This document shows, one piece after another, positions 1 through 64,000 of a stretch of 64,000 nt of DNA. The notes beneath the pieces were generated by a model. That model was not told the origin of the DNA and did not search any database. It saw only the letters and a list, made by a program, of their open reading frames with translations. This DNA is from Dehalococcoidia bacterium (GTDB lineage: Bacteria; Chloroflexota; Dehalococcoidia; CAUJGQ01). Location: positions 21,479 to 85,478 of the forward strand of contig DATGEL010000120.1 in the NCBI GenBank assembly GCA_035310145.1. Reading direction: 5' to 3'. The first letter of the stretch is position 1. Each line of letters begins with the position of its first letter. A program made the position numbers and the translations under genes.

Positions 1-2
1 GC

Positions 3-860
3 TACCGCGTGAGCCGCGAGCCGCAGTTCCTGCACGACGAGCTCGGCAAGCGGGTCTTCGTCGAAAGCCTCGACGTGGCCGACCAGGAGGCGGTGCAAGC
101 GCTGTTCAGCCGATATCCCATCGACGGTGTGGTGCATCTCGCGGTGCCGGCGCTGCGCGGCGTCGAGGTCTCCGACGAGTTCCGCGTCAACCTGCAGGGG
201 CTGCTGAACGTGCTGGACGCGGCGCGGCGGGCGGGGGTACGCCGCGTCTCACTGGCCAGCTCAGTCGCCGTGTACGCCGGCCTGCCGTCCGGCCCGTTCT
301 CCGAGGAGGCGCCGCTGCGCCTGGAGTCCACGAATTCGACCGAGGCCTTCAAGAAGACGTTCGCGGTGCTTGGTCTGCACTACGGCACGCTGACCGGCAT
401 GGACGTCGTTGCCCTGCGCATCGCCGGCATTTATGGCCCGCTCTACCACTCGATGGCCAATCTGCCGAGCCGCCTCACGCACGCCGCCGTGCACGGCAGG
501 CAGCCGGACCTGGCCGGCGGGCGCGGCGGCGTGCCCTACGCCGAGGACGAGTTCGACGGCTGCTACGTGAAGGATTGCGCCCGCGCCATCCAGATGGTCC
601 AGCAGGCGCCCCTCCTCAATCACCGCGTCTACAACGTGGGCGCCGGCCGCGCCACGCGCAACGGCGACCTGGTAGACTCCGTGAACGCGGCGGTTCCGGG
701 CACGAACCTGGCGATTCCGGCCGGGCACGGCCCGCAGCCTCGGCCGCACGCCTATATGGAGATCGGCAGGCTGCGGGCCGACACGGGCTTTGAGTCGGCC
801 TATGACGTACACAGCGCCATCGCCGATTATGTCGAGTGGCTGCGCAACCACCCGGAATGA
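3..860 (+). CDS. NAD-dependent epimerase/dehydratase family protein (5' partial; gene begins upstream of window)
   Basis: Open frame from window edge; C-terminal region typical of SDR-type sugar epimerases (..GIYGP..YNVGAG..); high GC3 usage. Confidence 0.6.
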   Translation, partial: YRVSREPQFLHDELGKRVFVESLDVADQEAVQALFSRYPIDGVVHLAVPALRGVEVSDEFRVNLQGLLNVLDAARRAGVRRVSLASSVAVYAGLPSGPFSEEAPLRLESTNSTEAFKKTFAVLGLHYGTLTGMDVVALRIAGIYGPLYHSMANLPSRLTHAAVHGRQPDLAGGRGGVPYAEDEFDGCYVKDCARAIQMVQQAPLLNHRVYNVGAGRATRNGDLVDSVNAAVPGTNLAIPAGHGPQPRPHAYMEIGRLRADTGFESAYDVHSAIADYVEWLRNHPE

Positions 861-875
861 TGCCGGCGCCGCGGT

Positions 876-1319
<444 letters not shown>

Positions 1320-1484
1320 GACTCACCGTCCATTCCATCAGTCGAAGCCTGTATCCGCATCGTCGGGCATCGTCCCGCGGCGACTCAAGTCGTCGCCGAT
1401 GCACGACGCAGCAACTCGGCGTTCGGGGTATCCTGAGGCTAAGACCGGCAGCGTGGCAGCGCCGAGGCCGGCAGGAGGCATTGC

Positions 1485-1985
1485 ATGGCCGAAGACCTGG
1501 GCCTTGAGCCGTTCGAGTCGGACCCGCAGCTCGCCGATCTGCCGGCGGAGAAGGTCGCGAAGGCGTACGCCGGCGCAAAGCGTATGTCCGAGAAATACGT
1601 CGAGCGCGGGCCGTACGTGTTCATGCCCGATGCCGTCACCGTGGAGCTTGTGCAGCGCGGGCTGGCCAAGAACGAGCTGCTGAACGGCAAGCGTTACTGT
1701 CCATGAATGACCATTTCAGGCGATCCCGACGAGGATCGCCTGAAGATCTGTCCGTGCGACAGACACCACGAGGACATCGCCCGCGACGGGTTCTGCATCT
1801 GAATGTTCTTCGTCTCGAGCGAGTTCGCTCGAAAGTACGAAGCCGGCGAAGAGTTCGGCAGCACCCTGGACCAGGTCGTGGAGCACGGCGAGAGCCTGTT
1901 CCCGGCTGCGCATGACTCGGAGGCGCAGCGCGAGTCCAAGTCGCAGCGGGCCGAGCGCGCCCGCGGGCGCAGCAGCGACGGCTGA
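1485..1985 (+). CDS. FTR catalytic subunit-like candidate selenoprotein, read through two in-frame TGA codons (1704-1706 and 1800-1802)
   Basis: Three ORF-track pieces (1485-1706, 1707-1802, 1803-1985) share one frame. Joined translation: ..KRYCP-U-MTISGDPDEDRLKICPCDRHHEDIARDGFCI-U-MFFVS.. aligns to FtrC motifs CPC/CPC/CHC with the TGAs at the 2nd Cys of motifs 1 and 3. Strong SD AGGAGG 6 nt before ATG 1485. Hairpins start 12-13 nt after each TGA. Confidence 0.55.
1719..1740 (+). promoter_or_regulatory. candidate bacterial SECIS-like hairpin for first UGA (GGCGATCC-cgacga-GGATCGCC)
   Basis: Perfect 8-bp GC-rich stem beginning 13 nt 3' of TGA 1704-1706, inside the coding frame. Confidence 0.4.
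1815..1832 (+). promoter_or_regulatory. candidate bacterial SECIS-like hairpin for second UGA (TCGAGCG-aguu-CGCTCGA)
   Basis: 7-8 bp stem beginning 12 nt 3' of TGA 1800-1802; same spacing as the first. Confidence 0.4.
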
Positions 1986-2015
1986 GCGAGCCGGCGAATC
2001 CGTGAGGTGACGGCG

Positions 2016-2276
2016 ATGAGCATCTTCTGCCCGGTCTGCGCCTGGCGGCCGCAACCGTGGTCGCGCTGGCAGTGCCGGCCGGGCTGCCAGACGGTCTGGA
2101 ACACGTTCGACACGCACGCGCTCTGTCCGGGCTGCGGCAAGCAGTGGCGCGAGACGATGTGCTTCGCCTGTCATCAGATGTCGCCACACGACGACTGGTA
2201 TCACGAGGACGTCCTCGACGAGGCAGAGGAGATCGTGCGCATCGCCTCCGAACGCCCTGAACTCATTCCGGTGTAG
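2016..2276 (+). CDS. rubredoxin-like zinc-ribbon protein (four CxxC-type motifs)
   Basis: 86 aa; CPVC..CRPGC..CPGCG..CFAC (CPxCG is the rubredoxin knuckle); GAGG SD 8 nt before ATG; 22 nt downstream of the Sec-FTR-like gene, same strand. Confidence 0.5.
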   Translation: MSIFCPVCAWRPQPWSRWQCRPGCQTVWNTFDTHALCPGCGKQWRETMCFACHQMSPHDDWYHEDVLDEAEEIVRIASERPELIPV

Positions 2277-2320
2277 CGACACGGCGCACGCAGCCCAGCG
2301 ACGCCGAGGCAGCTCGCGGC

Positions 2321-2518
2321 ATGCAGATTGACCCGTGCCGACTGTGCGGCGAACCGGCGCTGGAACGAACCGCTGTGCGCCGCGCCAGCGTTGCCGAGAG
2401 GACGGCCGAGTTCTTGCGCGTGCCGCTCTGCGAGCCGCACCGGCAGTGGCTGCACCGCGGCGGAAAGTCGGGCCGGCTTCTCGCGGATGGCTCGATCTGG
2501 TGGTTGGCTGAGGAATGA
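2321..2518 (+). CDS. hypothetical small Cys/His protein (CxxC..CxxH)
   Basis: 65 aa ORF with ~85% GC3 consistent with coding; CRLCG..PLCEPH; no family recognised. Confidence 0.3.
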   Translation: MQIDPCRLCGEPALERTAVRRASVAERTAEFLRVPLCEPHRQWLHRGGKSGRLLADGSIWWLAEE

Positions 2519-2625
2519 GCCGGCTCTACTCTTGAATTGCGGGGGGCGTTCCGGCGCAGCGACGGCACTTCCGGGGCGCCGTTCCTCCCTTCGCCACGCC
2601 AAGAAACGGGAAGAAGGCAGACGCG

Positions 2626-5136
<2,511 letters not shown>

Positions 5137-5170
5137 CAGGGGCGTTGCCGCAAGCGGCACGGAGAGAGGC

Positions 5171-5596
5171 ATGGCCGCGATTCCCGACAGCGCCCGCGCC
5201 CTGATCGAGTCCGGGGCGCTGGGCCATCTCGTGACGTTGAACGCCGACGGCAGCCCGCAGGTCACGCTCGTCTGGGTGGGGATCGAGGGCGATGAGCTGC
5301 TGACCGGTCACCTGGGCGTCCGGCAAAAAGTCACGAACGTGCGAGGCCACGATCGCGTCGTGCTCTCGTTCGAGTCGAAGAACACGGCGCCAAACGGGCT
5401 GACCGAATACCTCGTCGTCTACGGCCGGGCGCGTGTGCAGGAAGGCGGCGCGCCGGCGCTGCTGCAGCGGCTGGCGCAGCTCTACATCGGCCCGGGCACG
5501 AAGTTCCCGCCGATGGACAACCCGCCGCCCGGCTACGTGCTGCGCATCACGCCGGAGCGCATCACCGGCAACGGGCCGTGGGCACGTCGCGGCTGA
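5171..5596 (+). CDS. PPOX-class (pyridoxamine 5'-phosphate oxidase-like) F420/FMN-binding family protein
   Basis: ~141 aa from ATG 5171 (GGAGAGAGG SD); ..LGHLVTLNADGSPQVTLVWV.. split-barrel family signature. Confidence 0.65.
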   Translation: MAAIPDSARALIESGALGHLVTLNADGSPQVTLVWVGIEGDELLTGHLGVRQKVTNVRGHDRVVLSFESKNTAPNGLTEYLVVYGRARVQEGGAPALLQRLAQLYIGPGTKFPPMDNPPPGYVLRITPERITGNGPWARRG

Positions 5597-5606
5597 ATCC
5601 AGCCAG

Positions 5607-6686
5607 CTACGGATAGAACCAGAAGGCCAGCGCCACAATCACGTAGACGGCGATCAGCTGGGCGCCCTCCAGCCAGTTCGAGCGGCCGTCGTTGGCGATG
5701 ATCGTCACGATCACCGTGCCGAGCGCCACGGTGATGATCTCCAGCGGCGTGAAGACGAGGTCGAGCGGCGCGGAGAAGAGGTAGCTGACGAAGATCAGCA
5801 GTGGCGCCACGAACAGCGCCACCTGCAGGCTGGCGCCCAGCGAGACGACCATGCTGAATTCCATGTCGTTGCGCAGAGCGAGCTGCACCGAGACCAGGCT
5901 TTCCGAGGCGTTGCCGATCAGCGGCACCAGGATCAGGCCGGCGAACGCCTCGCTGATCCCCCAGGTGTGCAGCGAAGGCTCCAGCGCGCTGACCAGCAGC
6001 TCGCTCAGCACCGTCAGCGCCGTGGCCACCACGGCCAGCACGCCGATCGAGTGCTTGATCCCCCACTCCAGCGGCTCAGCCCTGGCGCTCGTCTCACCGC
6101 CGGCCTCGGGTGTCTGAAAGAAGAAGATCAGGCTGAGAAAGTAGGTCAGCATCAGCACGATGCCGATACCGATACTGAGGTGCTCGACGGCGTGCGCGTT
6201 TTGCTCGGGCAGCGACTGCGCGAACACCGCCGGCACGATCAGGCCGATCACGGCCAGCGTCAGCATCGCCGCGTTGAGGCCGGCCACCGTCTGCGAGAAG
6301 CGTTGCACGCCGTGGCGCAGCCCGCCGCTGAGCATGCTCAGCCCCAGCACCAGCAGCAGGTTGCTGAGGATCGAGCCGGTGATCGAGGCCTTGACCAGCG
6401 TCAGCAACCCCGCGCGCAGGGCGAAGATCGTGATCACGATTTCGGCGGCGTTGCCGAAGGCGACGTTGAGCACGCCGCTGACTTTCGGCCCGGTGGCGGC
6501 GCCGAGCTGCTCCGTCGCCAGCCCGACGATCCAGGCGAGGCCGCCGATCGCTGCCGCGCAGAGCACCACGATCAGCGTCGGCGCCGCGCCCGCCGCGTCC
6601 AGCACGAGCGACAGCAGCCCCAGCGCGGCGGTGAGCGCAAAGCCCGCCGTGCGTGGCGAAAGCCGGGCGGCGGTCTCCGCTGCCAC
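5607..6686 (-). CDS. cax: Ca2+/H+ antiporter (CaCA family)
   Basis: 359 aa polytopic membrane protein with two GNAAE-type alpha repeats (GNAAEIVITIFAL.. / GNASESLVSV..). Confidence 0.8.
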   Translation of the reverse strand: MAAETAARLSPRTAGFALTAALGLLSLVLDAAGAAPTLIVVLCAAAIGGLAWIVGLATEQLGAATGPKVSGVLNVAFGNAAEIVITIFALRAGLLTLVKASITGSILSNLLLVLGLSMLSGGLRHGVQRFSQTVAGLNAAMLTLAVIGLIVPAVFAQSLPEQNAHAVEHLSIGIGIVLMLTYFLSLIFFFQTPEAGGETSARAEPLEWGIKHSIGVLAVVATALTVLSELLVSALEPSLHTWGISEAFAGLILVPLIGNASESLVSVQLALRNDMEFSMVVSLGASLQVALFVAPLLIFVSYLFSAPLDLVFTPLEIITVALGTVIVTIIANDGRSNWLEGAQLIAVYVIVALAFWFYP

Positions 6687-6689
6687 GCC

Positions 6690-8162
6690 TCAGGCGCGGT
6701 TCGCCGTACGCCACTCCTGCCAGCCCGCCAGGCGGGCGAGCGCGGCGGCGGCACGGTGCACGCTTGGATAGCTGGCCAGGCCGCGCTCCGCCAGCTTTGA
6801 CTGCATCATCAGCCGGTTGCCCATGCCGTCCACCGAGAGCGGCGTGCGCAGGGCCACCACGATCGGCTTGCCGCTGAGCGCGGCGGTGGCAGCGGCGGTC
6901 TCGACCGTGTTCATCACGAACTGTTCGGGCGTAATCGGCACGTTGCCCGGGCGGTTGGCCCAGTCGGTCTGCGTGTGCAGCAGCAGCATATCGATCTGCG
7001 GGTCGTTCGCCACGATCTCCAGCGTCCTGCCCAGCCCTTCGTTGCGCCACATCGCCATCGTGTCCACGGGGTTGCGCACGCTGGTGCCCGCGTCCGGCGT
7101 GAACTCGGCGAGCAACCGCCGCGTCTCCGCGGCCAGTGTCGGCACCTGCAGGCCGGCGCGGCTGCAGGCGTCGGCCGCGAGCACGCTGGTGCCGCCGCCG
7201 CCGCCCACGATCGCCACGCGCCGCCCCGGCAGCTCCCGTACGAAGCGGAACATCACCGTGCAGTCGACGAGCTCTTCCAGCGTCTCGACCAGCACGAAGC
7301 CGGCCTGGCGTTGGAGCGCCTGCCAGACCTGCGCCGAGCCGGCCAGGCTGCCGGTGTGCGAGCTGGTGGCGCGGCCGCCGGCGTCGGTGAGGCCGCCCTT
7401 GAGGATCGTCAGCCGTTTGCGGGTGCTCGCCTCCTGCGCCGTGCGCAGGAAGCGGCGGCCGTCGCGTACGCCTTCGATGTAGCCGGCGATCACCGAAGTC
7501 TGCGGGTCGTGAGCGAGGTAGTCGAGGAAGTCCGACTCGTTCAGGTCGGTGGCGTTGCCGAAGCTGATCACTTTGCTGAAGCGCAGCCCGCGCGGCGCGC
7601 CGTAGGTGATGATCTCGGTCGCGTTCAACCCGCTCTGCGAAAGCACGCCGATCTCGCCGGCCCCGCGCGGGAAGCCGTGTTGGAAGGTGATACCCTCTGC
7701 CGGCGCGTAAATGCCCATGCAGTTCGGCCCGATCAGGCGGATGCCGGCCGCGCGGGCGCGGCGCAGCACTTCCTCTTCGAGTTCTGCCCGCTCGGCGTCA
7801 CCCGTTTCTCGGAAGCCGGCGGTGAAGAAGTGGATCGTGCGCACGCCCTTGCGCCGCGCGTCTTCCAGCAGGTCGAGAACGGCGCGGGCCGGCACGCTGG
7901 AGATCACGTAGTCCACCGGGCCGGGAATCGCGGCGAGGTTCGGATAGGCGCGCTCGCCGTCGATCACCGTGTCCGCCGTCGCCTTCGGATTGACCGGATA
8001 GATGCCGCCGGCGAAGCCCTGCTGTTTCAGCGCCTGGATGAACATGTTGCCGCCGAAGCCGCTGCCGCTGATCGAGACCCCTGCCACGGCGATGCCGCGC
8101 GGATGGAAGATCGCCTCAAGCGGGTGGACGCCGCCGTCGTCCCCCGAACCGTGTCCCGCCAT
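6690..8162 (-). CDS. acyl-CoA synthetase (ADP-forming) alpha/CoA-binding plus ATP-grasp protein
   Basis: ~490 aa from ATG 8162 (GGAG SD); HPLEAIFHPRGIAVAGVS..GSGFGG, CoA-binding and succinyl-CoA-synthetase-like flavodoxin domains; upstream in-frame extension has low GC3 (non-coding). Confidence 0.7.
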   Translation of the reverse strand: MAGHGSGDDGGVHPLEAIFHPRGIAVAGVSISGSGFGGNMFIQALKQQGFAGGIYPVNPKATADTVIDGERAYPNLAAIPGPVDYVISSVPARAVLDLLEDARRKGVRTIHFFTAGFRETGDAERAELEEEVLRRARAAGIRLIGPNCMGIYAPAEGITFQHGFPRGAGEIGVLSQSGLNATEIITYGAPRGLRFSKVISFGNATDLNESDFLDYLAHDPQTSVIAGYIEGVRDGRRFLRTAQEASTRKRLTILKGGLTDAGGRATSSHTGSLAGSAQVWQALQRQAGFVLVETLEELVDCTVMFRFVRELPGRRVAIVGGGGGTSVLAADACSRAGLQVPTLAAETRRLLAEFTPDAGTSVRNPVDTMAMWRNEGLGRTLEIVANDPQIDMLLLHTQTDWANRPGNVPITPEQFVMNTVETAAATAALSGKPIVVALRTPLSVDGMGNRLMMQSKLAERGLASYPSVHRAAAALARLAGWQEWRTANRA

Positions 8163-8348
8163 ACTGTCTTGCTCCACGCGCCCGGCCGGCGGGCGCCGCC
8201 AACAACTGCTTGCAACTGCATTATCCCGTCCGCCGATCGCGAGAGGCAATTCAGACCGGTTTTTCATAGCTTCCCTCCTTCCCCCTATCCATTTCATGGA
8301 GAGGGGGCCAGGGGGCGAGGCCAGGCGGGATGCTACACTGGCGCCGCG

Positions 8349-8732
8349 ATGAATCAGCCGCATGGCGACCTGGCCGCGGCCATGCGCCGGGCGATCGAGC
8401 AGTTCAATGCCGGCGAGTTCTGGGAGTGCCACGAGACGCTCGAAGACTTCTGGGGCGCGGAGCAGGGACCGCTTCGCGAGTTCCTGCACGGCTTCATCCA
8501 GGTCGCGGCGGGCTTCGTGCATGTGCAGCGGCTGAACTGGCCCGGCGCCGTGCGGCTGCTGGGCGAGGGGTCGGCGAAACTGGAGCCGTTCCGGCCGGCG
8601 CGCCTCGGCCTGGACGTCGCGGCCCTGCTCGACGCCGTGGCCGATTGGCGGCGCGAGCTGGCGCGGCTCGGCCCCGCGGCGATGCGCGAGGTCTTGCGGC
8701 TGCCGTTTCCGCGAGCACAGCTTGTCGTCTGA
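8349..8732 (+). CDS. DUF309 domain protein
   Basis: 127 aa; FWECHETLEDFWG motif characteristic of DUF309. Confidence 0.6.
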   Translation: MNQPHGDLAAAMRRAIEQFNAGEFWECHETLEDFWGAEQGPLREFLHGFIQVAAGFVHVQRLNWPGAVRLLGEGSAKLEPFRPARLGLDVAALLDAVADWRRELARLGPAAMREVLRLPFPRAQLVV

Positions 8733-8790
8733 GTGCGCGGCTGCCGGCAAGCGGCCTCACCCGCCGCAACCAGGCGGAGGGAGATTGGGT

Positions 8791-9684
8791 GTGAGCGATC
8801 CGGCCTTCCGCGACGGCTTTGTGAACGTCGCCGGCGTGCGGCTGCATTACGTGGACTGGGGTGGCGATGGGCCGTCGGCGCTGCTGTTGCATCCCACCGG
8901 CTTCCACGCGCACATCTGGGAGCCGTACGTGCGCAGGCTGCGCCCGCGCTTCCACTGCTTCGGCCTCGACGCCCGCGGCCACGGCGACAGCGACAAGCCC
9001 GGCTCCTACGGCTGGCCCGACTTCCAGAACGATCTGATCGGCGTCATGCGCGCCCTGGAGCTGCGCGGCGTGCTCGCTATCGGCCATTCGGCCGGCGGCA
9101 CGATGATCGCGCTGGCCGCCGCCGAGGAGCCGGAGCTGATCGAGCGCGCGGTGCTCATCGACCCGATCCTCTTCTTCGAAGACACGCCGCAGCCCGCGCC
9201 CAGCGACAACGGCCTCAGCGTCGGCGCCCGCAAACGGCGCATGAACTGGCCGTCGCGCGCGGCGATGCTGCACAGCTACGCTTCACGCCCGCCGTTCAAC
9301 CGCTGGCAGCGTGAGTTCCTCGAGCACTATGTCAAGTTCGGCGTGCGCGACGAGCCGGACGGTTCGGTCACGCTCAAGTGCGACGGCGCGGACGAGGCCG
9401 AGATGTACCGCTGGGGTCCGCGCCGCCTGCCCGGCGAGCTGGTGCTGCCGCGGGTGAGTTGTCCCGCGCTGCTCGTCGCCGGTGCGGAGAGCGAGGCGTT
9501 TCCACGCACGAAGGTCGAGCGCGCCGCGAGCCTGCTTGCCAACGTCGATCGGCTGACCGTACCGGAGACGGGGCATTTTGCGCCCTTCGAGCAGCCCGCG
9601 ATCGTGCTGGACGCGATCGATGGCTTCATCGCCCGTACGGACCAGGCGAAGGCCGGCCGCGCCGCCCAGAGTCAGCGCAGATGA
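8791..9684 (+). CDS. alpha/beta hydrolase fold protein
   Basis: GTG start after GGAGGGA; HPTGFHAH..GHSAGG nucleophile elbow; stop overlaps dut start (ATGA). Confidence 0.7.
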   Translation: MSDPAFRDGFVNVAGVRLHYVDWGGDGPSALLLHPTGFHAHIWEPYVRRLRPRFHCFGLDARGHGDSDKPGSYGWPDFQNDLIGVMRALELRGVLAIGHSAGGTMIALAAAEEPELIERAVLIDPILFFEDTPQPAPSDNGLSVGARKRRMNWPSRAAMLHSYASRPPFNRWQREFLEHYVKFGVRDEPDGSVTLKCDGADEAEMYRWGPRRLPGELVLPRVSCPALLVAGAESEAFPRTKVERAASLLANVDRLTVPETGHFAPFEQPAIVLDAIDGFIARTDQAKAGRAAQSQRR

Positions 9685-10124
9685 GCGAGCAGATTGCCAT
9701 CCGCTTCGTTTGCCTGAGGGACGGGGCACGGGCGCCGCAGCGCGCGACCGCGGGCGCCACGGGCTATGACGTGTACGCCTGTCTGCCAGGTGGCGGCTTC
9801 ATCGATGTGGGCGGGGATCCGGTGCGTGTACCGACGGGCATCGCACTCGAGGCGCCGCTCGGTTGGGACGTGCAGTGCCGGCCACGCTCCGGTCTCTCGG
9901 CGCAGGGTGTGCTTGCCGTGCTCGGCACCGGCGACCCAGATTACCGCGGCGAGATCTTCGTGACGATGTATACCGTTGGCCGGCGGCCGCCGCACCGCGT
10001 GCAGCATGACGACCGCATCGCGCAGCTCGTGGTCGCTCGTGTCGCTGAGGTCGAATGGCAGCAGGTCGCCCAGCTCTCCGCGACGGAGCGTGGCGCCGGC
10101 GGTTATGGCTCGACCGGGCGCTGA
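9681..10124 (+). CDS. dut: dUTP diphosphatase
   Basis: 147 aa; GYDVYA..RSGL..GTGDPDYRGEI motifs. Confidence 0.85.
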   Translation: MSEQIAIRFVCLRDGARAPQRATAGATGYDVYACLPGGGFIDVGGDPVRVPTGIALEAPLGWDVQCRPRSGLSAQGVLAVLGTGDPDYRGEIFVTMYTVGRRPPHRVQHDDRIAQLVVARVAEVEWQQVAQLSATERGAGGYGSTGR

Positions 10125-10315
10125 CCTCTGGCGACGGCTTCGAGCCGCTCGCCCTGCGAGGTGCTTCGTGCCCGGCCACATCGGCATGCCGCCGCTTCTG
10201 GACATCGCGCCGCACGATGGTAATATGCCAGCCAGAGCGCGCCCGGTCGAATCAACTTCGGACCTGGAGTCCGCGGTGCGCCGACGGCAACCACGAGGGC
10301 GAGGGAGGCGTGGCG

Positions 10316-12055
10316 ATGGCAAGTGGCGAACTGCTTGGCGTTCTGCGGCGGCGGGCAAGCCGGCGGGCGGCGATGCGCGGAGCGGCGCTGAGCAGCGCGG
10401 GGCTCGCCTTTGCAATCGCCTGCGGCAGCTCCAACAACAACAAGAAGGCCGCAACCACGGCCACGAGCGCCGCGCCCGCACCTTCGGGTGGCACCCCCGC
10501 GCCAGGCGGCGGCAGCGCCGCGGCCTCGCCCGCCGCAGGCTCCTTCAAGCCGGCCCCGGGCGGCAAGCAGGGCGGCGAGTACCGCACCGGCTTCACCGGA
10601 CCGTGGGCCGGAGTGGACCCGCACAACTCCGTGTACGGCGGCTCCGGCCTGGTGCCGATCATCTACAACTACCTGGTGCGCACCTCCACGATTGCGCCCG
10701 ACATCGGCATCCTGCCGGAGCTGGCGACCGCCTGGGAATCGGCGCCGGATAATCTCTCGGTCACGTTCAAGCTGCGCCCGAACGCGATGATCGCGGAGAA
10801 CAAACAGAACGTGCCCGTGCGGCCGATGGACGCGGAAGACGCCAAGGCCTCGTTTGAGCGCGTGGCCGACCCGAAGGCCGCCTCGAACGGCTATTCGTGG
10901 ATTCACGACTGGGTCGATCACTTCGAAGCGGTCGACAAGACCACCTTCAAGGTGGTCACCAAGGCGCCGTACGCCTGGGTGCTGAACAACGTGGGCAACA
11001 ACCTCTATTCCGCCGTGGTGCCGAAGGAGTGGTTGCTCAGCCCTGACCTGAAGAAAACCGCGGTCGGCAGCGGGCCGTTCATGCTCCAGAGTTTGGAAGA
11101 GGGCGGCAAGGCGATCGTCGTCCGCAACCACACCTACTGGGAGCCGGGCCTGCCGTTGCTGAACCAGATCACCGGCAACTCCTTCGCCGATCAGGCGACC
11201 TACCGTACGGCGTTCACGTCCAAGCAGATCGACGTCTACGGCGCTACCGACGTGGAAGAAGCGAAGGCGATCGCCGGCAGCCTCAAAGGCAGCCAGCGCT
11301 ACGAGGATCCGGGTTTCGGCTTCAACTCGTTCTGGATGAACGTCACGCAAAAGCCGTGGGACGACCCGCGCATCCGCAAGGCGGTGCGCCGCGCGATCAA
11401 CCCGGACGAATACATCCAGTTGATCGCCAAGGGCCTCGGCAAGCAGATCGGGCCGCTCAGCTATGCGATGAAAGGCTACACGCTGCCGGACGACGAGCTG
11501 AAGAAGCTGATGCCCTTCAGCATCCAGGACGCCAAGCAGATCCTGCAGGCCGCGGGGCAGCCGAACCTGACCTTCAAGTTCCAGCACCCGACCAGCAGCA
11601 ACGTGGCCGACTACGTGAACATCTTCGTGCGCCAGCTCGCCGCAGCGGGCATCACCGCGCAGCCGGAACCGCAGGACGCCGGCACCTGGGTCGCCGGCTA
11701 TTTCACCAACAAGCTCAGCGCCAGCCTCTCGCTCAACCAGGAGTACGCCAATCCGGACTTCGCCCTGCACTGGTTCACCACCGGCGGCATCACCGGCAAC
11801 AGCCACTACGACACCGGCTTCTCCGACCCCGAAGTCGATGCGGCCGTGAAGAAGGCGGCGGGCACGATCGACGAAACCGCGCGCAAGGCCGCGTACCAGG
11901 ATGCACAGCGGCTGATCATCTCCAAAGACCCGCCGTTCTGGAACTTCTACGGCAGCTACGTCAACATCGTCGTCGGCGGCAACGTGGTGAACTATCCGCA
12001 CGGCATCGGATCGCTCGGCTACTACTACACCAAGAACATCTCGCTGGCGAGCTAG
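10316..12055 (+). CDS. ABC transporter substrate-binding lipoprotein, family 5 (peptide/nickel type)
   Basis: GAGGGAGG SD; N-terminal R-rich signal with lipobox (FAIAC); DppA/OppA-like body. Confidence 0.8.
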   Translation: MASGELLGVLRRRASRRAAMRGAALSSAGLAFAIACGSSNNNKKAATTATSAAPAPSGGTPAPGGGSAAASPAAGSFKPAPGGKQGGEYRTGFTGPWAGVDPHNSVYGGSGLVPIIYNYLVRTSTIAPDIGILPELATAWESAPDNLSVTFKLRPNAMIAENKQNVPVRPMDAEDAKASFERVADPKAASNGYSWIHDWVDHFEAVDKTTFKVVTKAPYAWVLNNVGNNLYSAVVPKEWLLSPDLKKTAVGSGPFMLQSLEEGGKAIVVRNHTYWEPGLPLLNQITGNSFADQATYRTAFTSKQIDVYGATDVEEAKAIAGSLKGSQRYEDPGFGFNSFWMNVTQKPWDDPRIRKAVRRAINPDEYIQLIAKGLGKQIGPLSYAMKGYTLPDDELKKLMPFSIQDAKQILQAAGQPNLTFKFQHPTSSNVADYVNIFVRQLAAAGITAQPEPQDAGTWVAGYFTNKLSASLSLNQEYANPDFALHWFTTGGITGNSHYDTGFSDPEVDAAVKKAAGTIDETARKAAYQDAQRLIISKDPPFWNFYGSYVNIVVGGNVVNYPHGIGSLGYYYTKNISLAS

Positions 12056-12106
12056 CCTGCTGGCCGGACAGCGGATCTCCGGCCGTCCCAACGAGGGTTG
12101 AGGGGC

Positions 12107-13054
12107 ATGCAGCGCTACATTTTGCGGCGGCTTCTGATGGCGGCGCTGATCGTCTGGGCGATCTCCGTCGTCGTCTTCGTGCTGCTGCGTGTCTCGCCCG
12201 GCGATCCGGCGTTGCTGCAGCAGGGCATCAACGCCACGCCGGAGAAGATCGCCGCGGTTCACAAGCAGCTTGGACTCGACCGGCCGATGATCGTGCAGTA
12301 CTTCGACTGGGTCGGCAAGCTGCTCCACGGCGACCTCGGCAGCTCCGTGCTCAGCCAGACCTCGGTCACGCACGAGTTCCGCCAGCGCTTCCCCATCAGC
12401 CTTGAACTGATGGTGTTGACCGTGTTCTGGGTGGTGGTGATCGGCATCCCCCTGGGCATGGTTTCGGCGATCAAACGCAATTCGCTTACGGACTACATCG
12501 CGAGGCTGCTGGCGATTTTTGGGCTCTCAGTGCCCGCGTTCTGGGTGGCGACGCTCGTGCTGATCCTGCCGGCGCAGTGGTGGGGCTACGCGCCGCCGCT
12601 GGGCAGGCAGATCGCGCTCTTCAGCGATCCGGCCGAGAATCTACGCCAGTTTCTGCCAGCCTCACTGGTGCTGGCGCTGGGGCCGATCGCGGCGATCATG
12701 CGGCTCACCCGCTCCTCGATGCTGGAGGTGCTGCGCCAGGATTACGTGCGGACGGCACGCGCCAAGGGCCTGCGCGAGCAGGCCGTCGTCTTCGGGCACG
12801 TGCTGAAGAACTCGCTGGTGCCGGTGATCACCGTGCTGGGCCTGCTCACGGCCGGGCTGCTCGGCGGCTCGGTGATCATCGAGCAGATCTTTGCCCTGCG
12901 CGGCATCGGCCAGTACATCTTCATGTCTTTGCTGCAAAAGGATTTCCCGGTGGCGCAGGGCCTGGTCATGTACACGGCCGCCGTGGTGGTGCTGATCAAC
13001 CTGGTCGTGGATATCTCCTACGCGGTGCTCGATCCGCGTATTCGCTACGCATGA
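12107..13054 (+). CDS. ABC transporter permease (DppB/OppB-like)
   Basis: Polytopic; binding-protein-dependent transport signature region; GAGGG SD. Confidence 0.8.
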   Translation: MQRYILRRLLMAALIVWAISVVVFVLLRVSPGDPALLQQGINATPEKIAAVHKQLGLDRPMIVQYFDWVGKLLHGDLGSSVLSQTSVTHEFRQRFPISLELMVLTVFWVVVIGIPLGMVSAIKRNSLTDYIARLLAIFGLSVPAFWVATLVLILPAQWWGYAPPLGRQIALFSDPAENLRQFLPASLVLALGPIAAIMRLTRSSMLEVLRQDYVRTARAKGLREQAVVFGHVLKNSLVPVITVLGLLTAGLLGGSVIIEQIFALRGIGQYIFMSLLQKDFPVAQGLVMYTAAVVVLINLVVDISYAVLDPRIRYA

Positions 13055-13063
13055 GGGTGAGGC

Positions 13064-13969
13064 GTGAATCGAGAGGGGACGCATCCGGGCACCGGCGCCA
13101 TCCTCGGCCTGCCTGAGAGCGCCGGCGATCGCCGACTTGCCCGCTACCTGCAGGTCGCGCGCGCCAATCCGCTGGGTGTGTTCGGCGGCGTGCTGATCCT
13201 CGTGCTGATCGTCGTCGGCATCCTCGCGCCGGCGATCGCGCCCTATCCGATCGACAAGTTCGCGGGCGTGCCGATCAAGGCGCCAAGCGCAGCGCATCTC
13301 TTCGGCACGGACAAGTTCGGGCGAGACATCTTCAGCCGGGTGGTGCACGGGGCGCGCATTTCGCTGGAGGTCGGCTTCTTCTCGGTGATCCTCGGCACGC
13401 TGGTGGGCATGATCATCGGCACCATCTCCGGGTACGCCGGGGGGCTGGTGGATGCGGTGATTCAGCGCAGCGTGGATACGGCGATCGCCTTTCCCCAGCT
13501 TATCCTGCTGCTGATCGTGATCCGCGTGCTGGGACCGTCGATCGTCAACGTGATCCTCGTGATCGCGATCGGGATCGTGCCCGGCGTGGCGCGGGTCGTG
13601 CGCGGCGCGGTGCTGTCCGAAGCGCGCAACGCCTATGTGGAGGCCGCGCGCGCCACGGGCGCATCGGGCGCGCGCATCGTGGGACGGCACCTGGTGCCCA
13701 ATGTACTGCCCCTGACGATCGTGATCGCTACCACGCTGCTGGGCACTGCTATCCTGGCCGAGGCCTCGCTCTCCTTCCTGGGCCTTGGCATCACGCCGCC
13801 GAATCCTTCGTGGGGAGCGGACATCTCCGCCGCCCGCAACAGTTTTCCGATCAACACCTGGTCGGCCCTCTTCCCCGGCATCGCCATCAGCCTGACGGTG
13901 CTGGGCTTCAACCTGCTGGGCGATGCCCTGCGCGACATCCTCGACCCGCGCCTGCGCGGCTCGCGCTGA
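13064..13969 (+). CDS. ABC transporter permease (DppC/OppC-like)
   Basis: Polytopic; follows first permease by 10 nt; no ATP-binding subunit genes follow. Confidence 0.8.
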   Translation: MNREGTHPGTGAILGLPESAGDRRLARYLQVARANPLGVFGGVLILVLIVVGILAPAIAPYPIDKFAGVPIKAPSAAHLFGTDKFGRDIFSRVVHGARISLEVGFFSVILGTLVGMIIGTISGYAGGLVDAVIQRSVDTAIAFPQLILLLIVIRVLGPSIVNVILVIAIGIVPGVARVVRGAVLSEARNAYVEAARATGASGARIVGRHLVPNVLPLTIVIATTLLGTAILAEASLSFLGLGITPPNPSWGADISAARNSFPINTWSALFPGIAISLTVLGFNLLGDALRDILDPRLRGSR

Positions 13970-14167
13970 CGCGCTGCCCCCGGCGCTGCCCTGGCCGCAT
14001 GGCAGGCGGAGCGTGCAGCGTTCGATGGACCAGAGCCTCGCCGAACGCCCTATCGTTCGCCGTGCGCCATTGCGGAGCGCCGCGCGCGGACCGCGCCGCT
14101 CGTTCGTCCCGCCGATGATTGACGGAACACTGATTGCACCACCGGCCCGCCGTGCTACGCTCGCAGC

Positions 14168-14278
14168 ATGAACCCTCCCTTGCAGACCTGCCCACGCTGC
14201 GGCACGCTAATGTCGGCGATCGGCGGCTCCAAGGCGGCCGTCTGCCGGCGCTGCGGCTACAAGGACGACTGCTGCTGA
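14168..14278 (+). CDS. small zinc-ribbon protein (36 aa, CPRC..CRRC..DDCC)
   Basis: ORF MNPPLQTCPRCGTLMSAIGGSKAAVCRRCGYKDDCC with genome-typical GC3; absent from ORF track only because <60 aa; no clear SD (possibly leaderless). Confidence 0.35.
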   Translation: MNPPLQTCPRCGTLMSAIGGSKAAVCRRCGYKDDCC

Positions 14279-14473
14279 TCCAGGCGCCCGTTGCGGCCGC
14301 CGCTCCAGCCATCTGCCGCGGACCCCAACAAGCCGTTGCCGGCGGCAGCCTGCCGGTCTGGCCTGCGCCGGCTACCGGCCCGCATCGCCTGTCCAGCGGC
14401 GCGAGCGCCGCAGGCGAACGGCACGGCCGCGCGCTCTGGACCTTGGCGCCGGGCGTGTGCGTAGATTGAAGCG

Positions 14474-15130
14474 ATGCAGACGATCGATTGGCGTCTCTTT
14501 GAACTGGTGAACGGCCTCGCCGGTCACGTGCACGCACTCGACAGCCTGATGAAGCTCTGCGCGAGCAGCCTGGAGTATGCCCTGCTCGTGCTCGTCGGCA
14601 CACTCTGGATCACGCCGGCGGAAAGCGATGGCGCCAGCGCGGCCCGACAGCGGATCGTGATCTACGCGCTGCTCGCGGCGCTGCTGGCGCTCGGCGTCAA
14701 CCAGGTCATCAGCCATATCTGGTTCCGGCCGCGACCGTTCGCGCACCACTCCGTCACACTGCTCGTGCCGCACGCGGCGGACGCATCCTTCCCTTCCGAC
14801 CACGCGGCCGGCGGTTTCGCGCTTGCCGCTTCGGTCTGGCTGGCGGTCGATCGCTGGGCGCGGCGCCTGGGCTGGCTGCTGCTCGCGCTGGCGGCGGTGC
14901 TGGCGCTGGCGCGCGTTTACATCGGCGTGCACTACCCCTTCGACGTGATCGGCGGGGCGTTGATCGGCGCCGCCACGGCATGGCTGGTCTGGCTGGCGCG
15001 CACGCCGCTCGACCTGGCGGTTGCACCTCTGTTGCGGCCGGCGCATCGCCTCACCACCGCGGTGCTCGACCGGGCGGGCGCCGGTCGCTGGCAGGTCGCG
15101 GCGGGCGGAATGCGCCCGACGCCGCGGTAA
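14474..15130 (+). CDS. PAP2 family phosphatase (undecaprenyl-diphosphatase/phosphatidic acid phosphatase-like)
   Basis: 218 aa membrane protein; PSDHAAG..YIGVHYPFDVIGG acid-phosphatase motifs. Confidence 0.75.
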   Translation: MQTIDWRLFELVNGLAGHVHALDSLMKLCASSLEYALLVLVGTLWITPAESDGASAARQRIVIYALLAALLALGVNQVISHIWFRPRPFAHHSVTLLVPHAADASFPSDHAAGGFALAASVWLAVDRWARRLGWLLLALAAVLALARVYIGVHYPFDVIGGALIGAATAWLVWLARTPLDLAVAPLLRPAHRLTTAVLDRAGAGRWQVAAGGMRPTPR

Positions 15131-15209
15131 GGGCATCCGGGGATGCGGCCCCTCGCCACGTTCCGGGATTTGACGGGGCGGCAGGCGGCTCGCTATCCTC
15201 ATGATCTGC

Positions 15210-15285
15210 GGGCGGCTAGCTCAGCTGGTTAGAGCGCTGCGTTGACATCGCAGAGGTCACTGGTTCGAGTCCAGTGTCGCCCACC
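15210..15285 (+). tRNA. tRNA-Val (anticodon GAC)
   Basis: Cloverleaf folded by hand: acceptor GGGCGGC/GTCGCCC, D-arm GCTCAGCTGGTTAGAGC, anticodon stem CTGCG/CGCAG with loop TTGACAT, T-arm ACTGGTTCGAGTCCAGT. Confidence 0.85.
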
Positions 15286-15339
15286 GGCCCAAAAACCGCA
15301 TAGCGAACGGCGATGACCGGGATATGTCCCGCGACCGGC

Positions 15340-15617
15340 GCCCGCCCAGAGACGAGAGTCACCGGCTGTAAGCTCTCGCACGGGCGCCGCGCGACGATAC
15401 CACCCGTGAGCCGGCCGGCGAAGCGGCTGCCCTGTGCTGAGCATGCGGGCGCCGCCAGCCGGACCCGCTGGCCCCGTTAGCGGCCCTGCAACGAGGAGCC
15501 GTGCGTCCGTCCCCGGCGGCGGCTCGAAGTCGGGTGGAACCACGTGACCGCAGGCCCCACGTCCCGACGCACCGTGCTTTGTGCGGTGCGCGGCGACCGT
15601 CGGGCCTGTTGTGATTC
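15340..15617 (+). promoter_or_regulatory. candidate T-box riboswitch leader of thrS (Thr)
   Basis: T-box sequence GUCGGGUGGAACCACGUG (15529-15546) folds as helix A1 GUCGGG/CCCGAC, 7-nt bulge UGGAACC, helix A2 ACGUG/CACGU. An alternative terminator helix (15552-15607) is followed by GUUGUGAUU. Upstream hairpin loop holds ACC-G (Thr codon) beside an AGAGA internal loop. Confidence 0.45.
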
Positions 15618-15633
15618 AGGGGAGGGTTTCACC

Positions 15634-17397
15634 ATGTCGGCAGAACTCGAACACGGCGCCATCCGCGGAATGGACGAAGCGCTCTACCGCATGCGCCACT
15701 CGGCGGCGCACATGATGGCGAAGGCCGTCCTGGATATGTTCCCGGACGCGCGCATCGCCATCGGCCCGCCCATCGAAAACGGCTTCTACTACGACTTCGA
15801 CCTGCCACGTCCGCTCACGCCCGACGATCTGGCCGTGCTCGAAGCGAACATGCGCGAGCAGATGCGGCAGGACTTGCCGTTCGTCGCGTCCGAGATTTCG
15901 AAGGCCGAGGCGGACGAGCGCTTCAAAGATCAGCCCTTCAAGCTGGAGATCATCGAGGGCATTGCCGACGAGCAGGTCGGTTTGTTCACACACGACTCCT
16001 TCACGGATCTCTGCGCCGGGCCGCACGTCGCCAGCACGGGCAAGGTCGGCGCCTTCAGGCTGATGAGCGTGGCAGGAGCTTACTGGCGCGGCGACGCCGC
16101 GCGGCCGATGCTGCAGCGCGTCTACGGCGTTTGCTTCCCCACGCAGGCGGAGCTGGATGCCCACCTCGCCGTGCTGGAAGAGGCACGCAAGCGCGACCAT
16201 CGCCGCCTCGGCCGCGAGCTGGGCCTGTTCACCTTCAGCGAGGACGTCGGCTCCGGCATTCCCCTCTTTCTGCCGCACGGCGAGATCGTGCGCCACGAGA
16301 TGGAGTCGTTCGTGCGGGAGGTGCAGACGCGCCACGGCTTTCAGCACGTCTGGACGGCGCACGTCGCCCGCGCCGAACTGTTCCGGAAGTCGGGCCACCT
16401 GGAGCACTATCGCGAGGTGATGTGGCCGCCCATGGACGACGACGGCGACATCTACATGCTGAAGCCGATGAACTGTCCCTCCCATATGACGCTTTACAAC
16501 ACGCAGCTGCACAGCTACCGCGAGCTGCCGCTCCGCTACGCCGAGTTCGCCACGCTCTACCGCTACGAGCTGGCGGGCGTGCTCTCCGGCCTGACGCGCG
16601 TGCGCTCGCTGACGCAGGACGACTGCCACATCTTCTGCACGCCGGAGCAGATTCAGGAGGAGTTCGCTCGCTGCCTCGCCGTGGTCAGGGAGGTGATGGC
16701 CGCCTTCGGCCTCACCGACAACTACGTGCAGCTGTCCCTGCGCGACCGCAGCGGGGGCAAGTTCATCCAGGACGATGAGCGGTGGCAGCAGGCCGAGGCA
16801 GCGCTGCGCCGGGCCCTGGACAGCGGCGGCATCGCCTATCAGCCGGTGGAGGGAGAGGCCGCGTTCTACGGGCCCAAGGCCGACTTCATGGCGCGCGACG
16901 CCCTTGGCCGCGAGTGGCAGCTTTCAACGATCCAGGTGGACTTCATCCAGCCGGCGCGGCTCGGCTGCAAATACATCGGCGAGGACGGCGCGGAGCACAC
17001 GCCGGTGATGCTGCACCGGGCCGTGATGGGTTCCACGGAGCGCTTCCTCGGCGTGCTGATCGAGCACACAGCGGGCAACTTCCCGACCTGGCTGGCGCCC
17101 GTGCAGTCTCAGATCATTCCCATCGCCGATCGGCATCTCGAATACGCCCGGGCGCTGCAGCAGCGGCTACGCGATGCGGGCGTGCGCGCCGACGTGGACG
17201 ATCGCTCGGAGCGCATGAACGCCAAGATCCGCCACGCGCAGATGCTGAAGATCCCGTACATGCTGGTCGTCGGCGACAAGGAGATTCAGGCCGAAGCAGC
17301 GGCGGTGCGGCTGCGCAGCGGTGAAGACCTCGGCCCGCTGCCGGTCAGCGAGATCATCGCGAGGCTGCGCGGAGAGATCACATCGCGCCGCGTATGA
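15634..17397 (+). CDS. thrS: threonine--tRNA ligase (short form lacking the N-terminal TGS domain)
   Basis: AGGGGAGGG SD; HSAAHMMAKA.., class II motifs, C-terminal anticodon-binding domain. Confidence 0.9.
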   Translation: MSAELEHGAIRGMDEALYRMRHSAAHMMAKAVLDMFPDARIAIGPPIENGFYYDFDLPRPLTPDDLAVLEANMREQMRQDLPFVASEISKAEADERFKDQPFKLEIIEGIADEQVGLFTHDSFTDLCAGPHVASTGKVGAFRLMSVAGAYWRGDAARPMLQRVYGVCFPTQAELDAHLAVLEEARKRDHRRLGRELGLFTFSEDVGSGIPLFLPHGEIVRHEMESFVREVQTRHGFQHVWTAHVARAELFRKSGHLEHYREVMWPPMDDDGDIYMLKPMNCPSHMTLYNTQLHSYRELPLRYAEFATLYRYELAGVLSGLTRVRSLTQDDCHIFCTPEQIQEEFARCLAVVREVMAAFGLTDNYVQLSLRDRSGGKFIQDDERWQQAEAALRRALDSGGIAYQPVEGEAAFYGPKADFMARDALGREWQLSTIQVDFIQPARLGCKYIGEDGAEHTPVMLHRAVMGSTERFLGVLIEHTAGNFPTWLAPVQSQIIPIADRHLEYARALQQRLRDAGVRADVDDRSERMNAKIRHAQMLKIPYMLVVGDKEIQAEAAAVRLRSGEDLGPLPVSEIIARLRGEITSRRV

Positions 17398-17969
17398 CCG
17401 AGCCGCGGGTACTGGCCCTGGCCGCGATCGGCGTCGTCTTCCTGCGGAGCCCCAACTACCTGGCGGAGACGATCGCCGACGCGGTTGATGCCAAGATGCT
17501 GGACGCGCGCGACGAGGGGCGCTTCTGGCGCACCGCCGTGCGCGCCTACGAGCTGCGGCAGAGCGAGCTGCCCGAGTTGCAGGCGCGCATCGCGCGCAAG
17601 TACTGCCGCAATCTGGATATCTGGGGCGCGCTGCCCCGGCTTCGCGAGCGCTACCAACTCGTGCTCGTCCACGGCGGACCCAGCGTGATTCTCGACTGCT
17701 GGCGGGGCGAGTATGACCTTGCGGGGCGCTTCGACCTGATCGTCGAAGCGGCGCCGCACGGCCTCCTCACACGTGACGCCGCGCTCTACGAGCTGACGGC
17801 GGGGGACGCCGGCGTCCCCGTCGAGGCGTGCGCGGTGGTCGAGGCAACGCTTGCCGGCTACGAGGCGGCGGCGGCGGCCGGACTGCGGGCGTACCGCTAC
17901 GGCACGGCCTACGGGCTGCAGCGATGGCTTTCCGCCGGCGCCGGCGACGAAGGGCAAAAAGTCCGTTGA
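17394..17969 (+). CDS. hypothetical protein, translationally coupled to thrS (ATGA overlap)
   Basis: 191 aa; coding-like GC3; no family recognised. Confidence 0.45.
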   Translation: MTEPRVLALAAIGVVFLRSPNYLAETIADAVDAKMLDARDEGRFWRTAVRAYELRQSELPELQARIARKYCRNLDIWGALPRLRERYQLVLVHGGPSVILDCWRGEYDLAGRFDLIVEAAPHGLLTRDAALYELTAGDAGVPVEACAVVEATLAGYEAAAAAGLRAYRYGTAYGLQRWLSAGAGDEGQKVR

Positions 17970-18005
17970 CGGCGTGGCGCGGCGCCTGTCATACTGAAGC
18001 TCCGA

Positions 18006-18033
18006 GGGGCCAGGCTGGCCCCCAGTTTGTTAT
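18006..18033 (+). terminator. intrinsic terminator/attenuator-like hairpin upstream of infC
   Basis: GGGGCC-aggcu-GGCCCC followed by CAGUUUGUUAU, a rare U-rich tail in this genome. Confidence 0.45.
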
Positions 18034-18053
18034 GTCAGAAAAGGGGAGCGCGT

Positions 18054-18668
18054 ATCAGCCGCGAATACCGCATCAACGACCGGATTCGAGCGCGTGAGGT
18101 TCGCCTGATCGGAGAGAACGGCGAGCAGCTCGGCGCGGTGCCGCTGTTCAAGGCGCTGGAGATGGCGCGGGAGGCCGGACTGGATCTCGTCGAAGTCGCG
18201 CCGTCCGCCGTGCCGCCCGTCTGCCGGCTGCTGGACTACGGCAAGTTCAAGTACGAGCAGGCCAAGAAAGAGCGCGAGGCCCGCAAGCACCAGAAGAACG
18301 TGCTGCTGCGCGAGATTCGCATGGAGCCGAAGATCGCCGAGCACGACGTGGACTTCAAGCTGCGCACGGCCGAGAAGCTGCTCAAAGAGGGCGACAAAGT
18401 TAAGATCTCGGTGCGCTTCCGCGGGCGCGAGATTACGCATCCGCAGATCGGGCGCGACCTGCTGGAACAGGTGTACGGCAGGTTGAAGACGATCGCCAGC
18501 ATCGAGAAGCCCGTGGGCATGGAAGGGCGCCAGATGACGATGATCCTGACGCCCGGCGCCGCCAAGCCGGAGAAACCGCAGCGGCCGCCGGCTGCCGCGG
18601 CGCGCCCGGTGGAGTCGGCGCCGGCGGCGCCCGCCGAGCCCGCCGTCGTCGCGCCGACGAGCGAGTAG
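18054..18668 (+). CDS. infC: translation initiation factor IF-3 with non-AUG (AUC) start
   Basis: ISREYRINDRIRAREVRLIGENG.. canonical IF-3 N-terminus; AAGGGGAG SD 5 nt before ATC 18054; no in-frame AUG/GUG at suitable spacing (infC classically uses AUU/AUA/AUC). Confidence 0.8.
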   Translation: MSREYRINDRIRAREVRLIGENGEQLGAVPLFKALEMAREAGLDLVEVAPSAVPPVCRLLDYGKFKYEQAKKEREARKHQKNVLLREIRMEPKIAEHDVDFKLRTAEKLLKEGDKVKISVRFRGREITHPQIGRDLLEQVYGRLKTIASIEKPVGMEGRQMTMILTPGAAKPEKPQRPPAAAARPVESAPAAPAEPAVVAPTSE

Positions 18669-18727
18669 CGGAACAAGAGTCGGTTGCAGCAGCGGCGCGC
18701 ACCAGTGCAGCCGCGGGAGTGGTTTGC

Positions 18728-18931
18728 GTGCCCAAGCTGAAGACGCACAAAGGCGCCAAGCGCCGCTTCAAGATCACGGCCACGGGCAAAATCCTGCGCA
18801 TGGCCGGCAACAAGCGCCACCTCAAGGCGTTCAAGAGCAAGCGCGCCCTGCACAAGGACGACAAGCAGTTCGAGGTCACCGGCGGCATGCGCGCCAAGAT
18901 GAAGCGCGTGCTGCCCTACGGACGGATGTAG
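18728..18931 (+). CDS. rpmI: 50S ribosomal protein L35
   Basis: GTG start 8 nt after GGGAG; (M)PKLKTHKGAKRRFKITATGKI.. Confidence 0.85.
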   Translation: MPKLKTHKGAKRRFKITATGKILRMAGNKRHLKAFKSKRALHKDDKQFEVTGGMRAKMKRVLPYGRM

Positions 18932-19007
18932 CGAACTGGCCCGCGCGCCACGGCGTGAGCGGGCGAACCCGTAAGCGCATCGCCTGAGCGAACGAAGGTA
19001 GGACAGC

Positions 19008-19367
19008 GTGAGTCGAGTGAAGCGCGGCGTGGCGGGGCACGCCCGGCACAAGAAGCTCCTGGACCTGGCGAAGGGCCACAAGGGGCAGCGTCATCGCCTC
19101 TTCCGCCGCGCCAACGAGTCGGTGCTGCACGCCCTGCAGTACGCCTACCGCGACCGCAAGGACCGCAAGGGCGACTTCCGCGCGCTCTGGATTATGCGTA
19201 TCAACGCCGCCGCGCGGCTGCATGGCACGACGTACAGCCGGCTGATGCACGGCCTGAAGGCGGCCGGTATCGCCGTCGATCGCAAGATCCTGGCCGACCT
19301 GGCCGTTCGCGACGACGCGGCCTTCGCCAGGCTCGTCGAAACGGCGGGCGAATCGGCGCGGGCCTGA
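19008..19367 (+). CDS. rplT: 50S ribosomal protein L20
   Basis: [23 protein letters not shown].. canonical L20; AAGGTAGGA SD. Confidence 0.9.
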
Positions 19368-19539
19368 TGACCGGTTGCTTCGCTGGATGGCGATTCGCCT
19401 AAACCATGGAAGGCGCCGTTCGTCCGCAGCGGCCGCGGCCAACAACGCGTCGATCGGCGTGCCGCCGCGTCATCCTGCGGAATGAGTCCGCGGCGCACCT
19501 CACCCCTGCAACAGGGATGGCGCCAGCCCGTGGCCGGAG

Positions 19540-20538
19540 CTACCAGAAGCGCCCAAACAGGTTCTGCGCCACCTGGTCCGCCGCCATCGCCATGAACAGC
19601 AGCGTCAGGTAGCTGATCGAGTAGCGGAAAAGGCCGATCGCGGCGCCCTGGCCGGGCTGCTGGTGCAGGCGCCAGGCGAGCAGCAGGAAGCCCGCGCCCA
19701 ACGACGCCGCCGAGACCGTGTACACCGCGCCGACGGCGCCGGTTGGCAACAGCAGGAACGAGAGCAGCACCAGCACGGCCGAGTACATCACGATCTGCCG
19801 CAGCGTCTCGCGCTCGCCGCGCACCACCGGCAGCATGGGAATGTGCGCCCGCTCATAGTCGTCCTGGAAGCGCAGCGCCAGCGCCCAGAAGTGCGGCGGC
19901 GTCCAGACGAAGACGATCAGGAACAGCACCACCGGCGCCCAGGCGAGTTGGCCCGTCACCGCCGCCCAGCCGATCACCGGCGGCATCGCCCCGGCAGCGC
20001 CGCCGATCACGATGTTCTGCGGCGTGCTGCGCTTCAACCAGAGCGTGTAGACGAAGACATAGAAGCCAAGCGCGGCCATCGAGAGTACGGCGCTGGGCAG
20101 GTTGACCCACAGCCACATCTCGAAGAAGGCGGCCACGCCGAGCGTGATGCCGAACACGAGCGCGCGACGCGCGGAGATCTCGCCCGTGACCAGCGGCCGG
20201 CGGCGCGTGCGCACCATCAGCTCGTCGACATCGCGGTCGAGATAACAGTTGATTGCACCGGCGCCGCCGGCGGCCAGGTAGCCCCCCAACGTGGTCGCCA
20301 AGATCAGCCGCCAGCCCGGCCAGCCCTTCGCCGCGAGCAGCATGGCCGGGATCGTCGTCACCAGCAGCAGCTCGATGATGCGCGGCTTAGTCAGGGCGAT
20401 GTAGGCATGCAGCGTCGCCAGCAGGCGGCGCAGGCGCGGCTGCGACGCGTCGATAACGGGAAGCGGCGCGGCGCCGTGCTGCCGGGGCAGGGGCACTGGT
20501 CTGGTCGCGGATTCGCCCGCGCGCAGGCCGAGGCTCAT
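19540..20538 (-). CDS. ctaB: protoheme IX farnesyltransferase (heme O synthase)
   Basis: ATG at 20538 after AGGAGG; UbiA-fold prenyltransferase (..TKPRIIELLLVTT.., ..NCYLDRDVDELM..); start overlaps ctaA stop (ATGA). Confidence 0.85.
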   Translation of the reverse strand: MSLGLRAGESATRPVPLPRQHGAAPLPVIDASQPRLRRLLATLHAYIALTKPRIIELLLVTTIPAMLLAAKGWPGWRLILATTLGGYLAAGGAGAINCYLDRDVDELMVRTRRRPLVTGEISARRALVFGITLGVAAFFEMWLWVNLPSAVLSMAALGFYVFVYTLWLKRSTPQNIVIGGAAGAMPPVIGWAAVTGQLAWAPVVLFLIVFVWTPPHFWALALRFQDDYERAHIPMLPVVRGERETLRQIVMYSAVLVLLSFLLLPTGAVGAVYTVSAASLGAGFLLLAWRLHQQPGQGAAIGLFRYSISYLTLLFMAMAADQVAQNLFGRFW

Positions 20539-21530
20539 CCCGCCGCCTCCTGCGAGCGACCCGGCCGCGGCGCGCGGCGCTCCGGCCCGGCAGCGATCCC
20601 GGCGGCGGGCGTCTCGACGGTGGTGGTCATCTCCTGCCGCGTCAGGGCGAAGCCGGTCCACGCGATCAGCACGAGCGCCGTCCACAGCGCCGCACCGACG
20701 GCAAGGTGAAGCACACGGATGGGTGTCAGCAGCTTCGTCCACGCGTTCAGCGCGCCGATGAAGATTTGAAGCAGGAACAGGCCGAAGCTGTCGCGCACCA
20801 TGCGCTGCGCGGCCGGATTGCCGCGCAGCCAGCGCAATGCCGCCCAAACCAGCAGCGCGAAGGCAACGGTCACCAGCACGACGACGAAGCGATGGAAGAA
20901 GTGAATGTGAACGAAGCGGCTGCCGCCGGGAATGACCTGGCCGTTGCAGAGCGGCCAGCCCGAACACGATGTGCCGGCGCCGGAGCTGGCGGTGTAGCCG
21001 CCGCTGAGCAGCAGCACATACATGCCCGCCGCCGCGGCAACCGCCGCAGCACGGAAGGCGCGTGCTCGCGCGAGCGGCACGCTGCCCGCCCGGGCGAACG
21101 GTCTTCCCCGCGCCAGCGCCGTGGCCGCGGTCAGCGTCACCGTGGCCAGCAGCAGCATCGCCGTGGCGAGGTGCGCCGTGACGATTTCCGGCGAGAGCTT
21201 TTGCGTGACGGTGGCGCCGCCGAGCAAGATCTGCACGATCAGCACGCCGATCGCCGCGCTCGCCAGCGTCACGGCGGCGCGATCGCGGCGGTGCCAGCGC
21301 CACGCGACCGCGGCCGTCGCCAGGATCAGCACGCTGACCAGGCTGGCGAACAGGCGGTGGAAGTACTCGATCAGCACGTGACCGTCGGCCGTGGGCACGA
21401 GGCGGCCGTGGCAGGCCGGCCAATCCGGGCAGGAGAGGCCCGAATTCGTGACGCGCACCGTGCCGCCGATCACGACCAGCAGATAGGTGGCGACCGCCGT
21501 CGCCAGGGCCAAACGTTGGAACCTGGTCAA
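20535..21530 (-). CDS. ctaA: heme A synthase (COX15/CtaA)
   Basis: Likely TTG start after GAGGA; CPDWPAC motif, 8-TM topology; upstream R-rich in-frame extension judged non-coding. Confidence 0.75.
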   Translation of the reverse strand: MTRFQRLALATAVATYLLVVIGGTVRVTNSGLSCPDWPACHGRLVPTADGHVLIEYFHRLFASLVSVLILATAAVAWRWHRRDRAAVTLASAAIGVLIVQILLGGATVTQKLSPEIVTAHLATAMLLLATVTLTAATALARGRPFARAGSVPLARARAFRAAAVAAAAGMYVLLLSGGYTASSGAGTSCSGWPLCNGQVIPGGSRFVHIHFFHRFVVVLVTVAFALLVWAALRWLRGNPAAQRMVRDSFGLFLLQIFIGALNAWTKLLTPIRVLHLAVGAALWTALVLIAWTGFALTRQEMTTTVETPAAGIAAGPERRAPRPGRSQEAAG

Positions 21531-21794
21531 GGTGAGTCCTCGAACAGCGGCCTGCGTGGGGCGGCGTGACCGCGTGCTTCGGCCCGGTTTCGGCGCTGTG
21601 CGCGGCTCCCGCGCCGTCTCTTCCACCCGTTCGCGCCGCGCGCAGCGATCGCCCGTCAGAGCCAACTCACCATAGCATAGGCTCCTCCTAGGCACACTGC
21701 ACCGGCAGGCTGCTTGCGCATTCTTTCACAGAGTTCGTATGCTCGGCGTGAGCTGCGTTCGCGCGGCCGTCCGCGCAGCCAGGGGCCGCTTGCC

Positions 21795-22775
<981 letters not shown>

Positions 22776-22787
22776 GACGGACCAGTC

Positions 22788-23861
22788 ATGGCGACCTTCA
22801 TCGAGCTGACGCGCGCCTACCTGCGCTCCTTCGTGCGAGAACCCTCCGCCGTGATCTTCTCCTTCGCGATCCCCGTGCTCTTCATCGCGGTCTTCGGCCT
22901 GATCTTCGGCAACCAGGGCACGCCGCACTACGCGCTGGGAGTGGTCGAGCAGCAGGCGGGCCCAAACGCGGATCGGCTCGTGCAAGCGCTGCAGCAGGTC
23001 CCGATCTTCAAGATCCACCACGGCGATGAGCAGACCGAGCTGAAGCGGCTCGGCCACGGCGACCGCGCGGCCGTGGTGATCGTGCCGGACGCGCTTGATC
23101 AGCCCGGCCAGCCGGCCGCGGTGCAGGTTTACGCCGACCCTGGCAGCACCGCGGCGCAGAGCGTGGTGCTACCGGTGTTGCGGCAGGTGGTGGACGGCTT
23201 CGACCGGCAACTGGCGGGAACGCCGGCGCGTGTCACGCTGGAGGCGCGCTCTACAAGCGCGCAGAACTCGCGCTACATCGATTACCTCGTGCCCAGCATC
23301 CTCGCCATGTCGCTGATGCAGCTTGGTCTGTACTCGGCGGTGACGCTGGTGACACAGCGCGAATCGAAGCTGCTGCGCCGGCTCGGCGCCACACCGCTGC
23401 GCCGTGGCACCCTCGTTGCCAGCCAGGTGGCGCAGCGCGTGCTGATCTCCGTGATCCAGGCGGTGATCCTGATCGGCGTGGGCAAGCTCTTCTTCCACGT
23501 CGACTTCACGCGCGACCTGCCCGCACTGCTGTTCTTCATCGTACTCGGCACGCTGGCCTTCGTGGCGATGGGCTTCGTGGTCGGCGCCTTCGCCGGTTCG
23601 GCCGAGTCGGCGATGCCTCTCGTGCAGTTCATCGCGTTGCCGATGCTGTTTCTCTCCGGCATCTTCTTCGAGATCGACGCCGGCCCCGCCTTTTTGCAGC
23701 CGGTGGCCCGCGCCCTGCCGCTCACCTACCTCGGCGACGCGCTGCGTCAGTCCACCGTCCACGTGGCGGCACTGAATCCGCTGTGGGTGGACGCTGCCGT
23801 GCTCGCCGGCTGGCTGGTGGCCAGCTTTGCCGTCTCCGTGCGGCTGTTCCGCTGGGAGTGA
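22788..23861 (+). CDS. ABC-2 type transporter permease
   Basis: 357 aa, 6-TM ABC-2 topology, 12 nt after the ATPase gene. Confidence 0.75.
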   Translation: MATFIELTRAYLRSFVREPSAVIFSFAIPVLFIAVFGLIFGNQGTPHYALGVVEQQAGPNADRLVQALQQVPIFKIHHGDEQTELKRLGHGDRAAVVIVPDALDQPGQPAAVQVYADPGSTAAQSVVLPVLRQVVDGFDRQLAGTPARVTLEARSTSAQNSRYIDYLVPSILAMSLMQLGLYSAVTLVTQRESKLLRRLGATPLRRGTLVASQVAQRVLISVIQAVILIGVGKLFFHVDFTRDLPALLFFIVLGTLAFVAMGFVVGAFAGSAESAMPLVQFIALPMLFLSGIFFEIDAGPAFLQPVARALPLTYLGDALRQSTVHVAALNPLWVDAAVLAGWLVASFAVSVRLFRWE

Positions 23862-23869
23862 CGGCCGGG

Positions 23870-24307
23870 CTACACCGGCGCGGTCGACGTCGCCTCGCCC
23901 GGCGCGCCCGCCCGCTCCCGCTTGACCCGCGCGATGAAGGCGGCAACCGCTGCCGCGTCGAAGAAGAACTTCTGGGCACGGGCAAATTTGCCGTCGCGAA
24001 CGCGGTAGAGGCCGAGCACCGGCTCGGCAACGTACGCGCCGCTTGGGCTCGCCGCTCGCCAGTGCCAGAGCACCACAACCTCGTCCCCTGCCGCCGCAAC
24101 CACCCGCGGATCCATCTCGCGCTCGGCGGCCGTCGGCTGCAGCTCGTCCCACAGCTCCACCCGCTCGCTGCCAAGCGTGCTGACGAGCGACGGCGGCCAG
24201 CGGAACTCGACCTCGGGATGATACAGCTCGTTCAGGCGCTGGCGGTCGCGCCGCTCGACGGCGCGGAAGGTTTCCAACACGATCGTGATGTTTTCATCGG
24301 CTCCCAT
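23870..24307 (-). CDS. SnoaL-like/NTF2-like domain protein
   Basis: Start at second ATG (24307) preceded by GGAGGAG; ..NITIVLETFRAVERRD.. NTF2-fold family. Confidence 0.6.
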   Translation of the reverse strand: MGADENITIVLETFRAVERRDRQRLNELYHPEVEFRWPPSLVSTLGSERVELWDELQPTAAEREMDPRVVAAAGDEVVVLWHWRAASPSGAYVAEPVLGLYRVRDGKFARAQKFFFDAAAVAAFIARVKRERAGAPGEATSTAPV

Positions 24308-24462
24308 GCTCGGCTCCTCCATCAAGGCGTCGTGGTTCCGCCCGGTAGCAACACCGCGCCGCGTATGCGACACTGTGCTGCATATCGAGCGTAGGCGGCC
24401 AATCCCCGCGAAGTCGATGAACAATGCCGTCACGATGGCGCATAGGCAGCAACGAGGCGCAA

Positions 24463-25176
24463 ATGTCGCAGAACGAGGGCCGCGGCGATCTGCGTGTCCG
24501 GCGCACCGAGCGCGCCATACGCGCGGCAATGATCGAACTTATCGTGGAAAAGGGGGACGCCGCGATCAGCGTGAACGACCTTGCCGAGCGGGCGATGATC
24601 AATCGCGCCACGTTTTACCGGCATTACCGGGACAAGGAAGAGCTGCTGGAGAGACTCATTGCGGACATGCTGGACGGACTCGCGCGCAGCATCGGTCCAA
24701 CCAGCCCAAGCGGCGCTCCCGAAGTATTCCTCAACGAGATCTTCCGCGCGATGCGGCGCATCTTCGAGCACGTGGCGGAGCACGGCGCTCTCTATCGCGC
24801 GCTGATGGCGACTCGGGGCAGCCACGCTTTCGAAGCGCAGGTGCGAGGCTATGTCGAATCGGTCCTGAAGGAGCGCTGGCGGCTCGGGGAGGGCGGCCGC
24901 TCGGCCACCGGCATTCCCGAGGCCGTTGGTATCGCCTTCTCCGTCACGGCGTTCCTCGGCACCATCGCCTGGTGGCTGGAAGCGAGCACCCCCTACTCGC
25001 CCGACCAGATGAGCGGCTGGCTCGCGGCGCTGTTCGTTCTCGGTCCTGTGCAGGCTGCCGGGTGGCAGATCTCGGCGCCGGGCCAATTCGCGGCCCAACG
25101 AGCTTTGGCTGCCGGCGGCGGTGCGGTGGCCGATGCGTTGTCTACGCGCCGAGCGCCGCCTCCAGCAGCTCCGTGA
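24463..25176 (+). CDS. TetR family transcriptional regulator
   Basis: N-terminal HTH ..RAAMIELIVEKGDAAISVNDLAERAMINRATFYRHYRDKEEL.. Confidence 0.8.
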   Translation: MSQNEGRGDLRVRRTERAIRAAMIELIVEKGDAAISVNDLAERAMINRATFYRHYRDKEELLERLIADMLDGLARSIGPTSPSGAPEVFLNEIFRAMRRIFEHVAEHGALYRALMATRGSHAFEAQVRGYVESVLKERWRLGEGGRSATGIPEAVGIAFSVTAFLGTIAWWLEASTPYSPDQMSGWLAALFVLGPVQAAGWQISAPGQFAAQRALAAGGGAVADALSTRRAPPPAAP

Positions 25177-25804
25177 CTTCCTGCACCGTGGCGTCGCGCC
25201 AGCCGGCCCAGAAGGGGCTGCTGCGCTGAAACTCGTCGTAGTTGCGCTCGCGCTCGGCGATCGCGGCCGCCTTCTCCTGCTCAGTGGGTGGCCGCCCCAG
25301 CTTCTCGGTGAGCTGGCGCGTGCCGGACGGGCCGAAGATCGGGGAGAGCGCCTCGCGCATCTGCTCGTTCGCCAGCTTGGGCCGCTCGATCCAGTGCGCG
25401 ATGTAGCGATGATCCTTCGTGTAGAAGACGTAGACCGGGATCGAGAGGAATTCGCCGCCCAGCTTGAACGGCTCGGCCGCGTCGAGGTTCTGATCGCGTT
25501 CGAGCACGCGCAGCTCGAGCCCCGCCGCATCGGCGATGCGCCTGGCCACGGGCACACCGCGGTAGACGTCGGGGCACCAGTCCTCGCCGAGCACCAGCAG
25601 CTGCGCCGGGCCGTCCGGGCGCGCCGCCAGCGCCTGCAGGCGCCTTGCGAGACCGTCCGCCACGTGCGTCCCGGCGAAGTTGTCCGCGAACTTCTCGCGG
25701 TTGTTCCGGATGCTGCCGACGTATTGCTCATACGTCTTCGCGGCGGCGAAGCGCTCGGCGCTCACCGCGTCCTGATAGGCCTGCCGTTGCTGCTGCGCGA
25801 CCAT
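25142..25804 (-). CDS. thioredoxin-like fold protein (DWCPDVY motif)
   Basis: 220 aa from ATG 25804 (AAGGAGAG SD); the longer 533-aa ORF is antisense shadow of the enoyl-CoA hydratase gene. Confidence 0.6.
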   Translation of the reverse strand: MVAQQQRQAYQDAVSAERFAAAKTYEQYVGSIRNNREKFADNFAGTHVADGLARRLQALAARPDGPAQLLVLGEDWCPDVYRGVPVARRIADAAGLELRVLERDQNLDAAEPFKLGGEFLSIPVYVFYTKDHRYIAHWIERPKLANEQMREALSPIFGPSGTRQLTEKLGRPPTEQEKAAAIAERERNYDEFQRSSPFWAGWRDATVQEVTELLEAALGA

Positions 25805-25972
25805 CGGGCTCTCCTTCGCCGGCTGACGTCTGCCGAGTCGCTTCATTTTATACACCTTATACACCATCGGGCGCACTTTTGCGCCGGCTGCGGTACGCTT
25901 GCGCCGATGCAAACGTGAGCCCCGTCTGGCGTTGCGGCTCGGCCGCACCTGGCCGGCAGGAGGACAGGCAAG

Positions 25973-26770
25973 ATGCAGGACTACGGCGCGTACAAGCACC
26001 TGGTCTGCGAGCGGCCGGAGGCCGGCATTCTCAAGATCACGATCAACAATCCCGAAAGCCTGAACGCGATCGCGCCGCCGATTCACTCGGAGCTGGCGCA
26101 CATCTGGGTCGACGTCGCCGCCGATGAGGAGACGCGCGTGGTCTTGCTCACGGGCGCGGGGCGTGCCTTTTCGGCCGGCGGCGACGTGCATAACATGCGC
26201 GCCACCTGGCGCCAGCGCGACATCGCGCACACCATGCGCGAGGGGAAGCAGATCGTCGACCGCATACTCGACCTGCCGCAGCCGCTGATCGCGTTGATCA
26301 ACGGCCACGCGGTTGGCCTCGGCGCCACGCTCGCGCTCTGCTGCGACATCGTCTTCGCGGCGGAAGGCGCCAAGATCGGCGACCGGCACGTCAACGTCGG
26401 CCTCGTGGCCGGCGACGGCGGCGCGCTGCTCTGGCCGCTGCTGCTCGGTCCCCACCGCGCCAAGCAGTTTCTGATGACGGGCGAACTGATCGAGGGGCGC
26501 GAGGCGGCGGCGATGGGCTTGATCAACAAGGCCGTGCCGGCGGAGCAGCTCGAGGCCGAAGGGCTGGCCTTCGCCCGCACGCTGGCCGCGCTGCCGCCGC
26601 TGGCCGTGCAGTGGACCAAGCTCTCCGTCAACAAGACCCTCAAGCTGATCGCCAACGCTGCCTTCGAGACGTCGCTCGCCTATGAGGGCGCCAGCATGCT
26701 CTCGCAGGACCACCTGGAGGCGGTCAGCGCCTTCATCGAGCACCGAGCGCCGAGCTTCAGCGGCCGCTGA
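25973..26770 (+). CDS. enoyl-CoA hydratase/isomerase family protein
   Basis: Crotonase fold: ..LNAIAPP..VVLLTGAGRAFSAGGD.., AGGAGG SD. Confidence 0.85.
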   Translation: MQDYGAYKHLVCERPEAGILKITINNPESLNAIAPPIHSELAHIWVDVAADEETRVVLLTGAGRAFSAGGDVHNMRATWRQRDIAHTMREGKQIVDRILDLPQPLIALINGHAVGLGATLALCCDIVFAAEGAKIGDRHVNVGLVAGDGGALLWPLLLGPHRAKQFLMTGELIEGREAAAMGLINKAVPAEQLEAEGLAFARTLAALPPLAVQWTKLSVNKTLKLIANAAFETSLAYEGASMLSQDHLEAVSAFIEHRAPSFSGR

Positions 26771-26779
26771 AGCCGGCCG

Positions 26780-27544
26780 TCACAGTGGTCTGGCGAAGCG
26801 AATCATGCCGCCGTCGACGAAGTAGGTGCTGCCGGTGACGTAGGCGGCCTCGTCTGAGGCCAGAAAGACGGCAACGGCCGCCACGTCTTCGGGCGTGCCC
26901 AGATGGCCGGCGGGAATGATCTCGTCGAGCTGACGCACCAGATTCGGGTCTTGCAACGTGGCCGTGTTGATGGGCGTCGCGATCGCGCCGGGCGCGATAT
27001 TGTTCACGGTGATGCCCTGCGGCGCCAGCTCGACGGCAATGTTGCGCATGAACATGCGCATACCGCCCTTCGAGGCGCAGTACGGCGTGTAGCCCGGAAA
27101 CGGCAGATCCTCGTGAATCGAGGAGATGTTGATGATCCGGCCCTGATTGCGCGTCACCATGTCGCGAGCTGCCGCCTGGGCGCAGAGAAAGGCGCCGCGC
27201 AGATTGACGGCCATGATCTTGTCGTACTCTTCGATCGGCGTCTCCAAAAAGGGGATGCGCTTCTCGATGCCCGCGTTGTTGACGAGAATGTCGATCCGCC
27301 CCATCTGGGCGATCGCCTGCGCGAACAGGTTGGTCACGTCGTCTGCCTGCGAGATGTCGGCGGCGATCGCCACGCCGCGGCGGCCGGCCTGCTGCACTTC
27401 CTGGACCAGGGTGTCCGCCTGATCGCCGCTGCCGACGTAGTCGACCACCACATCCGCGCCTTCTTTGGCGAAGCGCTCACAGATGCCCCGGCCGATGCCC
27501 GTGGCGCCGCCGGTAACCAGCGCGACCTTGCCTTCGAGCCGCAT
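26780..27544 (-). CDS. SDR family oxidoreductase
   Basis: TGGATGIG cofactor motif; catalytic YCASK. Confidence 0.85.
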   Translation of the reverse strand: MRLEGKVALVTGGATGIGRGICERFAKEGADVVVDYVGSGDQADTLVQEVQQAGRRGVAIAADISQADDVTNLFAQAIAQMGRIDILVNNAGIEKRIPFLETPIEEYDKIMAVNLRGAFLCAQAAARDMVTRNQGRIINISSIHEDLPFPGYTPYCASKGGMRMFMRNIAVELAPQGITVNNIAPGAIATPINTATLQDPNLVRQLDEIIPAGHLGTPEDVAAVAVFLASDEAAYVTGSTYFVDGGMIRFARPL

Positions 27545-27641
27545 TCTCGCTCCCTCCGTCAGCCTGATTCGGTACTGCAGACATCGTAGCCGCTCGTGCC
27601 GGCCGCGTTACGCGCGACGGCGGGCGCCGGCGGCGTTTCCC

Positions 27642-29090
27642 CTAGCCAGGCGTCCAGCCGTCGAGCGAGGGCAGGGCGCGCAGGAAGTCCGCTCGGGCCG
27701 CGCCGCCGCCCTCCGGGAAGACCTTGTGCGGACTGAACACACCATGCGGATCGAACACCTGCTTGATGCCGCGCATCAATCCCACGGCCAGCGGCCCCAG
27801 GTCCTCTTCCAAGAACTCTTTCTTGAGCGAGCCGATGCCGTGCTCGCCGGAGAGCGTGCCGCCCAGGGACAACGCCGCGCGGAAAATCGCCGCTGCCGCC
27901 TGCTCGACGCGCTCCATCTCGCCCTCGATCCGCCGGTCGAAGAGGATGTTGGGGTGCAGGTTGCCGTCGCCCGCGTGGCCGAAGACCGCGATCGGCAGTC
28001 CTGCCTGTTCGGAGATGCGACGTACCTGCCGCACCATCTCCGGCACCTCACTGCGGGGTACGGCGATGTCCTCGCCCAGCTTGTTCGGCCGCACCCGGCC
28101 CAGCGCCCCGGAGACGGCGCGCCGCGCCCTCCACAGCGCGTCGCGCTCCGCCGCGTCCGCCGCGACGGAGACGGAAACGGCGCCGTGGCAGCCGCAAATC
28201 TCCGCCATGCGTTCGACCTCCGCCCGCGCCACCGCTTCGTCGCTGCCGTCCTGTTCGAGCAGCAGCATCGCTTCGGCCTCGCGCGGCAGTCCGAGTTGCA
28301 GGTAGTCTTCCACGACGTTGATCGTGGTCTTGTCCATCATCTCCAGCGTCACGGGCAGAATGCCGGCGGCGATGATCGCGGCCACCGCCTCTGAAGCGTG
28401 CTCCAGGGTGTCGAAGTAGGCCGCGGCGGTGCAGCGCCGGCGCGGCAGCGGACGCAGGCGCAGCACGATCTCCGTGATCACGCCCAGCGTGCCCTCCGAG
28501 CCGACAAAGAGCTGAATGAGCTGGTAACCGGTCACGTTCTTGACCAGCTTTCCACCCAGCTTGAGCACGCTGCTGTCGGCCAGCACCACGGTCAGCCCGA
28601 GCACGTAGTCCTTGGTCACGCCGTACTTGAGACAGCGCGGGCCGCCGGCGTTGCAGGCCACGTTGCCGCCGAGCGTGGACTGGTTGAGGCTGGCCGGGTC
28701 CGGCGGATAGAACAGCCCGAGCTCTTCCACCGCGGCCTGCAGTTCGGCTGTGACGACGCCCGGCTGCACGGTAGCGACGGCGTTGGCCGTGTCGATCTCG
28801 AGGATGCGGTTCATCCGCGCCAGCGAAAGCAAGATGCCGCCGCCGATTGGGATGGCACCGCCGGCCAGGCTCGTCCCGGCGCCGCGCGGCAGCAGCGGCA
28901 ACCCTTCGCGGGCGGCCAGCTTTACGATCTGCGCCACCTCTTCTGTCGTGGCCGGCGTCACTGCCGCATCGGGCGGGTTCTGCGCGAAGGTCCCGTCGAT
29001 CGAGTAGGCGACGAGCTGGCCGGGCTGGTCATGGACCTGCGCCGGCCCGACGATGGCGCGCAGCTCCTTCAGAATCGCTTCATCGAGCAT
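27642..29090 (-). CDS. glcD: FAD-linked oxidase, glycolate oxidase subunit GlcD-like
   Basis: ATG 29090 after GGGAG; FAD_binding_4 plus C-terminal oxidase domain. Confidence 0.8.
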   Translation of the reverse strand: MLDEAILKELRAIVGPAQVHDQPGQLVAYSIDGTFAQNPPDAAVTPATTEEVAQIVKLAAREGLPLLPRGAGTSLAGGAIPIGGGILLSLARMNRILEIDTANAVATVQPGVVTAELQAAVEELGLFYPPDPASLNQSTLGGNVACNAGGPRCLKYGVTKDYVLGLTVVLADSSVLKLGGKLVKNVTGYQLIQLFVGSEGTLGVITEIVLRLRPLPRRRCTAAAYFDTLEHASEAVAAIIAAGILPVTLEMMDKTTINVVEDYLQLGLPREAEAMLLLEQDGSDEAVARAEVERMAEICGCHGAVSVSVAADAAERDALWRARRAVSGALGRVRPNKLGEDIAVPRSEVPEMVRQVRRISEQAGLPIAVFGHAGDGNLHPNILFDRRIEGEMERVEQAAAAIFRAALSLGGTLSGEHGIGSLKKEFLEEDLGPLAVGLMRGIKQVFDPHGVFSPHKVFPEGGGAARADFLRALPSLDGWTPG

Positions 29091-29464
29091 CGCGTTGCTC
29101 CCGTCCGTTCCCCACGGGTCCTGAGTCAACAGTCAACCGGCCGCGCCGGCCGACCCAGCAGGACCATGGTACCGCGGCGAGGACGGCAAGAAGGTGCAGC
29201 CTCGGGCAGGGCCGCAAACCCGGCGGGAACGCCGCGGCGAGCGTGCCCGGTGGCAAGACGAACCCCACCCCTCGCGCTGCCACAGGCGAAAGCGCAGCCG
29301 TGCGGCCGCTGGCAGCAGCGCCGAGACCGCGAGTTGGCCGGCGCGGCTGATCTGGGGAGCCGGACTGGAGGCCGCGCAAGCGAACCGGGGTTGACGCGGT
29401 TTCGTCTGCACACGCATCGTCTGGCTGAGCGGGTTCCGCGGATCTGCCCGCGGCAGGTGCCTGC

Positions 29465-30232
29465 ATGACGCCACACCGCCCGAGCCCTCGCCCTTTCAGC
29501 CGTGGACGATCGCCGCGCTGGCGGCGCGATCTGCCCGTACAGCTCGCCGTGATCGCGGCCGGCGGCGCCTACGTTCTCAACTCTGCCATTCTTGGACGGC
29601 TGTTCTCTGCCGACGAGCGGCGGCGGCTGGCGATCGAGCACGCGCGGCGGCTGGTCGATCTGGAGCGGGCGCTGCACCTGTTCAACGAGCACGCGCTCTA
29701 TCGCCTGGCGCACACCGACCGTCTCGTCGGCCTGGCTGCCAACGGCATCTATCTCTTCCTGCACCTGCCGTTGATCGTGCTGATCGCGGTCTGGCTGTAC
29801 AGCCGCCAGCGGCCGCTGTTCGTGCTGATGCGCGACGCGATGCTGATTTCCGGCCTGATCGCCCTGGCCTGCGAATACTATCCGGTGGCGCCGCCGCACC
29901 TGGTGCCCGACCTCGGCTTCACGAACCTCGCCGCCTCGCGCCTGTACAACGCGGTTGAGCCGAAGGCCGGCTTCGATGTGTACGGAGCGCTGCCCAGCAT
30001 CCACGTCGGCTGGGCGTTGCTGATGGGGCTGTGCCTCTGCTGGCGGGGGCCGCGCCTGATCGGGCCGCTGGCCGGCGCCGCGCTGCCGATCGCGATGGCC
30101 TTCGCCGTCGCGGCCACGGGCAACCACTACCACCTCGACTCGATCACCGGCGTGCTGGCAGCGCTGGTCGGCCTGTGGCTCAGCCGCTGGCACAGCCACG
30201 CGATCACCGCTGCGCCTGTAGACGGTCGATAG
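29465..30232 (+). CDS. PAP2-superfamily integral membrane protein
   Basis: PSIHVGWA..NHYHLDSITG motifs; 5-6 TM; true start may be internal. Confidence 0.6.
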   Translation: MTPHRPSPRPFSRGRSPRWRRDLPVQLAVIAAGGAYVLNSAILGRLFSADERRRLAIEHARRLVDLERALHLFNEHALYRLAHTDRLVGLAANGIYLFLHLPLIVLIAVWLYSRQRPLFVLMRDAMLISGLIALACEYYPVAPPHLVPDLGFTNLAASRLYNAVEPKAGFDVYGALPSIHVGWALLMGLCLCWRGPRLIGPLAGAALPIAMAFAVAATGNHYHLDSITGVLAALVGLWLSRWHSHAITAAPVDGR

Positions 30233-30238
30233 TGTTCG

Positions 30239-31657
30239 TCAGCGCCCCGGCTCTTCGAACACATCGCCCGCCGCGGCGCCACCGTAGGCTTCGTCGAGCA
30301 GGTCCACGATGTGGCGCACGCGCACGTCCAGCCCGGTCCGTGTCAACCCCGATTCGAGCTGCAACTGACAGCCCGGATTCGAAGTGACCACGACGGGGGC
30401 GCCGCTGGCACGCACATTCTCGATCTTGCGCGCCTGCAACGCGTCCGCACGCTCGCGCTGCAGCACGTTGTAAATGCCGGCGCTGCCGCAGCAGAGCGCG
30501 GGCTCGCTCATCTCTACGAGCGTCAGCCCGTGGAGGGCTTTCAGCAAACGTCGCGGCGCCTCGCGGATGCGCTGCGCGTGCGCCAGGTGGCAGGGCTCCT
30601 GCAGAGTCACCGTCAGGTCCGCGGCGGCGCTGGCGGCGGGCAGGTTCGCGGCCGCCAGCTCCTCGTTCACGTCGCGCACGCGTGCGGCGAAGGCGCTGGC
30701 CCGCTCGGCATAGGCGGAATCGTCGTGCAGCAGGTGGCCGTAGCCCTTCAGCGTCGAGCCGCAGCCCGCGGCGTTGACGACGATCGCGGCGTCCGGAATG
30801 CGCTCGAAGGCCTCGATGTTGCGCCGCGCCAGCGCACGGGCGCCCTCGACCTCGCCGTTGTGCACGTGCAGGGCGCCGCAGCAGCCCTGCCCGGCCACGG
30901 CCACAACCTCGGCGCCTGAGCGAGCCAGCATGCGCGCCGTGGCGCGGTCGGTCTCGGCGTAGGCCGTGCTCATGATGCAGCCGGCGAACAGTCCCACCCG
31001 GCGATTCGGTTCGCCGCCTGCCGGCCGCCAGCGCTGGCCGCGCGGCACGAGAAACCGGCCCGGCATCTGCGGCAGCAGCCACTCGAGCATGGCGAGGCGG
31101 AAGAGCGCCAGCAGGCGGCTCTTGCGCAGCAGCCAGCGGGCGCCGCTGCGCTGGTAGATGCGGCCCAGGCGGCAGGCGCGGCGGAAGCGGTCCATGTCGG
31201 CGAACAGCTTCTGGAAGACGAGCCAGCGCAGCAATCGCTCGCGCCGGCCGTGCGGACGGTTGCGCAGGAAGACCTCGCGCATCATCGTGCCCAGCGGCTC
31301 CATGCGCACGCCGGCCGGGCAGATCGCGGTGCAGGCGTCGCAGAGCAGGCAGGTCTGCGAGTGCTCGACGGTGTCTGCGGTCAGCGGCAGGTGGCCTTCG
31401 GCGACAGCGCGTGCCATGGCGATCCGGCCGCGCGGGCCTTCCTCCTCGGCGAAGCTGATCTGATACGTCGGGCAAACGCTGAGGCAGAGGCCACAACGGA
31501 TGCAGCTCAGCATGTTGTCGTACTGGCCGTGCAGCAGCGCCGCCGACGCCGCATCCTGCAAAGGCAGCGGCGCGCTCTCTCCCGCGCGAGCGCGTCCTTC
31601 GGGCAGCGATGCGGCCGCCGGAGTTTCGTCTCTGATCGTCGCCTGGAGAAGCGCCAT
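30239..31657 (-). CDS. glcF: (Fe-S)-binding oxidoreductase, glycolate oxidase GlcF-like
   Basis: Two 4Fe-4S motifs (CIRCGLCLSVCP, CLLCDACTAICP) plus two CCG domains (..CCGSAG..). Confidence 0.8.
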   Translation of the reverse strand: MALLQATIRDETPAAASLPEGRARAGESAPLPLQDAASAALLHGQYDNMLSCIRCGLCLSVCPTYQISFAEEEGPRGRIAMARAVAEGHLPLTADTVEHSQTCLLCDACTAICPAGVRMEPLGTMMREVFLRNRPHGRRERLLRWLVFQKLFADMDRFRRACRLGRIYQRSGARWLLRKSRLLALFRLAMLEWLLPQMPGRFLVPRGQRWRPAGGEPNRRVGLFAGCIMSTAYAETDRATARMLARSGAEVVAVAGQGCCGALHVHNGEVEGARALARRNIEAFERIPDAAIVVNAAGCGSTLKGYGHLLHDDSAYAERASAFAARVRDVNEELAAANLPAASAAADLTVTLQEPCHLAHAQRIREAPRRLLKALHGLTLVEMSEPALCCGSAGIYNVLQRERADALQARKIENVRASGAPVVVTSNPGCQLQLESGLTRTGLDVRVRHIVDLLDEAYGGAAAGDVFEEPGR

Positions 31658-31770
31658 CTTCTGCTCGCACGCGGACCGGGGTCATGGCGATTGTACGTCG
31701 CCCCGAATGCTCCGCGCATGCCACCGCTCGGCGCGCGCAGCGCCGGATCGCGACCACCGCGGCTCCGACC

Positions 31771-32586
31771 TTACTCTGCGTTCGTCGCGGCTGCCTCCGG
31801 TGCGGAAAGCTTCAACCAGGGATGCAAGCGCTTCATCTCAGCGATGAGCCGCGACAGGTTTTCCGGGCGATTCGTGATGGCACGCAGGTTCGAGCCACGG
31901 TGCACGCGGTACCGCGCAAGGATCTGCGGCACCTGCACACCCCAGTAACCGTGCTCGACGAACTTGCACCACAGCTCGTAGTCGTTCCAGCCGGGGACGC
32001 TCATCGAGGTGGCCCCGCCCACGCTCAGCCACGCTTGGCGGCGGATCAGCGCCAGTGTGTCGATGTAGTTGCCGTGGGCCAGTCGTTCAGGCTCCCAAAG
32101 TCCAAGATTCATCACGCCCACCTCTTCGCCGAAGATCTCCAGCATCGGGTAGGCAAACGCCGCGTCGGAGTCGCGAAGCGCGGCAAGACAGCGCGACACA
32201 CAGGATGGCAGGAGGATGTTATCCGAGTCGAGCATGAACACGAATTCGGACGCAGTACAGTTCACCGCCGTATTGCGGGCCGCCGCGCCTCCCAGATTGC
32301 GGCGGTGCTGAAGCAGGCGAGCGCCGGCGAATCCGCTCCCATGCCGTTCCAGCCACTCCAGCGCCGTTGCGCATGCCGGACCCGGTCCGCCGTCATCGAC
32401 GATTACAAGCTGCAGCTCCGCGGGATCCTGTGCAAGCACGGAGTCCAGCGTCGCGACGATGAAGCGTTCGTGATCGTACAGCGGTACCACGACACCTACG
32501 TCGCCGCGCCGCACGTCACCGGTTTCGTACACGGTGATCGCGGACCCACCCGCATTCGCTGGCGGACCGTCCTCTCTCCAGCTCAT
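31771..32586 (-). CDS. glycosyltransferase family 2
   Basis: VVVPLYDHERFIVATLDSVLAQ..LVIVDDGG GT-A signatures; ATG overlaps upstream stop (ATGA). Confidence 0.7.
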   Translation of the reverse strand: MSWREDGPPANAGGSAITVYETGDVRRGDVGVVVPLYDHERFIVATLDSVLAQDPAELQLVIVDDGGPGPACATALEWLERHGSGFAGARLLQHRRNLGGAAARNTAVNCTASEFVFMLDSDNILLPSCVSRCLAALRDSDAAFAYPMLEIFGEEVGVMNLGLWEPERLAHGNYIDTLALIRRQAWLSVGGATSMSVPGWNDYELWCKFVEHGYWGVQVPQILARYRVHRGSNLRAITNRPENLSRLIAEMKRLHPWLKLSAPEAAATNAE

Positions 32587-34394
32587 GGCGCCACCGCGTT
32601 CAGCACCGCCGGCAGCAGCGAGCGCAGCCAGGCGGTGAGGTCGTATTCGCGGACGAGCGCGGCGAACGCGCGCCGGCGAATCGCCTCGGCTTGGGCGGCG
32701 CCCGGTCCCGTCGACAGCAGCCAGGTTAACAGGTCGGGCAACTCGGACAGCCGGCAGGCGAGATAGTGCTCGCCAGCCCGCAGGCCCGGCACGGGCGCAC
32801 ACGGTTCCGTCACCACCAGGGCCCGCTGCCAGATGCCGAGATGGACTATGTGCTGCCATGGAAAAGTCGGCACGTCTGATTCGTGCACATGCAGCAAAAT
32901 CTTCGAACGTTGCGCGAGCCCGATTGCCGCCGCTGGATTCAGGGCCGTCGGGACGCCCGCTCGCTGCAGTCCCCCTTCCGGCAGATGCAGGCAGCAGGTG
33001 AATCGGCTGAGGACGAGGCCGCTCTGCGCGAAGAATCGGCGGCGGCGTTCGGTAGGCGCACCGACAAACAACAGATCGAGCGGTCGATCGCTGAAGCGGT
33101 CATCTGCAGCCGGGGCGGCGTGCCGCACCGCGGGCGGCAAGCCTCTGACGGCGAGGATGTCGGGCAGCGCCGACTTCGGCGCGTATGGGGCAAACCGCGG
33201 CAGATACCCCGCCGGCAGAAAGTGGGCGTCGATGCCAAGCGTTTGCAGCGTTTCCGCCGTCTAGAAGCTGCAGTCGAGCACGGCGGCGGCACGGCTGAAC
33301 CAGGTGAGGCTGCGAGCGAACCCAAGCGCATCGAGCGGCGCCACGTTGAACAGCACCGTGCGCGTGAACGGAAACGCCTCGGCCATGGACACGCCCTGAC
33401 CCAGCGTGAAGAACTCGTCTGGAGCGACGACCAGATACGCGCTGAGATCGGGCGGTGGTTGCGATCGCTCGTCCAACAGCAGCGGCGCGATCCCGCAACG
33501 CGAGAGTCCGTCCGCCAGCAGATCGCGCAGCGCAGTGCAGAAGTAATTCCCGTCGCTGCTGGCGAACAGTCCAAACCGGAGCCCTTGCCAGGGGAGGTCC
33601 GCGGCGTTGGCGTCGTCGCGAGGGCGCCCGCGATAGGCGAGGCAGCGTGCCGTTCCTGGATTGAGAGTCACGGCAGACAGCAGCGCTTCGGCATCAGCGT
33701 CGCTCCAGCCACGGCGGCCCTCGGCCAGGCCGCGCTGCACATAGTGCTGCAGAGGGTTACTGTCGCGGGGCAGATCGGGGTGCGCATCGAGGTAGAAACG
33801 GGGATTAAAGAGGCGACCCGGGCCGCGGCCCTCACGAAAGCCATAGCGCAGATAGTGGGTAAGCGGATTCATACCGGCCGCTGCCACGTCGGGGTTGGCG
33901 CGCAAGTACGCGGCGGACTCGAACAGCGGATGCGGCGCGAGGCCGCCGCTGCCGCCGCCCGCAACGAAGTGTTGCAGCAGGGCGTCCCGCGAGTCGGTCT
34001 CCGGTGACACGAGATCGGCGAAAGCCACGCGCAGCCGGCCGGCAGACCCACCGGCGGCGGCGTCCTCGCCTTCGGCCTTCGCGAGCTGCCTACGGTAATA
34101 GGCGGGATCAAAGAGACCGCTCGCGGCGATCTCGGCCGCTTCGTCAGACGTGGGTGCGGCGGACGGGGGCGGTTGCGGTTGCCGCAACGGTGCAGGCGCG
34201 GCGACCTTTGGCGCCCGAACACTGGGCGCTGCCGGTCCGAACGGGCTGGGCAGGCGGCGTACTGCCTCGCGCACCGTGTCGATCGTGGCTCGCGCCGCCC
34301 GGCTGGCTGCCTGTGAGGTGAGGCGCGCCGCAGGGACGGCTGCGGGCCGGGGGGTACGGGCAGACGCTCGTCCGGGGCCTTGCTCGTCGGCACT
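32583..34394 (-). pseudogene. GT1/GT4-like glycosyltransferase with N-terminal NPDV..EGR repeats, interrupted by in-frame TAG at 33261-33263
   Basis: ORFs 33261-34808 and 32583-33140 share one frame; continuous translation ..VLDCSF*TAETLQ..PPAVRH.. bridges GT-B N-domain to C-domain (..DLLFVGAPTERRRRFFAQ..). 5' end placed at internal Met since the ORF 5' part overlaps the divergent FAD oxidase gene. Confidence 0.5.
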
Positions 34395-34541
34395 GCGCAT
34401 ATCTTGTCCGAGCGCGGTCGGCGACCATGCCGATTGTCCGGCGGACCACGCAAGCAAGCGGCGATCACCGGATTGGCGTCGGGCGGATGGATCTCCATCG
34501 GAAGTCGGTGGAACCGTCGCTTGTCCCACTATACTAACGCC

Positions 34542-36062
34542 ATGCCCGTACGCGACGGCCGCGACAACCTGCTCGCCGGCGACCAGACGCCCGCCGTACC
34601 GTCCTCGCCGGCTCGAGTCGCAGGCGCCGCAACAGTCGAGGATCGCGAGCGGCTGCTGGCGGCGCTGCGCGCGGCGATCGGCGGTGAGCGCGTGCTCACG
34701 CAGCCGGAAGCTCTCGCCGCTTTTGCGCGCGACTTCTTGCAGCGCACGCGCGGCGTGCCGGCGTCCGTGCCGGACGGCGAGGCGCCGCTGGCCGTTGTGC
34801 GGCCGCAAAGCACGCAGCAGGTGGCGGCGATCATGCGCGTGCTTGCCCGAGAGCGCGTGCCGCTGGTCGAGTTCGGCGGCGGCACCGGCCTGATGGGCGG
34901 CGTGCGCGTGACGCAGCCCGGCGTGGTGCTCGACACGCGCTCGCTGAACCGGATCATTGCCATCTCAGCCGAGGATCGCACCGCGCATATAGAGGCCGGC
35001 GTCGTGCTTGCCGACCTTGCGACCGCGCTCGCGCCGCACGGCCTGATCGTCGGCCACGACCCCTGGACCTTCCCCATCGCCACGGCCGGCGGCACGCTCT
35101 CAACCAACGGCCTCGGCTACCTGGGCGGCCGCTACGGTTCGATGGGCGACCAGGCGCTCGGCCTCACCGCGGTGCTGGGCGACGGCACGATCGTGCGTAC
35201 GCGCCCGGCGCTGCGCTCCTCGACGGGGCCGCGGCTCCGGGCGCTGTTTGCCGGCGCGGAGGGCGCGCTGGGTGTGATCACCGAGGTCGTGCTGCGCGTG
35301 TTTCCAAAGCCAGAGACCGAGGCGCTGCTGGGCTACCGGTTCGCCGGGTTCGACGAAGGTTACCGCGCGATCCAGGCGCTCTTTGCCGCGGGCTTCAGCC
35401 CCACGGTGATCGACTTCGGCCAGACCTTCTCCGGCGAGCGCAGCGGAGAACGGCTCACCACACCGGCCGGCGAGCCGGGAATCCTCTTCGCCGGCTTTCA
35501 GGGTCTGCGTGAGGAAGTTCGCGCGCTGGTGCGGCGGGCACGAAAGCTGCTGGAGCGGCATGGTGCGGTGCGGCTGCCGCCGGCGCGCTCGCGCCGGTTC
35601 TGGCGCGACCGGCACGTGATCGCGGAGGAGATGCGCCGCCGCCAGCAACAGCCGGCGCAGATGCCGGACTGGCTGCCGGCCGGCGTCTTGTTCGATTTCA
35701 TTCATGTGAGCCTGCCGCCGTCGCATGTACTCGAGTTCAAGGCGCGGGCGGAGCAACTGTTGCTCGGTCGCGGCGTCTCGATCGGCGAGTGGGGTCTGTG
35801 GAACAGCCCGGAGCTGTTCAGCGCCACACTCTTCCGCCGCGCCCGCACCCCGGACGATCGCGAGACGTTTGCCGCCGCAATCGACGCGGCGTTGAGGTTA
35901 GCGCAAGATCTTGACGGCTCGATGGAGTACTGCCACGGCGCGGGACTGCGGCTGGCGGCACTGATGCCGCGCGAACACGGCTCAGGCATGGACCTCCTGC
36001 GCGCGATCAAGCACGCCGCCGATCCGCTCGGCATCCTCAACCCCGGCAAGCTCGGTCTCTGA
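34542..36062 (+). CDS. FAD-binding oxidoreductase (FAD_binding_4 family)
   Basis: 506 aa from ATG 34542; ..VRPQSTQQVAAIMRVLARERVPLVEFGGGTG..; TATACT box 6 nt upstream suggests a leaderless transcript. Confidence 0.75.
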   Translation: MPVRDGRDNLLAGDQTPAVPSSPARVAGAATVEDRERLLAALRAAIGGERVLTQPEALAAFARDFLQRTRGVPASVPDGEAPLAVVRPQSTQQVAAIMRVLARERVPLVEFGGGTGLMGGVRVTQPGVVLDTRSLNRIIAISAEDRTAHIEAGVVLADLATALAPHGLIVGHDPWTFPIATAGGTLSTNGLGYLGGRYGSMGDQALGLTAVLGDGTIVRTRPALRSSTGPRLRALFAGAEGALGVITEVVLRVFPKPETEALLGYRFAGFDEGYRAIQALFAAGFSPTVIDFGQTFSGERSGERLTTPAGEPGILFAGFQGLREEVRALVRRARKLLERHGAVRLPPARSRRFWRDRHVIAEEMRRRQQQPAQMPDWLPAGVLFDFIHVSLPPSHVLEFKARAEQLLLGRGVSIGEWGLWNSPELFSATLFRRARTPDDRETFAAAIDAALRLAQDLDGSMEYCHGAGLRLAALMPREHGSGMDLLRAIKHAADPLGILNPGKLGL

Positions 36063-36872
36063 GCCGCGCTCGTTGGCGGCGACCGCGGTAGACGCGGCCA
36101 GGGTGTCCGCGCCGTTCGTCGCTGTGGAATGCTCCGGCGGAGCTGACACCAGCAGGATTTCGCCAAACAACTCGGGCTGCACGGGAACCAGCACTCGCGC
36201 CTTCACCATCTCCAGCACGGCGAAGAACAGCACGATGATCTCGTCGCGCGAGCGGCATTCGTCGACCAGCCGGGCGAATCGCAGTCGCCCGCCGATCCGC
36301 AGCATGGCCGCGATCTCATGCATCTTCTGGCGCAGACTGAACTGAGGGCGCGCATAGCGCCCCGGCCCGGGCGGCGGCTCGGCGCGGGCGAGGGCGCGGC
36401 CGACGATCGCCGCCATCCGCTCGAGCGTCACCTGGCTGAGACCCGGCAAGGGCGGCACGTCCGGGAGCGGCGCCAGCCGCGGAAAGGCGCGCACCAGCTC
36501 CGCTTCGCGCTCACGCAGTACCGCCGCCGCCTGCTTGAACTGCTGATAGCGGCGCAGCAGCTCCGCCAGGCTCTCGGCATCGGGCTCCGCGTCTTCGCTC
36601 GGCTCAAGCGGCGGCGGCGAGGGCAGCAAGGCGCGTGACTTCAACTCGATCAGCCGGGCGCCGATGGCGACGAAGTCCGCCAGGTCGCGGTGATCGACCT
36701 GCTGCAACTCGCGCATGTAGGCGAGGTATTGGCTCGTAATCGTCACGAGCGAGACGTCGGTGATCTCCAGCCTGGCGGCGTGCACCAACGAGAGCAGCAG
36801 ATCCAGCGGCCCCTCGAACACGTCGAGCGTGACGGAGAAGGGATGATGCCACAGCACCGGCGCGCCCGTCAT
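35982..36872 (-). CDS. scpA: segregation and condensation protein A
   Basis: ..VFEGPLDLLLSLV.. kleisin N-terminal motif; 3' end overlaps convergent FAD oxidase gene. Confidence 0.7.
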   Translation of the reverse strand: MTGAPVLWHHPFSVTLDVFEGPLDLLLSLVHAARLEITDVSLVTITSQYLAYMRELQQVDHRDLADFVAIGARLIELKSRALLPSPPPLEPSEDAEPDAESLAELLRRYQQFKQAAAVLREREAELVRAFPRLAPLPDVPPLPGLSQVTLERMAAIVGRALARAEPPPGPGRYARPQFSLRQKMHEIAAMLRIGGRLRFARLVDECRSRDEIIVLFFAVLEMVKARVLVPVQPELFGEILLVSAPPEHSTATNGADTLAASTAVAANERGSETELAGVEDAERIGGVLDRAQEVHA

Positions 36873-36948
36873 GCGGTTCCTCCGCCGCGAGGGGCAGGCT
36901 CCCGTTTCATGGCGGAAGTATCACACGGATTCGCGCTTCGGCCGCCGC

Positions 36949-38010
36949 TCAAGAGGCCGCCGCTGCCGCCGGCGGGGCCGCGAAGGCCGGCATCACCTCC
37001 TCGGCGAAGAGGCGCAGCGAACGCAGCGCCTGCTCGTGCGTCATGCAGCCGAAGTGAATCTGCACGACGAGGTAATTGCAGCCCGACTGCTCGAAATAGG
37101 CGGCCACCTGCTCGCGAACCCTCGCCGGCGAGCCCACCAGCGCCGTGCCGCGGCCGATCATCAGGTCGATGTCGTCGGTGAAGCCGCGGCCGATCGGCTC
37201 GGCGCCGAAGTCGTGCCAGAGCTTGACCAGCGCGTTGTGGTGCGCCCGCTGCGCCGGCCGTGCCACCTCCAGCGCCGCCTCGTCGGTCTCGGCCACGTAC
37301 AGCTTGTAGTTCGCGCCCACCATCGGTTCGGGCACATGGCCATTGAGTCTCCCCGGCTCGTGCTCGTGCGCCTGCCACGACTCACGGTAGATCGCCGCCT
37401 GCGCGGCGACGCCGTCGGCGCGGCCCGCCAGCACCACGTTCAGGCCATGGCGGCCGGCGAAGCGCAGCCCGTCTTCGGAGGTCGTCGGATACCAGATCGG
37501 CGGATAGGGGCGCTGCGCCGGCCAAACCTCGATCGGCACGCGGTCGTAGCGGTAGAACTGTCCCTTGAAGCTCAGCCGATCGGTGGACATACCCGCGGTG
37601 ATGACCTCCAGCGCCTCGTGGAACTGCTCGCGCGAACGCTCCGGATCGACACCGTGATAAGCCAGCTCGTAGGGCGAGATACCGCGGCCCACACCCAGCT
37701 CGAAGCGGCCGCCGGAGAGCTGGTCGAGCATGCAGATCTCTTCGATCAGGCGCAGTGGGTTATACATGGGCAACAGATAGACCAGCGGGCCGAAGCGCAG
37801 CCGTCGTGTGCGCTGGCTGGCCGCGGCGAGGAAGACGGCCGGCGAGGGCGCGATCGAGAGCGGCGTCTGGTGGTGCTCGGCCAGGTGATAGGTGCGGAAG
37901 CCGGCCGCATCCGCCGCGTCGAGCAGTTGCAGCCGCTCCTCAAAGGTCTGCGCGAGCGGCGCCTCGCGCCGGTCGAGGTGGTCGAAGATGCCGAAGCTCA
38001 CCGCCGTCAT
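36949..38010 (-). CDS. LLM class (luciferase-like) flavin/F420-dependent oxidoreductase
   Basis: 353 aa TIM-barrel LLM family (..HLAEHHQTP..ELGVGRG..). Confidence 0.85.
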   Translation of the reverse strand: MTAVSFGIFDHLDRREAPLAQTFEERLQLLDAADAAGFRTYHLAEHHQTPLSIAPSPAVFLAAASQRTRRLRFGPLVYLLPMYNPLRLIEEICMLDQLSGGRFELGVGRGISPYELAYHGVDPERSREQFHEALEVITAGMSTDRLSFKGQFYRYDRVPIEVWPAQRPYPPIWYPTTSEDGLRFAGRHGLNVVLAGRADGVAAQAAIYRESWQAHEHEPGRLNGHVPEPMVGANYKLYVAETDEAALEVARPAQRAHHNALVKLWHDFGAEPIGRGFTDDIDLMIGRGTALVGSPARVREQVAAYFEQSGCNYLVVQIHFGCMTHEQALRSLRLFAEEVMPAFAAPPAAAAAS

Positions 38011-38124
38011 CGCCGCCTCCGCGCCTACATGGAGCGTTGGGCGCAGTATAGCGCCGTGGCGGATCCGGCGGCTGAGGCGGACGGGCCGCTACACTATGCT
38101 CAGCGCATAGCAGGAGCGACAACG

Positions 38125-38439
38125 ATGACGGTGCTACGCGACCAGCCCGAGATCCTCACCGTCGAGCAGACGGCCGCGCTGCTGCAGGTCAGCAAAGAGA
38201 CGGTCTATCGCTACATCCGCGATGGGGTGCTGCTGGCCTCGCGTATCGGCCGCGGCTATCGCGTGCCCCGTTCAAATATCGAGAGACTGCTCCTAAGCCG
38301 CCGGGTTAGGCGGGATATCCAGCTCCGTGACTACACGGATGAAGAGCTTGACCAGTTCCTGCACGACGATGAATCGACGCTCGAGCAACGAGAAATCGTC
38401 GCGAGGATCCTTCGCAACGCAGAGCGTCGAAGCCGGTGA
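38125..38439 (+). CDS. helix-turn-helix (excisionase/MerR-type) DNA-binding protein, putative antitoxin
   Basis: ..LTVEQTAALLQVSKETVYRYIRDGVLLASRIGRGYRV.. HTH; AGGAG SD; stop overlaps PIN gene start (GTGA). Confidence 0.6.
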   Translation: MTVLRDQPEILTVEQTAALLQVSKETVYRYIRDGVLLASRIGRGYRVPRSNIERLLLSRRVRRDIQLRDYTDEELDQFLHDDESTLEQREIVARILRNAERRSR

Positions 38440-38888
38440 TCGTTGATCGTACGACTGTTGTCTTCTTCGACGCATCAGCGCTCTTTGCGGCAGCACTCTC
38501 ACCGACCGGCGGTGCAGCTCTGATCCTCAGCGTCTGCGAGCGGGGACTACTCATCGGCACGGCTTCTCAGGGAGTGCTCGATGAGACCGAGCGCGATCTT
38601 GAGAATAAGCGACCGGGTCCGGCCTGGTATCGACTCTCCCAGCGGATTACCAGCGGTGCAATTCGCGTACCCACTGAGCCGACTGGCGGCGGCGAGTACC
38701 CGGCCATCAACCAAAAAGACGCTCATGTCTACGCAGCAGCCGTCGCCGCAGGCAGTGATTACCTCATAACTCTCGATAGAGGGCTGATAAGGGAAGCAAA
38801 TACGGCTGCGAAGAGACCGCTGGCGCTATTGCCAGGAGATTTCATCACGAAGCATCTTAAACTCCATCCCGACTACGAGGACATGTAG
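38436..38888 (+). CDS. PIN domain ribonuclease, putative toxin
   Basis: Conserved acidic residues (FFDASAL, ..DAHVYAAA.., ..LDRGL..). Confidence 0.7.
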   Translation: MIVDRTTVVFFDASALFAAALSPTGGAALILSVCERGLLIGTASQGVLDETERDLENKRPGPAWYRLSQRITSGAIRVPTEPTGGGEYPAINQKDAHVYAAAVAAGSDYLITLDRGLIREANTAAKRPLALLPGDFITKHLKLHPDYEDM

Positions 38889-38973
38889 CGCGGCGCAGCC
38901 TCCCGTTGGCAAATGCGGAGGCGAGCGAACCCGTAGTCGATCGGCTTCGCCCGCCTCCTCACTGCCCGTCTGC

Positions 38974-40008
38974 TTATGCTCTCGCGGCGACGCCTGCCAG
39001 CGGGCGGCCGAGGGCGTTGCCGATGCGTCCCAGGCTCTCCATCGTCCTGCAAAAACTCTCGAAGGTGAGCGACTGGGCGCCGTCGCTGAGCGCGTGGTCG
39101 GGATTGGGGTGCACTTCGATGATCACGCCGTCCGCGCCGGCGGCCACCGAAGCCTTCGCCATCGGCTCGACCAGGTACCACTTGCCCGTGCCGTGGCTGG
39201 GGTCACCGATGATCGGCAGGTGCGAGAGCCGTTTGATCAGCGGGATCGCGCTCACGTCCATCGTGTTGCGCGTCGCCGTCTCGAAGGTGCGGATGCCGCG
39301 CTCGCAGAGCATCACCTGGCGGTTGCCCTGGGCGATGATGTACTCGGCGCAGAGCAGCCACTCCTGGATTTCGCCGGAAAGGCCGCGTTTCAGCATCACC
39401 GGCTTCTGCGCGCGGCCGCACTCTTCCAGCAGGTAATAGTTCTGCATGTTGCGGGCGCCGATCTGGAGGATGTCGGCGTACTGCGCGACGAGATCGACGT
39501 CCTCTGGCGTCATCACCTCGGTGATCACGGGCATGCCCGTCTCAAGCGACGCGGCCTTGAGCAGCTTCAGACCCTCTTCGCCCAGTCCGCGGAACTGGTA
39601 GGGCGAAGTCCGCGGCTTGAAGGCGCCGCCGCGCAGCACGTGCGCCCCCGCGGCCTTCACGGCGCGCGCCGTGGACATTAACTGCTCCTCGTTCTCGACT
39701 GAGCAGGGGCCGGCGAAGACCACGATCTCGCCGCCGCCGATGCGCACGCCCTTCACCTCAATCACCGTGTCGGGCGGGTTGAACTCGCGCGACGAGAGCT
39801 TGTACGGCTTACTGATCGGTACGACTTCGTCGACGTTGTTCAGCGTCTCGAACATCGGCCGCAGCTCGGGGTAGGTCTTGCCCACCACGCCCACGACGGT
39901 GCGTTCGGCGCCCTCGATCAGGTGACTGCCGAGTCCCAATTCCTCGATGCGCGCGACGACATGATCGATGTCCTCACGCGTCGCCTCCTGTTTCATGACG
40001 ACGATCAT
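38974..40008 (-). CDS. aroF: 3-deoxy-7-phosphoheptulonate (DAHP) synthase, class I-beta with N-terminal regulatory domain
   Basis: ATG 40008 after GAGGAGG; KDO8P/DAHP synthase family core (..[21 protein letters not shown]..). Confidence 0.85.
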
Positions 40009-40141
40009 CTCGAGCCTCCTCGCCTCCCCGTGCAGGCCGCCGCTGCGTGCCCTCACGGGCCGTGCGAGCCTGAATTCCATCAGCTTGATGCGGCGCCGCG
40101 ACGCCGCGTCTGCCTATCTGTATGAACGCGAAAGTTCCGCG

Positions 40142-40516
40142 CTACTGCAGGCGGGCCACCAGGTCGGGACGCAGGACGCGGGCGCCGCGGATGTAGACGT
40201 GCGTCACTTCGCGCGCCGACTTCTCGGTGTTGACGTGCAGCAGGATGCGCAGGCACATGCCGAGGCTGCCGGGCACGTCCAGCTCGTGCGCGCAGACGAG
40301 CGGCACTTCCGTCCAGCCCATACGCCGCGCGGCCACGGCCGGAAACTCGGCGTTGAGATCCGTGGTCGTGGTGAAGAGCGCGCTGGCCACGTCGTCTGGA
40401 TCGATGCCGTTGCGCTCGATCATGAGCTGCAACAGCTCGGTGGTCGCGGCCAGGATCTCGTCGCGTGCGTTGCGTTCGACCGTGGTGGCGCCCTTGATGC
40501 CGCGGCATACCGTCAT
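40142..40516 (-). CDS. aroH: chorismate mutase, AroH class
   Basis: 124 aa, near full-length match to monofunctional AroH (..RGIKGATTVERN..RVLRPDL..). Confidence 0.85.
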   Translation of the reverse strand: MTVCRGIKGATTVERNARDEILAATTELLQLMIERNGIDPDDVASALFTTTTDLNAEFPAVAARRMGWTEVPLVCAHELDVPGSLGMCLRILLHVNTEKSAREVTHVYIRGARVLRPDLVARLQ

Positions 40517-40658
40517 GAACCCGCCCCTGTGCAGCGTCGGTGCAGTGTGCGCCGTGCGTCAGGCAGGTCCAAAGACGCCGGCCGCGGAGGCGTCAGCGTA
40601 GGCGCGGCCGGCAGAACCCATGAGCGCCCGCGGCGCCCGGCTCTGCACGGCCGGAACC

Positions 40659-41456
40659 TCAGCTCCTCCTGCGACCGGTGACGACCTCCACATACTCCCG
40701 AACCTTAGCCACGCGCTCGTGAGGCGCAGCGTTATCGATCTGATCGATAATTGCGCTGCCGATGACAGCAGCTTCGCACAGTTGCCCGATGCGCGCAACG
40801 TGCTCCGGCCGCGAGACGCCAAAACCCACTGCGAGCGGTAAACGGATCTGTTCGCGTACGCGGGCGATGAACGCCGGCAGTTCCGCCGGCAGATCGCCGC
40901 GCGCCCCTGTTGTGCCGGCGACGCTGACGCAGTAGACGAAGCCGCTGGCCGCCTTCGCCACGGCGGCAAGGCGATCGGCGCTGCTGGTCGGCGCGACGAG
41001 AAAGATCAGGTCGAGCTCCAGCGGCCGCGTGACCGCCAGGAACTCCTCGGCCTCTTCCGGCGGCAGGTCCACGGCGATGAACCCGTCGATGCCGGCTTCC
41101 GCCGCGGCTCTGGCGAAGGTCTTGAGGCCCGCGGCAAGCCAGGGGTTGTAGTAACCCATCAGCAGCAGCGGCAGCGTCAGACCGCGCTCGCGCAGCCGCC
41201 GCGCCACGTCCAGGCAGGTCCAGGGCGTGACACCCTGCCCCAGCGCCTGCCAGCCGGCGCGCTGGATCGTGGCGCCGTCCGCCAGCGGATCGGAGAAGGG
41301 CACGCCCAGCTCGATCGCGTCCGCGCCGCCCGCGGCCAGCGCCTCTACCAGCTCGACGGTGCTGGCAACGTCTGGATAGCCCGCCGTGATGAATGCCACC
41401 AGCCCGGTGCGGCCCTCGGCCTTCAGCCGCGCGAACGTCGCGGCGATGCGGCTCAT
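40659..41456 (-). CDS. trpA: tryptophan synthase alpha chain
   Basis: GGAGGGG SD; ..GLVAFITAGYPD..IELGVPFSDPLADG.. Confidence 0.9.
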   Translation of the reverse strand: MSRIAATFARLKAEGRTGLVAFITAGYPDVASTVELVEALAAGGADAIELGVPFSDPLADGATIQRAGWQALGQGVTPWTCLDVARRLRERGLTLPLLLMGYYNPWLAAGLKTFARAAAEAGIDGFIAVDLPPEEAEEFLAVTRPLELDLIFLVAPTSSADRLAAVAKAASGFVYCVSVAGTTGARGDLPAELPAFIARVREQIRLPLAVGFGVSRPEHVARIGQLCEAAVIGSAIIDQIDNAAPHERVAKVREYVEVVTGRRRS

Positions 41457-41489
41457 CGATTTCCCCTCCATCACACGGTCGCGCGGGCC

Positions 41490-42242
41490 TCATTTGCCGG
41501 CGAAGGCGATCACAACGCTGACGAGATTGAACAGGCAGTGGGCGCCGATGTTTGCCCAGAGCGTGCCGGCGCGGTAGTAGGTCCAGGCGAGGATCACGCC
41601 GATCACGGTGAAGGGAATGATCAGCGTGCCCTGCTGGTGCGCCAGCGCAAACAGCAGGCCGCTGAGCGAGGCTGCGCCGCTGAAGCCGAGGCGCCGGCGC
41701 AGCCCGTTGAAGATGAAGCCGCGGAAGAACGTCTCCTCCACGATCGGCGCCGCGATCACGGTCAGGAGCGTGGCCAGGGGGATCGTCGCGGCGTGCTCAA
41801 AGATGCCTTGCGGCACATTGTCCTGCGGATAGAGCCAGTGCAGGCCCGGAATCTGCGTGAGGCCGATGTAGCCGAACAGCGCCACATAGGCCAGCACCCA
41901 CGCCGCGAACGTCCATCCGGCCCAGCGGCCCGGCGGCCGCCAGCGGTAGCCCAGCAGGCCGAGCCCGCCGGGGAAGCGGCCGACGCTGAAGCTGAGGGCC
42001 ACGCCGAACAGCGCGGCTTCGAACAGCAGCGTCAGCAGCAGGCTGAGCACGAGGCCGTTGACGGAGTCGGTCGCCGTGCCCGTGCCGCTGACGATGATCG
42101 CAAGGGCTAGGCCCAGCAGCAGGAAGGCGGCAATCACCGCGCCCACCCCCGCCAGGCACTGGCGCCAGTCCCACGGCGGCAGCGGCAACTCGCCGTCGCG
42201 CGGCCGCGGCGCGGGCGTTGGGTCGGATGAATCCTCGCTCAC
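41490..42242 (-). CDS. CPBP (CAAX protease/Abi) family intramembrane metalloprotease
   Basis: GTG start 8 nt after trpB stop; EETFFRG..FALAH..TL.. CPBP motifs; sits between trpB and trpA. Confidence 0.65.
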   Translation of the reverse strand: MSEDSSDPTPAPRPRDGELPLPPWDWRQCLAGVGAVIAAFLLLGLALAIIVSGTGTATDSVNGLVLSLLLTLLFEAALFGVALSFSVGRFPGGLGLLGYRWRPPGRWAGWTFAAWVLAYVALFGYIGLTQIPGLHWLYPQDNVPQGIFEHAATIPLATLLTVIAAPIVEETFFRGFIFNGLRRRLGFSGAASLSGLLFALAHQQGTLIIPFTVIGVILAWTYYRAGTLWANIGAHCLFNLVSVVIAFAGK

Positions 42243-42250
42243 GCCGTGCC

Positions 42251-43459
42251 TCACAGCGGCAGACCGAGGGCGGTGGAGACCGTGTCCATGTCCTTGTCGC
42301 CGCGGCCGGAAAGGTTCACCAGCACGATCTGCTCGCGGGCAAGCGCGGGCGCCAGCTTCGCGGCGTAGGCCAGCGCGTGCGACGATTCGAGCGCCGGAAT
42401 GATGCCCTCCGTGCGGCACAGCATCTGGAAGCCTGCCAGCGCCTCGGCGTCGGTGATCGAAACATACTCCGCCCGGCCCGTGTCCTTATAAAAGCTGTGC
42501 TCCGGGCCGACGCCGGGATAGTCCAGGCCGGCAGAGATGCTGTGTGTCTCCGTGATCTGACCGTTCGCGTCCTGCAAGAGATACGAGCGGGCGCCGTGCA
42601 GCACGCCCGGCCGGCCGGCGACCAGGGTGGCCGCATGCTTGCCCGTCTCGATGCCGCTGCCCGCGGCCTCGACGCCGACGAAGCGCACCGTGCGGTCCTC
42701 GTAGAAGGGATGGAAGAGGCCGATCGCGTTGCTGCCGCCGCCCACGCAGGCCACCGCGTAGTCGGGCAGCCGCCCTGCGGCCGCCAGGATCTGCTCGCGT
42801 GCCTCGCGGCCGATCACCGACTGCAGGTCACGCACCATCACGGGATACGGGTGCGGGCCGGCGGCGGTGCCGAGCAGGTAATACGTGGTGGCGACGTTGG
42901 TCACCCAGTCGCGCATCGCCTCGTTGATTGCGTCCTTCAGTGTGCGGCTGCCCGTCGTCACCGGGCGCACCTCGGCGCCAAGCAGTTTCATGCGCGCCAC
43001 GTTGGGCGCCTGGCGGTGAATGTCCTGCTCGCCCATGTAGACCACGCAGTCGAGGCCGAGCATGGCACAGACGGTGGCCGTGGCGACACCGTGCTGACCG
43101 GCGCCCGTCTCGGCGATCACGCGCTGCTTGCCCATGCGCTTCGCCAACAAGCCCTGCCCCAGCGCGTTGTTGATCTTGTGGGCGCCGGTGTGCGCCAGGT
43201 CCTCACGCTTCAAAAAGATCCGCGCCCCACCGAGGCGGTGAGTAAACGACTCGGCGAAGTAGAGCGGCGTCGGCCGGCCGACGTAGGTACGCAGCAGGTG
43301 CGCAAGCTCCTGGCGGAACGTCTCATCCCGCGAGAACTCGCCGTATGCCCGCTCCAGCTCAATCACGGCCGACATCAGAGTCTCGGGCACGAAGCGCCCA
43401 CCAAACTCGCCAAAGCGCCCGCGCTCGTCGGGCCGTGCGCTGTCAGGGGTTTGAACCAA
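42251..43459 (-). CDS. trpB: tryptophan synthase beta chain
   Basis: TTG start 6 nt after AAGGAG; [16 protein letters not shown].., PLP Lys in ..HTGAHKINN.. Confidence 0.9.
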
Positions 43460-43608
43460 CGGATGCTCCTTGCCGCGGCGGATGAACGTTCGAGTGCGAG
43501 GCCGCCACGGACGAGCCCGCGGTTCCCGGCGGAGCAAGCAGCCGGCGTCCCGGTGCGGCGCCCCGCGCATCGCGCCCGTCCGCGCAACGGGCCGTACACG
43601 TACGGCCG

Positions 43609-44370
43609 CTACCGTCCCTCTGCTGCCGATCGCGCGGCGTCGGCGGCGCGGACGGCGGCGACGAACGCGCGCATCTTCTCTGGATCCTTGGCGCCGTCGC
43701 TCTCGATGCCGCTGCTCACATCGACGCCCCAGGGTCGTACGCAGGCCACCGCCTTGCCCGCGTTCTCCGGCGCCAGACCGCCCGCGAGCAGGAACGGCAG
43801 GCGAGAGCTGATTTCGATCGCGAGTGTCCAATCGAACCGCTGGCCCGTGCCGCCGATCTCGCCGGGTACGGCGGTATCGAGCAGGCAGAGCGCGGCGGTT
43901 CCGGCTTCGGCCGTGTCGAGCGCGGCCTCGGGCGTCAGCTCGGGCCGCACGTGCAGCGCCTTGATCACCGGGCGGCGAATCTCCAGCGCCTGCTCCCAGG
44001 GACCGGTGCCGGAAAGCTGGACCAGGTCGAGTGGCACCGCGGCTGCCACGGCATTGATCAGCGAGGTCGGCTGGTCTCCGAACACGCCGACCACAAGCGG
44101 GCGCCGCTCCGAGAGCGCAAGCGCCAGGGCGGCCACACTCCGCCGGAACCAGGCGCCGGCCGGCACCGCGTCGTGGACAAGCCGCGTCAACGTTCCCGCG
44201 CCGGGGCCGAGCCCTTCCAGCACCCGCCGCGCCTGCTCGACCGTGACGCGCCGGCGGCTGCGTTCAGCGAAGACGAGGCCGATGAAGTCGGCGCCGAGCG
44301 CGGCGGCGAGTTCCGACTGCTCGGCGCTGCGCAGGCCGCAGAGCTTGATGCGGGTGTGCAAGGCGGTCAT
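43609..44370 (-). CDS. trpF: phosphoribosylanthranilate isomerase
   Basis: IKLCGL.. TIM-barrel PRAI. Confidence 0.8.
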
Positions 44371-45206
44371 GCAGGCATGAACTCCCGCATCTTCGCGACC
44401 ACGTCGCTCGCCGTCATCAGCGCCTCACCCACCAGCACCGCGTCCACGCCGAGGGATCGCACTCGCTGCGCCTCGGCCGCGCCGGCAAGGCCGCTCTCGC
44501 TGACCACGACCGTCCGCGCCGGAATCAGCGGGCGCAGGCGTTCTGTTACGTCAACGGACGTATGAAAGGTGCGGAGGTCGCGGTTGTTGATGCCGATCAC
44601 CGCGGCGCCGGCGGCCAGAGCCCGCTCGACCTCGCCCTCGTCGTGGACTTCGACCAGGGCGCTCAGGCCCAACTCCCGAGCCAGCGCCAGCAGTTCGATC
44701 AGGAGCTCATCCGGGAGGATAGCCACGATCAGCAGCACGGCGTCGGCGCCGTAGGCACGCGCCTCGTGCAGATGATACGGGTCGAAGAGGAAATCCTTGC
44801 GCAGCAGCGCCGGCCGGCCGCCGGGGAAGTAGCGGTCGAGCCCAATGCGAATACTCTCCAAGGATTCGAGCGTGCCCAGAAAGTGCGGCGCCTCGGTCAG
44901 CACCGAGATCGCCGCCGCGCCGCCGAGCGTGTAGGCGCGGGCGCGGCTGAGCGGGACGAGGTCGGGGTCGAGGATACCCTTGGCCGGCGACGCCTTCTTG
45001 ATCTCCGCGATCAGCCGCAGCCGTGTGCCGCGCAGGGCGGCGGGGAAGTCCAGCGTCTCCGCGAAGCGCTGCGCCTTGTCCGCGAGCCGAGCGAGCGGCT
45101 CCTCGCGACGTCGGCGGGGCAGCTCCTCACGCTTGGCCGCGACGATCTTGTCGAGGATCGTGCCGGTGACGAGGGTGGAATCCGTGGTCACGACGGTTCG
45201 CCTCAC
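44367..45206 (-). CDS. trpC: indole-3-glycerol phosphate synthase
   Basis: ..LIAEIKKASPAKG..; ATGA overlaps with trpD and trpF. Confidence 0.85.
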   Translation of the reverse strand: MRRTVVTTDSTLVTGTILDKIVAAKREELPRRRREEPLARLADKAQRFAETLDFPAALRGTRLRLIAEIKKASPAKGILDPDLVPLSRARAYTLGGAAAISVLTEAPHFLGTLESLESIRIGLDRYFPGGRPALLRKDFLFDPYHLHEARAYGADAVLLIVAILPDELLIELLALARELGLSALVEVHDEGEVERALAAGAAVIGINNRDLRTFHTSVDVTERLRPLIPARTVVVSESGLAGAAEAQRVRSLGVDAVLVGEALMTASDVVAKMREFMPA

Positions 45207-46231
45207 TCCGTTCCCGGTGCGTGCCGCTGCGAGGCCTCGACGAATCGCTCGGCGGTGCGCCCTGCTTCTCCAGTGTCGATCAGCCTGGCAGCTACGGTCA
45301 CGCCCTCGGCGATGTTCGCCGCCGCGCCGCCGACGATCAGCGCCGCGGCCGCGTTGAGCAGCACGAAATCGCGGATCGGCCCCGGCCGGCCCTCGAAGAC
45401 GGCATGCATCGTTTTCGCGTTGTCGACCGGGGCGCCGCCGTGCACCGCGGCGCGCGGCGCCGGCTCAAGCCCCGCGTCGTTCGGCGTGACGCGGTAGGTC
45501 GCCAGCGTTTCGCCCTTCAGCTCGCAGACCAGCGTAGGGCCGGCCAGCGTCAGCTCATCGATGCCGTCTTCGCCGTGCACGACCAGCGCGTGACGGCAGC
45601 CGAGCCGGCCGAGCACGGCGGCCATCGTCTCCACCAGCTCGGGCCGCGGCACGCCGAGTACCTGCGCCTGCGCCCCGGCCGGGTTGGAGAGCGGGCCGAG
45701 AATGTTGAAGACTGTGCGCACGCCGAGGTCGCGGCGGGTGGGCGCGGCGTGCTTCATTGCCGGGTGAAACGCCTGCGCGAACATGAAGCCGAAGTTGCTC
45801 TCGTCGATGCAGGCGGTCACGCCCTCGGGCGCCAGCTCGATGCGCGCCCCCAGCGCCTCGAGCACGTCGGCGCTGCCGCAGCCGCTGCTCATCGCGCGGT
45901 TGCCGTGCTTGGCCACGCGCACGCCGCCGGCCGCGGCCACGAGCGCCGCTGCCGTCGAGACGTTGAACGAACCGGACCCGTCGCCGCCGGTGCCGCAGGT
46001 GTCGATCAACGGACCGGGATGCTGCACGCGCAGCGCCCGTTCGCGCATGATCCGCGCCATGCCGGCGATCTCGTCCACGGTTTCGCCCCGCAGGCGCAGC
46101 GCCGCCAGCAGGGCGCCCAGTTGTGCGGGTGTGGCTTCGCCGGCCATGACCTCGGACATGACCGCGGCGGCCTCGTCCTCGCTCAGGTGGCGGTCATGAT
46201 TAATCAGCGCATCCAGCGCCTCGCGGATCAT
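45203..46231 (-). CDS. trpD: anthranilate phosphoribosyltransferase
   Basis: ..IDTCGTGGDG..KHGNRA.. motifs. Confidence 0.9.
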   Translation of the reverse strand: MIREALDALINHDRHLSEDEAAAVMSEVMAGEATPAQLGALLAALRLRGETVDEIAGMARIMRERALRVQHPGPLIDTCGTGGDGSGSFNVSTAAALVAAAGGVRVAKHGNRAMSSGCGSADVLEALGARIELAPEGVTACIDESNFGFMFAQAFHPAMKHAAPTRRDLGVRTVFNILGPLSNPAGAQAQVLGVPRPELVETMAAVLGRLGCRHALVVHGEDGIDELTLAGPTLVCELKGETLATYRVTPNDAGLEPAPRAAVHGGAPVDNAKTMHAVFEGRPGPIRDFVLLNAAAALIVGGAAANIAEGVTVAARLIDTGEAGRTAERFVEASQRHAPGTE

Positions 46232-46307
46232 CGCATAGATTCCTCTCTGAATGGGTGCGGCCTACCGGGTCGCGGCGTGCGCCGCGCCGGGCGGGCGCCA
46301 CGCGCCC

Positions 46308-46892
46308 CTAGGCGACCACTGCCGCTTCATCCATCGCCAGGAAGTTCCTCAGCAAGTCCTTGCCGTTCGGCGTCATGATCGATTCCGGGTGAAACTGGAT
46401 GCCCTCGACGGCAAAGCGCCTGTGGCGCACACCCATGATCACGCCGCTCTCGCTGCGGGCGCTGACCTCCAGTTCGTCGGGCACGCTGTGAGGGCTTACG
46501 GCGAGCGAGTGGTAGCGGATCGCCTCCATCGGGTCGGGCAGGCCGGCGAAGACGCCGCGGCCGTCGTGGGAGATGCGCGACAGCTTGCCATGCTTGATCT
46601 CGCCCGCGCCCTCGACCACGCCGCCGAATGCCTCGCCGATGCACTGATGCCCAAGGCAAACGCCGAGCAAGGGCACACGGCCGGCGAAGCGCTTGATCAG
46701 GGCAACGCTGATCCCCGCCTCCTTCGGCGTACACGGACCGGGCGAGATCACGATCCGCACCGGCGCCAGCGCCTCGATCTCGTCAAGCGTCGCCGCGTCG
46801 TTGCGCACGACGTGCACCTCCGCACCCAGCTCGCACAGATACTGGTAGAGGTTGTAGGTGAAGCTGTCGTAGTTGTCGATCAAGAGCAGCAT
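46308..46892 (-). CDS. trpG: anthranilate synthase component II (class I glutamine amidotransferase)
   Basis: [22 protein letters not shown] catalytic triad region. Confidence 0.85.
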
Positions 46893-46912
46893 CGCCGCGT
46901 CCTTGTCCGGCT

Positions 46913-47875
46913 TCAGTTCACGCGCGCGTCTTCCAGCTCGGCCACGATCAGCGCCGCCGTCTGTTCGGGCGTCAGCCCCGTGCTGTCAAGCTTCATGCCG
47001 CGCAGCTCGCCGTTGAGCCGCATGATGGCGTCGAGCTCGGCGCTGCGCTCGCCCATGCGCTGGTCCTCGGGCCGTGCCTGATCGCGCCGCAGCAATTCGT
47101 CCAGCCGCGGCGCCAGCGTCACAAAATAGGTCTCGATCGGGCCGAGCGCCTCCAGCAGTGTGTCCAGCTCCTCGGGCGACTCCAAGACGCCTTCGATCAC
47201 GCAGTCGACGCCCTCGGCCGTAAGGTTTCGGGCCAGCGCCGCCGCGTTGCGCAGGCCAAGGAGAATCTGGCGGCGGGCGGCCCCCGGATCGGAGCCATCC
47301 CAGTCCGGCGGCACGCCGCCGCGCACGAAGATGTCCCAGCCGAGGTAGTCGAGCGCGACCAACGCGCTGCGCTCGCTCTGTTCCGCGACCAGCCGTCCGA
47401 CCGTGCTCTTGCCGGCGCCCGCCGCGCCCGTGATGACAATCACCTTGCCCGCTCGCCCTTCCGGCGGCTCGTCGGCACGCGGCCCCGACGCGATGCCCAG
47501 TGCAGCATGCAGCGCCTCGCTCAGGTCAGCCGGCAGCGCAAGCTCTGTTATGGATGGCAGAGGCACCCACACCGGCACGCCGCTGCCGGGCGATCGGTGG
47601 GGCGCACCCTCCCACCGCGTCACAAGCTGAAGATTGTTCAGCCGCACGCCGCCGTCGGCAGCGCGCTCGTAGAACGTGTCGATGAAGCTCTGCTCCGACA
47701 CGGTGATGCCCAGGGTTTCGGCGAGGAACTCGGCCAGCGCCTCTTCGATCTCGATCGCCTCGCGCAGCGGGACACGGGGCAGCGCCAGACCGACGCCCGC
47801 TTCAGCGCCCTCCTTCTGCAGGAAGAGCAGCGAGGCGCCGTCGCTGATCGCCGCCGTGATCTCGATCTCCGGCAT
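46913..47875 (-). CDS. two-domain protein: N-terminal domain of unknown function plus C-terminal P-loop NTPase/kinase-like domain, embedded in trp operon
   Basis: 320 aa; Walker [18 protein letters not shown], Walker-B-like VDCVIEGV; start overlaps trpE stop (TGATG), ends 20 nt before trpG. Confidence 0.6.
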
Positions 47876-49350
47876 CAGTAGCCCAGGCTCCCGCTGGGCA
47901 GCGCCTCAAGCTGCTGCTCGGCCAGGTCGATGGCGCGGATCAGGGCGCGGGCCTTGCTCAGGCACTCCTGGTGCTCGGCCGTCGGGTCGCTGTCGAAGAC
48001 GATGCCCGCGCCAGCCTGCGTGTAGGCCACGCCGTCCTTCATCACCAGCGTGCGGATCGTGATGCAGGTATCCAAATTGCCGTTGAAGCTGAAGCAGCCG
48101 ACGGCGCCGGCGTAGGGTCCGCGCCGGTCCGGCTCCAGCTCCGCGATGATCTCCATCGCGCGGATCTTCGGCGCACCCGAGACGGTCCCGGCGGGGAAGC
48201 AGGCGCGCAGTGCGTCGTAGGGCGTCAGGTCGTCGCGCAGCTGGCCGGTGACGTGCGAGACCAGGTGCATGACGTGCGAGTAACGCTCGATCTCGAACAT
48301 CTGCGTGACGCGCACGCTGCCCGGCCGCGCCACGCGGCCGACGTCGTTGCGGCCCAGGTCGAGCAGCATCGTGTGCTCGGCCAGCTCCTTTTCATCGTGG
48401 CGCAGCTCTTGCTCCAGCCGCTGGTCCTCCTCGAGATCGTGGCCGCGCGGGCGCGTGCCGGCGATCGGGTGCGTCTCCACCAGCCCATCTTCGACGCGCA
48501 CCAGCATCTCCGGCGAGGCGCCGACGATCTCAAAGTCGCCCAACTCCAGGTAGTACATATAGGGCGAGGGGTTGACCTGGCGCAGGGCGCGGTAGACCTC
48601 GAAGGCGGGCGCCGGTGTGCTGCGCGCCAGCCGCTGCGAGAGCACGCCCTGGATCACGTCGCCGGCGACGACATACTCCTTCGTCGCCAGCACGCTCGCT
48701 TCAAAACCCTCGCGGCCGACGTTGGACTCGACGCGGCCGTTCAGGTGCAACTCGCCTTGAAGGCGCGGTGTGTAACGCAGCGGCTGCTGCAGCCGCTCCA
48801 CGATCTGGTCGATCTTGAACTGCGCCAGGCGGTAGGCGGCGTCGATGTCGCCGTCCAGCCGCACGTGGCTGACGACCTTGATGCGATGCCGCAGGTGGTC
48901 GAAAACGAGGATCGTGTCCACGAACAGCAGCATCGCTTCGGGCAGGCCGAGTTCGTCTGCCTCGGGCACGGGCAGACGTTCAAAGTAGCGGGCCGCCTCG
49001 TATGAGAGATAGCCGACGGCGCCGCCGTCGAACGGCGGCAGATCGCCGACGGCCACGACCTTGAAGCGCGACAGCTCCTCTTCGAGCAGGCGCAGCGGGT
49101 CGATCTCGCAGCCTTCGCCCGGCCCCGTGCGCACGATGCGGTACGGCTCCGTGCCGATGAACGAGTACCGCGAGAGCCGCTCGCCGCCCTCGACGCTTTC
49201 GAGCAAGAAGGAGTGCCGCCCGCGCCGCACCTTGAGGAAGGCGGACACCGGCGTATCGAGGTCGGCCGTCACCTCACGGTAGATCGGCACCAGGTTGCCC
49301 GCGCCCGTGGCGGCCAGCTCGCGCACATCGGCAAGAGAAGGAAAATACAC
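47875..49350 (-). CDS. trpE: anthranilate synthase component I
   Basis: GTG start; ..NLVPIYREV.., chorismate-binding C-terminal domain. Confidence 0.9.
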   Translation of the reverse strand: MYFPSLADVRELAATGAGNLVPIYREVTADLDTPVSAFLKVRRGRHSFLLESVEGGERLSRYSFIGTEPYRIVRTGPGEGCEIDPLRLLEEELSRFKVVAVGDLPPFDGGAVGYLSYEAARYFERLPVPEADELGLPEAMLLFVDTILVFDHLRHRIKVVSHVRLDGDIDAAYRLAQFKIDQIVERLQQPLRYTPRLQGELHLNGRVESNVGREGFEASVLATKEYVVAGDVIQGVLSQRLARSTPAPAFEVYRALRQVNPSPYMYYLELGDFEIVGASPEMLVRVEDGLVETHPIAGTRPRGHDLEEDQRLEQELRHDEKELAEHTMLLDLGRNDVGRVARPGSVRVTQMFEIERYSHVMHLVSHVTGQLRDDLTPYDALRACFPAGTVSGAPKIRAMEIIAELEPDRRGPYAGAVGCFSFNGNLDTCITIRTLVMKDGVAYTQAGAGIVFDSDPTAEHQECLSKARALIRAIDLAEQQLEALPSGSLGY

Positions 49351-49621
49351 GGCAGGACTGCTTTCTGAACAGGTCGGCCCTCACCCTCCCCCGAGGCTTG
49401 CTCCTGCCTCTCCCAATCCTGGGAGAGGGAGGGGAGCTTGGGATCGGGTGGAAGGGAGGAAGACGCCGGGTGTGGCGGCCACTTGTGGGCGAACGGCGGG
49501 CGCCCCTGCAAATCTCCGAAGTAGCCTCGCCTTCAGCCCCGATCGCCCCGTGTCTCGATCTCCCCTTCCCCTGGGATCGGGGCCAGAGGGATGAACCTGG
49601 GGATGGGGGCCACAGGTGACC

Positions 49622-50986
49622 TCAAACCACCGGCACGCCCTTCATCGATTCGGCCACCAGCTCCGCGGGATAGGCGTAGTCCTCCAGCTCGCCGGCGAAG
49701 TAGCGGTCGTAGGCCGACATGTCGAAGTGGCCGTGGCCGCTGAGGTTAAAGAGGATCGCCTTCTCCTCGCCGGTCTCTTTGCAGCGCAGCGCCTCGTCGA
49801 TCGCGGCGCGGATCGCGTGGGAGGTTTCCGGCGCGGCAATGATGCCCTGCGTGCGCGCGAACTGCACCGCCGCGGCGAAGGCGGCCGTCTGGTGCACGGC
49901 GCGGCCCTCGATCGCGCCGTCGTGGTAAAGCTGGCTGATCAACGGCGCCATCGCGTGGTAGCGCAGGCCGCCCGCGTGGATTCCCGGCGGCATGAACGAG
50001 CTGCCCAGCGTGTACATCTTCAGCAGCGGCGTGGTCTTCGCCGTGTCGCCGAAATCGTAGGCGTAGTGGCCGCGGGTCAGGCTGGGGCACGATTCCGGCT
50101 CGACCGCGATGAAGCGCGTCTCCTTCTTGCCCGCCAGCTTGTCGCGCATGAAGGGGAAGGCGAGGCCGGCGTAGTTCGAGCCGCCGCCCACGCAGCCGAT
50201 CACGATGTCCGGATAGTCACCGGCCAGCGCCAGTTGCTTCAGCGCCTCTTCGCCGATCACGGTCTGATGCAGCAGCACGTGGTTGAGCACGCTGCCCAGC
50301 GAGTACTTGGTGTCCTCGCGCGTGGCCGCGTCCTCGACCGCCTCGCTGATCGCGATGCCGAGGCTGCCGGGCGAGTCCGGATCGGCTTCAAGGATCGCGT
50401 TGCCGGCGTGGGTGTCGTGGCTGGGGCTGGCGACCACGTCCGCGCCCCAGACCTGCATCATCGAGCGACGGTACGGCTTCTGGTGATACGAGACCTTGAC
50501 CATGTAGACCTTGAGCTCCAGGCCGAACATGTTGCAGGCCATGGCGAGGGCACTGCCCCACTGGCCGGCGCCGGTCTCCGTGGTCAGGCGCGGGACGCCT
50601 GCCTGCTTGTTGTACCAGGCCTGCGCCACCGCGGTGTTCGACTTGTGCGAGCCGGCCGGGCTCACGCCCTCGTACTTGAAGTAGATGCGCGCCGGCGTGC
50701 CCAGCGCCTGCTCCAGCCGCGTGGCGCGCACCAGCGGCGAGGGGCGCCACAGCTTGTAGACCTCGCGGATGTCGTCAGGGATATCGATGTAGCGTTCGCC
50801 GCTGACCTCCTGCTTGATCAGCTCCATCGGGAAGAGCGGCGCCAGCGCCTCCGGCCCGACCGGCTCGTGCGTGCCGGGATGCAGCGGCGGCGCGGGCGGG
50901 TTGGGCAGGTCGGGGATGATGTTGTACCAGCGCTGCGGGATCTCGCTCTCCGGCAACAGGATCTTCGTCTCCGCCATCGTTTGCAC
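49622..50986 (-). CDS. trpB2: TrpB2-type tryptophan synthase beta-like protein
   Basis: ~454 aa; [25 protein letters not shown].. TrpB2 N-terminus; PLP Lys in ..GSHKSNTAV..; GTG 50986 after GGAGG (alternative ATG 50977). Confidence 0.85.
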
Positions 50987-51060
50987 CGGCCGCCTCCTTC
51001 GCCTGCGCTCGCAGGCCCGATCCAGCCGCACGGGCCAACCGCCCGGCCCGTCGCGGCGCA

Positions 51061-51364
51061 TCAAAAAACCCCTCCGCCCCGGCGCTGTATTGCGCCTCGC
51101 AGGGGCGAGGGGATCTCGCGGTGCCACCCTGATTACCGCGTGGAACACGCGGCATCTCTTTGCGGGTACGTCCGCCCGGCAGCGGAGTTACCCTGGGCTC
51201 TGATAACGGCGCCCACCCCGGCGACGCCTACTCCCGCGCGAAGGCGGCTGCCCTCCGCGCCGTTTCGGGCCGCGGCTCACGGGTCCATTCGCGTGGCCTC
51301 ACCCCCCGGCCCCCTCTCCAGGTCTTTCCATCGCGCGGAGCGCGATCTCAGATGGAGAGGGGGG
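51061..51364 (-). promoter_or_regulatory. T-box riboswitch leader (tryptophan; UGG specifier, UGGC discriminator reader) controlling trpB2 and probably the downstream trp/aro operon
   Basis: Minus-strand T-box sequence AAUCAGGGUGGCACCGCGAG (51134-51115, 17/18 to consensus). Antiterminator: A1 CAGGG/CCCUG, 7-nt bulge UGGCACC, A2 GCGAG/CUCGC, loop AUCCC. Competing terminator CCCCUCGCCCC..GGGGCGGAGGGG plus UUUUUU (51068-51063). Stem I 10-bp helix with unpaired ..GAUGGAAAGACC (UGG then A). Confidence 0.7.
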
Positions 51365-51506
51365 ATTGTGCAGGGGTTGTGGGGCCGCACCCGCCTTACG
51401 GCGGGACCGCTGCGCTGGCGCCGGCTCACACCTTCCCCGGCTCTCTGGGCCGCGCTGGCGGCGTACTCTTCCCGATCGTTGCCGTGCCTATGCAGTTGTG
51501 CCGTTG

Positions 51507-51535
51507 ACCGTAGCAGCGGCTTGCGGAAATGTCAA
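51507..51535 (-). promoter_or_regulatory. sigma70-like promoter for the T-box/trpB2 transcript (TTGACA-17-TACGGT)
   Basis: Perfect -35 hexamer with 17-nt spacer to TAcggT, ~100 nt upstream of Stem I. Confidence 0.4.
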
Positions 51536-51571
51536 CCGGCGCAGGGACGCAGCGCAGGCCGCGACGAGACG

Positions 51572-51943
51572 CTACAGGGCGGCCCCGGGCGCGAGCTGCG
51601 CCACCATATTGAGCAGTTCGCTCAGCGTGAACGGCTTTCTGAGCACGCCGTCGGCATCGAGCTGCCGGGCCTTCTGCCGGGCGCTGTTGTCGGCCGTAAG
51701 CACGGCCAGCGCGATCGCGGGCCGCAACCCACGGCGCCGCACTTCCTCGGCGAAGGCGTAGCCGTCCATCCGCGGCATGTTGAGGTCGAGCAAGATCAGT
51801 GCCGGTTGCTCGACCTCCAGCACGGCCAGGGCGTCGAGACCGTCGCTGGCCAGCGCGACGGAGTAGCCCTCATCCTCCAGAATCGCCTGCACCATCGCCT
51901 GCAGGCCCACATCGTCGTCCACCACGAGAATGGTTCCGCTCAT
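51572..51943 (-). CDS. single-domain response regulator (CheY-like receiver)
   Basis: ILVVDDD..D..LILLDLNMP..K receiver residues; start overlaps the upstream kinase stop. Confidence 0.8.
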   Translation of the reverse strand: MSGTILVVDDDVGLQAMVQAILEDEGYSVALASDGLDALAVLEVEQPALILLDLNMPRMDGYAFAEEVRRRGLRPAIALAVLTADNSARQKARQLDADGVLRKPFTLSELLNMVAQLAPGAAL

Positions 51944-54900
51944 GCGCCCGCGTCCCCTGCGGGCGGCTCGCAGGGCAGGCGTAGCGTGGCCGTCGTTCCG
52001 TGGCCCTCGCTGCTTTCGAATTCGAGCGTCCCGCCGTGCTCATCGACGATCTGCTTGGCCGCGGCCAGGCCCACGCCGACCCCGCGGATGCGGCCCACCA
52101 CGTTGCTGCCGCGATGAAAGCGCTCGAACAGCCGGGGCAAATCGGCGGCGGGGATACCGACGCCATGATCGGCAATGGTGATCCGCGCCCAGCGGCTGCC
52201 GGCGCGCGTCTCGGCCGCGAGCGTCACCTGCACATCGCCGCCGGCGGGGCTGTACTTGACGGCGTTGCCGAGCAGGTTGCCAATCACCCGTTCCAGCCGG
52301 CCCGCATCCCAGACGCCCTCGAGCGACGGCTGCTGGAGGTCGAGCAGGATGCGATGGTGCGGCGCCGCCTGCTGCTGTTCGGCCACGAGTTGGCAAAGGA
52401 GCGCGGCGAGGTCGTGCGGCTTCCGCTCCAGCTCGAGCGAGCGCCCACTCTCCAGACGCGCCAGGTCGAGCACGCCGTTGAGCATCGAGGCCATGCGGCC
52501 GGCGGCGCTGTCGGCCAGCTCCAGGCGCTCCCCGAGCCGCTCGGCTTCCGGCGTGGCCATCCGCGCGGCCTGGCGCCTGGTGAGCTGCACGAGGCCGCGC
52601 ACGGTCGTCAGCGGCGTACGCAGATCGTGCGAAACCGCGGCGAGAAACTCGCCTCGCACGCGCATTGCCTCTTGCGTCTCGGCCAGGGCGCGGTCGCGGG
52701 CCTCGGCGGTCTCCCGCAGTGCCGCGTTGAGGGCGATGTGCGCCTTCACCTGCTCCCGCAGCGCCGCCGCTGCCCGCGCCCGCTCCACCGCGGCCCACGT
52801 GCGCTCCGCCGTCTCCTCGATCAGCGAAATCTCGCCTGGCGACCAGTCCCGCACCGTCGACTGGTGCACGCTGAGGAACGCGACGAGTTGATCGTCCTTC
52901 AGCAGCGGGACACTGATGTTTGCCCGGATGTTGACGGCCTCGAACGCCGCCCGCTCCGCCGGCGTCAGGTGCGGTAGCCTGGCGTAATCACCAAAGATGA
53001 GCGTGCGGCCGGCATGGAGCGTCTCTGCGACGATGCGGCCGAAGTCTCTGAGCCGGGAGCGGCCGATAACCGAAGGCACGCCGACGCGGACGTAATTCGC
53101 CTCCACAACGGCGGTTTGGCCGTTATCGCCGATCTCGGCGTAGAGCACCCGGCTGGCGCCGAGGTGCTCGCCCAGCAGCCGCGTCGCCGCCGTCTGAATC
53201 TGGTCTGGATGGGCGAGCGGCCGCAGCGCGTCGGCGAGCCTGACGCGAAACGCGTCTCGGGAAGCGGCCGTGGCCACCGCTTCCTCCGCCTGCTTGCGAG
53301 CGGTGACATCCTGGGTAACGCCGATCAGCCGCAGCGGCGCGCCGTCGGCGCCCCGGACAACCTGGCCGGTCGACTCCAGCCAGAGCACAGCGTCGGTCCG
53401 CCGATTGTGAAAACGACTCTCGATGTGGAGGTTGCCGTCGCCCGCGATCGCCTCCGCGATCGCTTGTTGCTGAGCGGAGGCGTCCTCAGGCTCCGAAAAG
53501 GTGCGGATCGCCTCGCTCATGGGCATCGGAAAGCAGTCCGCGGGATAGCCGAGCGTCTCCGCGAAGCTGGGGGCGACCGCTGTCACGCCGGTGCGCAGGT
53601 CCACTTCCCACGCAGAGATCCTGGCCGCCTGCGTCGCCCGGCGCAGACGCTCCTCCGACTCGCGCAGTTTGGCAGCGGCTTCATCCCGCACGCGCGCCAG
53701 TTCCAGGTGGGCGCCAACACGGGCGATCAGCTCCCGTGCCGAGAAGGGCTTCACCAGGTAGTCGTCGGCGCCTGCCTCGAGTCCTTCAACGCGCGCCTCC
53801 TCGCCGGCGCGTGCCGAGAGCAGCAGAACGGGTACGTGGGCCGTGCCCGGCTCCGCACGCAGCGCCTGCAGCAGCCCAAAGCCATCGAGCTTCGGCATCA
53901 TTACGTCGCTGATCACCAGGTCGGGGCGGCGCTCCCGCGCCGCGGCCAGCGCCGCCGCGCCGTCGGCCACGGCCTCGACCGTCCAGCGCTGCCGCAGCAG
54001 GCGGGCCAGGTACTCGCGCATGTCGGCGTTGTCGTCGGCAAGCAGAATGCGGGCATGACGGCCGTCGAATGGGAACGTAGCGCCGGCGCCGGCCGGCGTG
54101 TCCATCGCACTCGGATCGAACGGGTCCGGACCTGAGGCAGGCGCATCCGGCAGCCGGCGCAGCGCCTCCTCCACGTACGCGCTGGCGCCGATGGCGGTGG
54201 AGGCCAGCGTGCGGGCCGCGCAGATCTGGTCGTCGGGCAGGTGCGCCGTGCCGGCGGGAACCGTCACCGTGAACGTGGCGCCCTGACCGGGCGCACTCTC
54301 AACCGCGATCGTGCCGCCGTGTAGCTGTACCAACTCCCGCGCGAGCACCAGCCCGATGCCCGTGCCCTCCTGCGTGCGTGCCTCGCTGCCGCGCACGCGG
54401 TAGAAGCGCTCGAAGAGGTGGGGCGTGGCCTCCGCGGGAACGCCGACGCCGGTATCGCGCACGGTGAGGACAGCGCGATCGCCGGCCCGGTGCACGCCAA
54501 CCGCGATCTCGCCCCTAAGCGTGAACTTGAACGCATTCGAGATCAGATTGAGGACGATCTTCTCCCACAGCTCGCGATCGACGTAGACCGCCTGAGGCAA
54601 TGGCGGGCAATCCACGATCAGGCGCAGGCCGGCCCGCTCGATCGCGGAGCGGAAGACACTGGCGAGGTCGGCGGTGAGTGCCGCCAGGTCGGTGGGTTCG
54701 TAGCTCGCCTCCATCCGCCCGGCCTCGATGCGCGATAAGTCGAGCAGCATGTTCACCAGCTTGAGCAGCCGCTGCCCGTTGCGCTGCGCCACGTCCAGCT
54801 CCCGCCGCACATCCGCGGGAAGCTCGCCGTGCGCGTTGTGCAGCACGTCTGCGAGCGGGCCGAGGAGCAGGGTGAGCGGTGGTGCGGAACTCGTGACTGA

Positions 54901-55990
54901 CGTTGCTGAAGAAGGCCGTCTTGGCGCGGTCCAGCTCGGCCAGGCTCTCGGCCCGCCGCCGCTCCGCGTCGTACGCCTCGGCGTTGGCGATATTGGCGGC
55001 GAGCTGCGAGGCGACCATCGCCAGGAAACCGCGATAGCCTTCGTCAAAGGCGCGGTAAGGGTTCAACCCGGCGACCAGGAGGGCTGCCTGCCCCCGGCCC
55101 CCCGCAGGCACCACCGGCAGGACCGCTGCCTGCGCGGGCGGCCGGTCCCACGGTCCGGCCGGCAGGGAAGCGACCCGCTCCGTGAGGTCGGAGACGATCT
55201 GGATCTGGTTGCGCTCGAGCACCCGGGCCAGCGGCCACAGCGAACCGTCATTCAGGGCAACGAGCAGCGGCGCAGCGGGATGGCCCGGGCCGATGCCCGC
55301 CGCGCCGGCCAGCTCCAGCCGCTGTCCTTCCGGGTCGACGACGTAGAGCATGGCGAACGGCAGATCGCGCGCGTCGGTGCTCAGGCACGCCGCACTGAGA
55401 CGGCACGCCTCTTGCCGCGTACGCGCGTCGGCCGTGGTGGCTCCAAGCTGGCGCAGCACGGCCATCTGCCGTTCGCTGATGATGCGCGGCGTCTCCTCGG
55501 TGTTGGCGCAGATGATACCGCCGCTGCCACCGCGGTCGTTCGGCACCGGGCTGTAGGAGAAGGTTTAGTACGTCTCTTCCGGATAGCCATTGCGCTGCAT
55601 GATCAGCAGCAGGGCCTCGTCGTAGGTGCCCTCGTTGCGCTGCAGCGCCGATGCCGCGCGCGGTCCCACCTGATCCCAGATCTCGTGCCAGACCTGGGAC
55701 GCCGGCTGCCCCAATGCCAGCGGATGTTTGCCCTGCAGGATGGTCGTATACGCGTCGTTGTAGAGATTGATGAGGTCGTCGCCCCACCAGACGAACATCG
55801 GCTGACGCGAGGTCAGCATGATGCGCACGCAGGTCTTGAGGCTCTGCGGCCAGTGCTCGACCGGTCCCAGCGGCGTCGCGGCCCAGTCGCGGCCGCGCAT
55901 CAGCGCCGCCAGTTCGCCGTCGCCGGGGAAGGTCTCGCTCAGCCCGGGCGCATCAGACCCGCCCGCCGTCGTTTCCGCGCGACGACGCAT
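51940..55990 (-). pseudogene. large PAS-GAF-HisKA/HATPase-REC-PAS-GAF-HisKA/HATPase hybrid sensor kinase, disrupted by in-frame TAA (55565-55567) and a 1-nt frameshift inside the first H-box (~54865)
   Basis: ORFs 55565-55990 (PAS) and 54515-55546 (GAF..SNVSHEFRTT) share a frame split by TAA; the H-box continues in another frame (..PLTLLLGPLADVL) as ORF 51940-55047. Deleting one nt from CGCACCACCGCTC restores SHEFRTPLTLL. Confidence 0.5.
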
Positions 55991-56160
55991 GGCCTATTCC
56001 TCGGAGGTGCGGCTGCCGGCGATGCCCGGCTGCCCCGATTGTAAGTTCCCTGAAGCAGTGTCGAGGCACAATACTCCCATCTGCTGGCGTCTGGACCAGG
56101 TCGGAGCGCGGTAACGCGGTTGCGGGGCTTGACGGCGTGCGGTACCATAGATCGGAGCGT

Positions 56161-56234
56161 TGGGGATTCGTCTAACGGTAGGACAGCGGACTCTGGCTCC
56201 GTATGTGGGGGTTCGAATCCTCCATCCCCAGCCA
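56161..56234 (+). tRNA. tRNA-Gln (anticodon CUG)
   Basis: Hand-folded: acceptor TGGGGAT/ATCCCCA, anticodon stem GCGGA/TCCGT with loop CTCTGGC, T-arm GGGGGTTCGAATCCTCC, 3' GCCA. Confidence 0.8.
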
Positions 56235-56237
56235 CGG

Positions 56238-56314
56238 GGCGCATTCGTCTAGCGGCCCAGGACGCCGCCCTCTCAAGGCGGAGATCAGGGGTTCGAATCC
56301 CCTATGCGCTACCA
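56238..56314 (+). tRNA. tRNA-Glu (anticodon CUC)
   Basis: Acceptor GGCGCAT/ATGCGCT, anticodon stem CCGCC/GGCGG with loop CTCTCAA, T-arm AGGGGTTCGAATCCCCT, encoded CCA; 3 nt after tRNA-Gln. Confidence 0.8.
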
Positions 56315-56315
56315 C

Positions 56316-56346
56316 GGGGCCGGAACTGCCGGCCCCGTTCTTTTTC
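56316..56346 (+). terminator. intrinsic terminator after the tRNA-Gln/Glu pair
   Basis: GGGGCCGG-aacug-CCGGCCCC followed by GUUCUUUUUCUC. Confidence 0.6.
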
Positions 56347-56403
56347 TCGCGGTTCCCGCCGCCCCGGCGCCGCCCGTACGTGCCGGGCGAGGGCGATGCG
56401 TCT

Positions 56404-57753
56404 ATGGTTCGCGCCGAGCCCAGCCCACGCCTCACCGCAAACCTCCGCTTTCGACGCTTCTGGGCGGGGCGGCTGTTCGCCAACACGGCGCAAAACGCGA
56501 TCCTGCTGGCTCTGCTCGTCACCGTCGTCAACCGCACCGGCTCGACGATCCACAGCTCGCTGCTCGTGCTGAGCTTCATTGTGCCGGCGGCGGCGCTGGG
56601 CGTGATCGGTGGAGTGGCCGTAGATCACCTGCCCCGCCGCGGCGTAATCGTGTGCAGTTGCCTGCTGCGGGCGCTGCTCTGCGTCGGCTTCCTGCGCTCG
56701 AATGAAAGCGTCTGGATGATCTACGGCGTTAATCTCGCGCTCTCGGCCGTGACGCAGTTCTCCGGCCCGGCCGAATCGGCGGTGGTGCCGCAGCTCGTGC
56801 CGCAGGAGCAGATCGCTTCGGCCACGGCGCTGCTCAACATCGGCATCATCCTGGCGCAGATCGCGGGCACGGTCATCCTGGCGCCGCTCTTCCTGAAGAC
56901 CGTCGGTCCCGATCCGTTGTTCGTGCTCACGATCGTGCTCTTTCTCGCCGCCGCCTTCAGCTATGCCCGCATGCCGCGCCTGGCCCGGCCGCCGAAGGGC
57001 TGGATGCGCGAACACGCCGAGCCGCGCTACCGCGGCCTGCGCGCGTCCGCCGGCGAAAGCTGGCGGCTGCTGCGGTCCAATCGCTCGGTCTTCCTTGCCG
57101 GCGTGCAAAACACCCTGGTGACGACCACCATCGTGGTGCTCGTCTCGGTGTTGCCGAACTACACCCGCCAGGTATTGCACCTCTCGGCGGAGAACGCCGT
57201 CTTTGTCTTCGCGCCGGCCGCGCTGGGCGTGGCCGCCGGCAACTGGCTGGTGCCGAAGCTGGCGCGGGGCCGCGGCAAGAGCCTGCTCGGCGGCATCGGC
57301 TTCGCGCTGTTCCTGCTTTGCCTGATCGGCCTCGGACTCGGCGATCCGCTGGTGCACGCGATGAAGCATCGCGGCGTGTTCGGGCCGCTGGGTCACGCCG
57401 CGCCGGGCTTCTTCTACTCGACCGCGGCCTTCTCTGCCCTGATGGCCGCGCCGCTCGGCTTCACCTACGCGGTCGTGCTCGTCGCGGCACGGCTGATCAC
57501 CTACGAGCACGTGCCCGCGCACATGCAGGGACGCATCTTCGCCTTCCAGGGCGTGCTCAGCAGCCTTGCCTCGATCGTGCCGCTGCTGCTCGTCGGGGCC
57601 GCCAGCGCCCTCTTCGGTCCGAGGGTCGTCCTCGTACTGGTGGCCGCGGCCAACCTCATCGCCTTCTTCTACGCGCGTGCGACCCTGCCGCGCGGGCGCG
57701 CGGCGCGTGGGGAAGCGCCGCTGCCCGTGGCGCCGTCGGCGGCACGACACTGA
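56404..57753 (+). CDS. MFS transporter
   Basis: ~449 aa, 12-TM predicted; start placed at internal Met after tRNA terminator. Confidence 0.75.
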   Translation: MVRAEPSPRLTANLRFRRFWAGRLFANTAQNAILLALLVTVVNRTGSTIHSSLLVLSFIVPAAALGVIGGVAVDHLPRRGVIVCSCLLRALLCVGFLRSNESVWMIYGVNLALSAVTQFSGPAESAVVPQLVPQEQIASATALLNIGIILAQIAGTVILAPLFLKTVGPDPLFVLTIVLFLAAAFSYARMPRLARPPKGWMREHAEPRYRGLRASAGESWRLLRSNRSVFLAGVQNTLVTTTIVVLVSVLPNYTRQVLHLSAENAVFVFAPAALGVAAGNWLVPKLARGRGKSLLGGIGFALFLLCLIGLGLGDPLVHAMKHRGVFGPLGHAAPGFFYSTAAFSALMAAPLGFTYAVVLVAARLITYEHVPAHMQGRIFAFQGVLSSLASIVPLLLVGAASALFGPRVVLVLVAAANLIAFFYARATLPRGRAARGEAPLPVAPSAARH

Positions 57754-57927
57754 TCCGCTAAGCCGTAAGCGGGGCCATCGTGCTGTGCGCCGCGCTGCTG
57801 CGCCGGCTCGCACGCGTGTGCTACGATCGTGCTCGTCCTCAGCGGTTCCGGGGCCCGCGGCGGTACGGCGAACAGCGCCCGCGCACAGGGCCGACAGCAA
57901 GTTTTGCAGGCGTGGGAGCAATCAGGC

Positions 57928-59601
57928 GTGACCGAGACGATCCTCGTCGCCGTCGCCTGGCCATACGCCAACGGGCCGGTCCACCAGGGCCAGTTCGGCG
58001 GTGCCTATCTGCCGGCCGACATCTTCGCTCGCTACCACCGCACGGCCGGCAACCGGGTGCTGATGGTCTCGGGCAGCGACATGCACGGCACGCCGATCAC
58101 GGTCCGCGCCGAGCGCGAGGGGCGCTCGCCCGAGGCCGTCGCCGAGGAGTTCCACGCCTCGTTCCTGGACACCTGGCAGCGGATGGGCATCTCCTTCGAC
58201 CTGTTCACCAGCACCGGCACGGCGAACCACGCCCGCGTCAGCCAGGACGTCTTCCTGCGCCTGCTGGAACAGGGCTACCTCTACGAGCAGGAGCAGGAGC
58301 TGTTCTACTGCGAGACGGACCGGCGCTTTTTGCTCGACCGTTACGTGGAGGGCATCTGCCCCTTCTGCGGCTACGAGCCGGCGCGCGGCGACCAGTGCGA
58401 CAACTGCGGCCGGCCGCAGGACCCGCTCAAGCTGATCAATCCGCGCTGCAAGTTCTGCGGCAACGTGCCGGTGGTGCGCAATTCGAAGCACATGTTCCTG
58501 CGCCTCTCCGCCTTTCAGGATCGCCTCCGCGCCTGGCTGGACGACGGCGTGAAGGAGACCTACTGGCGCAAGAACGTGCTGAACTTCTCGCTCGGCATGC
58601 TGAACGAGGGGCTGCACGACAACGCGATCACACGCGATCTTGACTGGGGAGTGCGCGTGCCGCTGGAGGGGTGGGAGCAGAAGCGCATCTACGTCTGGTT
58701 CGAGGCGGTGATCGGCTATCTTTCCGCCGCCAGGGAGTGGGCGCAGATCCAGGGCGCACCCGACGCCTGGAAGGACTGGTGGGAAGACCCGGCGGCGAAG
58801 ACCTATTACTTCATCGGCAAGGACAACATCTGGTTTCACGCCACGATCTGGCCGGCGATGCTGATGGGCCACGGCGGCCTGAACCTGCCGTACGATGTGC
58901 CGGCCAACCAGTACATCAATATCAGCGGCCGCAAGTCGTCGACCAGCCAGAACTGGGCGGTGTGGGTGCCGGACTACCTCACCCGCTACGACCCGGACCC
59001 GCTGCGTTACTATCTCTCGGCGGCGATGCCGGAGACCTCTGACACCGATTTCACCTGGGCCGAGTTCCTTCGCCGCAACAACGACGAGCTGGTGGCGACC
59101 TGGGGCAACCTAGTGAACCGCGTGCTGACGCAGTTCCCGCGCCACTTCGAAGGGCGCGTGCCGCGACCGGACGCGCTCGACGGCCGCGCCGGCGCCCTGA
59201 TCGAACGCTGCCAGCAGACGCTCGAAACCGCGGGGCGTGAGCTGGCGGCCTGCCGCTTCCGCGCCGGCATCGGCGCGGGCATGGAGCTGGCGCGCGAGGC
59301 GAACCGCTTCCTGGACGAGACCGCGCCCTGGAAGGCGATTCGGGAAGACCGCCAGGCGGCGGCAAACGCGCTGTACGCCGCGCTCAGCGTGATCGCTACG
59401 CTGCGCACGGCCCTCTATCCCTACCTGCCCTTCTCCGCTGAGAAACTGAACCGGCTACTGGGCGAGACGCGGCCCGTGCGGGAACTGGGCTGGGGGCTGA
59501 CCGTTCCCGAGCCGGAGCGGCCGCTGCCGCCCCCCGAGCCGCTCTTCCGCAAGCTCGACCCATCGATCGTCGACGAGGAGGAGGCGCGGCTGGGCACGTG
59601 A
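57928..59601 (+). CDS. metG: methionine--tRNA ligase
   Basis: ..VAVAWPYANGPVHQGQ (HIGH-type), CPFCGYEPARGDQCDNCG zinc knuckle, KSSTS (KMSKS); GTG start after GGGAG. Confidence 0.9.
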   Translation: MTETILVAVAWPYANGPVHQGQFGGAYLPADIFARYHRTAGNRVLMVSGSDMHGTPITVRAEREGRSPEAVAEEFHASFLDTWQRMGISFDLFTSTGTANHARVSQDVFLRLLEQGYLYEQEQELFYCETDRRFLLDRYVEGICPFCGYEPARGDQCDNCGRPQDPLKLINPRCKFCGNVPVVRNSKHMFLRLSAFQDRLRAWLDDGVKETYWRKNVLNFSLGMLNEGLHDNAITRDLDWGVRVPLEGWEQKRIYVWFEAVIGYLSAAREWAQIQGAPDAWKDWWEDPAAKTYYFIGKDNIWFHATIWPAMLMGHGGLNLPYDVPANQYINISGRKSSTSQNWAVWVPDYLTRYDPDPLRYYLSAAMPETSDTDFTWAEFLRRNNDELVATWGNLVNRVLTQFPRHFEGRVPRPDALDGRAGALIERCQQTLETAGRELAACRFRAGIGAGMELAREANRFLDETAPWKAIREDRQAAANALYAALSVIATLRTALYPYLPFSAEKLNRLLGETRPVRELGWGLTVPEPERPLPPPEPLFRKLDPSIVDEEEARLGT

Positions 59602-60437
59602 ACGCGCAGCAAGGCGCCTCCCTGATCGACGCGCATGCGCACATCCAGGCCCGGCAGTTCGACGCCGACCGCCAGGAGATGCTTACTCGCGCCCGCGCCG
59701 CCGGCGTCGGCGCGATCGTCTGCTCCGCAGACGACGAGGCCTCGAGCCGTGCCGCCGTGGCACTGGCGGAGGCCCAGCCGGATGTGTGGGCGACGGTCGG
59801 CGTCCATCCGCACGAGGCGAAGCGTGCAAATGCCGGCACGTTCGCGCGGCTGGCGGAGCTCGCCCGGCATCCGCGCGTCGTGGCGATCGGCGAGATTGGG
59901 CTGGATTACCATTACGACCACTCGCCGCGTGACGTGCAACGCGCCGTCTTTGAGACGCAACTTGGGCTGGCGGCCTCTCTCGGCCTGCCCGTGGTGATCC
60001 ACTCGCGCGAGGCGGCCGAGGATACGTTTGCCGTGCTGTCCGCGTGGCGGCGCGGCGCGAACGTGGCCGCGGCGCCTGCTGGGCTCCTGCACTGCTTTGC
60101 CTACGATACGGAATGGGCCGGGCGCTTTCTGGAGCTGGGTTTCTCTCTCTCGCTTCCGGGAACGGTCACATATCCGAAGGCCGAATCGTCTCAACTCGTG
60201 GCAGCGATGCTGCCCGACGAACGCTTCACCGTCGAAACGGATTGCCCGTCCCTGGCGCCGCAGTCGCGCCGCGGCCGGCGCAATGAGCCGGCCTATCTGC
60301 CGGAGACCGTGGCGAAGATCGCCGCCCTGCGGGGGGTGGACGCGGCCGCACTGGGCGCACGGGCTGCGGAGAACGCGAGACAGCTGTTCCGGCTGCCCGC
60401 AGCGGCGACCACCGCTGCGGCGAAGGGGACGACGTGA
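59598..60437 (+). CDS. tatD: TatD family deoxyribonuclease/hydrolase
   Basis: IDAHAHI..GEIGLDYHY..VIHSREA.. motifs; GTGA overlap with metG. Confidence 0.85.
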   Translation: MNAQQGASLIDAHAHIQARQFDADRQEMLTRARAAGVGAIVCSADDEASSRAAVALAEAQPDVWATVGVHPHEAKRANAGTFARLAELARHPRVVAIGEIGLDYHYDHSPRDVQRAVFETQLGLAASLGLPVVIHSREAAEDTFAVLSAWRRGANVAAAPAGLLHCFAYDTEWAGRFLELGFSLSLPGTVTYPKAESSQLVAAMLPDERFTVETDCPSLAPQSRRGRRNEPAYLPETVAKIAALRGVDAAALGARAAENARQLFRLPAAATTAAAKGTT

Positions 60438-61405
60438 CCACGGCAACGATGCTCTATGGCCCGGTAACGGCCGACCTCTCGCTGGTTGAGGCAGCGCTGG
60501 CGCGGGTTCGCGAGGTCGAGTACGAACCGCTGCGGCGCATGCTCGACCACATCCTCGCCGGCGGCGGCAAGCGCGTGCGGCCGGCGCTGGCGCTGCTTGC
60601 GGGCAACTTCGGCAGCTACGATCTGGCGAAGCTGGCGCCGCTGGCCGCCTCGATCGAGCTGCTGCACACGGCCACGCTGGTACACGATGACGTGATCGAC
60701 AAATCGCCGCTGCGCCGTGGCCTGCCCACCGCGCACAGCCTGTTCGGCAATTCGGCGAGCGTGATGGTCGGCGATTTCATGTTCGCCCACGCGGCCGACC
60801 TGGTGGCGAGCACCGACAGCGTGCCGGTGGTGCGCCTCTTCGCCCGTACGATTATGTCGCTGGCCACGGGCGAGCTGGCGCAGGACGTGAGCGCCTTCGA
60901 CTACCGCAAGACGTTGCAGGAATACTTCGCGCGCATCGGCGGTAAGACGGCGTCGCTGTTCGCCGCGGCGACGGAGGGCGGCGCGCTGATCGCGGGCTGC
61001 GCTCCGGGCTGGGTCGAGGCGCTGCGCGACTACGGCTTCAACTACGGCATGGCCTTCCAGATCGTGGACGATATTCTCGACTTCACCGGCAGCGAGGCGG
61101 CGCTGGGCAAGCCCGCCGGCAGCGATCTGCTCTCCGGCACGCTGACACTGCCCTCACTGCTGCTGATGGAACGCGCCGGCGCCAACAACCCGGTGCGGCG
61201 CTTCTTCCTCGCCCGCCGCAACCGAGAGCAGAGGCTGGCCGAGGTGCTGGAGGCGATCCGCGGCTCCGGCGCGCTGGCAGAGTCCGCCGCCGTGGCACGC
61301 GATTTTGCCAACCGCGCCCTCGCCGCATTGGACCCACTGCCCGTGGGCCCGGCACGCGTCGCGCTCGCCGACCTTGCCGAGTTCGTGCTTTCGCGCGGCA
61401 GTTAG
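60434..61405 (+). CDS. polyprenyl diphosphate synthase (trans-IPPS, IspB/HepT-like)
   Basis: First DDxxD (LVHDDVID) and second D-rich motif (QIVDDILD). Confidence 0.85.
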   Translation: MTTATMLYGPVTADLSLVEAALARVREVEYEPLRRMLDHILAGGGKRVRPALALLAGNFGSYDLAKLAPLAASIELLHTATLVHDDVIDKSPLRRGLPTAHSLFGNSASVMVGDFMFAHAADLVASTDSVPVVRLFARTIMSLATGELAQDVSAFDYRKTLQEYFARIGGKTASLFAAATEGGALIAGCAPGWVEALRDYGFNYGMAFQIVDDILDFTGSEAALGKPAGSDLLSGTLTLPSLLLMERAGANNPVRRFFLARRNREQRLAEVLEAIRGSGALAESAAVARDFANRALAALDPLPVGPARVALADLAEFVLSRGS

Positions 61406-61833
61406 AGGGCGTCGGCCGTCTTCTTGCCTTCGGCCTGCATCTTCTCGTAGGCCTGGATCGCCGCCTGGCGCTCGCGCTCCTCCGCCGCCTTCTGCTCGGC
61501 CTGCAAGCGGGCGACTTCGCGCTTGTCCGCGACGTCTCCCTTCAGCGGCTTCGGCGGCGGGATCGGCTTGTTGATCTCTGGATGCTCGTTCGGGCGCACC
61601 GGCCCGGTGACGAGGTTCTTGACCTCTTTGCCAAGATGCCAGTAGGTGCCCTTGTCCGGAATGCGCCGCGGGTAGCCGTCACGGAAGGTGAAGGCGTTGA
61701 ACGAGGTCGGCATCACCCGGCGCGCGTCGCGGCTGCAGACCGGGCACGAGGCCGGATCGGACGACTCGCGGATCGAGCGCAGCAGCTCGAAGACGCCGTC
61801 GCAAGGCTCGCAGTAAAACTCATAGAGCGGCAT
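61402..61833 (-). CDS. FmdB family zinc-ribbon protein with Lys/Glu-rich C-terminal tail
   Basis: MPLYEFYCEPCDGVFELL..CPVC; start overlaps recO stop. Confidence 0.6.
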   Translation of the reverse strand: MPLYEFYCEPCDGVFELLRSIRESSDPASCPVCSRDARRVMPTSFNAFTFRDGYPRRIPDKGTYWHLGKEVKNLVTGPVRPNEHPEINKPIPPPKPLKGDVADKREVARLQAEQKAAEERERQAAIQAYEKMQAEGKKTADAL

Positions 61834-61901
61834 ACACCTTCCCCCGAAACGCTGTTCACCGCCCGGTCCACGCGAACCCACGGCCGGCGCGGCACATGCT
61901 A

Positions 61902-62741
61902 TCACGCGCCTCCGCGCGCGGCCAACGCCGGGGTGGCCGGCTCGAGCTCCAGGTGCTTCGGCCGGCCCGCTGGCGTGTCGCGGCGCAGCGCGTCGACAAA
62001 GACGACCGAGCGCGGCGTCGCCTCCAGCACGTAGCGGATGTAGCCGCGCAGCAGCAGCTCGATCTCGGAAAGCAGCTCGGCCGAAAGCCGCAGCCCCGCG
62101 GCCGTGGTCCAGTCGCCGCGCTGCAGCAGGCGCAAGATCTTGAGCGCATTGACGCTCAGCGGCCAGAGACCGGGCTGAGCGGCGCGGCAGGCCGGGCAGA
62201 CCACGCCGCCGAGCGCCGGCCCGAAGGCGTTGGTCACGGGCGTGAGGGGCCCGGAGCAGACGACGCAGCGGTCGAGTTGCGGCCGGTAGCCGACGAACGC
62301 GAGCAGATGCAGCTCGAACAGGCGCACGGCGAGATCCGCCGAATCGGCGGGCGTGGCCAGGCGGCGCAACGTCTCGGCCAGCAGGCGGAAGACCGGGTAG
62401 TTCTCCGAGCGTGGCTCGCTGAAGCGATCGACCAGCTCGGCGGCGTAGATGCCGCGCGCCAGCCGCTGCAGGTCCTCACGCAAGGGCATGAAGCTCTCGA
62501 CCGTCTCGCTCTGCGTGACGATGTCCAGGTTCTGCCCATGCGCCAGCAGCAGCGTGCTCCAGGTCAGCGGCTCCAGGTGGCCGGCCTTGCGGCTGGTCTG
62601 GCGGCGCACGCCCTTCGCCACGGCCTCGATCTTGCCAAGCTGCGGCGAATAGAGCGTGACGATGCGATCCGCCTCGCCGAGCTTGCGCTGGCGCAGGACG
62701 ATCGCCTCGGTGCGGTAGACACGGGGGATGCGTGCGGGCAC
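61902..62741 (-). CDS. recO: DNA repair protein RecO
   Basis: N-terminal OB-fold (..RTEAIVLRQRKLGEADRIVTLY..) and Cys4 zinc motif (CVVCSGP..CPAC). Confidence 0.85.
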   Translation of the reverse strand: MPARIPRVYRTEAIVLRQRKLGEADRIVTLYSPQLGKIEAVAKGVRRQTSRKAGHLEPLTWSTLLLAHGQNLDIVTQSETVESFMPLREDLQRLARGIYAAELVDRFSEPRSENYPVFRLLAETLRRLATPADSADLAVRLFELHLLAFVGYRPQLDRCVVCSGPLTPVTNAFGPALGGVVCPACRAAQPGLWPLSVNALKILRLLQRGDWTTAAGLRLSAELLSEIELLLRGYIRYVLEATPRSVVFVDALRRDTPAGRPKHLELEPATPALAARGGA

Positions 62742-62791
62742 GGCGCTGAATCCACTTTCCGACGGGTGCTGACGCGCCCGTGTGAGGAGGG

Positions 62792-63403
<612 letters not shown>

Positions 63404-63525
63404 CCCCGATCACCTCATCACTGCTCCCGGTAATTATAGCAAAATTGCTTACACGCCGTCTCAGATACGGCGGGTGACAGCAGCGTCGATTGCCGGCCTG
63501 ATCTCGCCCGCGACCCGGCGGTGCT

Positions 63526-63981
63526 TCAGGCCGACACGGGCGCAGCGGATTGCCAGCGAATGCGTGGGGGCCGCACGGCGGCGCAAACGGGTCCGCCGCG
63601 TTCGCCGGTCAGGCTGAGCGTGCCGACGAGTGTCTCGCCCGTGGCGAGCGCATGCTCGACTTCCGCGGTCGGTATCTCGGCGAAGCGGATCTTGGCACGG
63701 CGGAACATGACGAAGCGCCCGTCGGCGCCCAGGGTGCCCCAGCTCAAGTACAGGAAGCGGTCGCCGCGCTTGCCCTGGGCGTACGGCCCGCGGAAGTCGC
63801 GTTCGCCGTCGTCCCGCGCCACGACATCCACCGAGAGATCGAAGACCGCCTCGCCGGCGTCGCCGGGCACGAGATCGACCACGACGGAGCCGCGCTGGAC
63901 GCCGACATAGACCGGCGCCTGATCGCACCACTGCAGACCGGGCAGCGAGTGCCCGACGATACGCAGGCGCAACACAGTCAT
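63526..63981 (-). CDS. hypothetical protein
   Basis: 151 aa ORF with coding-like composition; competing 156-aa ORF in another frame is Arg-rich and rejected. Confidence 0.4.
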   Translation of the reverse strand: MTVLRLRIVGHSLPGLQWCDQAPVYVGVQRGSVVVDLVPGDAGEAVFDLSVDVVARDDGERDFRGPYAQGKRGDRFLYLSWGTLGADGRFVMFRRAKIRFAEIPTAEVEHALATGETLVGTLSLTGERGGPVCAAVRPPRIRWQSAAPVSA

Positions 63982-64000
63982 GCAGCCCTCCGCCGGCGAC

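Follow-up and report, generated by a model that had tools for sequence, protein, structure and literature searches.

Homologs of the catalytic subunit of ferredoxin-thioredoxin reductase (FTR) were described by Zhang and Gladyshev as a new selenoprotein family of the GOS metagenome, with two selenocysteines (Sec) at the same positions as in the gene studied here (PLoS Genet 2008, PMC2398784). A two-Sec family with the motif CxU is included under the NCBIfam model NF041072 in a 2026 review (PMC13188914), and an FTR-type selenoprotein family is also listed in a 2022 review. The hedged statement of the first-pass annotation, that no Sec-containing FTR-like enzyme was known to have been described, does not hold, as the family has been public since 2008 (PMC2398784) and appears in the reviews and in NF041072. 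The double-Sec FTR reported here, referred to as ftrB-UU, is a correct rediscovery: the prediction of 2008 already covered the family, the Sec positions and the SECIS elements, and the protein can be named by the NCBI pipeline. Experimental characterisation of the FtrB double-selenoprotein family was not found in the searchable literature.

In FTR, Cys55, Cys74, Cys76 and Cys85 ligate the [4Fe-4S] cluster and Cys57 and Cys87 form the redox-active disulfide. The description of FTR in PMC2398784 agrees with this assignment of the ligands and the redox pair. The classical FtrC/FTRB proteins of cyanobacteria and chloroplasts (1dj7, 2pvo, 7bzk) share with the ftrB-UU product the PF02943 fold and the CPC...CPC...CxC spacing, four Cys ligands of a [4Fe-4S] cluster (predicted in ftrB-UU) next to a two-residue redox pair, and a ferredoxin-to-dithiol relay as the presumed chemistry. 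In contrast to the classical enzymes, both redox Cys are replaced by Sec in ftrB-UU, an invariant Ile stands in place of His86, the double-Sec family carries a C-terminal extension of about 45 residues, a variable subunit is not evident, and the host belongs to a non-photosynthetic lineage of Chloroflexota. The similarity is also weak: in a phmmer search of the PDB with the ftrB-UU product, the catalytic chains of the classical enzymes of cyanobacteria and plants, 1dj7, 2puk, 2pu9 and 7bzk, were retrieved with E values of about 1e-3.

The best matches among the solved structures were 4tpu_A and 7pwe_A (E about 1e-9), both of which are all-Cys proteins, unlike the ftrB-UU product. The 4tpu_A chain, deposited as 'Rubredoxin', is presumably the ferredoxin:disulfide reductase of Methanosarcina acetivorans, and both chains are single-subunit FTR-like catalytic domains of non-photosynthetic anaerobes with a non-His motif 3 (C-Y-C). 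A rubredoxin domain is fused to the catalytic domain in 4tpu, whereas the ftrB-UU product has none and its gene is followed by an unrelated Cys-rich, zinc-ribbon-like ORF. With the SelL-type proteins (Shchedrina et al. 2007, ref. 40 in PMC2398784) the ftrB-UU product has in common a pair of Sec residues for which a redox-active diselenide, instead of a disulfide, is predicted. SelL differs from ftrB-UU by an unrelated, thioredoxin-like fold, by the location of both Sec in one UxxU motif (32 residues apart in ftrB-UU), by having no Fe-S cluster, and by a eukaryotic or aquatic distribution with the SECIS in the 3'-UTR.

The ftrB-UU gene was located at positions 1485-1985 of the plus strand of the window, by which the whole 64-kb stretch of DNA that was analysed is meant. 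Its 166 codons form a single frame closed by a TGA terminator at 1983-1985, and translation revealed exactly two internal stops, TGA at 1704-1706 and TGA at 1800-1802, in the contexts RYCP-U-MTISG and DGFCI-U-MFFVS. The first-pass annotation had joined three ORF pieces into one frame interrupted only by these two TGAs and had noted a strong AGGAGG Shine-Dalgarno sequence and a retained codon bias; retranslation agreed with the former, and the latter were found as a Shine-Dalgarno-like AGGAGG at 1473-1478 (+), 6 nt 5' of the ATG, and as a GC3 of 0.81-0.85 in each of the three pieces. The GC content of the window is 69%, and the third-position bias of the pieces resembles that of real genes.

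Public gene callers divide the ftrB-UU locus into fragments of 73 and 60 aa. In the public database the orthologs carry W at both sites owing to a gene call with TGA=Trp, the underlying DNA being TGA.

The ftrB-UU product was searched with Cys written at both TGA positions. The joined product was matched by PF02943 (FeThRed_B, ferredoxin-thioredoxin reductase catalytic beta chain) with an E value of 1.6e-20. With the equivalog model NF041072 (FtrB_double_U, FtrB family double-selenoprotein) a score of 198.6 bits was obtained (E = 2e-59, model positions 6-121 of 121), which is above the curated cut-off of 160 bits.

The residue pairing was taken from the phmmer alignment to 1dj7_A (Synechocystis FTR), in which the residues were counted. 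The first UGA (1704-1706, Sec74) pairs with Cys57, the surface-exposed nucleophile of the redox pair, and the column is occupied by Cys in the closest non-Sec homologs. The second UGA (1800-1802, Sec106) pairs with Cys87, the cluster-proximal member of the pair. The predicted [4Fe-4S] ligands are Cys72 (codon 1698-1700), which is the first Cys of C-P-U, pairs with Cys55 and is invariant in alignments A1 and A4; Cys89 and Cys91 of the C89-P90-C91 motif (1749-1757), pairing with Cys74 and Cys76; and Cys104 (codon 1794-1796), pairing with Cys85. By this alignment both TGAs are situated on the redox-active Cys pair and all four ligands of the cluster remain Cys, as had been proposed at first, when the TGAs were assigned to the second Cys of motifs 1 and 3, the catalytic pair, and the other four Cys were taken as intact ligands. 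The alignment to the solved FTR structures accordingly placed both TGAs on conserved Cys columns. Instead of the classical CPC/CPC/CHC set, the motifs of the ftrB-UU product are C-P-U, C-P-C and C-I-U; Ile105 stands at the column of FTR His86, and C-I-U is invariant across the double-Sec family. The AlphaFold model of the ortholog P0002, with W at the Sec sites and a four-sequence alignment, had a pLDDT of 53.9, a confidence too low for conclusions on the fold.

With the family of NF041072 and of Zhang and Gladyshev (2008) the protein of the window agrees in its domain, in the positions of both Sec (C-P-U and C-x-U) and in a predicted SECIS past each UGA, and nothing essential was found to be different. 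The window copy belongs to a small high-GC clade together with loci L004-L008. From the rest of the family this clade is distinguished by a 17-residue N-terminal extension, by a longer first hairpin (13 bp), by a second hairpin formed from different codons, and by the lack of an adjacent gene for a glutaredoxin-like protein with the active site U-G-P-C.

Relatives were collected from GTDB, each species being represented by one genome, and 211 genomes were found to encode a relative; the best 80 of these 211 and 3 metagenome contigs were analysed. All of the best 80 belong to Chloroflexota, mostly to metagenome-assembled genomes (MAGs) of Dehalococcoidia, with protein identities of 54-90%. All 84 sequences (the window, 80 species genomes and 3 metagenome contigs) had TGA at both columns, which is far beyond chance. 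Neither Cys at either column nor further stops were detected among the 80 species genomes and the 3 metagenome contigs; with respect to TGA versus TGC or TGT, the 80 species-level genomes thus all had TGA at both columns. The nearest full-length non-Sec relatives (P0007-P0024), retrieved by an exhaustive phmmer search with an ortholog as the query, were 45-48% identical, had the motifs CPC...CPC...C[E/D/H]C, and carried Cys at both columns.

The dN/dS values determined against the five closest relatives were 0.03-0.24 before the first TGA, between the TGAs and after the second TGA. Purifying selection therefore acts on all three segments, which indicates that translation runs through both TGAs. 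The alignment of UGA with Cys and the conservation of the frame downstream, by which bacterial selenoprotein genes are recognised, were both observed for ftrB-UU, the former with the FTRs of the PDB and with P0007-P0024 and the latter from the dN/dS values.

A bacterial SECIS, as known from E. coli fdhF and as used in bSECISearch, is a stem-loop that begins roughly 10-20 nt past the UGA and has a G in the apical loop. Stem-loops of this type were found after both UGAs of ftrB-UU, with neither compensatory changes in a fixed register nor an Rfam match. Hairpin 1, the putative SECIS of the first UGA, spans 1714-1745 (+) with a 13-bp stem (1714-1726/1733-1745) and the loop CGACGA (1727-1732), where G1728 is invariant in the family. 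Its folding energy was -23.5 kcal/mol, with z = -5.0 relative to dinucleotide shuffles; in a comparison with 2000 synonymous recodings of this peptide, p was 0.0075. Among 69 distinct orthologs the core 7-bp stem was 93% paired, and in 26 of the 69 synonymous GAU-to-GAC changes break one pair. The loop G, at +25 from the U of UGA, was invariant in the 69 distinct orthologs although the encoded residue varies between V, D, A, E and G, all of which have G-first codons, the loop G being the first base of its codon.

Hairpin 2, the putative SECIS of the second UGA, spans 1808-1842 (+). It consists of a 7-bp inner stem (1815-1821/1826-1832), an outer stem (1808-1813/1837-1842) and the loop AGUU (1822-1825) with invariant G1823 and U1824. 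In the window it had a folding energy of -17.5 kcal/mol with z = -1.5 against shuffles and p = 0.08 against synonymous recoding, values which are not significant alone. Across 72 distinct orthologs 88% of the cells were paired, and the loop G at +24 from the U of UGA was invariant in those 72. Different codons are used in the window clade (UCG AGC GAG UUC GCU CGA; UCG GAG GAG UUC CUC CGN) and in the main clade (AGC GAA GAG UUU CUU CGC); the register in the window clade is moved by one and the loop is the same. The SECIS of E. coli fdhF has G23, and the loop Gs of ftrB-UU, 24-25 nt from the U of UGA, are close to that position.

Of 70 orthologs, 90% had a native hairpin 1, and 97% a native hairpin 2, that folded better than the synonymous recodings. 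Compensatory base-pair changes were found at neither hairpin when the stems were counted in fixed register among the 69 and 72 distinct orthologs. In Rfam, neither a SECIS nor any other RNA family was matched by the whole window at the gathering threshold or by the region 1650-1900 at E <= 10. The support for the hairpins thus consists of the conservation of sequence and stem and of the codon-choice tests, and covariation is not part of it. The invariant loop G, the clade-specific codons of hairpin 2 and the better-than-recoded folding are signs of selection on the RNA itself. The GC-rich hairpins that had been reported after each TGA at 1719-1740 and 1815-1832 correspond to the GC-rich core of the 13-bp hairpin 1 and to the inner stem of hairpin 2, respectively.

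In nearly all orthologs AUG follows directly after both UGAs.

Taken as a whole, the region 1485-1985 is very probably a functional member of the known FtrB double-selenoprotein family (NF041072) in a genome of the Chloroflexota/Dehalococcoidia type, in which both UGAs would be read as Sec, each directed by a SECIS within the coding sequence, and in which the cluster/diselenide reductase chemistry would follow from the homology with FTR. Four other explanations were weighed against this reading.

Decoding of UGA without selenium, either as Trp or Gly by a reassigned code or as Cys or Trp by near-cognate read-through, is improbable. It would be in line with the gene calls that read TGA as Trp, and with the outcome of the search for Sec machinery: ARAGORN detected no tRNA-Sec in the 64 kb of the window or in any of the 83 related loci, and no real match to SelD (GxGCxxK), SelA (SGDKxxGGPQ) or a SelB-type GTPase was obtained in the same sequences with strict regular expressions, by which divergent genes could be missed. 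However, TGA is the commonest ordinary stop of the window and ends 33 of its 55 ORFs, including ftrB-UU itself, so that no reassignment of the genetic code has taken place. The solved FTRs and the closest homologs carry Cys at both columns, where Trp or Gly would destroy the redox pair, and both UGAs are followed by conserved hairpins with an invariant loop G. A scan for in-frame TGA with a coding signal on both sides gave no other selenoprotein genes in the window or in L004-L008; in the related loci, other redox genes with TGA at a CxxC position and a hairpin of their own were found, which speaks against decoding without selenium. The class is also known to be rich in selenoproteins: MAGs of Dehalococcoidia with 46-49 selenoproteins are recorded in BSepDB, among the most selenoprotein-rich bacteria (PMC13326102).

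Equally improbable is inefficient or conditional insertion of Sec, in which mainly truncated peptides of 73 or 105 residues would be produced and the full-length protein only at plentiful selenium, the UGAs serving as a selenium-sensing device. Two serial UGAs multiply the chance of termination, and the AUG after each of them would fit such a device. Against it, the ligands are distributed among the three pieces, so that none of the Cys motifs can be spared in the fold, the last segment is under strong purifying selection, and nothing suggests that the fragments work alone.

That ftrB-UU is a decaying pseudogene, in which two catalytic Cys codons (TGC/TGT) were turned into TGA by chance, is extremely unlikely. 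Such a change needs only a single base in each codon, gene callers yield only the 73-aa and 60-aa fragments, and the adjoining all-Cys paralog could make ftrB-UU dispensable. However, all 84 sequences have the double TGA, and the protein identities of 54-90% across the 80 species amount to a divergence that excludes copies of one contaminating sequence. The low dN/dS past each TGA, the lack of other stops or frameshifts and a score above the curated cut-off of the double-Sec model likewise speak against decay, which had been considered hard to credit from the outset. Errors of sequencing or assembly in the contig, for which nothing specific speaks besides the general concern about metagenome assemblies, can be dismissed with near certainty, since the identical 501-nt gene is present in two other assembly records (ENA ERZ27279678 and the Logan assembly of SRR5579859), which makes an assembly error unlikely, and the same two TGAs recur in every ortholog.

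For the functional double selenoprotein, the following course of the reaction is proposed by homology with FTR. Each UGA would be translated as Sec by means of a stem-loop in the coding sequence, a bacterial SECIS with the stem starting 7-15 nt past the UGA. Cys72, Cys89, Cys91 and Cys104 would hold the [4Fe-4S] cluster, and Sec74 and Sec106 would form a redox-active diselenide beside it, in place of the Cys57-Cys87 disulfide of FTR. The diselenide would be opened when a low-potential donor, most likely ferredoxin, delivers two electrons one after the other via the cluster. Sec106 would remain associated with the cluster, and Sec74 would attack a small redoxin at its disulfide or selenylsulfide. 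Some departure from the chemistry of classical FTR is possible, judging from the replacement of His86 by Ile and from the variable subunit not being evident; the low pKa of Sec may make His86 dispensable. In most relatives the redoxin is probably the glutaredoxin/NrdH-like selenoprotein with U-G-P-C that is encoded directly 3' of ftrB-UU, a gene that is not adjacent in the window.

The neighbours of ftrB-UU in the window are the all-Cys FTR-like paralog, the zinc-ribbon-like ORF and a gene for pyruvate phosphate dikinase, a surrounding that is common to L004 only. The paralog is encoded divergently at 876-1319 on the minus strand and was matched by PF02943 at 4e-19, in accordance with the Cys-containing divergent paralog that had been annotated there. 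Its motifs are CPC...CAC...CHC, the first and second of which are set apart by an insertion of 14 residues. The paralog shares 28% identity with the ftrB-UU product and scored only 36 bits with NF041072, which places it outside the double-Sec family. It adjoins ftrB-UU only in the window and L004. The zinc-ribbon-like ORF at 2016-2276 (+) starts 30 nt past the ftrB-UU stop and encodes a Cys-rich product of 86 aa with four CxxC-type pairs (GC3 0.88). All its matches to Pfam zinc ribbons were sub-threshold, and it is conserved only in L004, at 80% identity; the gene calls of L084 and L085 include it with a length of 86 aa. The ORF is possibly co-transcribed with ftrB-UU. As conserved partners of ftrB-UU, the zinc-ribbon ORF and the Cys paralog were both rejected, since they co-occur with it only in the window and L004.

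A scan of 800-2700 with promoter and terminator consensus sequences gave no matches, and no clear conserved operator was recognised in the intergenic region 1320-1484 when it was aligned to L004. The FtrV variable subunit (PF02941) was not evident among the immediate neighbours scanned against Pfam.

A different neighbour was found in most of the related loci. A gene for a 78-aa glutaredoxin/NrdH-like protein adjoins ftrB-UU in 52 of 84 loci. In 43 of these it is situated on the 3' side and the same strand, forming an apparent operon, and in 9 divergently on the 5' side. Most of the same-strand copies overlap the ftrB stop or begin within about 50 nt of it. The protein was matched by PF00462 at 9e-15 and stayed under every NCBIfam cut-off. 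The active-site motif is U-G-P-C, its U being encoded by TGA in each of the 52 genes, and the gene has a hairpin of its own 18 nt past the UGA. Beside ftrB-UU in the window and in L004-L008 this gene is absent. The pairing of FtrB-UU with a U-G-P-C glutaredoxin was not found described in the literature searched.

The U-G-P-C glutaredoxin-like selenoprotein is a likely substrate of FtrB-UU. We tentatively suggest, as a possibility short of an expectation, that FtrB-UU is the reductase of a dedicated and largely selenium-based relay of Dehalococcoidia, in which electrons would pass from ferredoxin to the [4Fe-4S]/diselenide FtrB and on to the U-G-P-C glutaredoxin/NrdH-like selenoprotein; the lineage of the window would have uncoupled this pair, its gene lying instead next to the all-Cys paralog and the zinc-ribbon ORF.

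By the present data, what was formerly a metagenomic prediction from two reads is made firm, both UGAs being strictly kept in at least 80 species of Chloroflexota within 211 matching genomes. The locus also carries a lesson for annotation, as public gene calls either fragment a double-UGA gene or read it with a TGA=Trp code. The frequent operon with the U-G-P-C glutaredoxin-like selenoprotein supplies a concrete candidate substrate. If true, the coupling of a diselenide to a [4Fe-4S] cluster would make an unusual redox centre of very low potential, and the enzyme class is worth biochemical study.

In public resources, ftrB-UU, the FtrB-family double-selenoprotein gene (window 1485-1985, plus strand), is represented by an annotation artefact, which takes two forms (public protein-database orthologs P0001-P0004; L084 and L085, assembly records with the identical 501-nt gene). 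Orthologs were translated under a code reading TGA as Trp, resulting in W at both Sec sites, or the gene was split into genes of 73 and 60 aa, and no gene call covers the 31 codons between them. AUG follows both Sec codons directly in the window (UGA-AUG at 1704-1709 and 1800-1805) and in the orthologs, with the single exception of L081, where GCC follows the second UGA. Due to the AUG directly after each UGA, the pieces of ftrB-UU resembled separate ATG-started ORFs.

Just downstream of ftrB-UU, two small Cys-rich ORFs were detected on the plus strand: one of 86 aa with four CxxC-type pairs (2016-2276), whose Pfam zinc-ribbon matches were all sub-threshold, and one of 65 aa with a CxxC...C pattern (2321-2518). 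Both are kept in L004, the closest relative of the window locus, the 86-aa ORF with 80% identity, and neither is conserved in the remaining 82 of the 84 loci compared (the window and 83 relatives). No sign of a mobile element was seen around ftrB-UU in the window, and the sequence outside this region looks like ordinary chromosome. It carries pyruvate phosphate dikinase (2626-5136, plus strand; confirmed by precomputed Pfam domains), three tRNAs (Val, Gln, Glu) and, by eye from ORF translations, an infC-rpmI-rplT-like run (18027-19367, plus strand) and a tryptophan-biosynthesis gene cluster (40142-49350, minus strand).

In one Dehalococcoidia sub-clade, ftrB-UU has a tmRNA gene (ssrA) nearby, 0.7-4 kb upstream in L012, L014, L015, L017 and L019 and downstream in L050; this proximity is probably just local synteny.

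Some ftrB-UU loci encode a second selenoprotein candidate, roughly 250-260 aa long. It combines an N-terminal glutaredoxin-like domain (PF00462), which has a U-F-S-C motif where U is an in-frame TGA, with a DinB-family domain (PF05163/PF12867) in one fused protein. Its gene lies on the strand opposite to ftrB-UU, some 4 kb upstream, in L016, L027, L029, L030, L034, L040-L042, L044, L045 and L074.

Of the 84 loci, 52 carry a glutaredoxin/NrdH-like gene next to ftrB-UU; these loci fall within L009-L080 (for example L009:10219-10460, L040 and L065), and the window is not one of them. The product, about 78 aa long, has the active-site motif U-G-P-C, where U is an in-frame TGA, and a conserved hairpin (GUGAAAG-UGUAU-CUUUCAC) is situated 18 nt 3' of this UGA. 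No NCBIfam model matched the product at its cut-off. In 43 loci the gene follows ftrB-UU on the same strand, and most of these copies overlap the ftrB stop or start no more than about 50 nt away; in 9 it is upstream and divergent. The U-G-P-C redoxin is likely to be a substrate of FtrB-UU, as predicted here.

Follow-up and report, generated by a model that had tools for sequence, protein, structure and literature searches.

Gene organisation at the trpE-trpG junction

The window analysed here, a stretch of DNA of 64,000 nucleotides, carries a tryptophan biosynthesis operon in which the genes for the two components of anthranilate synthase, trpE and trpG, are separated by an additional gene, hereafter referred to as X, whose product combines a Nudix-like module with a P-loop kinase domain (Table 1). 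An earlier examination of the same DNA without database searches (the sequence-only reading) had described a 320-residue open reading frame at this position, overlapping the stop codon of trpE in a TGATG and ending shortly before trpG. This arrangement is borne out by the list of open reading frames and by the raw sequence, with trpG lying downstream and a gap of 20 nt between the stop codon of X and the trpG ATG. The TGATG junction also supports the proposed translational coupling of X to trpE, and the overlap of one nucleotide recurs in the related loci L001-L006, L015 and L016.

Table 1. Positions of gene X, its domains and motifs, and the neighbouring features of the operon
Feature	Position	Strand	Basis
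Gene X, 320 aa, Nudix-like module and P-loop kinase	46913..47875	minus	ATG open reading frame; stop codon 46913-46915
trpE, anthranilate synthase component I, 491 aa	47875..49350	minus	Chorismate_bind match; ends in TGA
trpG, glutamine amidotransferase component II, 194 aa	46308..46892	minus	GATase match; ATG 46890-46892
TGATG junction, trpE stop and X start	47873..47877	minus	base 47875 common to TGA and ATG
Nudix-fold domain, aa 1-127, degenerate Nudix box	47495..47875	minus	NCBIfam and PDB MutT matches, Foldseek, Pfam, profile
Inter-domain linker, aa 128-143, low-confidence, of variable length	47447..47494	minus	pLDDT about 53; alignment; dN/dS 0.50
P-loop small-molecule kinase domain, aa 144-320, CPT/BH3686 type	46916..47446	minus	Pfam CPT, 2bdt, Foldseek
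Walker A GAAGAGKST, aa 150-158	47402..47428	minus	G150, G155, K156 invariant; S157 nearly so
Asp176, end of strand beta-2, invariant; predicted acceptor-binding residue or catalytic base	47348..47350	minus	two alignments; Asp of BH3686 'IEGD'
Lid R264-D265-x-x-R268, invariant, then M-G-x-R277-S	47072..47086	minus	alignments; motif also in BH3686
T-box leader 3' half (putative), with conserved AGGGUGGCACCGCGAG	51101..51161	minus	upstream of trpB2-like first gene; Rfam RF00230

The operon is headed by a trpB2-like gene, as are those of L001-L003, L012, L038 and L096, and also carries genes for DAHP synthase and chorismate mutase. The match of its upstream region to the T-box model (33 bits, E=1.5e-5) is partial and below the Rfam gathering score; T-boxes upstream of trpE and trpB-like genes have been reported in Dehalococcoides (PMC2494555). 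The T-box-like element suggests that the operon, X included, may be controlled by uncharged tRNA, and since X lies within the operon, downstream of this element and coupled to trpE, it is probably made whenever the cell senses a shortage of tryptophan.

Non-trp genes are present in other trp operons, where, as with X, the extra gene is embedded and presumably co-transcribed; prsA and kynU, for instance, are inserted in a chlamydial trp operon. According to PMC2395257, which cites the review of Xie et al. (2003), such extra genes have been reported in the trpB-trpA and trpF-trpB intervals or at the flanks of the operon. Neither a conserved gene at the trpE-trpG junction nor a Nudix-kinase fusion was found in the literature searched, and X is not described in the papers found on Nudix proteins, kinases and anthranilate synthase or on the Chloroflexi trp operon.

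X is confirmed to be a real gene and not a chance open reading frame of a GC-rich genome (69% GC), because its G+C content at codon positions 1, 2 and 3 (0.75, 0.48 and 0.86) follows the same pattern as that of the flanking trp genes, its kinase half matches the Pfam CPT model above the cut-off, full-length homologues are found down to 31% identity, and its overall dN/dS is 0.23 in comparison with a 74%-identical orthologue. Selection on X is purifying but relaxed: dN/dS is 0.19 in its Nudix half, 0.24 in its kinase half and highest in the linker. The AlphaFold model of the protein has a pLDDT of 83 and a pTM of 0.73. Membership of an anti-phage defence system was considered as well and rejected, the sole match of X among the PADLOC models being a P-loop match to VakA (E=4e-4, 27 residues).

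Domain organisation of the X protein

On the evidence of its sequence, the C-terminal half of X is shown to be a complete P-loop kinase domain with intact motifs. Residues 143-314 match positions 1-171 of the 172-position Pfam CPT model with 32.2 bits against a gathering cut-off of 22 (E=1e-7); 18 of the 19 family members match CPT and all 19 match AAA_33. G150, G155, K156, D176, R264, D265 and R268 are invariant across these 19 sequences, down to 31% identity. The Walker A motif and the stretch VDCVIEGV that the sequence-only reading had noticed were both located in this half, the latter at aa 223-230. Its suggestion that the domain is closer to CPT and AAA_33 kinases than to shikimate kinase also agrees with the searches, in which the Pfam shikimate kinase family SKI (PF01202) reaches only E=0.1 and is confined to aa 153-169, that is, 17 residues of the P-loop. 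The structure 2bdt, by comparison, is matched with E=1e-11 by the kinase domain as a single sequence (phmmer) and with E=1e-28 by the family profile.

In structural comparisons of the kinase domain with Foldseek, 2bdt scores a TM of 0.81, chloramphenicol phosphotransferase (1qhs) 0.75 and TmrD (2vli) 0.71, and the nearest kinase relatives by structure or profile are CPT, BH3686, TmrD, and the gluconate and APS kinases. BH3686 of Bacillus halodurans, the protein in 2bdt (PRK06762 group, 'putative gluconate kinase'), is homologous across the whole kinase domain of X, and the Walker A motif, the Asp that follows beta-2 and the arginine lid (RRDxxRxxxxxMGER) of the two proteins align with each other. 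However, BH3686 comprises about 190 residues, stands alone without any Nudix-like domain, is not known from a trp context and, as a structural-genomics protein, gives no substrate; a literature search found no paper on it. Chloramphenicol 3-O-phosphotransferase (PF07931), TmrB/TmrD and Gar have the same fold and motif set and phosphorylate hydroxyls of small molecules, which by analogy is the chemistry proposed for X, but identity to this group is only about 18-20%, and X has the extra N-terminal domain and no evident resistance context. By analogy with chloramphenicol phosphotransferase and shikimate kinase, a catalytic role is presumed for Asp176.

The full-length profile of the family is matched by about 3,400 cluster representatives at 50% identity, most of which are stand-alone kinases of the BH3686 type. 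The contexts of the stand-alone homologues differ, one following nadC (L008), another miaA (L013) and a third nothing particular (L014), while a distant one in Streptomyces (L009) lies directly downstream of aroC-aroK-aroB. A scan of species-representative genomes, which was saturated by generic P-loop patterns, returned two distant matches to the kinase only.

The sequence-only reading had stated that the N-terminal residues, some 150 in number, match nothing and had proposed a Foldseek search of both halves. For the C-terminal half this search agreed with the CPT-type assignment, whereas the supposed lack of matches for the N-terminal half proved to be wrong, a Nudix fold being detected there by several routes. 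NCBIfam and PDB sequence searches match the N-terminus of X to MutT, and Foldseek matches it to MutT (3a6u, TM 0.75) and to BdRppH (3ees, TM 0.81). The Pfam NUDIX model is matched by 11 of the 19 family members (best E=1e-11), and a profile of the domain finds a MutT/NudG-type match in the PDB with E=9e-13 (about 1e-12), the regulator AraR being also among the matches. Residues L32-P33, E44, F64, T67, Y69, N81 and W103 are conserved in the family.

The domain thus shares its fold and a detectable sequence homology with the MutT-type hydrolases (MutT, NudG/CTP pyrophosphohydrolase, RppH; PF00293), but an alignment of the box with E. coli MutT shows the full REUxEE in 0 of 50 aligned two-domain members. 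The fold is present, and the signature GX5EX7REUXEEXGU with its metal-binding glutamates is absent, as it is, when read by eye, from the stand-alone and the methyltransferase-fused Nudix-like proteins. Since these glutamates are not kept together, hydrolase activity is not expected; the module is predicted to have lost metal binding and not to hydrolyse pyrophosphates, and an active Nudix hydrolase was rejected as a candidate on account of the degenerate box in all members. Nudix folds with a degenerate box serve recognition instead of hydrolysis in NrtR, the C-terminal domain of MutY and the NUDT9-H domain of TRPM2. These modules, together with AraR, are proposed as an analogy for the module of X, with the difference that their fusion partners are DNA-binding, glycosylase or channel domains, whereas that of the X-type module is a kinase, a methyltransferase or nothing. 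As a separate observation, the Nudix-like modules of L038 and P0198 weakly match the candidate PADLOC model PDC-S07 (E about 1e-6).

Contents of the trpE-trpG slot in related operons

All two-domain homologues with a visible context lie between trpE and trpG. They comprise about nine distinct proteins at 15 loci and are 31-99% identical to the protein of the window; the two-domain form was placed in this slot in the window, L001-L007, L010-L012, the P0034 contig, L015 and L016. The taxonomy of these relatives rests on the labels of their sources ('Dehalococcoidia bacterium'). Synteny with trpE and trpG, which the sequence-only reading had put forward for checking, is maintained throughout the close clade, and loss from the trp operons of close relatives was not encountered there.

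The occupants of the slot vary in a modular manner. The Nudix-like module is fused to a SAM-dependent methyltransferase of the UbiE/ArsM small-molecule type in L038 and L026 and stands alone in L032 and L095; in L096 a GNAT gene overlaps the Nudix-like gene by one base, in L097 only a 52-aa remnant with GNAT similarity is left, and in L012 a methyltransferase gene lies beside X. In L095-L097 the Nudix-like gene is directly upstream of trpG with a gap of 7-8 nt. At least seven proteins were retrieved with a profile of the N-terminal domain, and these were the stand-alone Nudix-like genes. A 173-aa gene between trpG and trpD in L096 was checked as a possible split-off kinase and found not to be one.

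Among sister operons that have the same seven trp genes, some have the kinase swapped for a methyltransferase, some keep only the Nudix-like module and some carry no insert; trpE abuts trpG in about 50 of the 67 loci retrieved with TrpE as the seed. Strict synteny of the two-domain protein is thus shown together with modular swapping within the slot, and X represents one form of an accessory module that is specific to the lineage and has different enzyme partners in different relatives. Since the Nudix module is constant in the slot while the group-transfer enzyme varies, it is read as the targeting element. Identity of X falls to 75, 43 and 36% where that of TrpE is 96, 83 and 69%, X evolving 3-5 times faster than the trp enzymes. 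In some relatives unrelated genes occupy the slot as well, namely an SDR, a glyoxalase/VOC-family gene, trpS and an ABC ATPase, and some of its contents may be merely tolerated passengers.

Probable role of X and alternative explanations

X most likely serves as an accessory phosphotransferase for small molecules that is expressed together with the trp operon, and not as a replacement shikimate kinase. The gene is taken to be a functional, lineage-specific accessory of the Dehalococcoidia-type (Chloroflexota) trp operon; this explanation, taken as a whole, is put forward tentatively and with somewhat less than even confidence. We infer for X a catalytic activity, a small-molecule acceptor, a role of the Nudix-like module and a physiological purpose as follows. 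The kinase domain would bind ATP-Mg through the Walker A loop, the gamma-phosphate would pass to a hydroxyl group on a small molecule that Asp176 keeps in position, the transition state would be stabilised by the lid arginines R264 and R268, while the dead Nudix module would serve as a ligand-recognition or docking module. X would in this manner most likely modify covalently, and so inactivate or recycle, a molecule related to the tryptophan pathway, such as an antimetabolite, an inhibitor or a side product. It has to be set against this explanation that no close relative of X gives a substrate or an activity, and that the stand-alone kinase homologues share no consistent context. The partial T-box match and the unrelated genes in the slot also weigh against it, as does the fact that a common ligand for the kinase, the methyltransferase and the acetyltransferase is suggested by gene order and fusion only.

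A kinase acting non-orthologously on shikimate, or on another obligatory intermediate of chorismate or tryptophan synthesis, had been one of the two hypotheses of the sequence-only reading. The P-loop of X is indeed like that of shikimate kinase, the operon supplies DAHP synthase and chorismate mutase, neither the 64-kb window nor the loci of the related operons yielded an AroK, and the distant Streptomyces homologue neighbours aroC-aroK-aroB. However, the likeness ends with the P-loop, to which the SKI and the NCBIfam shikimate kinase matches are confined; in tblastn searches of the 64-kb window with the AroK proteins of E. coli and M. tuberculosis only 19-21 P-loop residues were aligned, and X lacks the shikimate-binding GGG motif, its beta-3 being followed by VIEGVLE. 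The kinase is replaced or missing in the sister operons, which would not be expected of a core step. X also diverges faster than the pathway enzymes, and the Streptomyces locus has a canonical AroK beside the kinase homologue. The earlier remark about the lack of a visible shikimate kinase is correct for the window, but shikimate kinase is usually unlinked to the trp genes, so that its absence from 64 kb says little. X was therefore rejected as a shikimate kinase, and an obligatory pathway kinase of any kind is considered highly improbable.

A function unrelated to tryptophan, for example that of a generic xenobiotic kinase, in a passenger gene that is simply tolerated because the intergenic site is a hot spot permissive for insertion, would agree with the patchy distribution and fast evolution of X, with the unrelated genes in the slot of relatives and with the function-unassigned genes that, according to PMC2395257, are inserted in trp operons. 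A passenger would be expected in other contexts too, whereas the two-domain protein and the Nudix-like module occur only in this slot in all contexts examined, down to a TrpE identity of about 62-66%, with conserved translational coupling and with both domains under purifying selection; this explanation is regarded as rather unlikely. Alternatively, and in line with the second hypothesis of the sequence-only reading, X may be a third anthranilate synthase subunit with a regulatory or structural role, the Nudix module docking on TrpE or TrpG or sensing a nucleotide or ribose-phosphate ligand and the P-loop domain serving as an ATP-dependent switch and not as a metabolic kinase. The strict position of X between the genes for both subunits, the TGATG coupling, which favours matched synthesis, and the lone Nudix-like module immediately upstream of trpG in L095-L097 are in line with this possibility. 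Non-catalytic Nudix ligand sensors do exist, AraR being among the PDB matches and NrtR a further case. However, Asp176, the lid arginines and all other residues that phosphotransfer to an acceptor would call for are invariant, the replacement of the kinase by a methyltransferase or GNAT resembles enzyme chemistry and not a switch, and TrpE retains LLES and NPSPYM, which we take to be its feedback-site motifs. Most relatives have no insert, and gene order and coupling are what associate X with TrpE/TrpG, so that a third subunit is judged unlikely.

The synthesis of an activated co-substrate, either O-phospho-L-serine, made by an L-serine kinase for the TrpB2-type enzyme encoded upstream, or, through a ribose-phosphate kinase, PRPP for TrpD, would accord with the trpB2-like gene at the head of several of these operons, since TrpB2 enzymes use O-phospho-L-serine (Busch et al. 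2014, as cited in PMC11917138). The conserved arginines hint at a negatively charged acceptor, ribose-phosphate compounds are among the ligands of Nudix folds, the GNAT partner could in principle yield O-acetylserine, and one stand-alone homologue follows nadC, itself a gene for a PRPP-dependent transferase. The co-occurrence with trpB2 was examined and is not specific, this gene being present in many operons without X and missing from the retrieved flanks of L004, L010 and L011, which have X; moreover, O-phosphoserine and PRPP are ordinary metabolites with enzymes of their own, the methyltransferase partner fits neither the serine nor the ribose-phosphate idea, and the nadC adjacency is a single case that did not recur in other contexts. 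The probability accorded to this proposal is correspondingly low. An action on RNA (tRNA-Trp or an RNA 5' end), with an RppH-like end binder and a polynucleotide-kinase-like enzyme tied to the T-box and trpS, would draw on the RNA pyrophosphohydrolase BdRppH among the best structural matches of the Nudix domain, the universal AAA_33 match, the occurrence of trpS in or beside many of these operons, once within the slot itself, and the T-box fragment upstream. The AAA_33 family also holds polynucleotide kinases. The nearest kinase relatives, however, are small-molecule kinases, the methyltransferase partner is likewise of a small-molecule type, and no RNA-binding motif was identified in X; an RNA substrate therefore appears very unlikely.

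A bolder version of the accessory-enzyme explanation, to which a small probability is assigned, would make the dead Nudix module an adaptor of the anthranilate synthase step, which binds TrpE/TrpG or a chorismate-derived, anthranilate-derived or inhibitor molecule and presents it to swappable group-transfer enzymes. Such an adaptor, if real, would represent a new layer of covalent small-molecule proofreading or protection at the first committed step of tryptophan synthesis, for example by phosphorylation of an inhibitor of anthranilate synthase or TrpRS, or of a leaking intermediate.

Few gene clusters have been studied as thoroughly as the trp operon, and its trpE-trpG junction is normally a point of tight coupling of the two subunits, so that a conserved and selected extra gene there is unexpected. 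The same holds for a family of inserts in which one dead Nudix module recurs with a kinase, a methyltransferase or an acetyltransferase as exchangeable partner. The gene and these inserts together suggest that a function not recognised so far is linked to tryptophan limitation in a bacterial group that is abundant but poorly cultured. They also open a first genomic approach to the large family of BH3686-type kinases and add a new example of the Nudix fold being reused for a non-hydrolytic purpose. If the inactivation of an antimetabolite is indeed the role of X, it would show that resistance genes can be wired to the sensing of amino-acid starvation.

Position and predicted expression of gene X

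The open reading frame X is joined to trpE by a TGATG junction, in which one base is common to the trpE TGA stop and the ATG of X, and its stop codon is separated from trpG by 20 nt; the coordinates and the sequence bear out the sequence-only reading, which had described this arrangement. X is a genuine gene and not a chance ORF in the 69% GC genome, since its G+C by codon position (0.75, 0.48 and 0.86 at the first, second and third) resembles that of the neighbouring genes, its Pfam CPT match exceeds the curated cut-off, homologues over its full length exist and its dN/dS is 0.23 against a 74%-identical orthologue (0.19 for the N-terminal and 0.24 for the C-terminal half). It is a gene under selection.

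The minus-strand cluster also includes trpD, trpC, trpF, trpB, trpA and genes for an AroH-type chorismate mutase and DAHP synthase, with a trpB2-like gene upstream of trpE. X is likely to be co-expressed with the operon at low tRNA-Trp charging, as predicted from a T-box fragment upstream, the absence of any promoter-like site in the scanned region 38500-51700 and a sole terminator-like match within X that is a weak 5-bp stem. The T-box match (33 bits, E=1.5e-5) is under the Rfam gathering score, and no stem I or specifier codon was identified in it; the true start of the trpB2-like gene is probably further in than listed, near MAETKILL. T-boxes have been reported upstream of trpE and trpB-like genes in Dehalococcoides (PMC2494555). 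Between trpE and the trpB2-like gene lies a spacer of 271 nt that carries C/T-rich runs and the inverted repeat ccctctcccaggattgggagagg and has no Rfam match. An Rce1-like (CPBP-family) membrane protease gene, a second conserved non-trp insert of the operon, is kept between trpB and trpA in every related operon reaching that far (L001, L004, L010, L011).

Features of the window, of protein X and of the loci of relatives (L numbers)
Feature	Sequence	Position	Strand	Remark
X	window	46913..47875	minus	320-aa ORF, ATG start
trpE	window	47875..49350	minus	upstream of X
trpG	window	46308..46892	minus	downstream of X
T-box leader, 3' half	window	51101-51161	minus	contains AGGGUGGCACCGCGAG; upstream of trpB2-like gene; Rfam
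trpB2-like ORF as listed	window	49622-51148
trpB2-like/trpE spacer	window	49351-49621	minus
Rce1-like gene	window	41490-42419	minus
Nudix-fold domain	protein X	aa 1-127		N-terminal; Foldseek, Pfam NUDIX, PDB profile
Inter-domain linker	protein X	aa 128-143		low confidence in AlphaFold model
P-loop kinase domain	protein X	aa 144-320		C-terminal; PDB profile/sequence matches, Foldseek
Nudix-like module fused to methyltransferase	L038	5481-6743
Nudix-like module fused to methyltransferase	L026	about 5484-6653
Gap insert, stand-alone Nudix-like module	L032	1521-1913
Gap insert, stand-alone Nudix-like module	L095	5001-5396
Gap insert, GNAT + Nudix-like module	L096	4516-5396
Methyltransferase gene adjoining X	L012	6200-6979
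trpE|trpG gap content	L027	5512-7030
trpE|trpG gap content	L045	5525-6268
Glyoxalase/VOC-family gap insert	L046	5499-5939
Decaying-operon candidate	L098 (contig_2253)	5001-10807
DUF6290 protein gene	L095	6029-6271
Predicted membrane-anchored protein gene	L096	6045-6566
Stand-alone kinase homologue	L008	9992-10546
Stand-alone kinase homologue	L009	about 9990-10560
Stand-alone kinase homologue	L013	6001-6558

Domain organisation of X

The AlphaFold model of X (13 family sequences; pLDDT 83, pTM 0.73) is confident and has two domains. The N-terminal half, which the sequence-only reading was unable to place, has a Nudix fold and its known superfamily is the Nudix clan: Foldseek aligns it with MutT and BdRppH at TM 0.75-0.81, Pfam NUDIX is found in 11 of the 19 family members and its profile matches MutT/NudG-type structures in the PDB (E=1e-12). 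The Nudix box is degenerate in X, the site aligned to REUxEExGU of E. coli MutT departing from the consensus; not one of the 50 two-domain members in the alignment has the arginine and the three glutamates of the box together, and the stand-alone and methyltransferase-fused modules, inspected by eye, are likewise without the Nudix-box residues. Since the box is degenerate in all forms, the module is named here a Nudix homology domain and predicted to be catalytically dead. Membership of X in the Nudix hydrolases was ruled out by failure at this defining box.

The C-terminal half belongs to the CPT-like family. Its closest solved structure is the Bacillus halodurans P-loop protein BH3686 (PDB 2bdt), which the single sequence matches at E=1e-11 and the family profile at E=1e-28, and to which Foldseek gives a TM of 0.81; it is followed by chloramphenicol phosphotransferase 1qhs, Atu3015, TmrD, a gluconate-type sugar kinase and APS kinase. 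Across 19 sequences with identities down to 31%, there is no variation in the Walker A residues G150, G155 and K156, in D176, where beta-2 ends, or in R264-D265-x-x-R268. D176 is presumably the general base, by comparison with chloramphenicol phosphotransferase and shikimate kinase. Judged from these residues, the motif set is complete, as in an active phosphotransferase; the nearest relatives within the CPT/BH3686-type superfamily are uncharacterised and thus give no substrate.

Kinase-domain relatives include proteins of ~370-390 aa with two BH3686-type domains in tandem (P0031, P0041, P0048) and fusion proteins whose partner is a GNAT, a methyltransferase or a DinB-like domain (P0099, P0109, P0135, P0156). 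Stand-alone homologues were found directly 3' of nadA-nadB-nadC in a Chloroflexi MAG (L008), just past aroC-aroK-aroB in Streptomyces ovatisporus (L009) and overlapping the miaA end on a metagenome contig (L013); no contextual theme is shared among the stand-alone contexts viewed, these included.

Distribution of X and contents of the trpE|trpG interval

All two-domain homologues with visible context (about nine distinct, at 15 loci including L001-L007, L010-L012, the P0034 contig, L015 and L016) lie between trpE and trpG, a strictly conserved placement. TrpE in those loci is 66-96% identical to that of the window, the homologues are 31-99% identical to X (domain-level tblastn matches, 36-77%), their source labels read 'Dehalococcoidia bacterium', and the one-base TGATG overlap is retained in the closer clade. 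X is lineage-restricted. Among 80 metagenomic loci retrieved with the TrpE of the window (49-94% identity), trpG is visible downstream in 67; trpE abuts it directly in ~50 of these, and X is carried only by the two closest relatives. The insert is dispensable in many relatives. X has diverged at 3-5 times the rate of the adjoining trp enzymes (window versus L001, L004, L015 and L016), being ~75, 43 and 36% identical where TrpE is 96, 83 and 69% identical, with a dN/dS of 0.23 versus 0.05-0.09 for TrpE, TrpG and TrpD. This fast evolution and patchy distribution are consistent with an accessory role.

In the sister lineages the trpE|trpG gap forms a hot spot whose recurring element is the Nudix-like module. 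The module has a class I SAM methyltransferase as its fusion partner in L038 and L026, where it keeps the family motifs F-x-[DE]-T, a conserved Trp and LPxxL, and occurs as a ~131-aa stand-alone protein immediately 5' of trpG in L032, L095, L096 and L097. A GNAT acetyltransferase gene shares one base with the start of the Nudix-like gene in L096, its place being taken in L097 by a 52-aa remnant with GNAT similarity, and in L012 a methyltransferase gene separates trpE from X. The enzyme partner of the module is interchangeable. Other gap inserts encode SDR (L027, L045, L070) and glyoxalase/VOC-family proteins, or are trpS (L077) and an ABC ATPase gene (L039). L098 looks like a trp operon in decay: its trpG, trpD and trpC calls are fragmented, its Nudix-methyltransferase (P0194) is frameshifted, and the trpF-like gene at the locus end matches a Y1 transposase domain (PF01797). 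Between trpG and trpD, L095 has a gene for an 80-aa DUF6290 protein and L096 one for a 173-aa predicted membrane-anchored protein.

Proposed biological role

The kinase, methyltransferase, acetyltransferase, SDR and glyoxalase/VOC-family enzymes of the slot are the customary repertoire of small-molecule inactivation. We tentatively regard X as an accessory small-molecule phosphotransferase of tryptophan synthesis, whose kinase domain would phosphorylate a small-molecule hydroxyl and whose Nudix-like module may serve in recognition or docking; the most plausible target would be an antimetabolite, inhibitor or side product relevant during tryptophan limitation.

A replacement shikimate kinase, the lead idea of the sequence-only reading, is given up as highly improbable, as the similarity is limited to the P-loop, the kinase domain is exchangeable for a methyltransferase and sister operons are without it. 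An RNA-directed enzyme is no more credible. That X supplies O-phosphoserine to TrpB2, or PRPP, appears improbable; TrpB2 enzymes use O-phospho-L-serine, according to the statement in PMC11917138 that cites Busch et al. 2014. A regulatory third subunit of anthranilate synthase is unlikely, and a passenger gene with a function unconnected to tryptophan only slightly less so.

Genes inserted in trp operons are known generally (PMC2395257), and no report of a conserved gene intervening between trpE and trpG, a Nudix-kinase fusion or a Nudix-centred modular slot was found in the literature searched. The accessory phosphotransferase proposed for X belongs to a system that is well defined and open to testing.

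Follow-up and report, generated by a model that had tools for sequence, protein, structure and literature searches.

The minus strand between about 51500 and 51061 of the DNA analysed here, a 64-kb stretch from a Dehalococcoidia bacterium (the window), very probably encodes a class-I, transcription-attenuating T-box that responds to tRNA-Trp and controls a trp/aro operon led by trpB2. The system itself, a Trp T-box in front of trp genes in Chloroflexota, is known; it is structurally new in having a Stem I with an insertion of 113 nt. The analysis covered sequence anatomy, homology, covariation, thermodynamics and gene content, and tRNA binding, antitermination, promoter use and tolerance of the insertion are predicted on this basis. 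The features of the leader, which measures about 435 nt up to the terminator, are listed in Table 1.

Table 1. Features of the T-box leader and of the operon downstream, in window positions
Feature	Positions	Strand	Description
Putative sigma-70 promoter	51535-51507	minus	TTGACA 51535-51530, 17-nt spacer, TACGGT 51512-51507; predicted function
Stem I	51483-51274	minus	From 5' K-turn GGCAACGAU to 3' K-turn UGAGCC, insertion included; alignments A1 and A3
Specifier loop, 5' side	51470-51464	minus	AAGAGUA (S-turn AGUA); AGUA invariant in 14 leaders and equal to the RF00230 consensus AGUA
AG bay, distal helix and distal loop	51446-51425	minus	tRNA-elbow platform; AG bay AGAGAG 51446-51441, distal helix GCCGG/CCGGC, distal loop GGAAGGUGUGAG 51436-51425
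113-nt insertion	51406-51294	minus	Upper Stem I helix, 3' strand; flanked by GCGG 51410-51407 and CG 51293-51292
Hairpin P-a	51405-51390	minus	CCCGCC-GUAA-GGCGGG; in all four insertion-bearing leaders
Arm P-b	51386-51295	minus	Long hairpin; core 51364-51295, TM repeat CCCCCCTCTCCA...TGGAGAGGGGGCCGGGGGGTGAGGCC with nested 32-nt apical hairpin
GAUGGA	51332-51327	minus	Apical part of P-b; not the specifier
Specifier loop, 3' side	51290-51284	minus	GAA-UGG-A; Trp codon UGG 51287-51285, then a purine
Stem II with S-turn motifs	51273-51221	minus	GCGGCCC-GAAA...AGUA-GGCGUCGC; pairing in the window by eye
Stem IIA/B region	51220-51163	minus	CGG...CCG, F-box CGCCGUUA 51211-51204, clade-typical extra helix; putative pseudoknot
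Stem III hairpin	51153-51136	minus	GCCGCGUG-UUC-CACGCGG(U); RF00230 local hit; -15.2 kcal/mol, z -4.8
T-box sequence and antiterminator	51134-51100	minus	T-box sequence 51134-51115, antiterminator 51131-51100; UGGCACC bulge; identical in L081
Intrinsic terminator	51112-51063	minus	Hairpin 51112-51069 and U6 51068-51063; -31.6 kcal/mol, z -3.7
trpB2	50986-49622	minus	TrpB-like PLP enzyme; NCBIfam NF009057 758 bits, TIGR01415 658 bits
Rest of operon	49350-38974	minus	trpE, ORF320 (P-loop kinase-like), trpG, trpD, trpC, trpF, trpB, Rce1-like membrane protein, trpA, aroH chorismate mutase, DAHP synthase; NCBIfam and Pfam

Upon a search of the whole window with Rfam at the gathering thresholds, three tRNAs were the only hits and no T-box was called. 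On the leader itself the T-box model RF00230 matched in two pieces, with 33 and 13.3 bits, as compared with a gathering score of 93 bits, which is a curated cut-off and not a biological feature. The 33-bit local match (E 1.7e-5) spans Stem III and the antiterminator; the model also matches the 5' and the distal parts of Stem I, and the two halves of the match are not joined. The initial annotation had proposed RF00230 as its check and a score below threshold as its refutation. Formally this outcome was obtained, and it is explained by the insertion, which splits the match, together with GC-rich divergence: insertion-free Chloroflexota relatives are aligned over model positions 1-219 and yet score only 52-88 bits. 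In all, eight related leaders upstream of trpB2 are aligned over positions 1-219 (52-120 bits), their specifier position being GAA-UGG-R, and the Firmicutes relatives L075 (120 bits) and L071 (108 bits) exceed the gathering score.

The genes downstream all read on the minus strand, their junctions being short or overlapping, and co-transcription from trpB2 to the DAHP synthase gene is to be expected. Genes of the cognate amino acid, a hallmark of T-box targets, are thereby represented by trpB2, E, G, D, C, F, B and A. Translation of trpB2 more likely starts at GTG 50986 than at ATG 50977; the GTG sits 6 nt past the GGAGG of GAAGGAGG (51000-50993), and the JGI gene call in the closely related locus L081, the TrpB2 of which is 96% identical, begins at the equivalent GTG. 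An exact look-up of the window TrpB2 found no match on record. At the other end of the leader, the hexamers and the 17-nt spacer of the promoter described in the initial annotation are present, but the consensus scanner made no call there and the -10 hexamer is weak, fitting the consensus at 3/6 positions. Both hexamers are identical and in the same position in L081, the homology of which starts just upstream of the -35 hexamer, and L049 and L004 carry TTGACA-17-TATACT at the matching position.

The proposal of a Trp-specific, terminator-type T-box at the head of a trpB2-led trp/aro operon was borne out by the RF00230 local match, the relatives, the folds and the gene families. The T-box sequence AAUCAGGGUGGCACCGCGAG was found where the initial annotation had placed it, inside the RF00230 match. 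The antiterminator that it had drawn is the MFE fold of 51136-51098, with 5 bp CAGGG/CCCUG, the 7-nt UGGCACC bulge, 5 bp GCGAG/CUCGC and a 5-nt loop; this fold, with the 7-nt UGGNACC bulge typical of T-boxes, has an energy of -12.8 kcal/mol and makes up 89% of the ensemble. The competing terminator likewise holds: its hairpin consists of 11 bp with a 1-nt bulge and a 5-bp apical helix, its 5' strand shares bases with the 3' strands of both antiterminator helices A2 and A1, the two folds being mutually exclusive, and its U6 is the sole run of at least six T on either strand of the window, which has a GC content of 68.8%. A simple scanner missed this terminator, the top of the hairpin being branched and its loop above the limit of the tool. 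The variable base C of UGGCACC, which had been matched to a G discriminator, is compatible with TBDB (bioRxiv 10.1101/2020.06.17.157016), where G is given for tRNA-Trp. A tRNA-Trp gene was found neither in the 64-kb window nor in the loci of the relatives, and complementarity of anticodon and discriminator with the tRNA-Trp of the host is assumed.

T-boxes of high-GC bacteria other than Firmicutes are often translational (PMC7583486), and an element sequestering the Shine-Dalgarno sequence, as in Actinobacteria, was weighed as an alternative. It is highly improbable here, since U6 comes right after the alternative helix and ends 62 nt upstream of the Shine-Dalgarno sequence, and the latter lies outside both alternative helices. 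In addition, Stem I of the window is long and has a distal platform, which translational T-boxes mostly do not have (PMC7583486).

Between the attenuator and Stem I, the leader follows the T-box order. GUAG of Stem II is invariant in alignment A1, RF00230 aligns Stem II in the relatives, and the window has GAAA...AGUAGG. The F-box segment CGUUA is also invariant in A1. In the Stem IIA/B region the extra helix GGGUA/UACCC encloses the hairpin UCCGC-UGCCGG-GCGGA, and in L081 this helix is changed in a compensatory manner to GGGCA/UGCUC. Along the entire leader, the core motifs of the window and L081 are identical and the differences are located in loops or are compensatory (terminator apex, where G-C is replaced by A-U, the IIA/B helix and P-a).

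The description of the T-box as well-formed holds for the antiterminator/terminator half and not for Stem I, which is interrupted by the insertion. The comparison set for Stem I consisted of 14 leaders, namely the window, three other insertion-bearing leaders (L081, L082 and L084) and 10 insertion-free ones, of which A1 includes six and A3 all 10. Relative to the insertion-free relatives, first 6 and then 10 in number, the insertion forms one clean gap. A model of the Stem I of insertion-free relatives, R1, was supplied with the canonical structure by hand, because the RNAalifold consensus of the insertion-free Stem I alignment missed the distal helices. R1 matched 51489-51398 with 55.6 bits (E 3.7e-12), the canonical part ending with GCGG at 51407; on the window it did not bridge the insertion, and the specifier positions appeared as deleted in the alignment. 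In-silico deletion combined with nhmmer was therefore used.

Exact deletion of 51406-51294 leaves a Stem I of 105 nt whose helices are those of the relatives, and its MFE is the canonical fold. The Stem I of the relatives measures 105-109 nt, except for L003 with 122 nt, which has an insertion of its own on the 5' strand. Against the insertion-free profile the deleted version scored 60.8 bits from end to end, as compared with a split match of 46.8 + 5.2 bits when the insertion was kept; with the same profile, the training members scored 58-76 bits and shifted deletions 40-58 bits. In the intact window the second nhmmer match aligns profile positions 86-104 to 51291-51273. With the insertion kept, the canonical Stem I fold lies 0.7 kcal/mol above the MFE, and the MFE of the Stem I segment already has the upper helix, the distal hairpin, P-a and P-b. 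The MFE of the full leader lacks the canonical fold and was set aside as evidence.

Covariation also supports this Stem I. Altogether 97.3% of the cells of the pairing columns are paired, as compared with 33-48% with slid partners; 10/20 pairs are changed on both sides, and the observed values were reached in 0/500 shuffles. The specifier loop is closed by CGGG (51474-51471) and CCCG (51283-51280) next to the K-turn, in the arrangement GAUCGGG-AAGAGUA...GAA-UGG-A-CCCG-UGAG, and this lower stem, closing across the insertion, covaries at 3/4 pairs. AAUGG is invariant in 14/14 leaders, and RF00230 puts the specifier at the GAA-UGG site in the eight relatives. On the distal side, AGAGAGCCGG and GGUG..A of the platform are invariant or nearly so in the 14 leaders and are matched by both RF00230 and R1. 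The K-turn at the base of Stem I, the specifier loop, the AG bay and the distal platform, all expected of a T-box, are hence present, and the true specifier is GAA-UGG-A and not GAUGGA. Pairing of CGGG with the CCCG that opens P-a, which would form a decoy Stem I with no specifier and was hinted at by the R1 alignment, is unlikely because the 6-bp G/C-rich P-a hairpin must break.

The initial annotation had instead taken a 10-bp helix within 51364-51310 as Stem I and GAUGGA as the specifier, that is, a compact canonical T-box. This hairpin exists and is very stable, and GAUGGA does hold UGG followed by a purine; it lies, however, inside the insertion. The apical part with GAUGGA is missing from 13/13 related leaders (L081, in spite of its near-identical TrpB2, L082, L084 and the 10 insertion-free ones), the tip of the hairpin has 3 nt with neither AG bay, distal loop, K-turn nor AGUA/GAA S-turn, its stem belongs to a dispersed repeat that recurs at 8283-8327, and the canonical Stem I motifs are all located elsewhere, flanking it. 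The compact anatomy can practically be dismissed.

Folded alone, the insertion has an energy of -73.4 kcal/mol (z -5.2). L081 (about 76 nt), L082 (about 52 nt) and L084 (about 35 nt) have insertions at this site too, and two other leaders have a 1-nt bulge there (GCGG-A-CG in L087 and GCGC-G-CG in L088). P-a shows compensatory changes, being CCCGUU/AAUGGG in L081, CCUGUC/GGCAGG in L082 and CCUGCC/GGCAGG in L084; it is 100% paired and 3/6 pairs are changed on both sides, these values representing few events in four sequences only. A metagenome scan with the junction sequence for more members of the clade returned only L084 and a duplicate of L081, and L083, called as a response-regulator::TrpB2 fusion, had no leader. 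By blastn against plasmids the insertion gave no match.

The arm P-b has another origin. A segment of 31 nt is 90% identical to 8297-8327 of the window, within the repeat site 8283-8327; a strict 26-nt pattern occurs in 2 copies in the window as compared with 0.00 expected, and a diverged third copy is located at 49429-49375. None of the three copies falls within an ORF judged to be a gene, the ORFs flanking 8283-8327 having been judged without protein-family comparison. A loose pattern of the hairpin alone was not significant (6 strand hits, 0-6 in shuffles), and the evidence for the repeat is restricted to the strict 26-nt pattern and the combination of hairpin and tail. In L081 the same repeat is found in the arm, without the apical extension. 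Judged by its sequence, the core of P-b is one copy of a repeat already described, the G/C-rich intrastrand triplex motif (TM). The blocks CCCTCTCC, loop, GGAGAGGG, short linker and GGGGTGAGG that define TM are present, in several copies and in non-coding DNA. With TM_ECO (Holder 2015, PMC4666352) the core shares CCCTCTCC, a loop and GGAGAGGG, followed by CCGG-GGGTGAGG, and it matches the type B sequences, given for E. coli as CCCTCTCCCTGTGGGAGAGGGCCGGGGTGAGGGC in Table 1 of PMC4666352. Several copies per genome, location in non-coding DNA and indels nearby between close relatives are also shared with TM (PMC4666352). Unlike TM, P-b is part of a structured regulatory RNA, the leader, with which it is transcribed, and it has a nested 32-nt hairpin in its loop.

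In the proposed mechanism, the CCA anticodon of uncharged tRNA-Trp would pair with the UGG codon in the specifier loop, and its elbow would stack on the platform formed by the AG bay and the distal loop. The free NCCA end would then pair with UGGC in the 7-nt bulge and stabilize the antiterminator. Charged tRNA would be unable to do so, the far more stable terminator with U6 would form, and transcription would stop. Read-through from the sigma-70-type promoter would proceed into trpB2-trpE...trpA-aroH-DAHP synthase. Stem I acts as a phase-sensitive ruler (PMC4919913). The side domain is predicted to branch from a bulge 2 bp above the specifier loop, so that the count of stacked pairs between codon and platform, the ruler, would be unchanged. 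The linear distance between specifier and platform is 135 nt in the window as compared with 20-23 nt in the relatives; the distance in three dimensions is predicted to be kept. At this position the 113-nt branch of the three-way junction would have to be sterically compatible with the anticodon stem of the tRNA, a demand that counts against the mechanism.

A different reading of the insertion is that of a crippled or relic T-box, in which an unstable repeat in the Stem I ruler has abolished tRNA binding and left a constitutive or leaky terminator, the operon being expressed from elsewhere or regulated otherwise. The length and phase of Stem I are critical, and with a disrupted hinge tRNA binding drops at least 12-fold (PMC4919913); for TM repeats a link to local instability, and not to function, is described (PMC4666352); RF00230 fails on the leader; and several trpB2 genes at 84-86% TrpB2 identity (L086, L090 and L091) have no T-box upstream. 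Against this, all conserved T-box motifs are intact and identical in L081, and the stem differences between the window and L081 are compensatory and therefore indicate continued selection on structure. Moreover, at one and the same site an insertion is kept in four lineages and its hairpin covaries, the length of the stacked helix is unaltered by the insertion, and a constitutive terminator of this stability, followed by U6, would presumably be strongly deleterious in front of the trp genes of the window. Loss of function is thus improbable, and a working Trp T-box remains the preferred reading.

That the branch is a functional module, defining a T-box subclass with a three-way-junction Stem I in one Chloroflexota clade, is rather doubtful. 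If so, P-a and possibly the variable arm may make an additional contact with tRNA-Trp or with Stem II/IIA-B, the branch may recruit another factor, or it may serve co-transcriptional timing, the specifier loop being delayed by about 110 nt. The arm may evolve by repeated capture and turnover of the triplex-motif repeat.

The T-box itself is routine, and its interest lies in Stem I. The leader escapes the Rfam gathering threshold, and hence also resources based on RF00230 such as TBDB, and a naive search for UGG picks the wrong codon; for this clade, missed leaders and wrongly assigned specifiers are therefore to be expected. The presence of 35-113 nt at one bulge site in four lineages, with the core motifs kept, points to a permissive site for engineering or tagging of T-boxes. 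The branch is also a tangible example of the 'insertions of unknown function' listed by the field as an open question, and a variable arm derived from an instability-linked triplex repeat indicates that dispersed repeats can enter and reshape the periphery of a regulatory RNA.

The arrangement is not new, since T-boxes upstream of trpE and of a 'trpB-like' gene in Dehalococcoides (Chloroflexi) were already catalogued by Wels et al. 2008 (PMC2494555). The Dehalococcoides Trp T-boxes resemble that of the window in phylum, specificity, target genes and terminator/antiterminator logic, and the insertion-free relatives L001-L004, L038, L049 and L087-L089 are of this type. The window and its three insertion-bearing relatives differ from this type in the Stem I branch of 35-113 nt, and the window leader is not recognized as one RF00230 unit. 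Firmicutes Trp T-boxes in front of trpB2, those of Fervidicola ferrireducens (L075) and a Tepidanaerobacteraceae MAG (L071), share with the window the K-turn, AG bay, distal loop, F-box, UGGCACC bulge and terminator, and their specifier is GAAUGGG; they differ in having no Stem I insertion, in extra sequence between Stem IIA/B and Stem III and in low GC. T-boxes with Stem Sa are similar to the window in that a lineage-specific helix, conserved in the clade, is appended to an otherwise canonical T-box. Stem Sa, however, has 42 nt, belongs to the antiterminator/terminator domain and has been shown to affect tRNA selectivity, whereas the insertion of the window is located in the ruler region of Stem I, reaches up to 113 nt, varies strongly in size and consists in part of a dispersed repeat.

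The T-box sequence claimed by the initial annotation was identified within a local match to the Rfam T-box model RF00230 covering Stem III and the antiterminator (33 bits, E 1.7e-5), and the claimed antiterminator (5 bp, UGGCACC bulge, 5 bp, 5-nt loop) was the minimum free energy (MFE) fold of its segment at -12.8 kcal/mol. The competing terminator hairpin was borne out by folding (-31.6 kcal/mol, z -3.7); it overlaps the antiterminator and is directly followed by U6, the sole T-run of at least 6, both strands counted, in the 68.8% GC window. The RF00230 check proposed there, however, did not yield a full match: the score stayed below the gathering score of 93 bits, with one additional weak fragment of 13 bits (in Stem I, the 5' strand plus the distal loop) and about 230 nt unmatched between the two. 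As a whole, the T-box observation is real in part and its interpretation holds in part, the Stem I with a GAUGG-A specifier lying within the unmatched stretch, away from the specifier string of relatives. Among TrpB2-anchored loci from GTDB genomes, a T-box core or complete T-box match was seen in nine leaders, and eight of these were matched by RF00230 over the full length (52-120 bits). At the specifier position, all eight read GAA-UGG-R and then CCC(G)GGAGCC, and the string of this region is also present in the window (GAAUGGACCCGUGAGCC). In MAFFT alignments of the window with 6 and then 13 relatives, AAUGG was invariant in 14/14 leaders. GAUGGA was rejected as the specifier, being part of an extra 32-nt hairpin nested in a repeat loop and found in the window alone.

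Compared with the relatives, the window carries a single clean, gap-free insertion of 113 nt between the upper Stem I helix (3' strand) and the specifier loop. Along the sequence, distal loop and specifier are 135 nt apart in the window versus 20-23 nt in 11 relatives. In the 14-sequence alignment, 97.3% of cells were paired, as against 33-48% with slid partners, and 10 of the 20 Stem I pairs were changed on both sides, a level reached in none of 500 shuffles. The lower stem CGGG/CCCG covaries at three of four pairs, and its closure in the window has to span the insertion. Upon exact removal of the insertion, a Stem I of 105 nt was obtained (relatives, 105-109 nt; L003, a Chloroflexota leader with its own 5'-strand insertion, 122 nt), and its unconstrained MFE was the textbook structure, including a 6-bp CGCCGC/GCGGCG helix. 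This shortened version matched positions 6-104 of 105 in a sequence profile of insertion-free relatives with 60.8 bits (training members, 58-76 bits), while the match to the intact window was split into 46.8 and 5.2 bits and control deletions displaced by 10 or 20 nt gave 40-58 bits. With the insertion in place, the canonical fold combined with a self-contained side domain (-109.9 kcal/mol) lay only 0.7 kcal/mol above the MFE (-110.6). A covariance model made exclusively from the 10 insertion-free Stem I sequences gave 55.6 bits (E 3.7e-12) for the window and was canonical through GCGG at 51407, but skipped the specifier positions instead of bridging the insert, likewise in three relatives. 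The start of the insertion, UCC(C/U)G in all insertion-bearing leaders, mimics the lower-stem 3' strand and is paired by this model with CGGG, so that Stem I closes as a specifier-less "decoy"; this may be nothing more than a by-product of the stem sequence of P-a, the first hairpin of the insertion.

Closer relatives were gathered by protein search and contig look-ups, and the insertion-bearing leaders were four only, the window, L081, L082, and L084. The insertion is at the same site in L081 (about 76 nt; TrpB2 96% identical), L082 (about 52 nt; 86%), and L084 (about 35 nt), and at precisely this position a single nucleotide is bulged in the insertion-free L087 and L088 (GCGG-A-CG and GCGC-G-CG). 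All four insertions open with P-a, a covarying 6-bp hairpin (CCCGCC/GGCGGG, CCCGUU/AAUGGG, CCUGUC/GGCAGG, CCUGCC/GGCAGG) that is 100% paired with three of six pairs changed on both sides. Beyond P-a the insertion is variable; the window and L081 have a long hairpin, the core of which (CCCCCCTCTCCA...TGGAGAGGGGGCCGGGGGGTGAGGCC) is 90% identical across 31 nt to window 8297-8327, and a diverged copy of the repeat is present in the trpB2-trpE spacer. The insertion is clade-specific, one part conserved and another unstable, and by sequence the hairpin core is the "intrastrand triplex motif", a G/C-rich repeat described by Holder et al. 2015. More copies of this motif, all non-coding, were detected (Table). 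The spacer copy is reversed in L081 relative to the window, suggesting local inversion or independent insertion. The separate insertion of about 17 nt in L003 (CCCGCCAGGGGCGGGGG) indicates that in Chloroflexota more than one site of Stem I can accept insertions.

The window and L081 share identical promoter hexamers, K-turn, specifier loop, AG bay, F-box, T-box sequence, and antiterminator. The changes between them are in loops or are compensatory, the latter at the apex of the terminator (G-C to A-U), in the IIA/B helix (U-A to C-G), and in P-a. In the structural literature, Stem I is portrayed as a ruler of about 60 Å that is phase-sensitive and has a species-specific hinge carrying bulged nucleotides (PMC4919913); a branch growing out of a bulge keeps the stacked-pair count as before, as seen in the deletion test. 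Given these L081 comparisons and the intact pair count of the ruler, a working Trp T-box with putative promoter and terminator is most likely; its main rival, a relic that has lost function, is rather improbable. No tRNA-Trp gene was found in the window or the related loci obtained.

Features of the leader, the operon, and related loci
Feature	Position	Strand	Remark
Operon 5' region	51535-50977	minus	long trp/aro operon
RF00230 fragment, 13 bits	51481-51395	minus
Lower-stem CGGG	51474-51471	minus
Insertion	51406-51294	minus	113 nt
Insertion start	51402-51406	minus
Second profile piece	51291-51273	minus	5.2 bits
Specifier region	51290-51274	minus	GAAUGGACCCGUGAGCC
RF00230 match, 33 bits	51161-51101	minus
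T-box sequence	51134-51115	minus	AAUCAGGGUGGCACCGCGAG
Terminator hairpin	51112-51069	minus
trpB2 start region	50974-51000	minus	GTG 50986, ATG 50977
Receiver-domain gene	51572-51943	minus	directly upstream of T-box promoter, with next
Hybrid histidine kinase	51940-55047	minus
320-aa ORF	46913-47875	minus	trpE stop overlaps start (ATGA at 47875)
Rce1-like (CAAX protease family) gene	41490-42419	minus	flanked by trpB and trpA
Triplex-motif copy	8283-8327	plus
Triplex-motif copy	49375-49429	minus
Triplex-motif copy	L081 2061-2086
L003 insertion	L003 2680-2700		Stem I 5' strand, just ahead of AG bay; Trp T-box
L083 fusion call	L083 412-2544		710 aa
L084 leader	L084 3320-3725	minus	T-box, then trpE with nothing between
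Extra module	L075 2835-2900		Firmicutes
Extra module	L071 2715-2790		Firmicutes

The leader is followed by trpB2 (NF009057, 758 bits), trpE, a 320-aa P-loop kinase-like ORF, trpG, trpD, trpC, trpF, trpB, the Rce1-like membrane protein gene, trpA, AroH chorismate mutase, and DAHP synthase, all on the minus strand. The trpB2 start may be GTG (6 nt past GGAGG), equivalent to the start of the JGI gene call in L081, as an alternative to ATG (15 nt past GGAGG). The 320-aa ORF, kept at the same position in L081, is P-loop kinase-like in its C-terminal half (Pfam CPT, 32 bits); its N-terminal ~140 aa gave no family match and the whole ORF no NCBIfam match. In L083, Response_reg and Trans_reg_C domains are joined to a TrpB2 85% identical to that of the window, which is either a true fusion of regulator and enzyme or a gene call that ran through. 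Gene order behind the Trp T-box differs among the relatives; in L087-L089, the T-box is followed by trpB2, then by a class-I aaRS gene (tRNA-synt_1b) that is probably trpS, and then by trpE. The trpB2 genes of L086, L090, and L091 (84-86% identical) are without a T-box. In two Firmicutes leaders upstream of trpB2, Stem IIA/B and Stem III are separated by an additional GGUGGCA...hairpin-U-run module. It resembles a degenerate T-box sequence and terminator preceding the genuine pair, in a partially tandem layout.

Within the limited reach of our literature search, no published description was found of a Stem I ruler-segment branch of up to 113 nt or of such a branch derived from a triplex-motif repeat. 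Because the T-box database TBDB rests on RF00230, this clade is likely missed or mis-annotated there. Lineage-specific T-box insertions are acknowledged as "curious insertions in every domain" (PMC7583486), and stem Sa is another one (PMC9177973). The regulatory arrangement is not new, since in Dehalococcoides T-boxes had already been reported in front of trpE and of a trpB-like gene (Wels et al. 2008; PMC2494555); the system is of a known type, the Trp T-box, and its structural variant is new.
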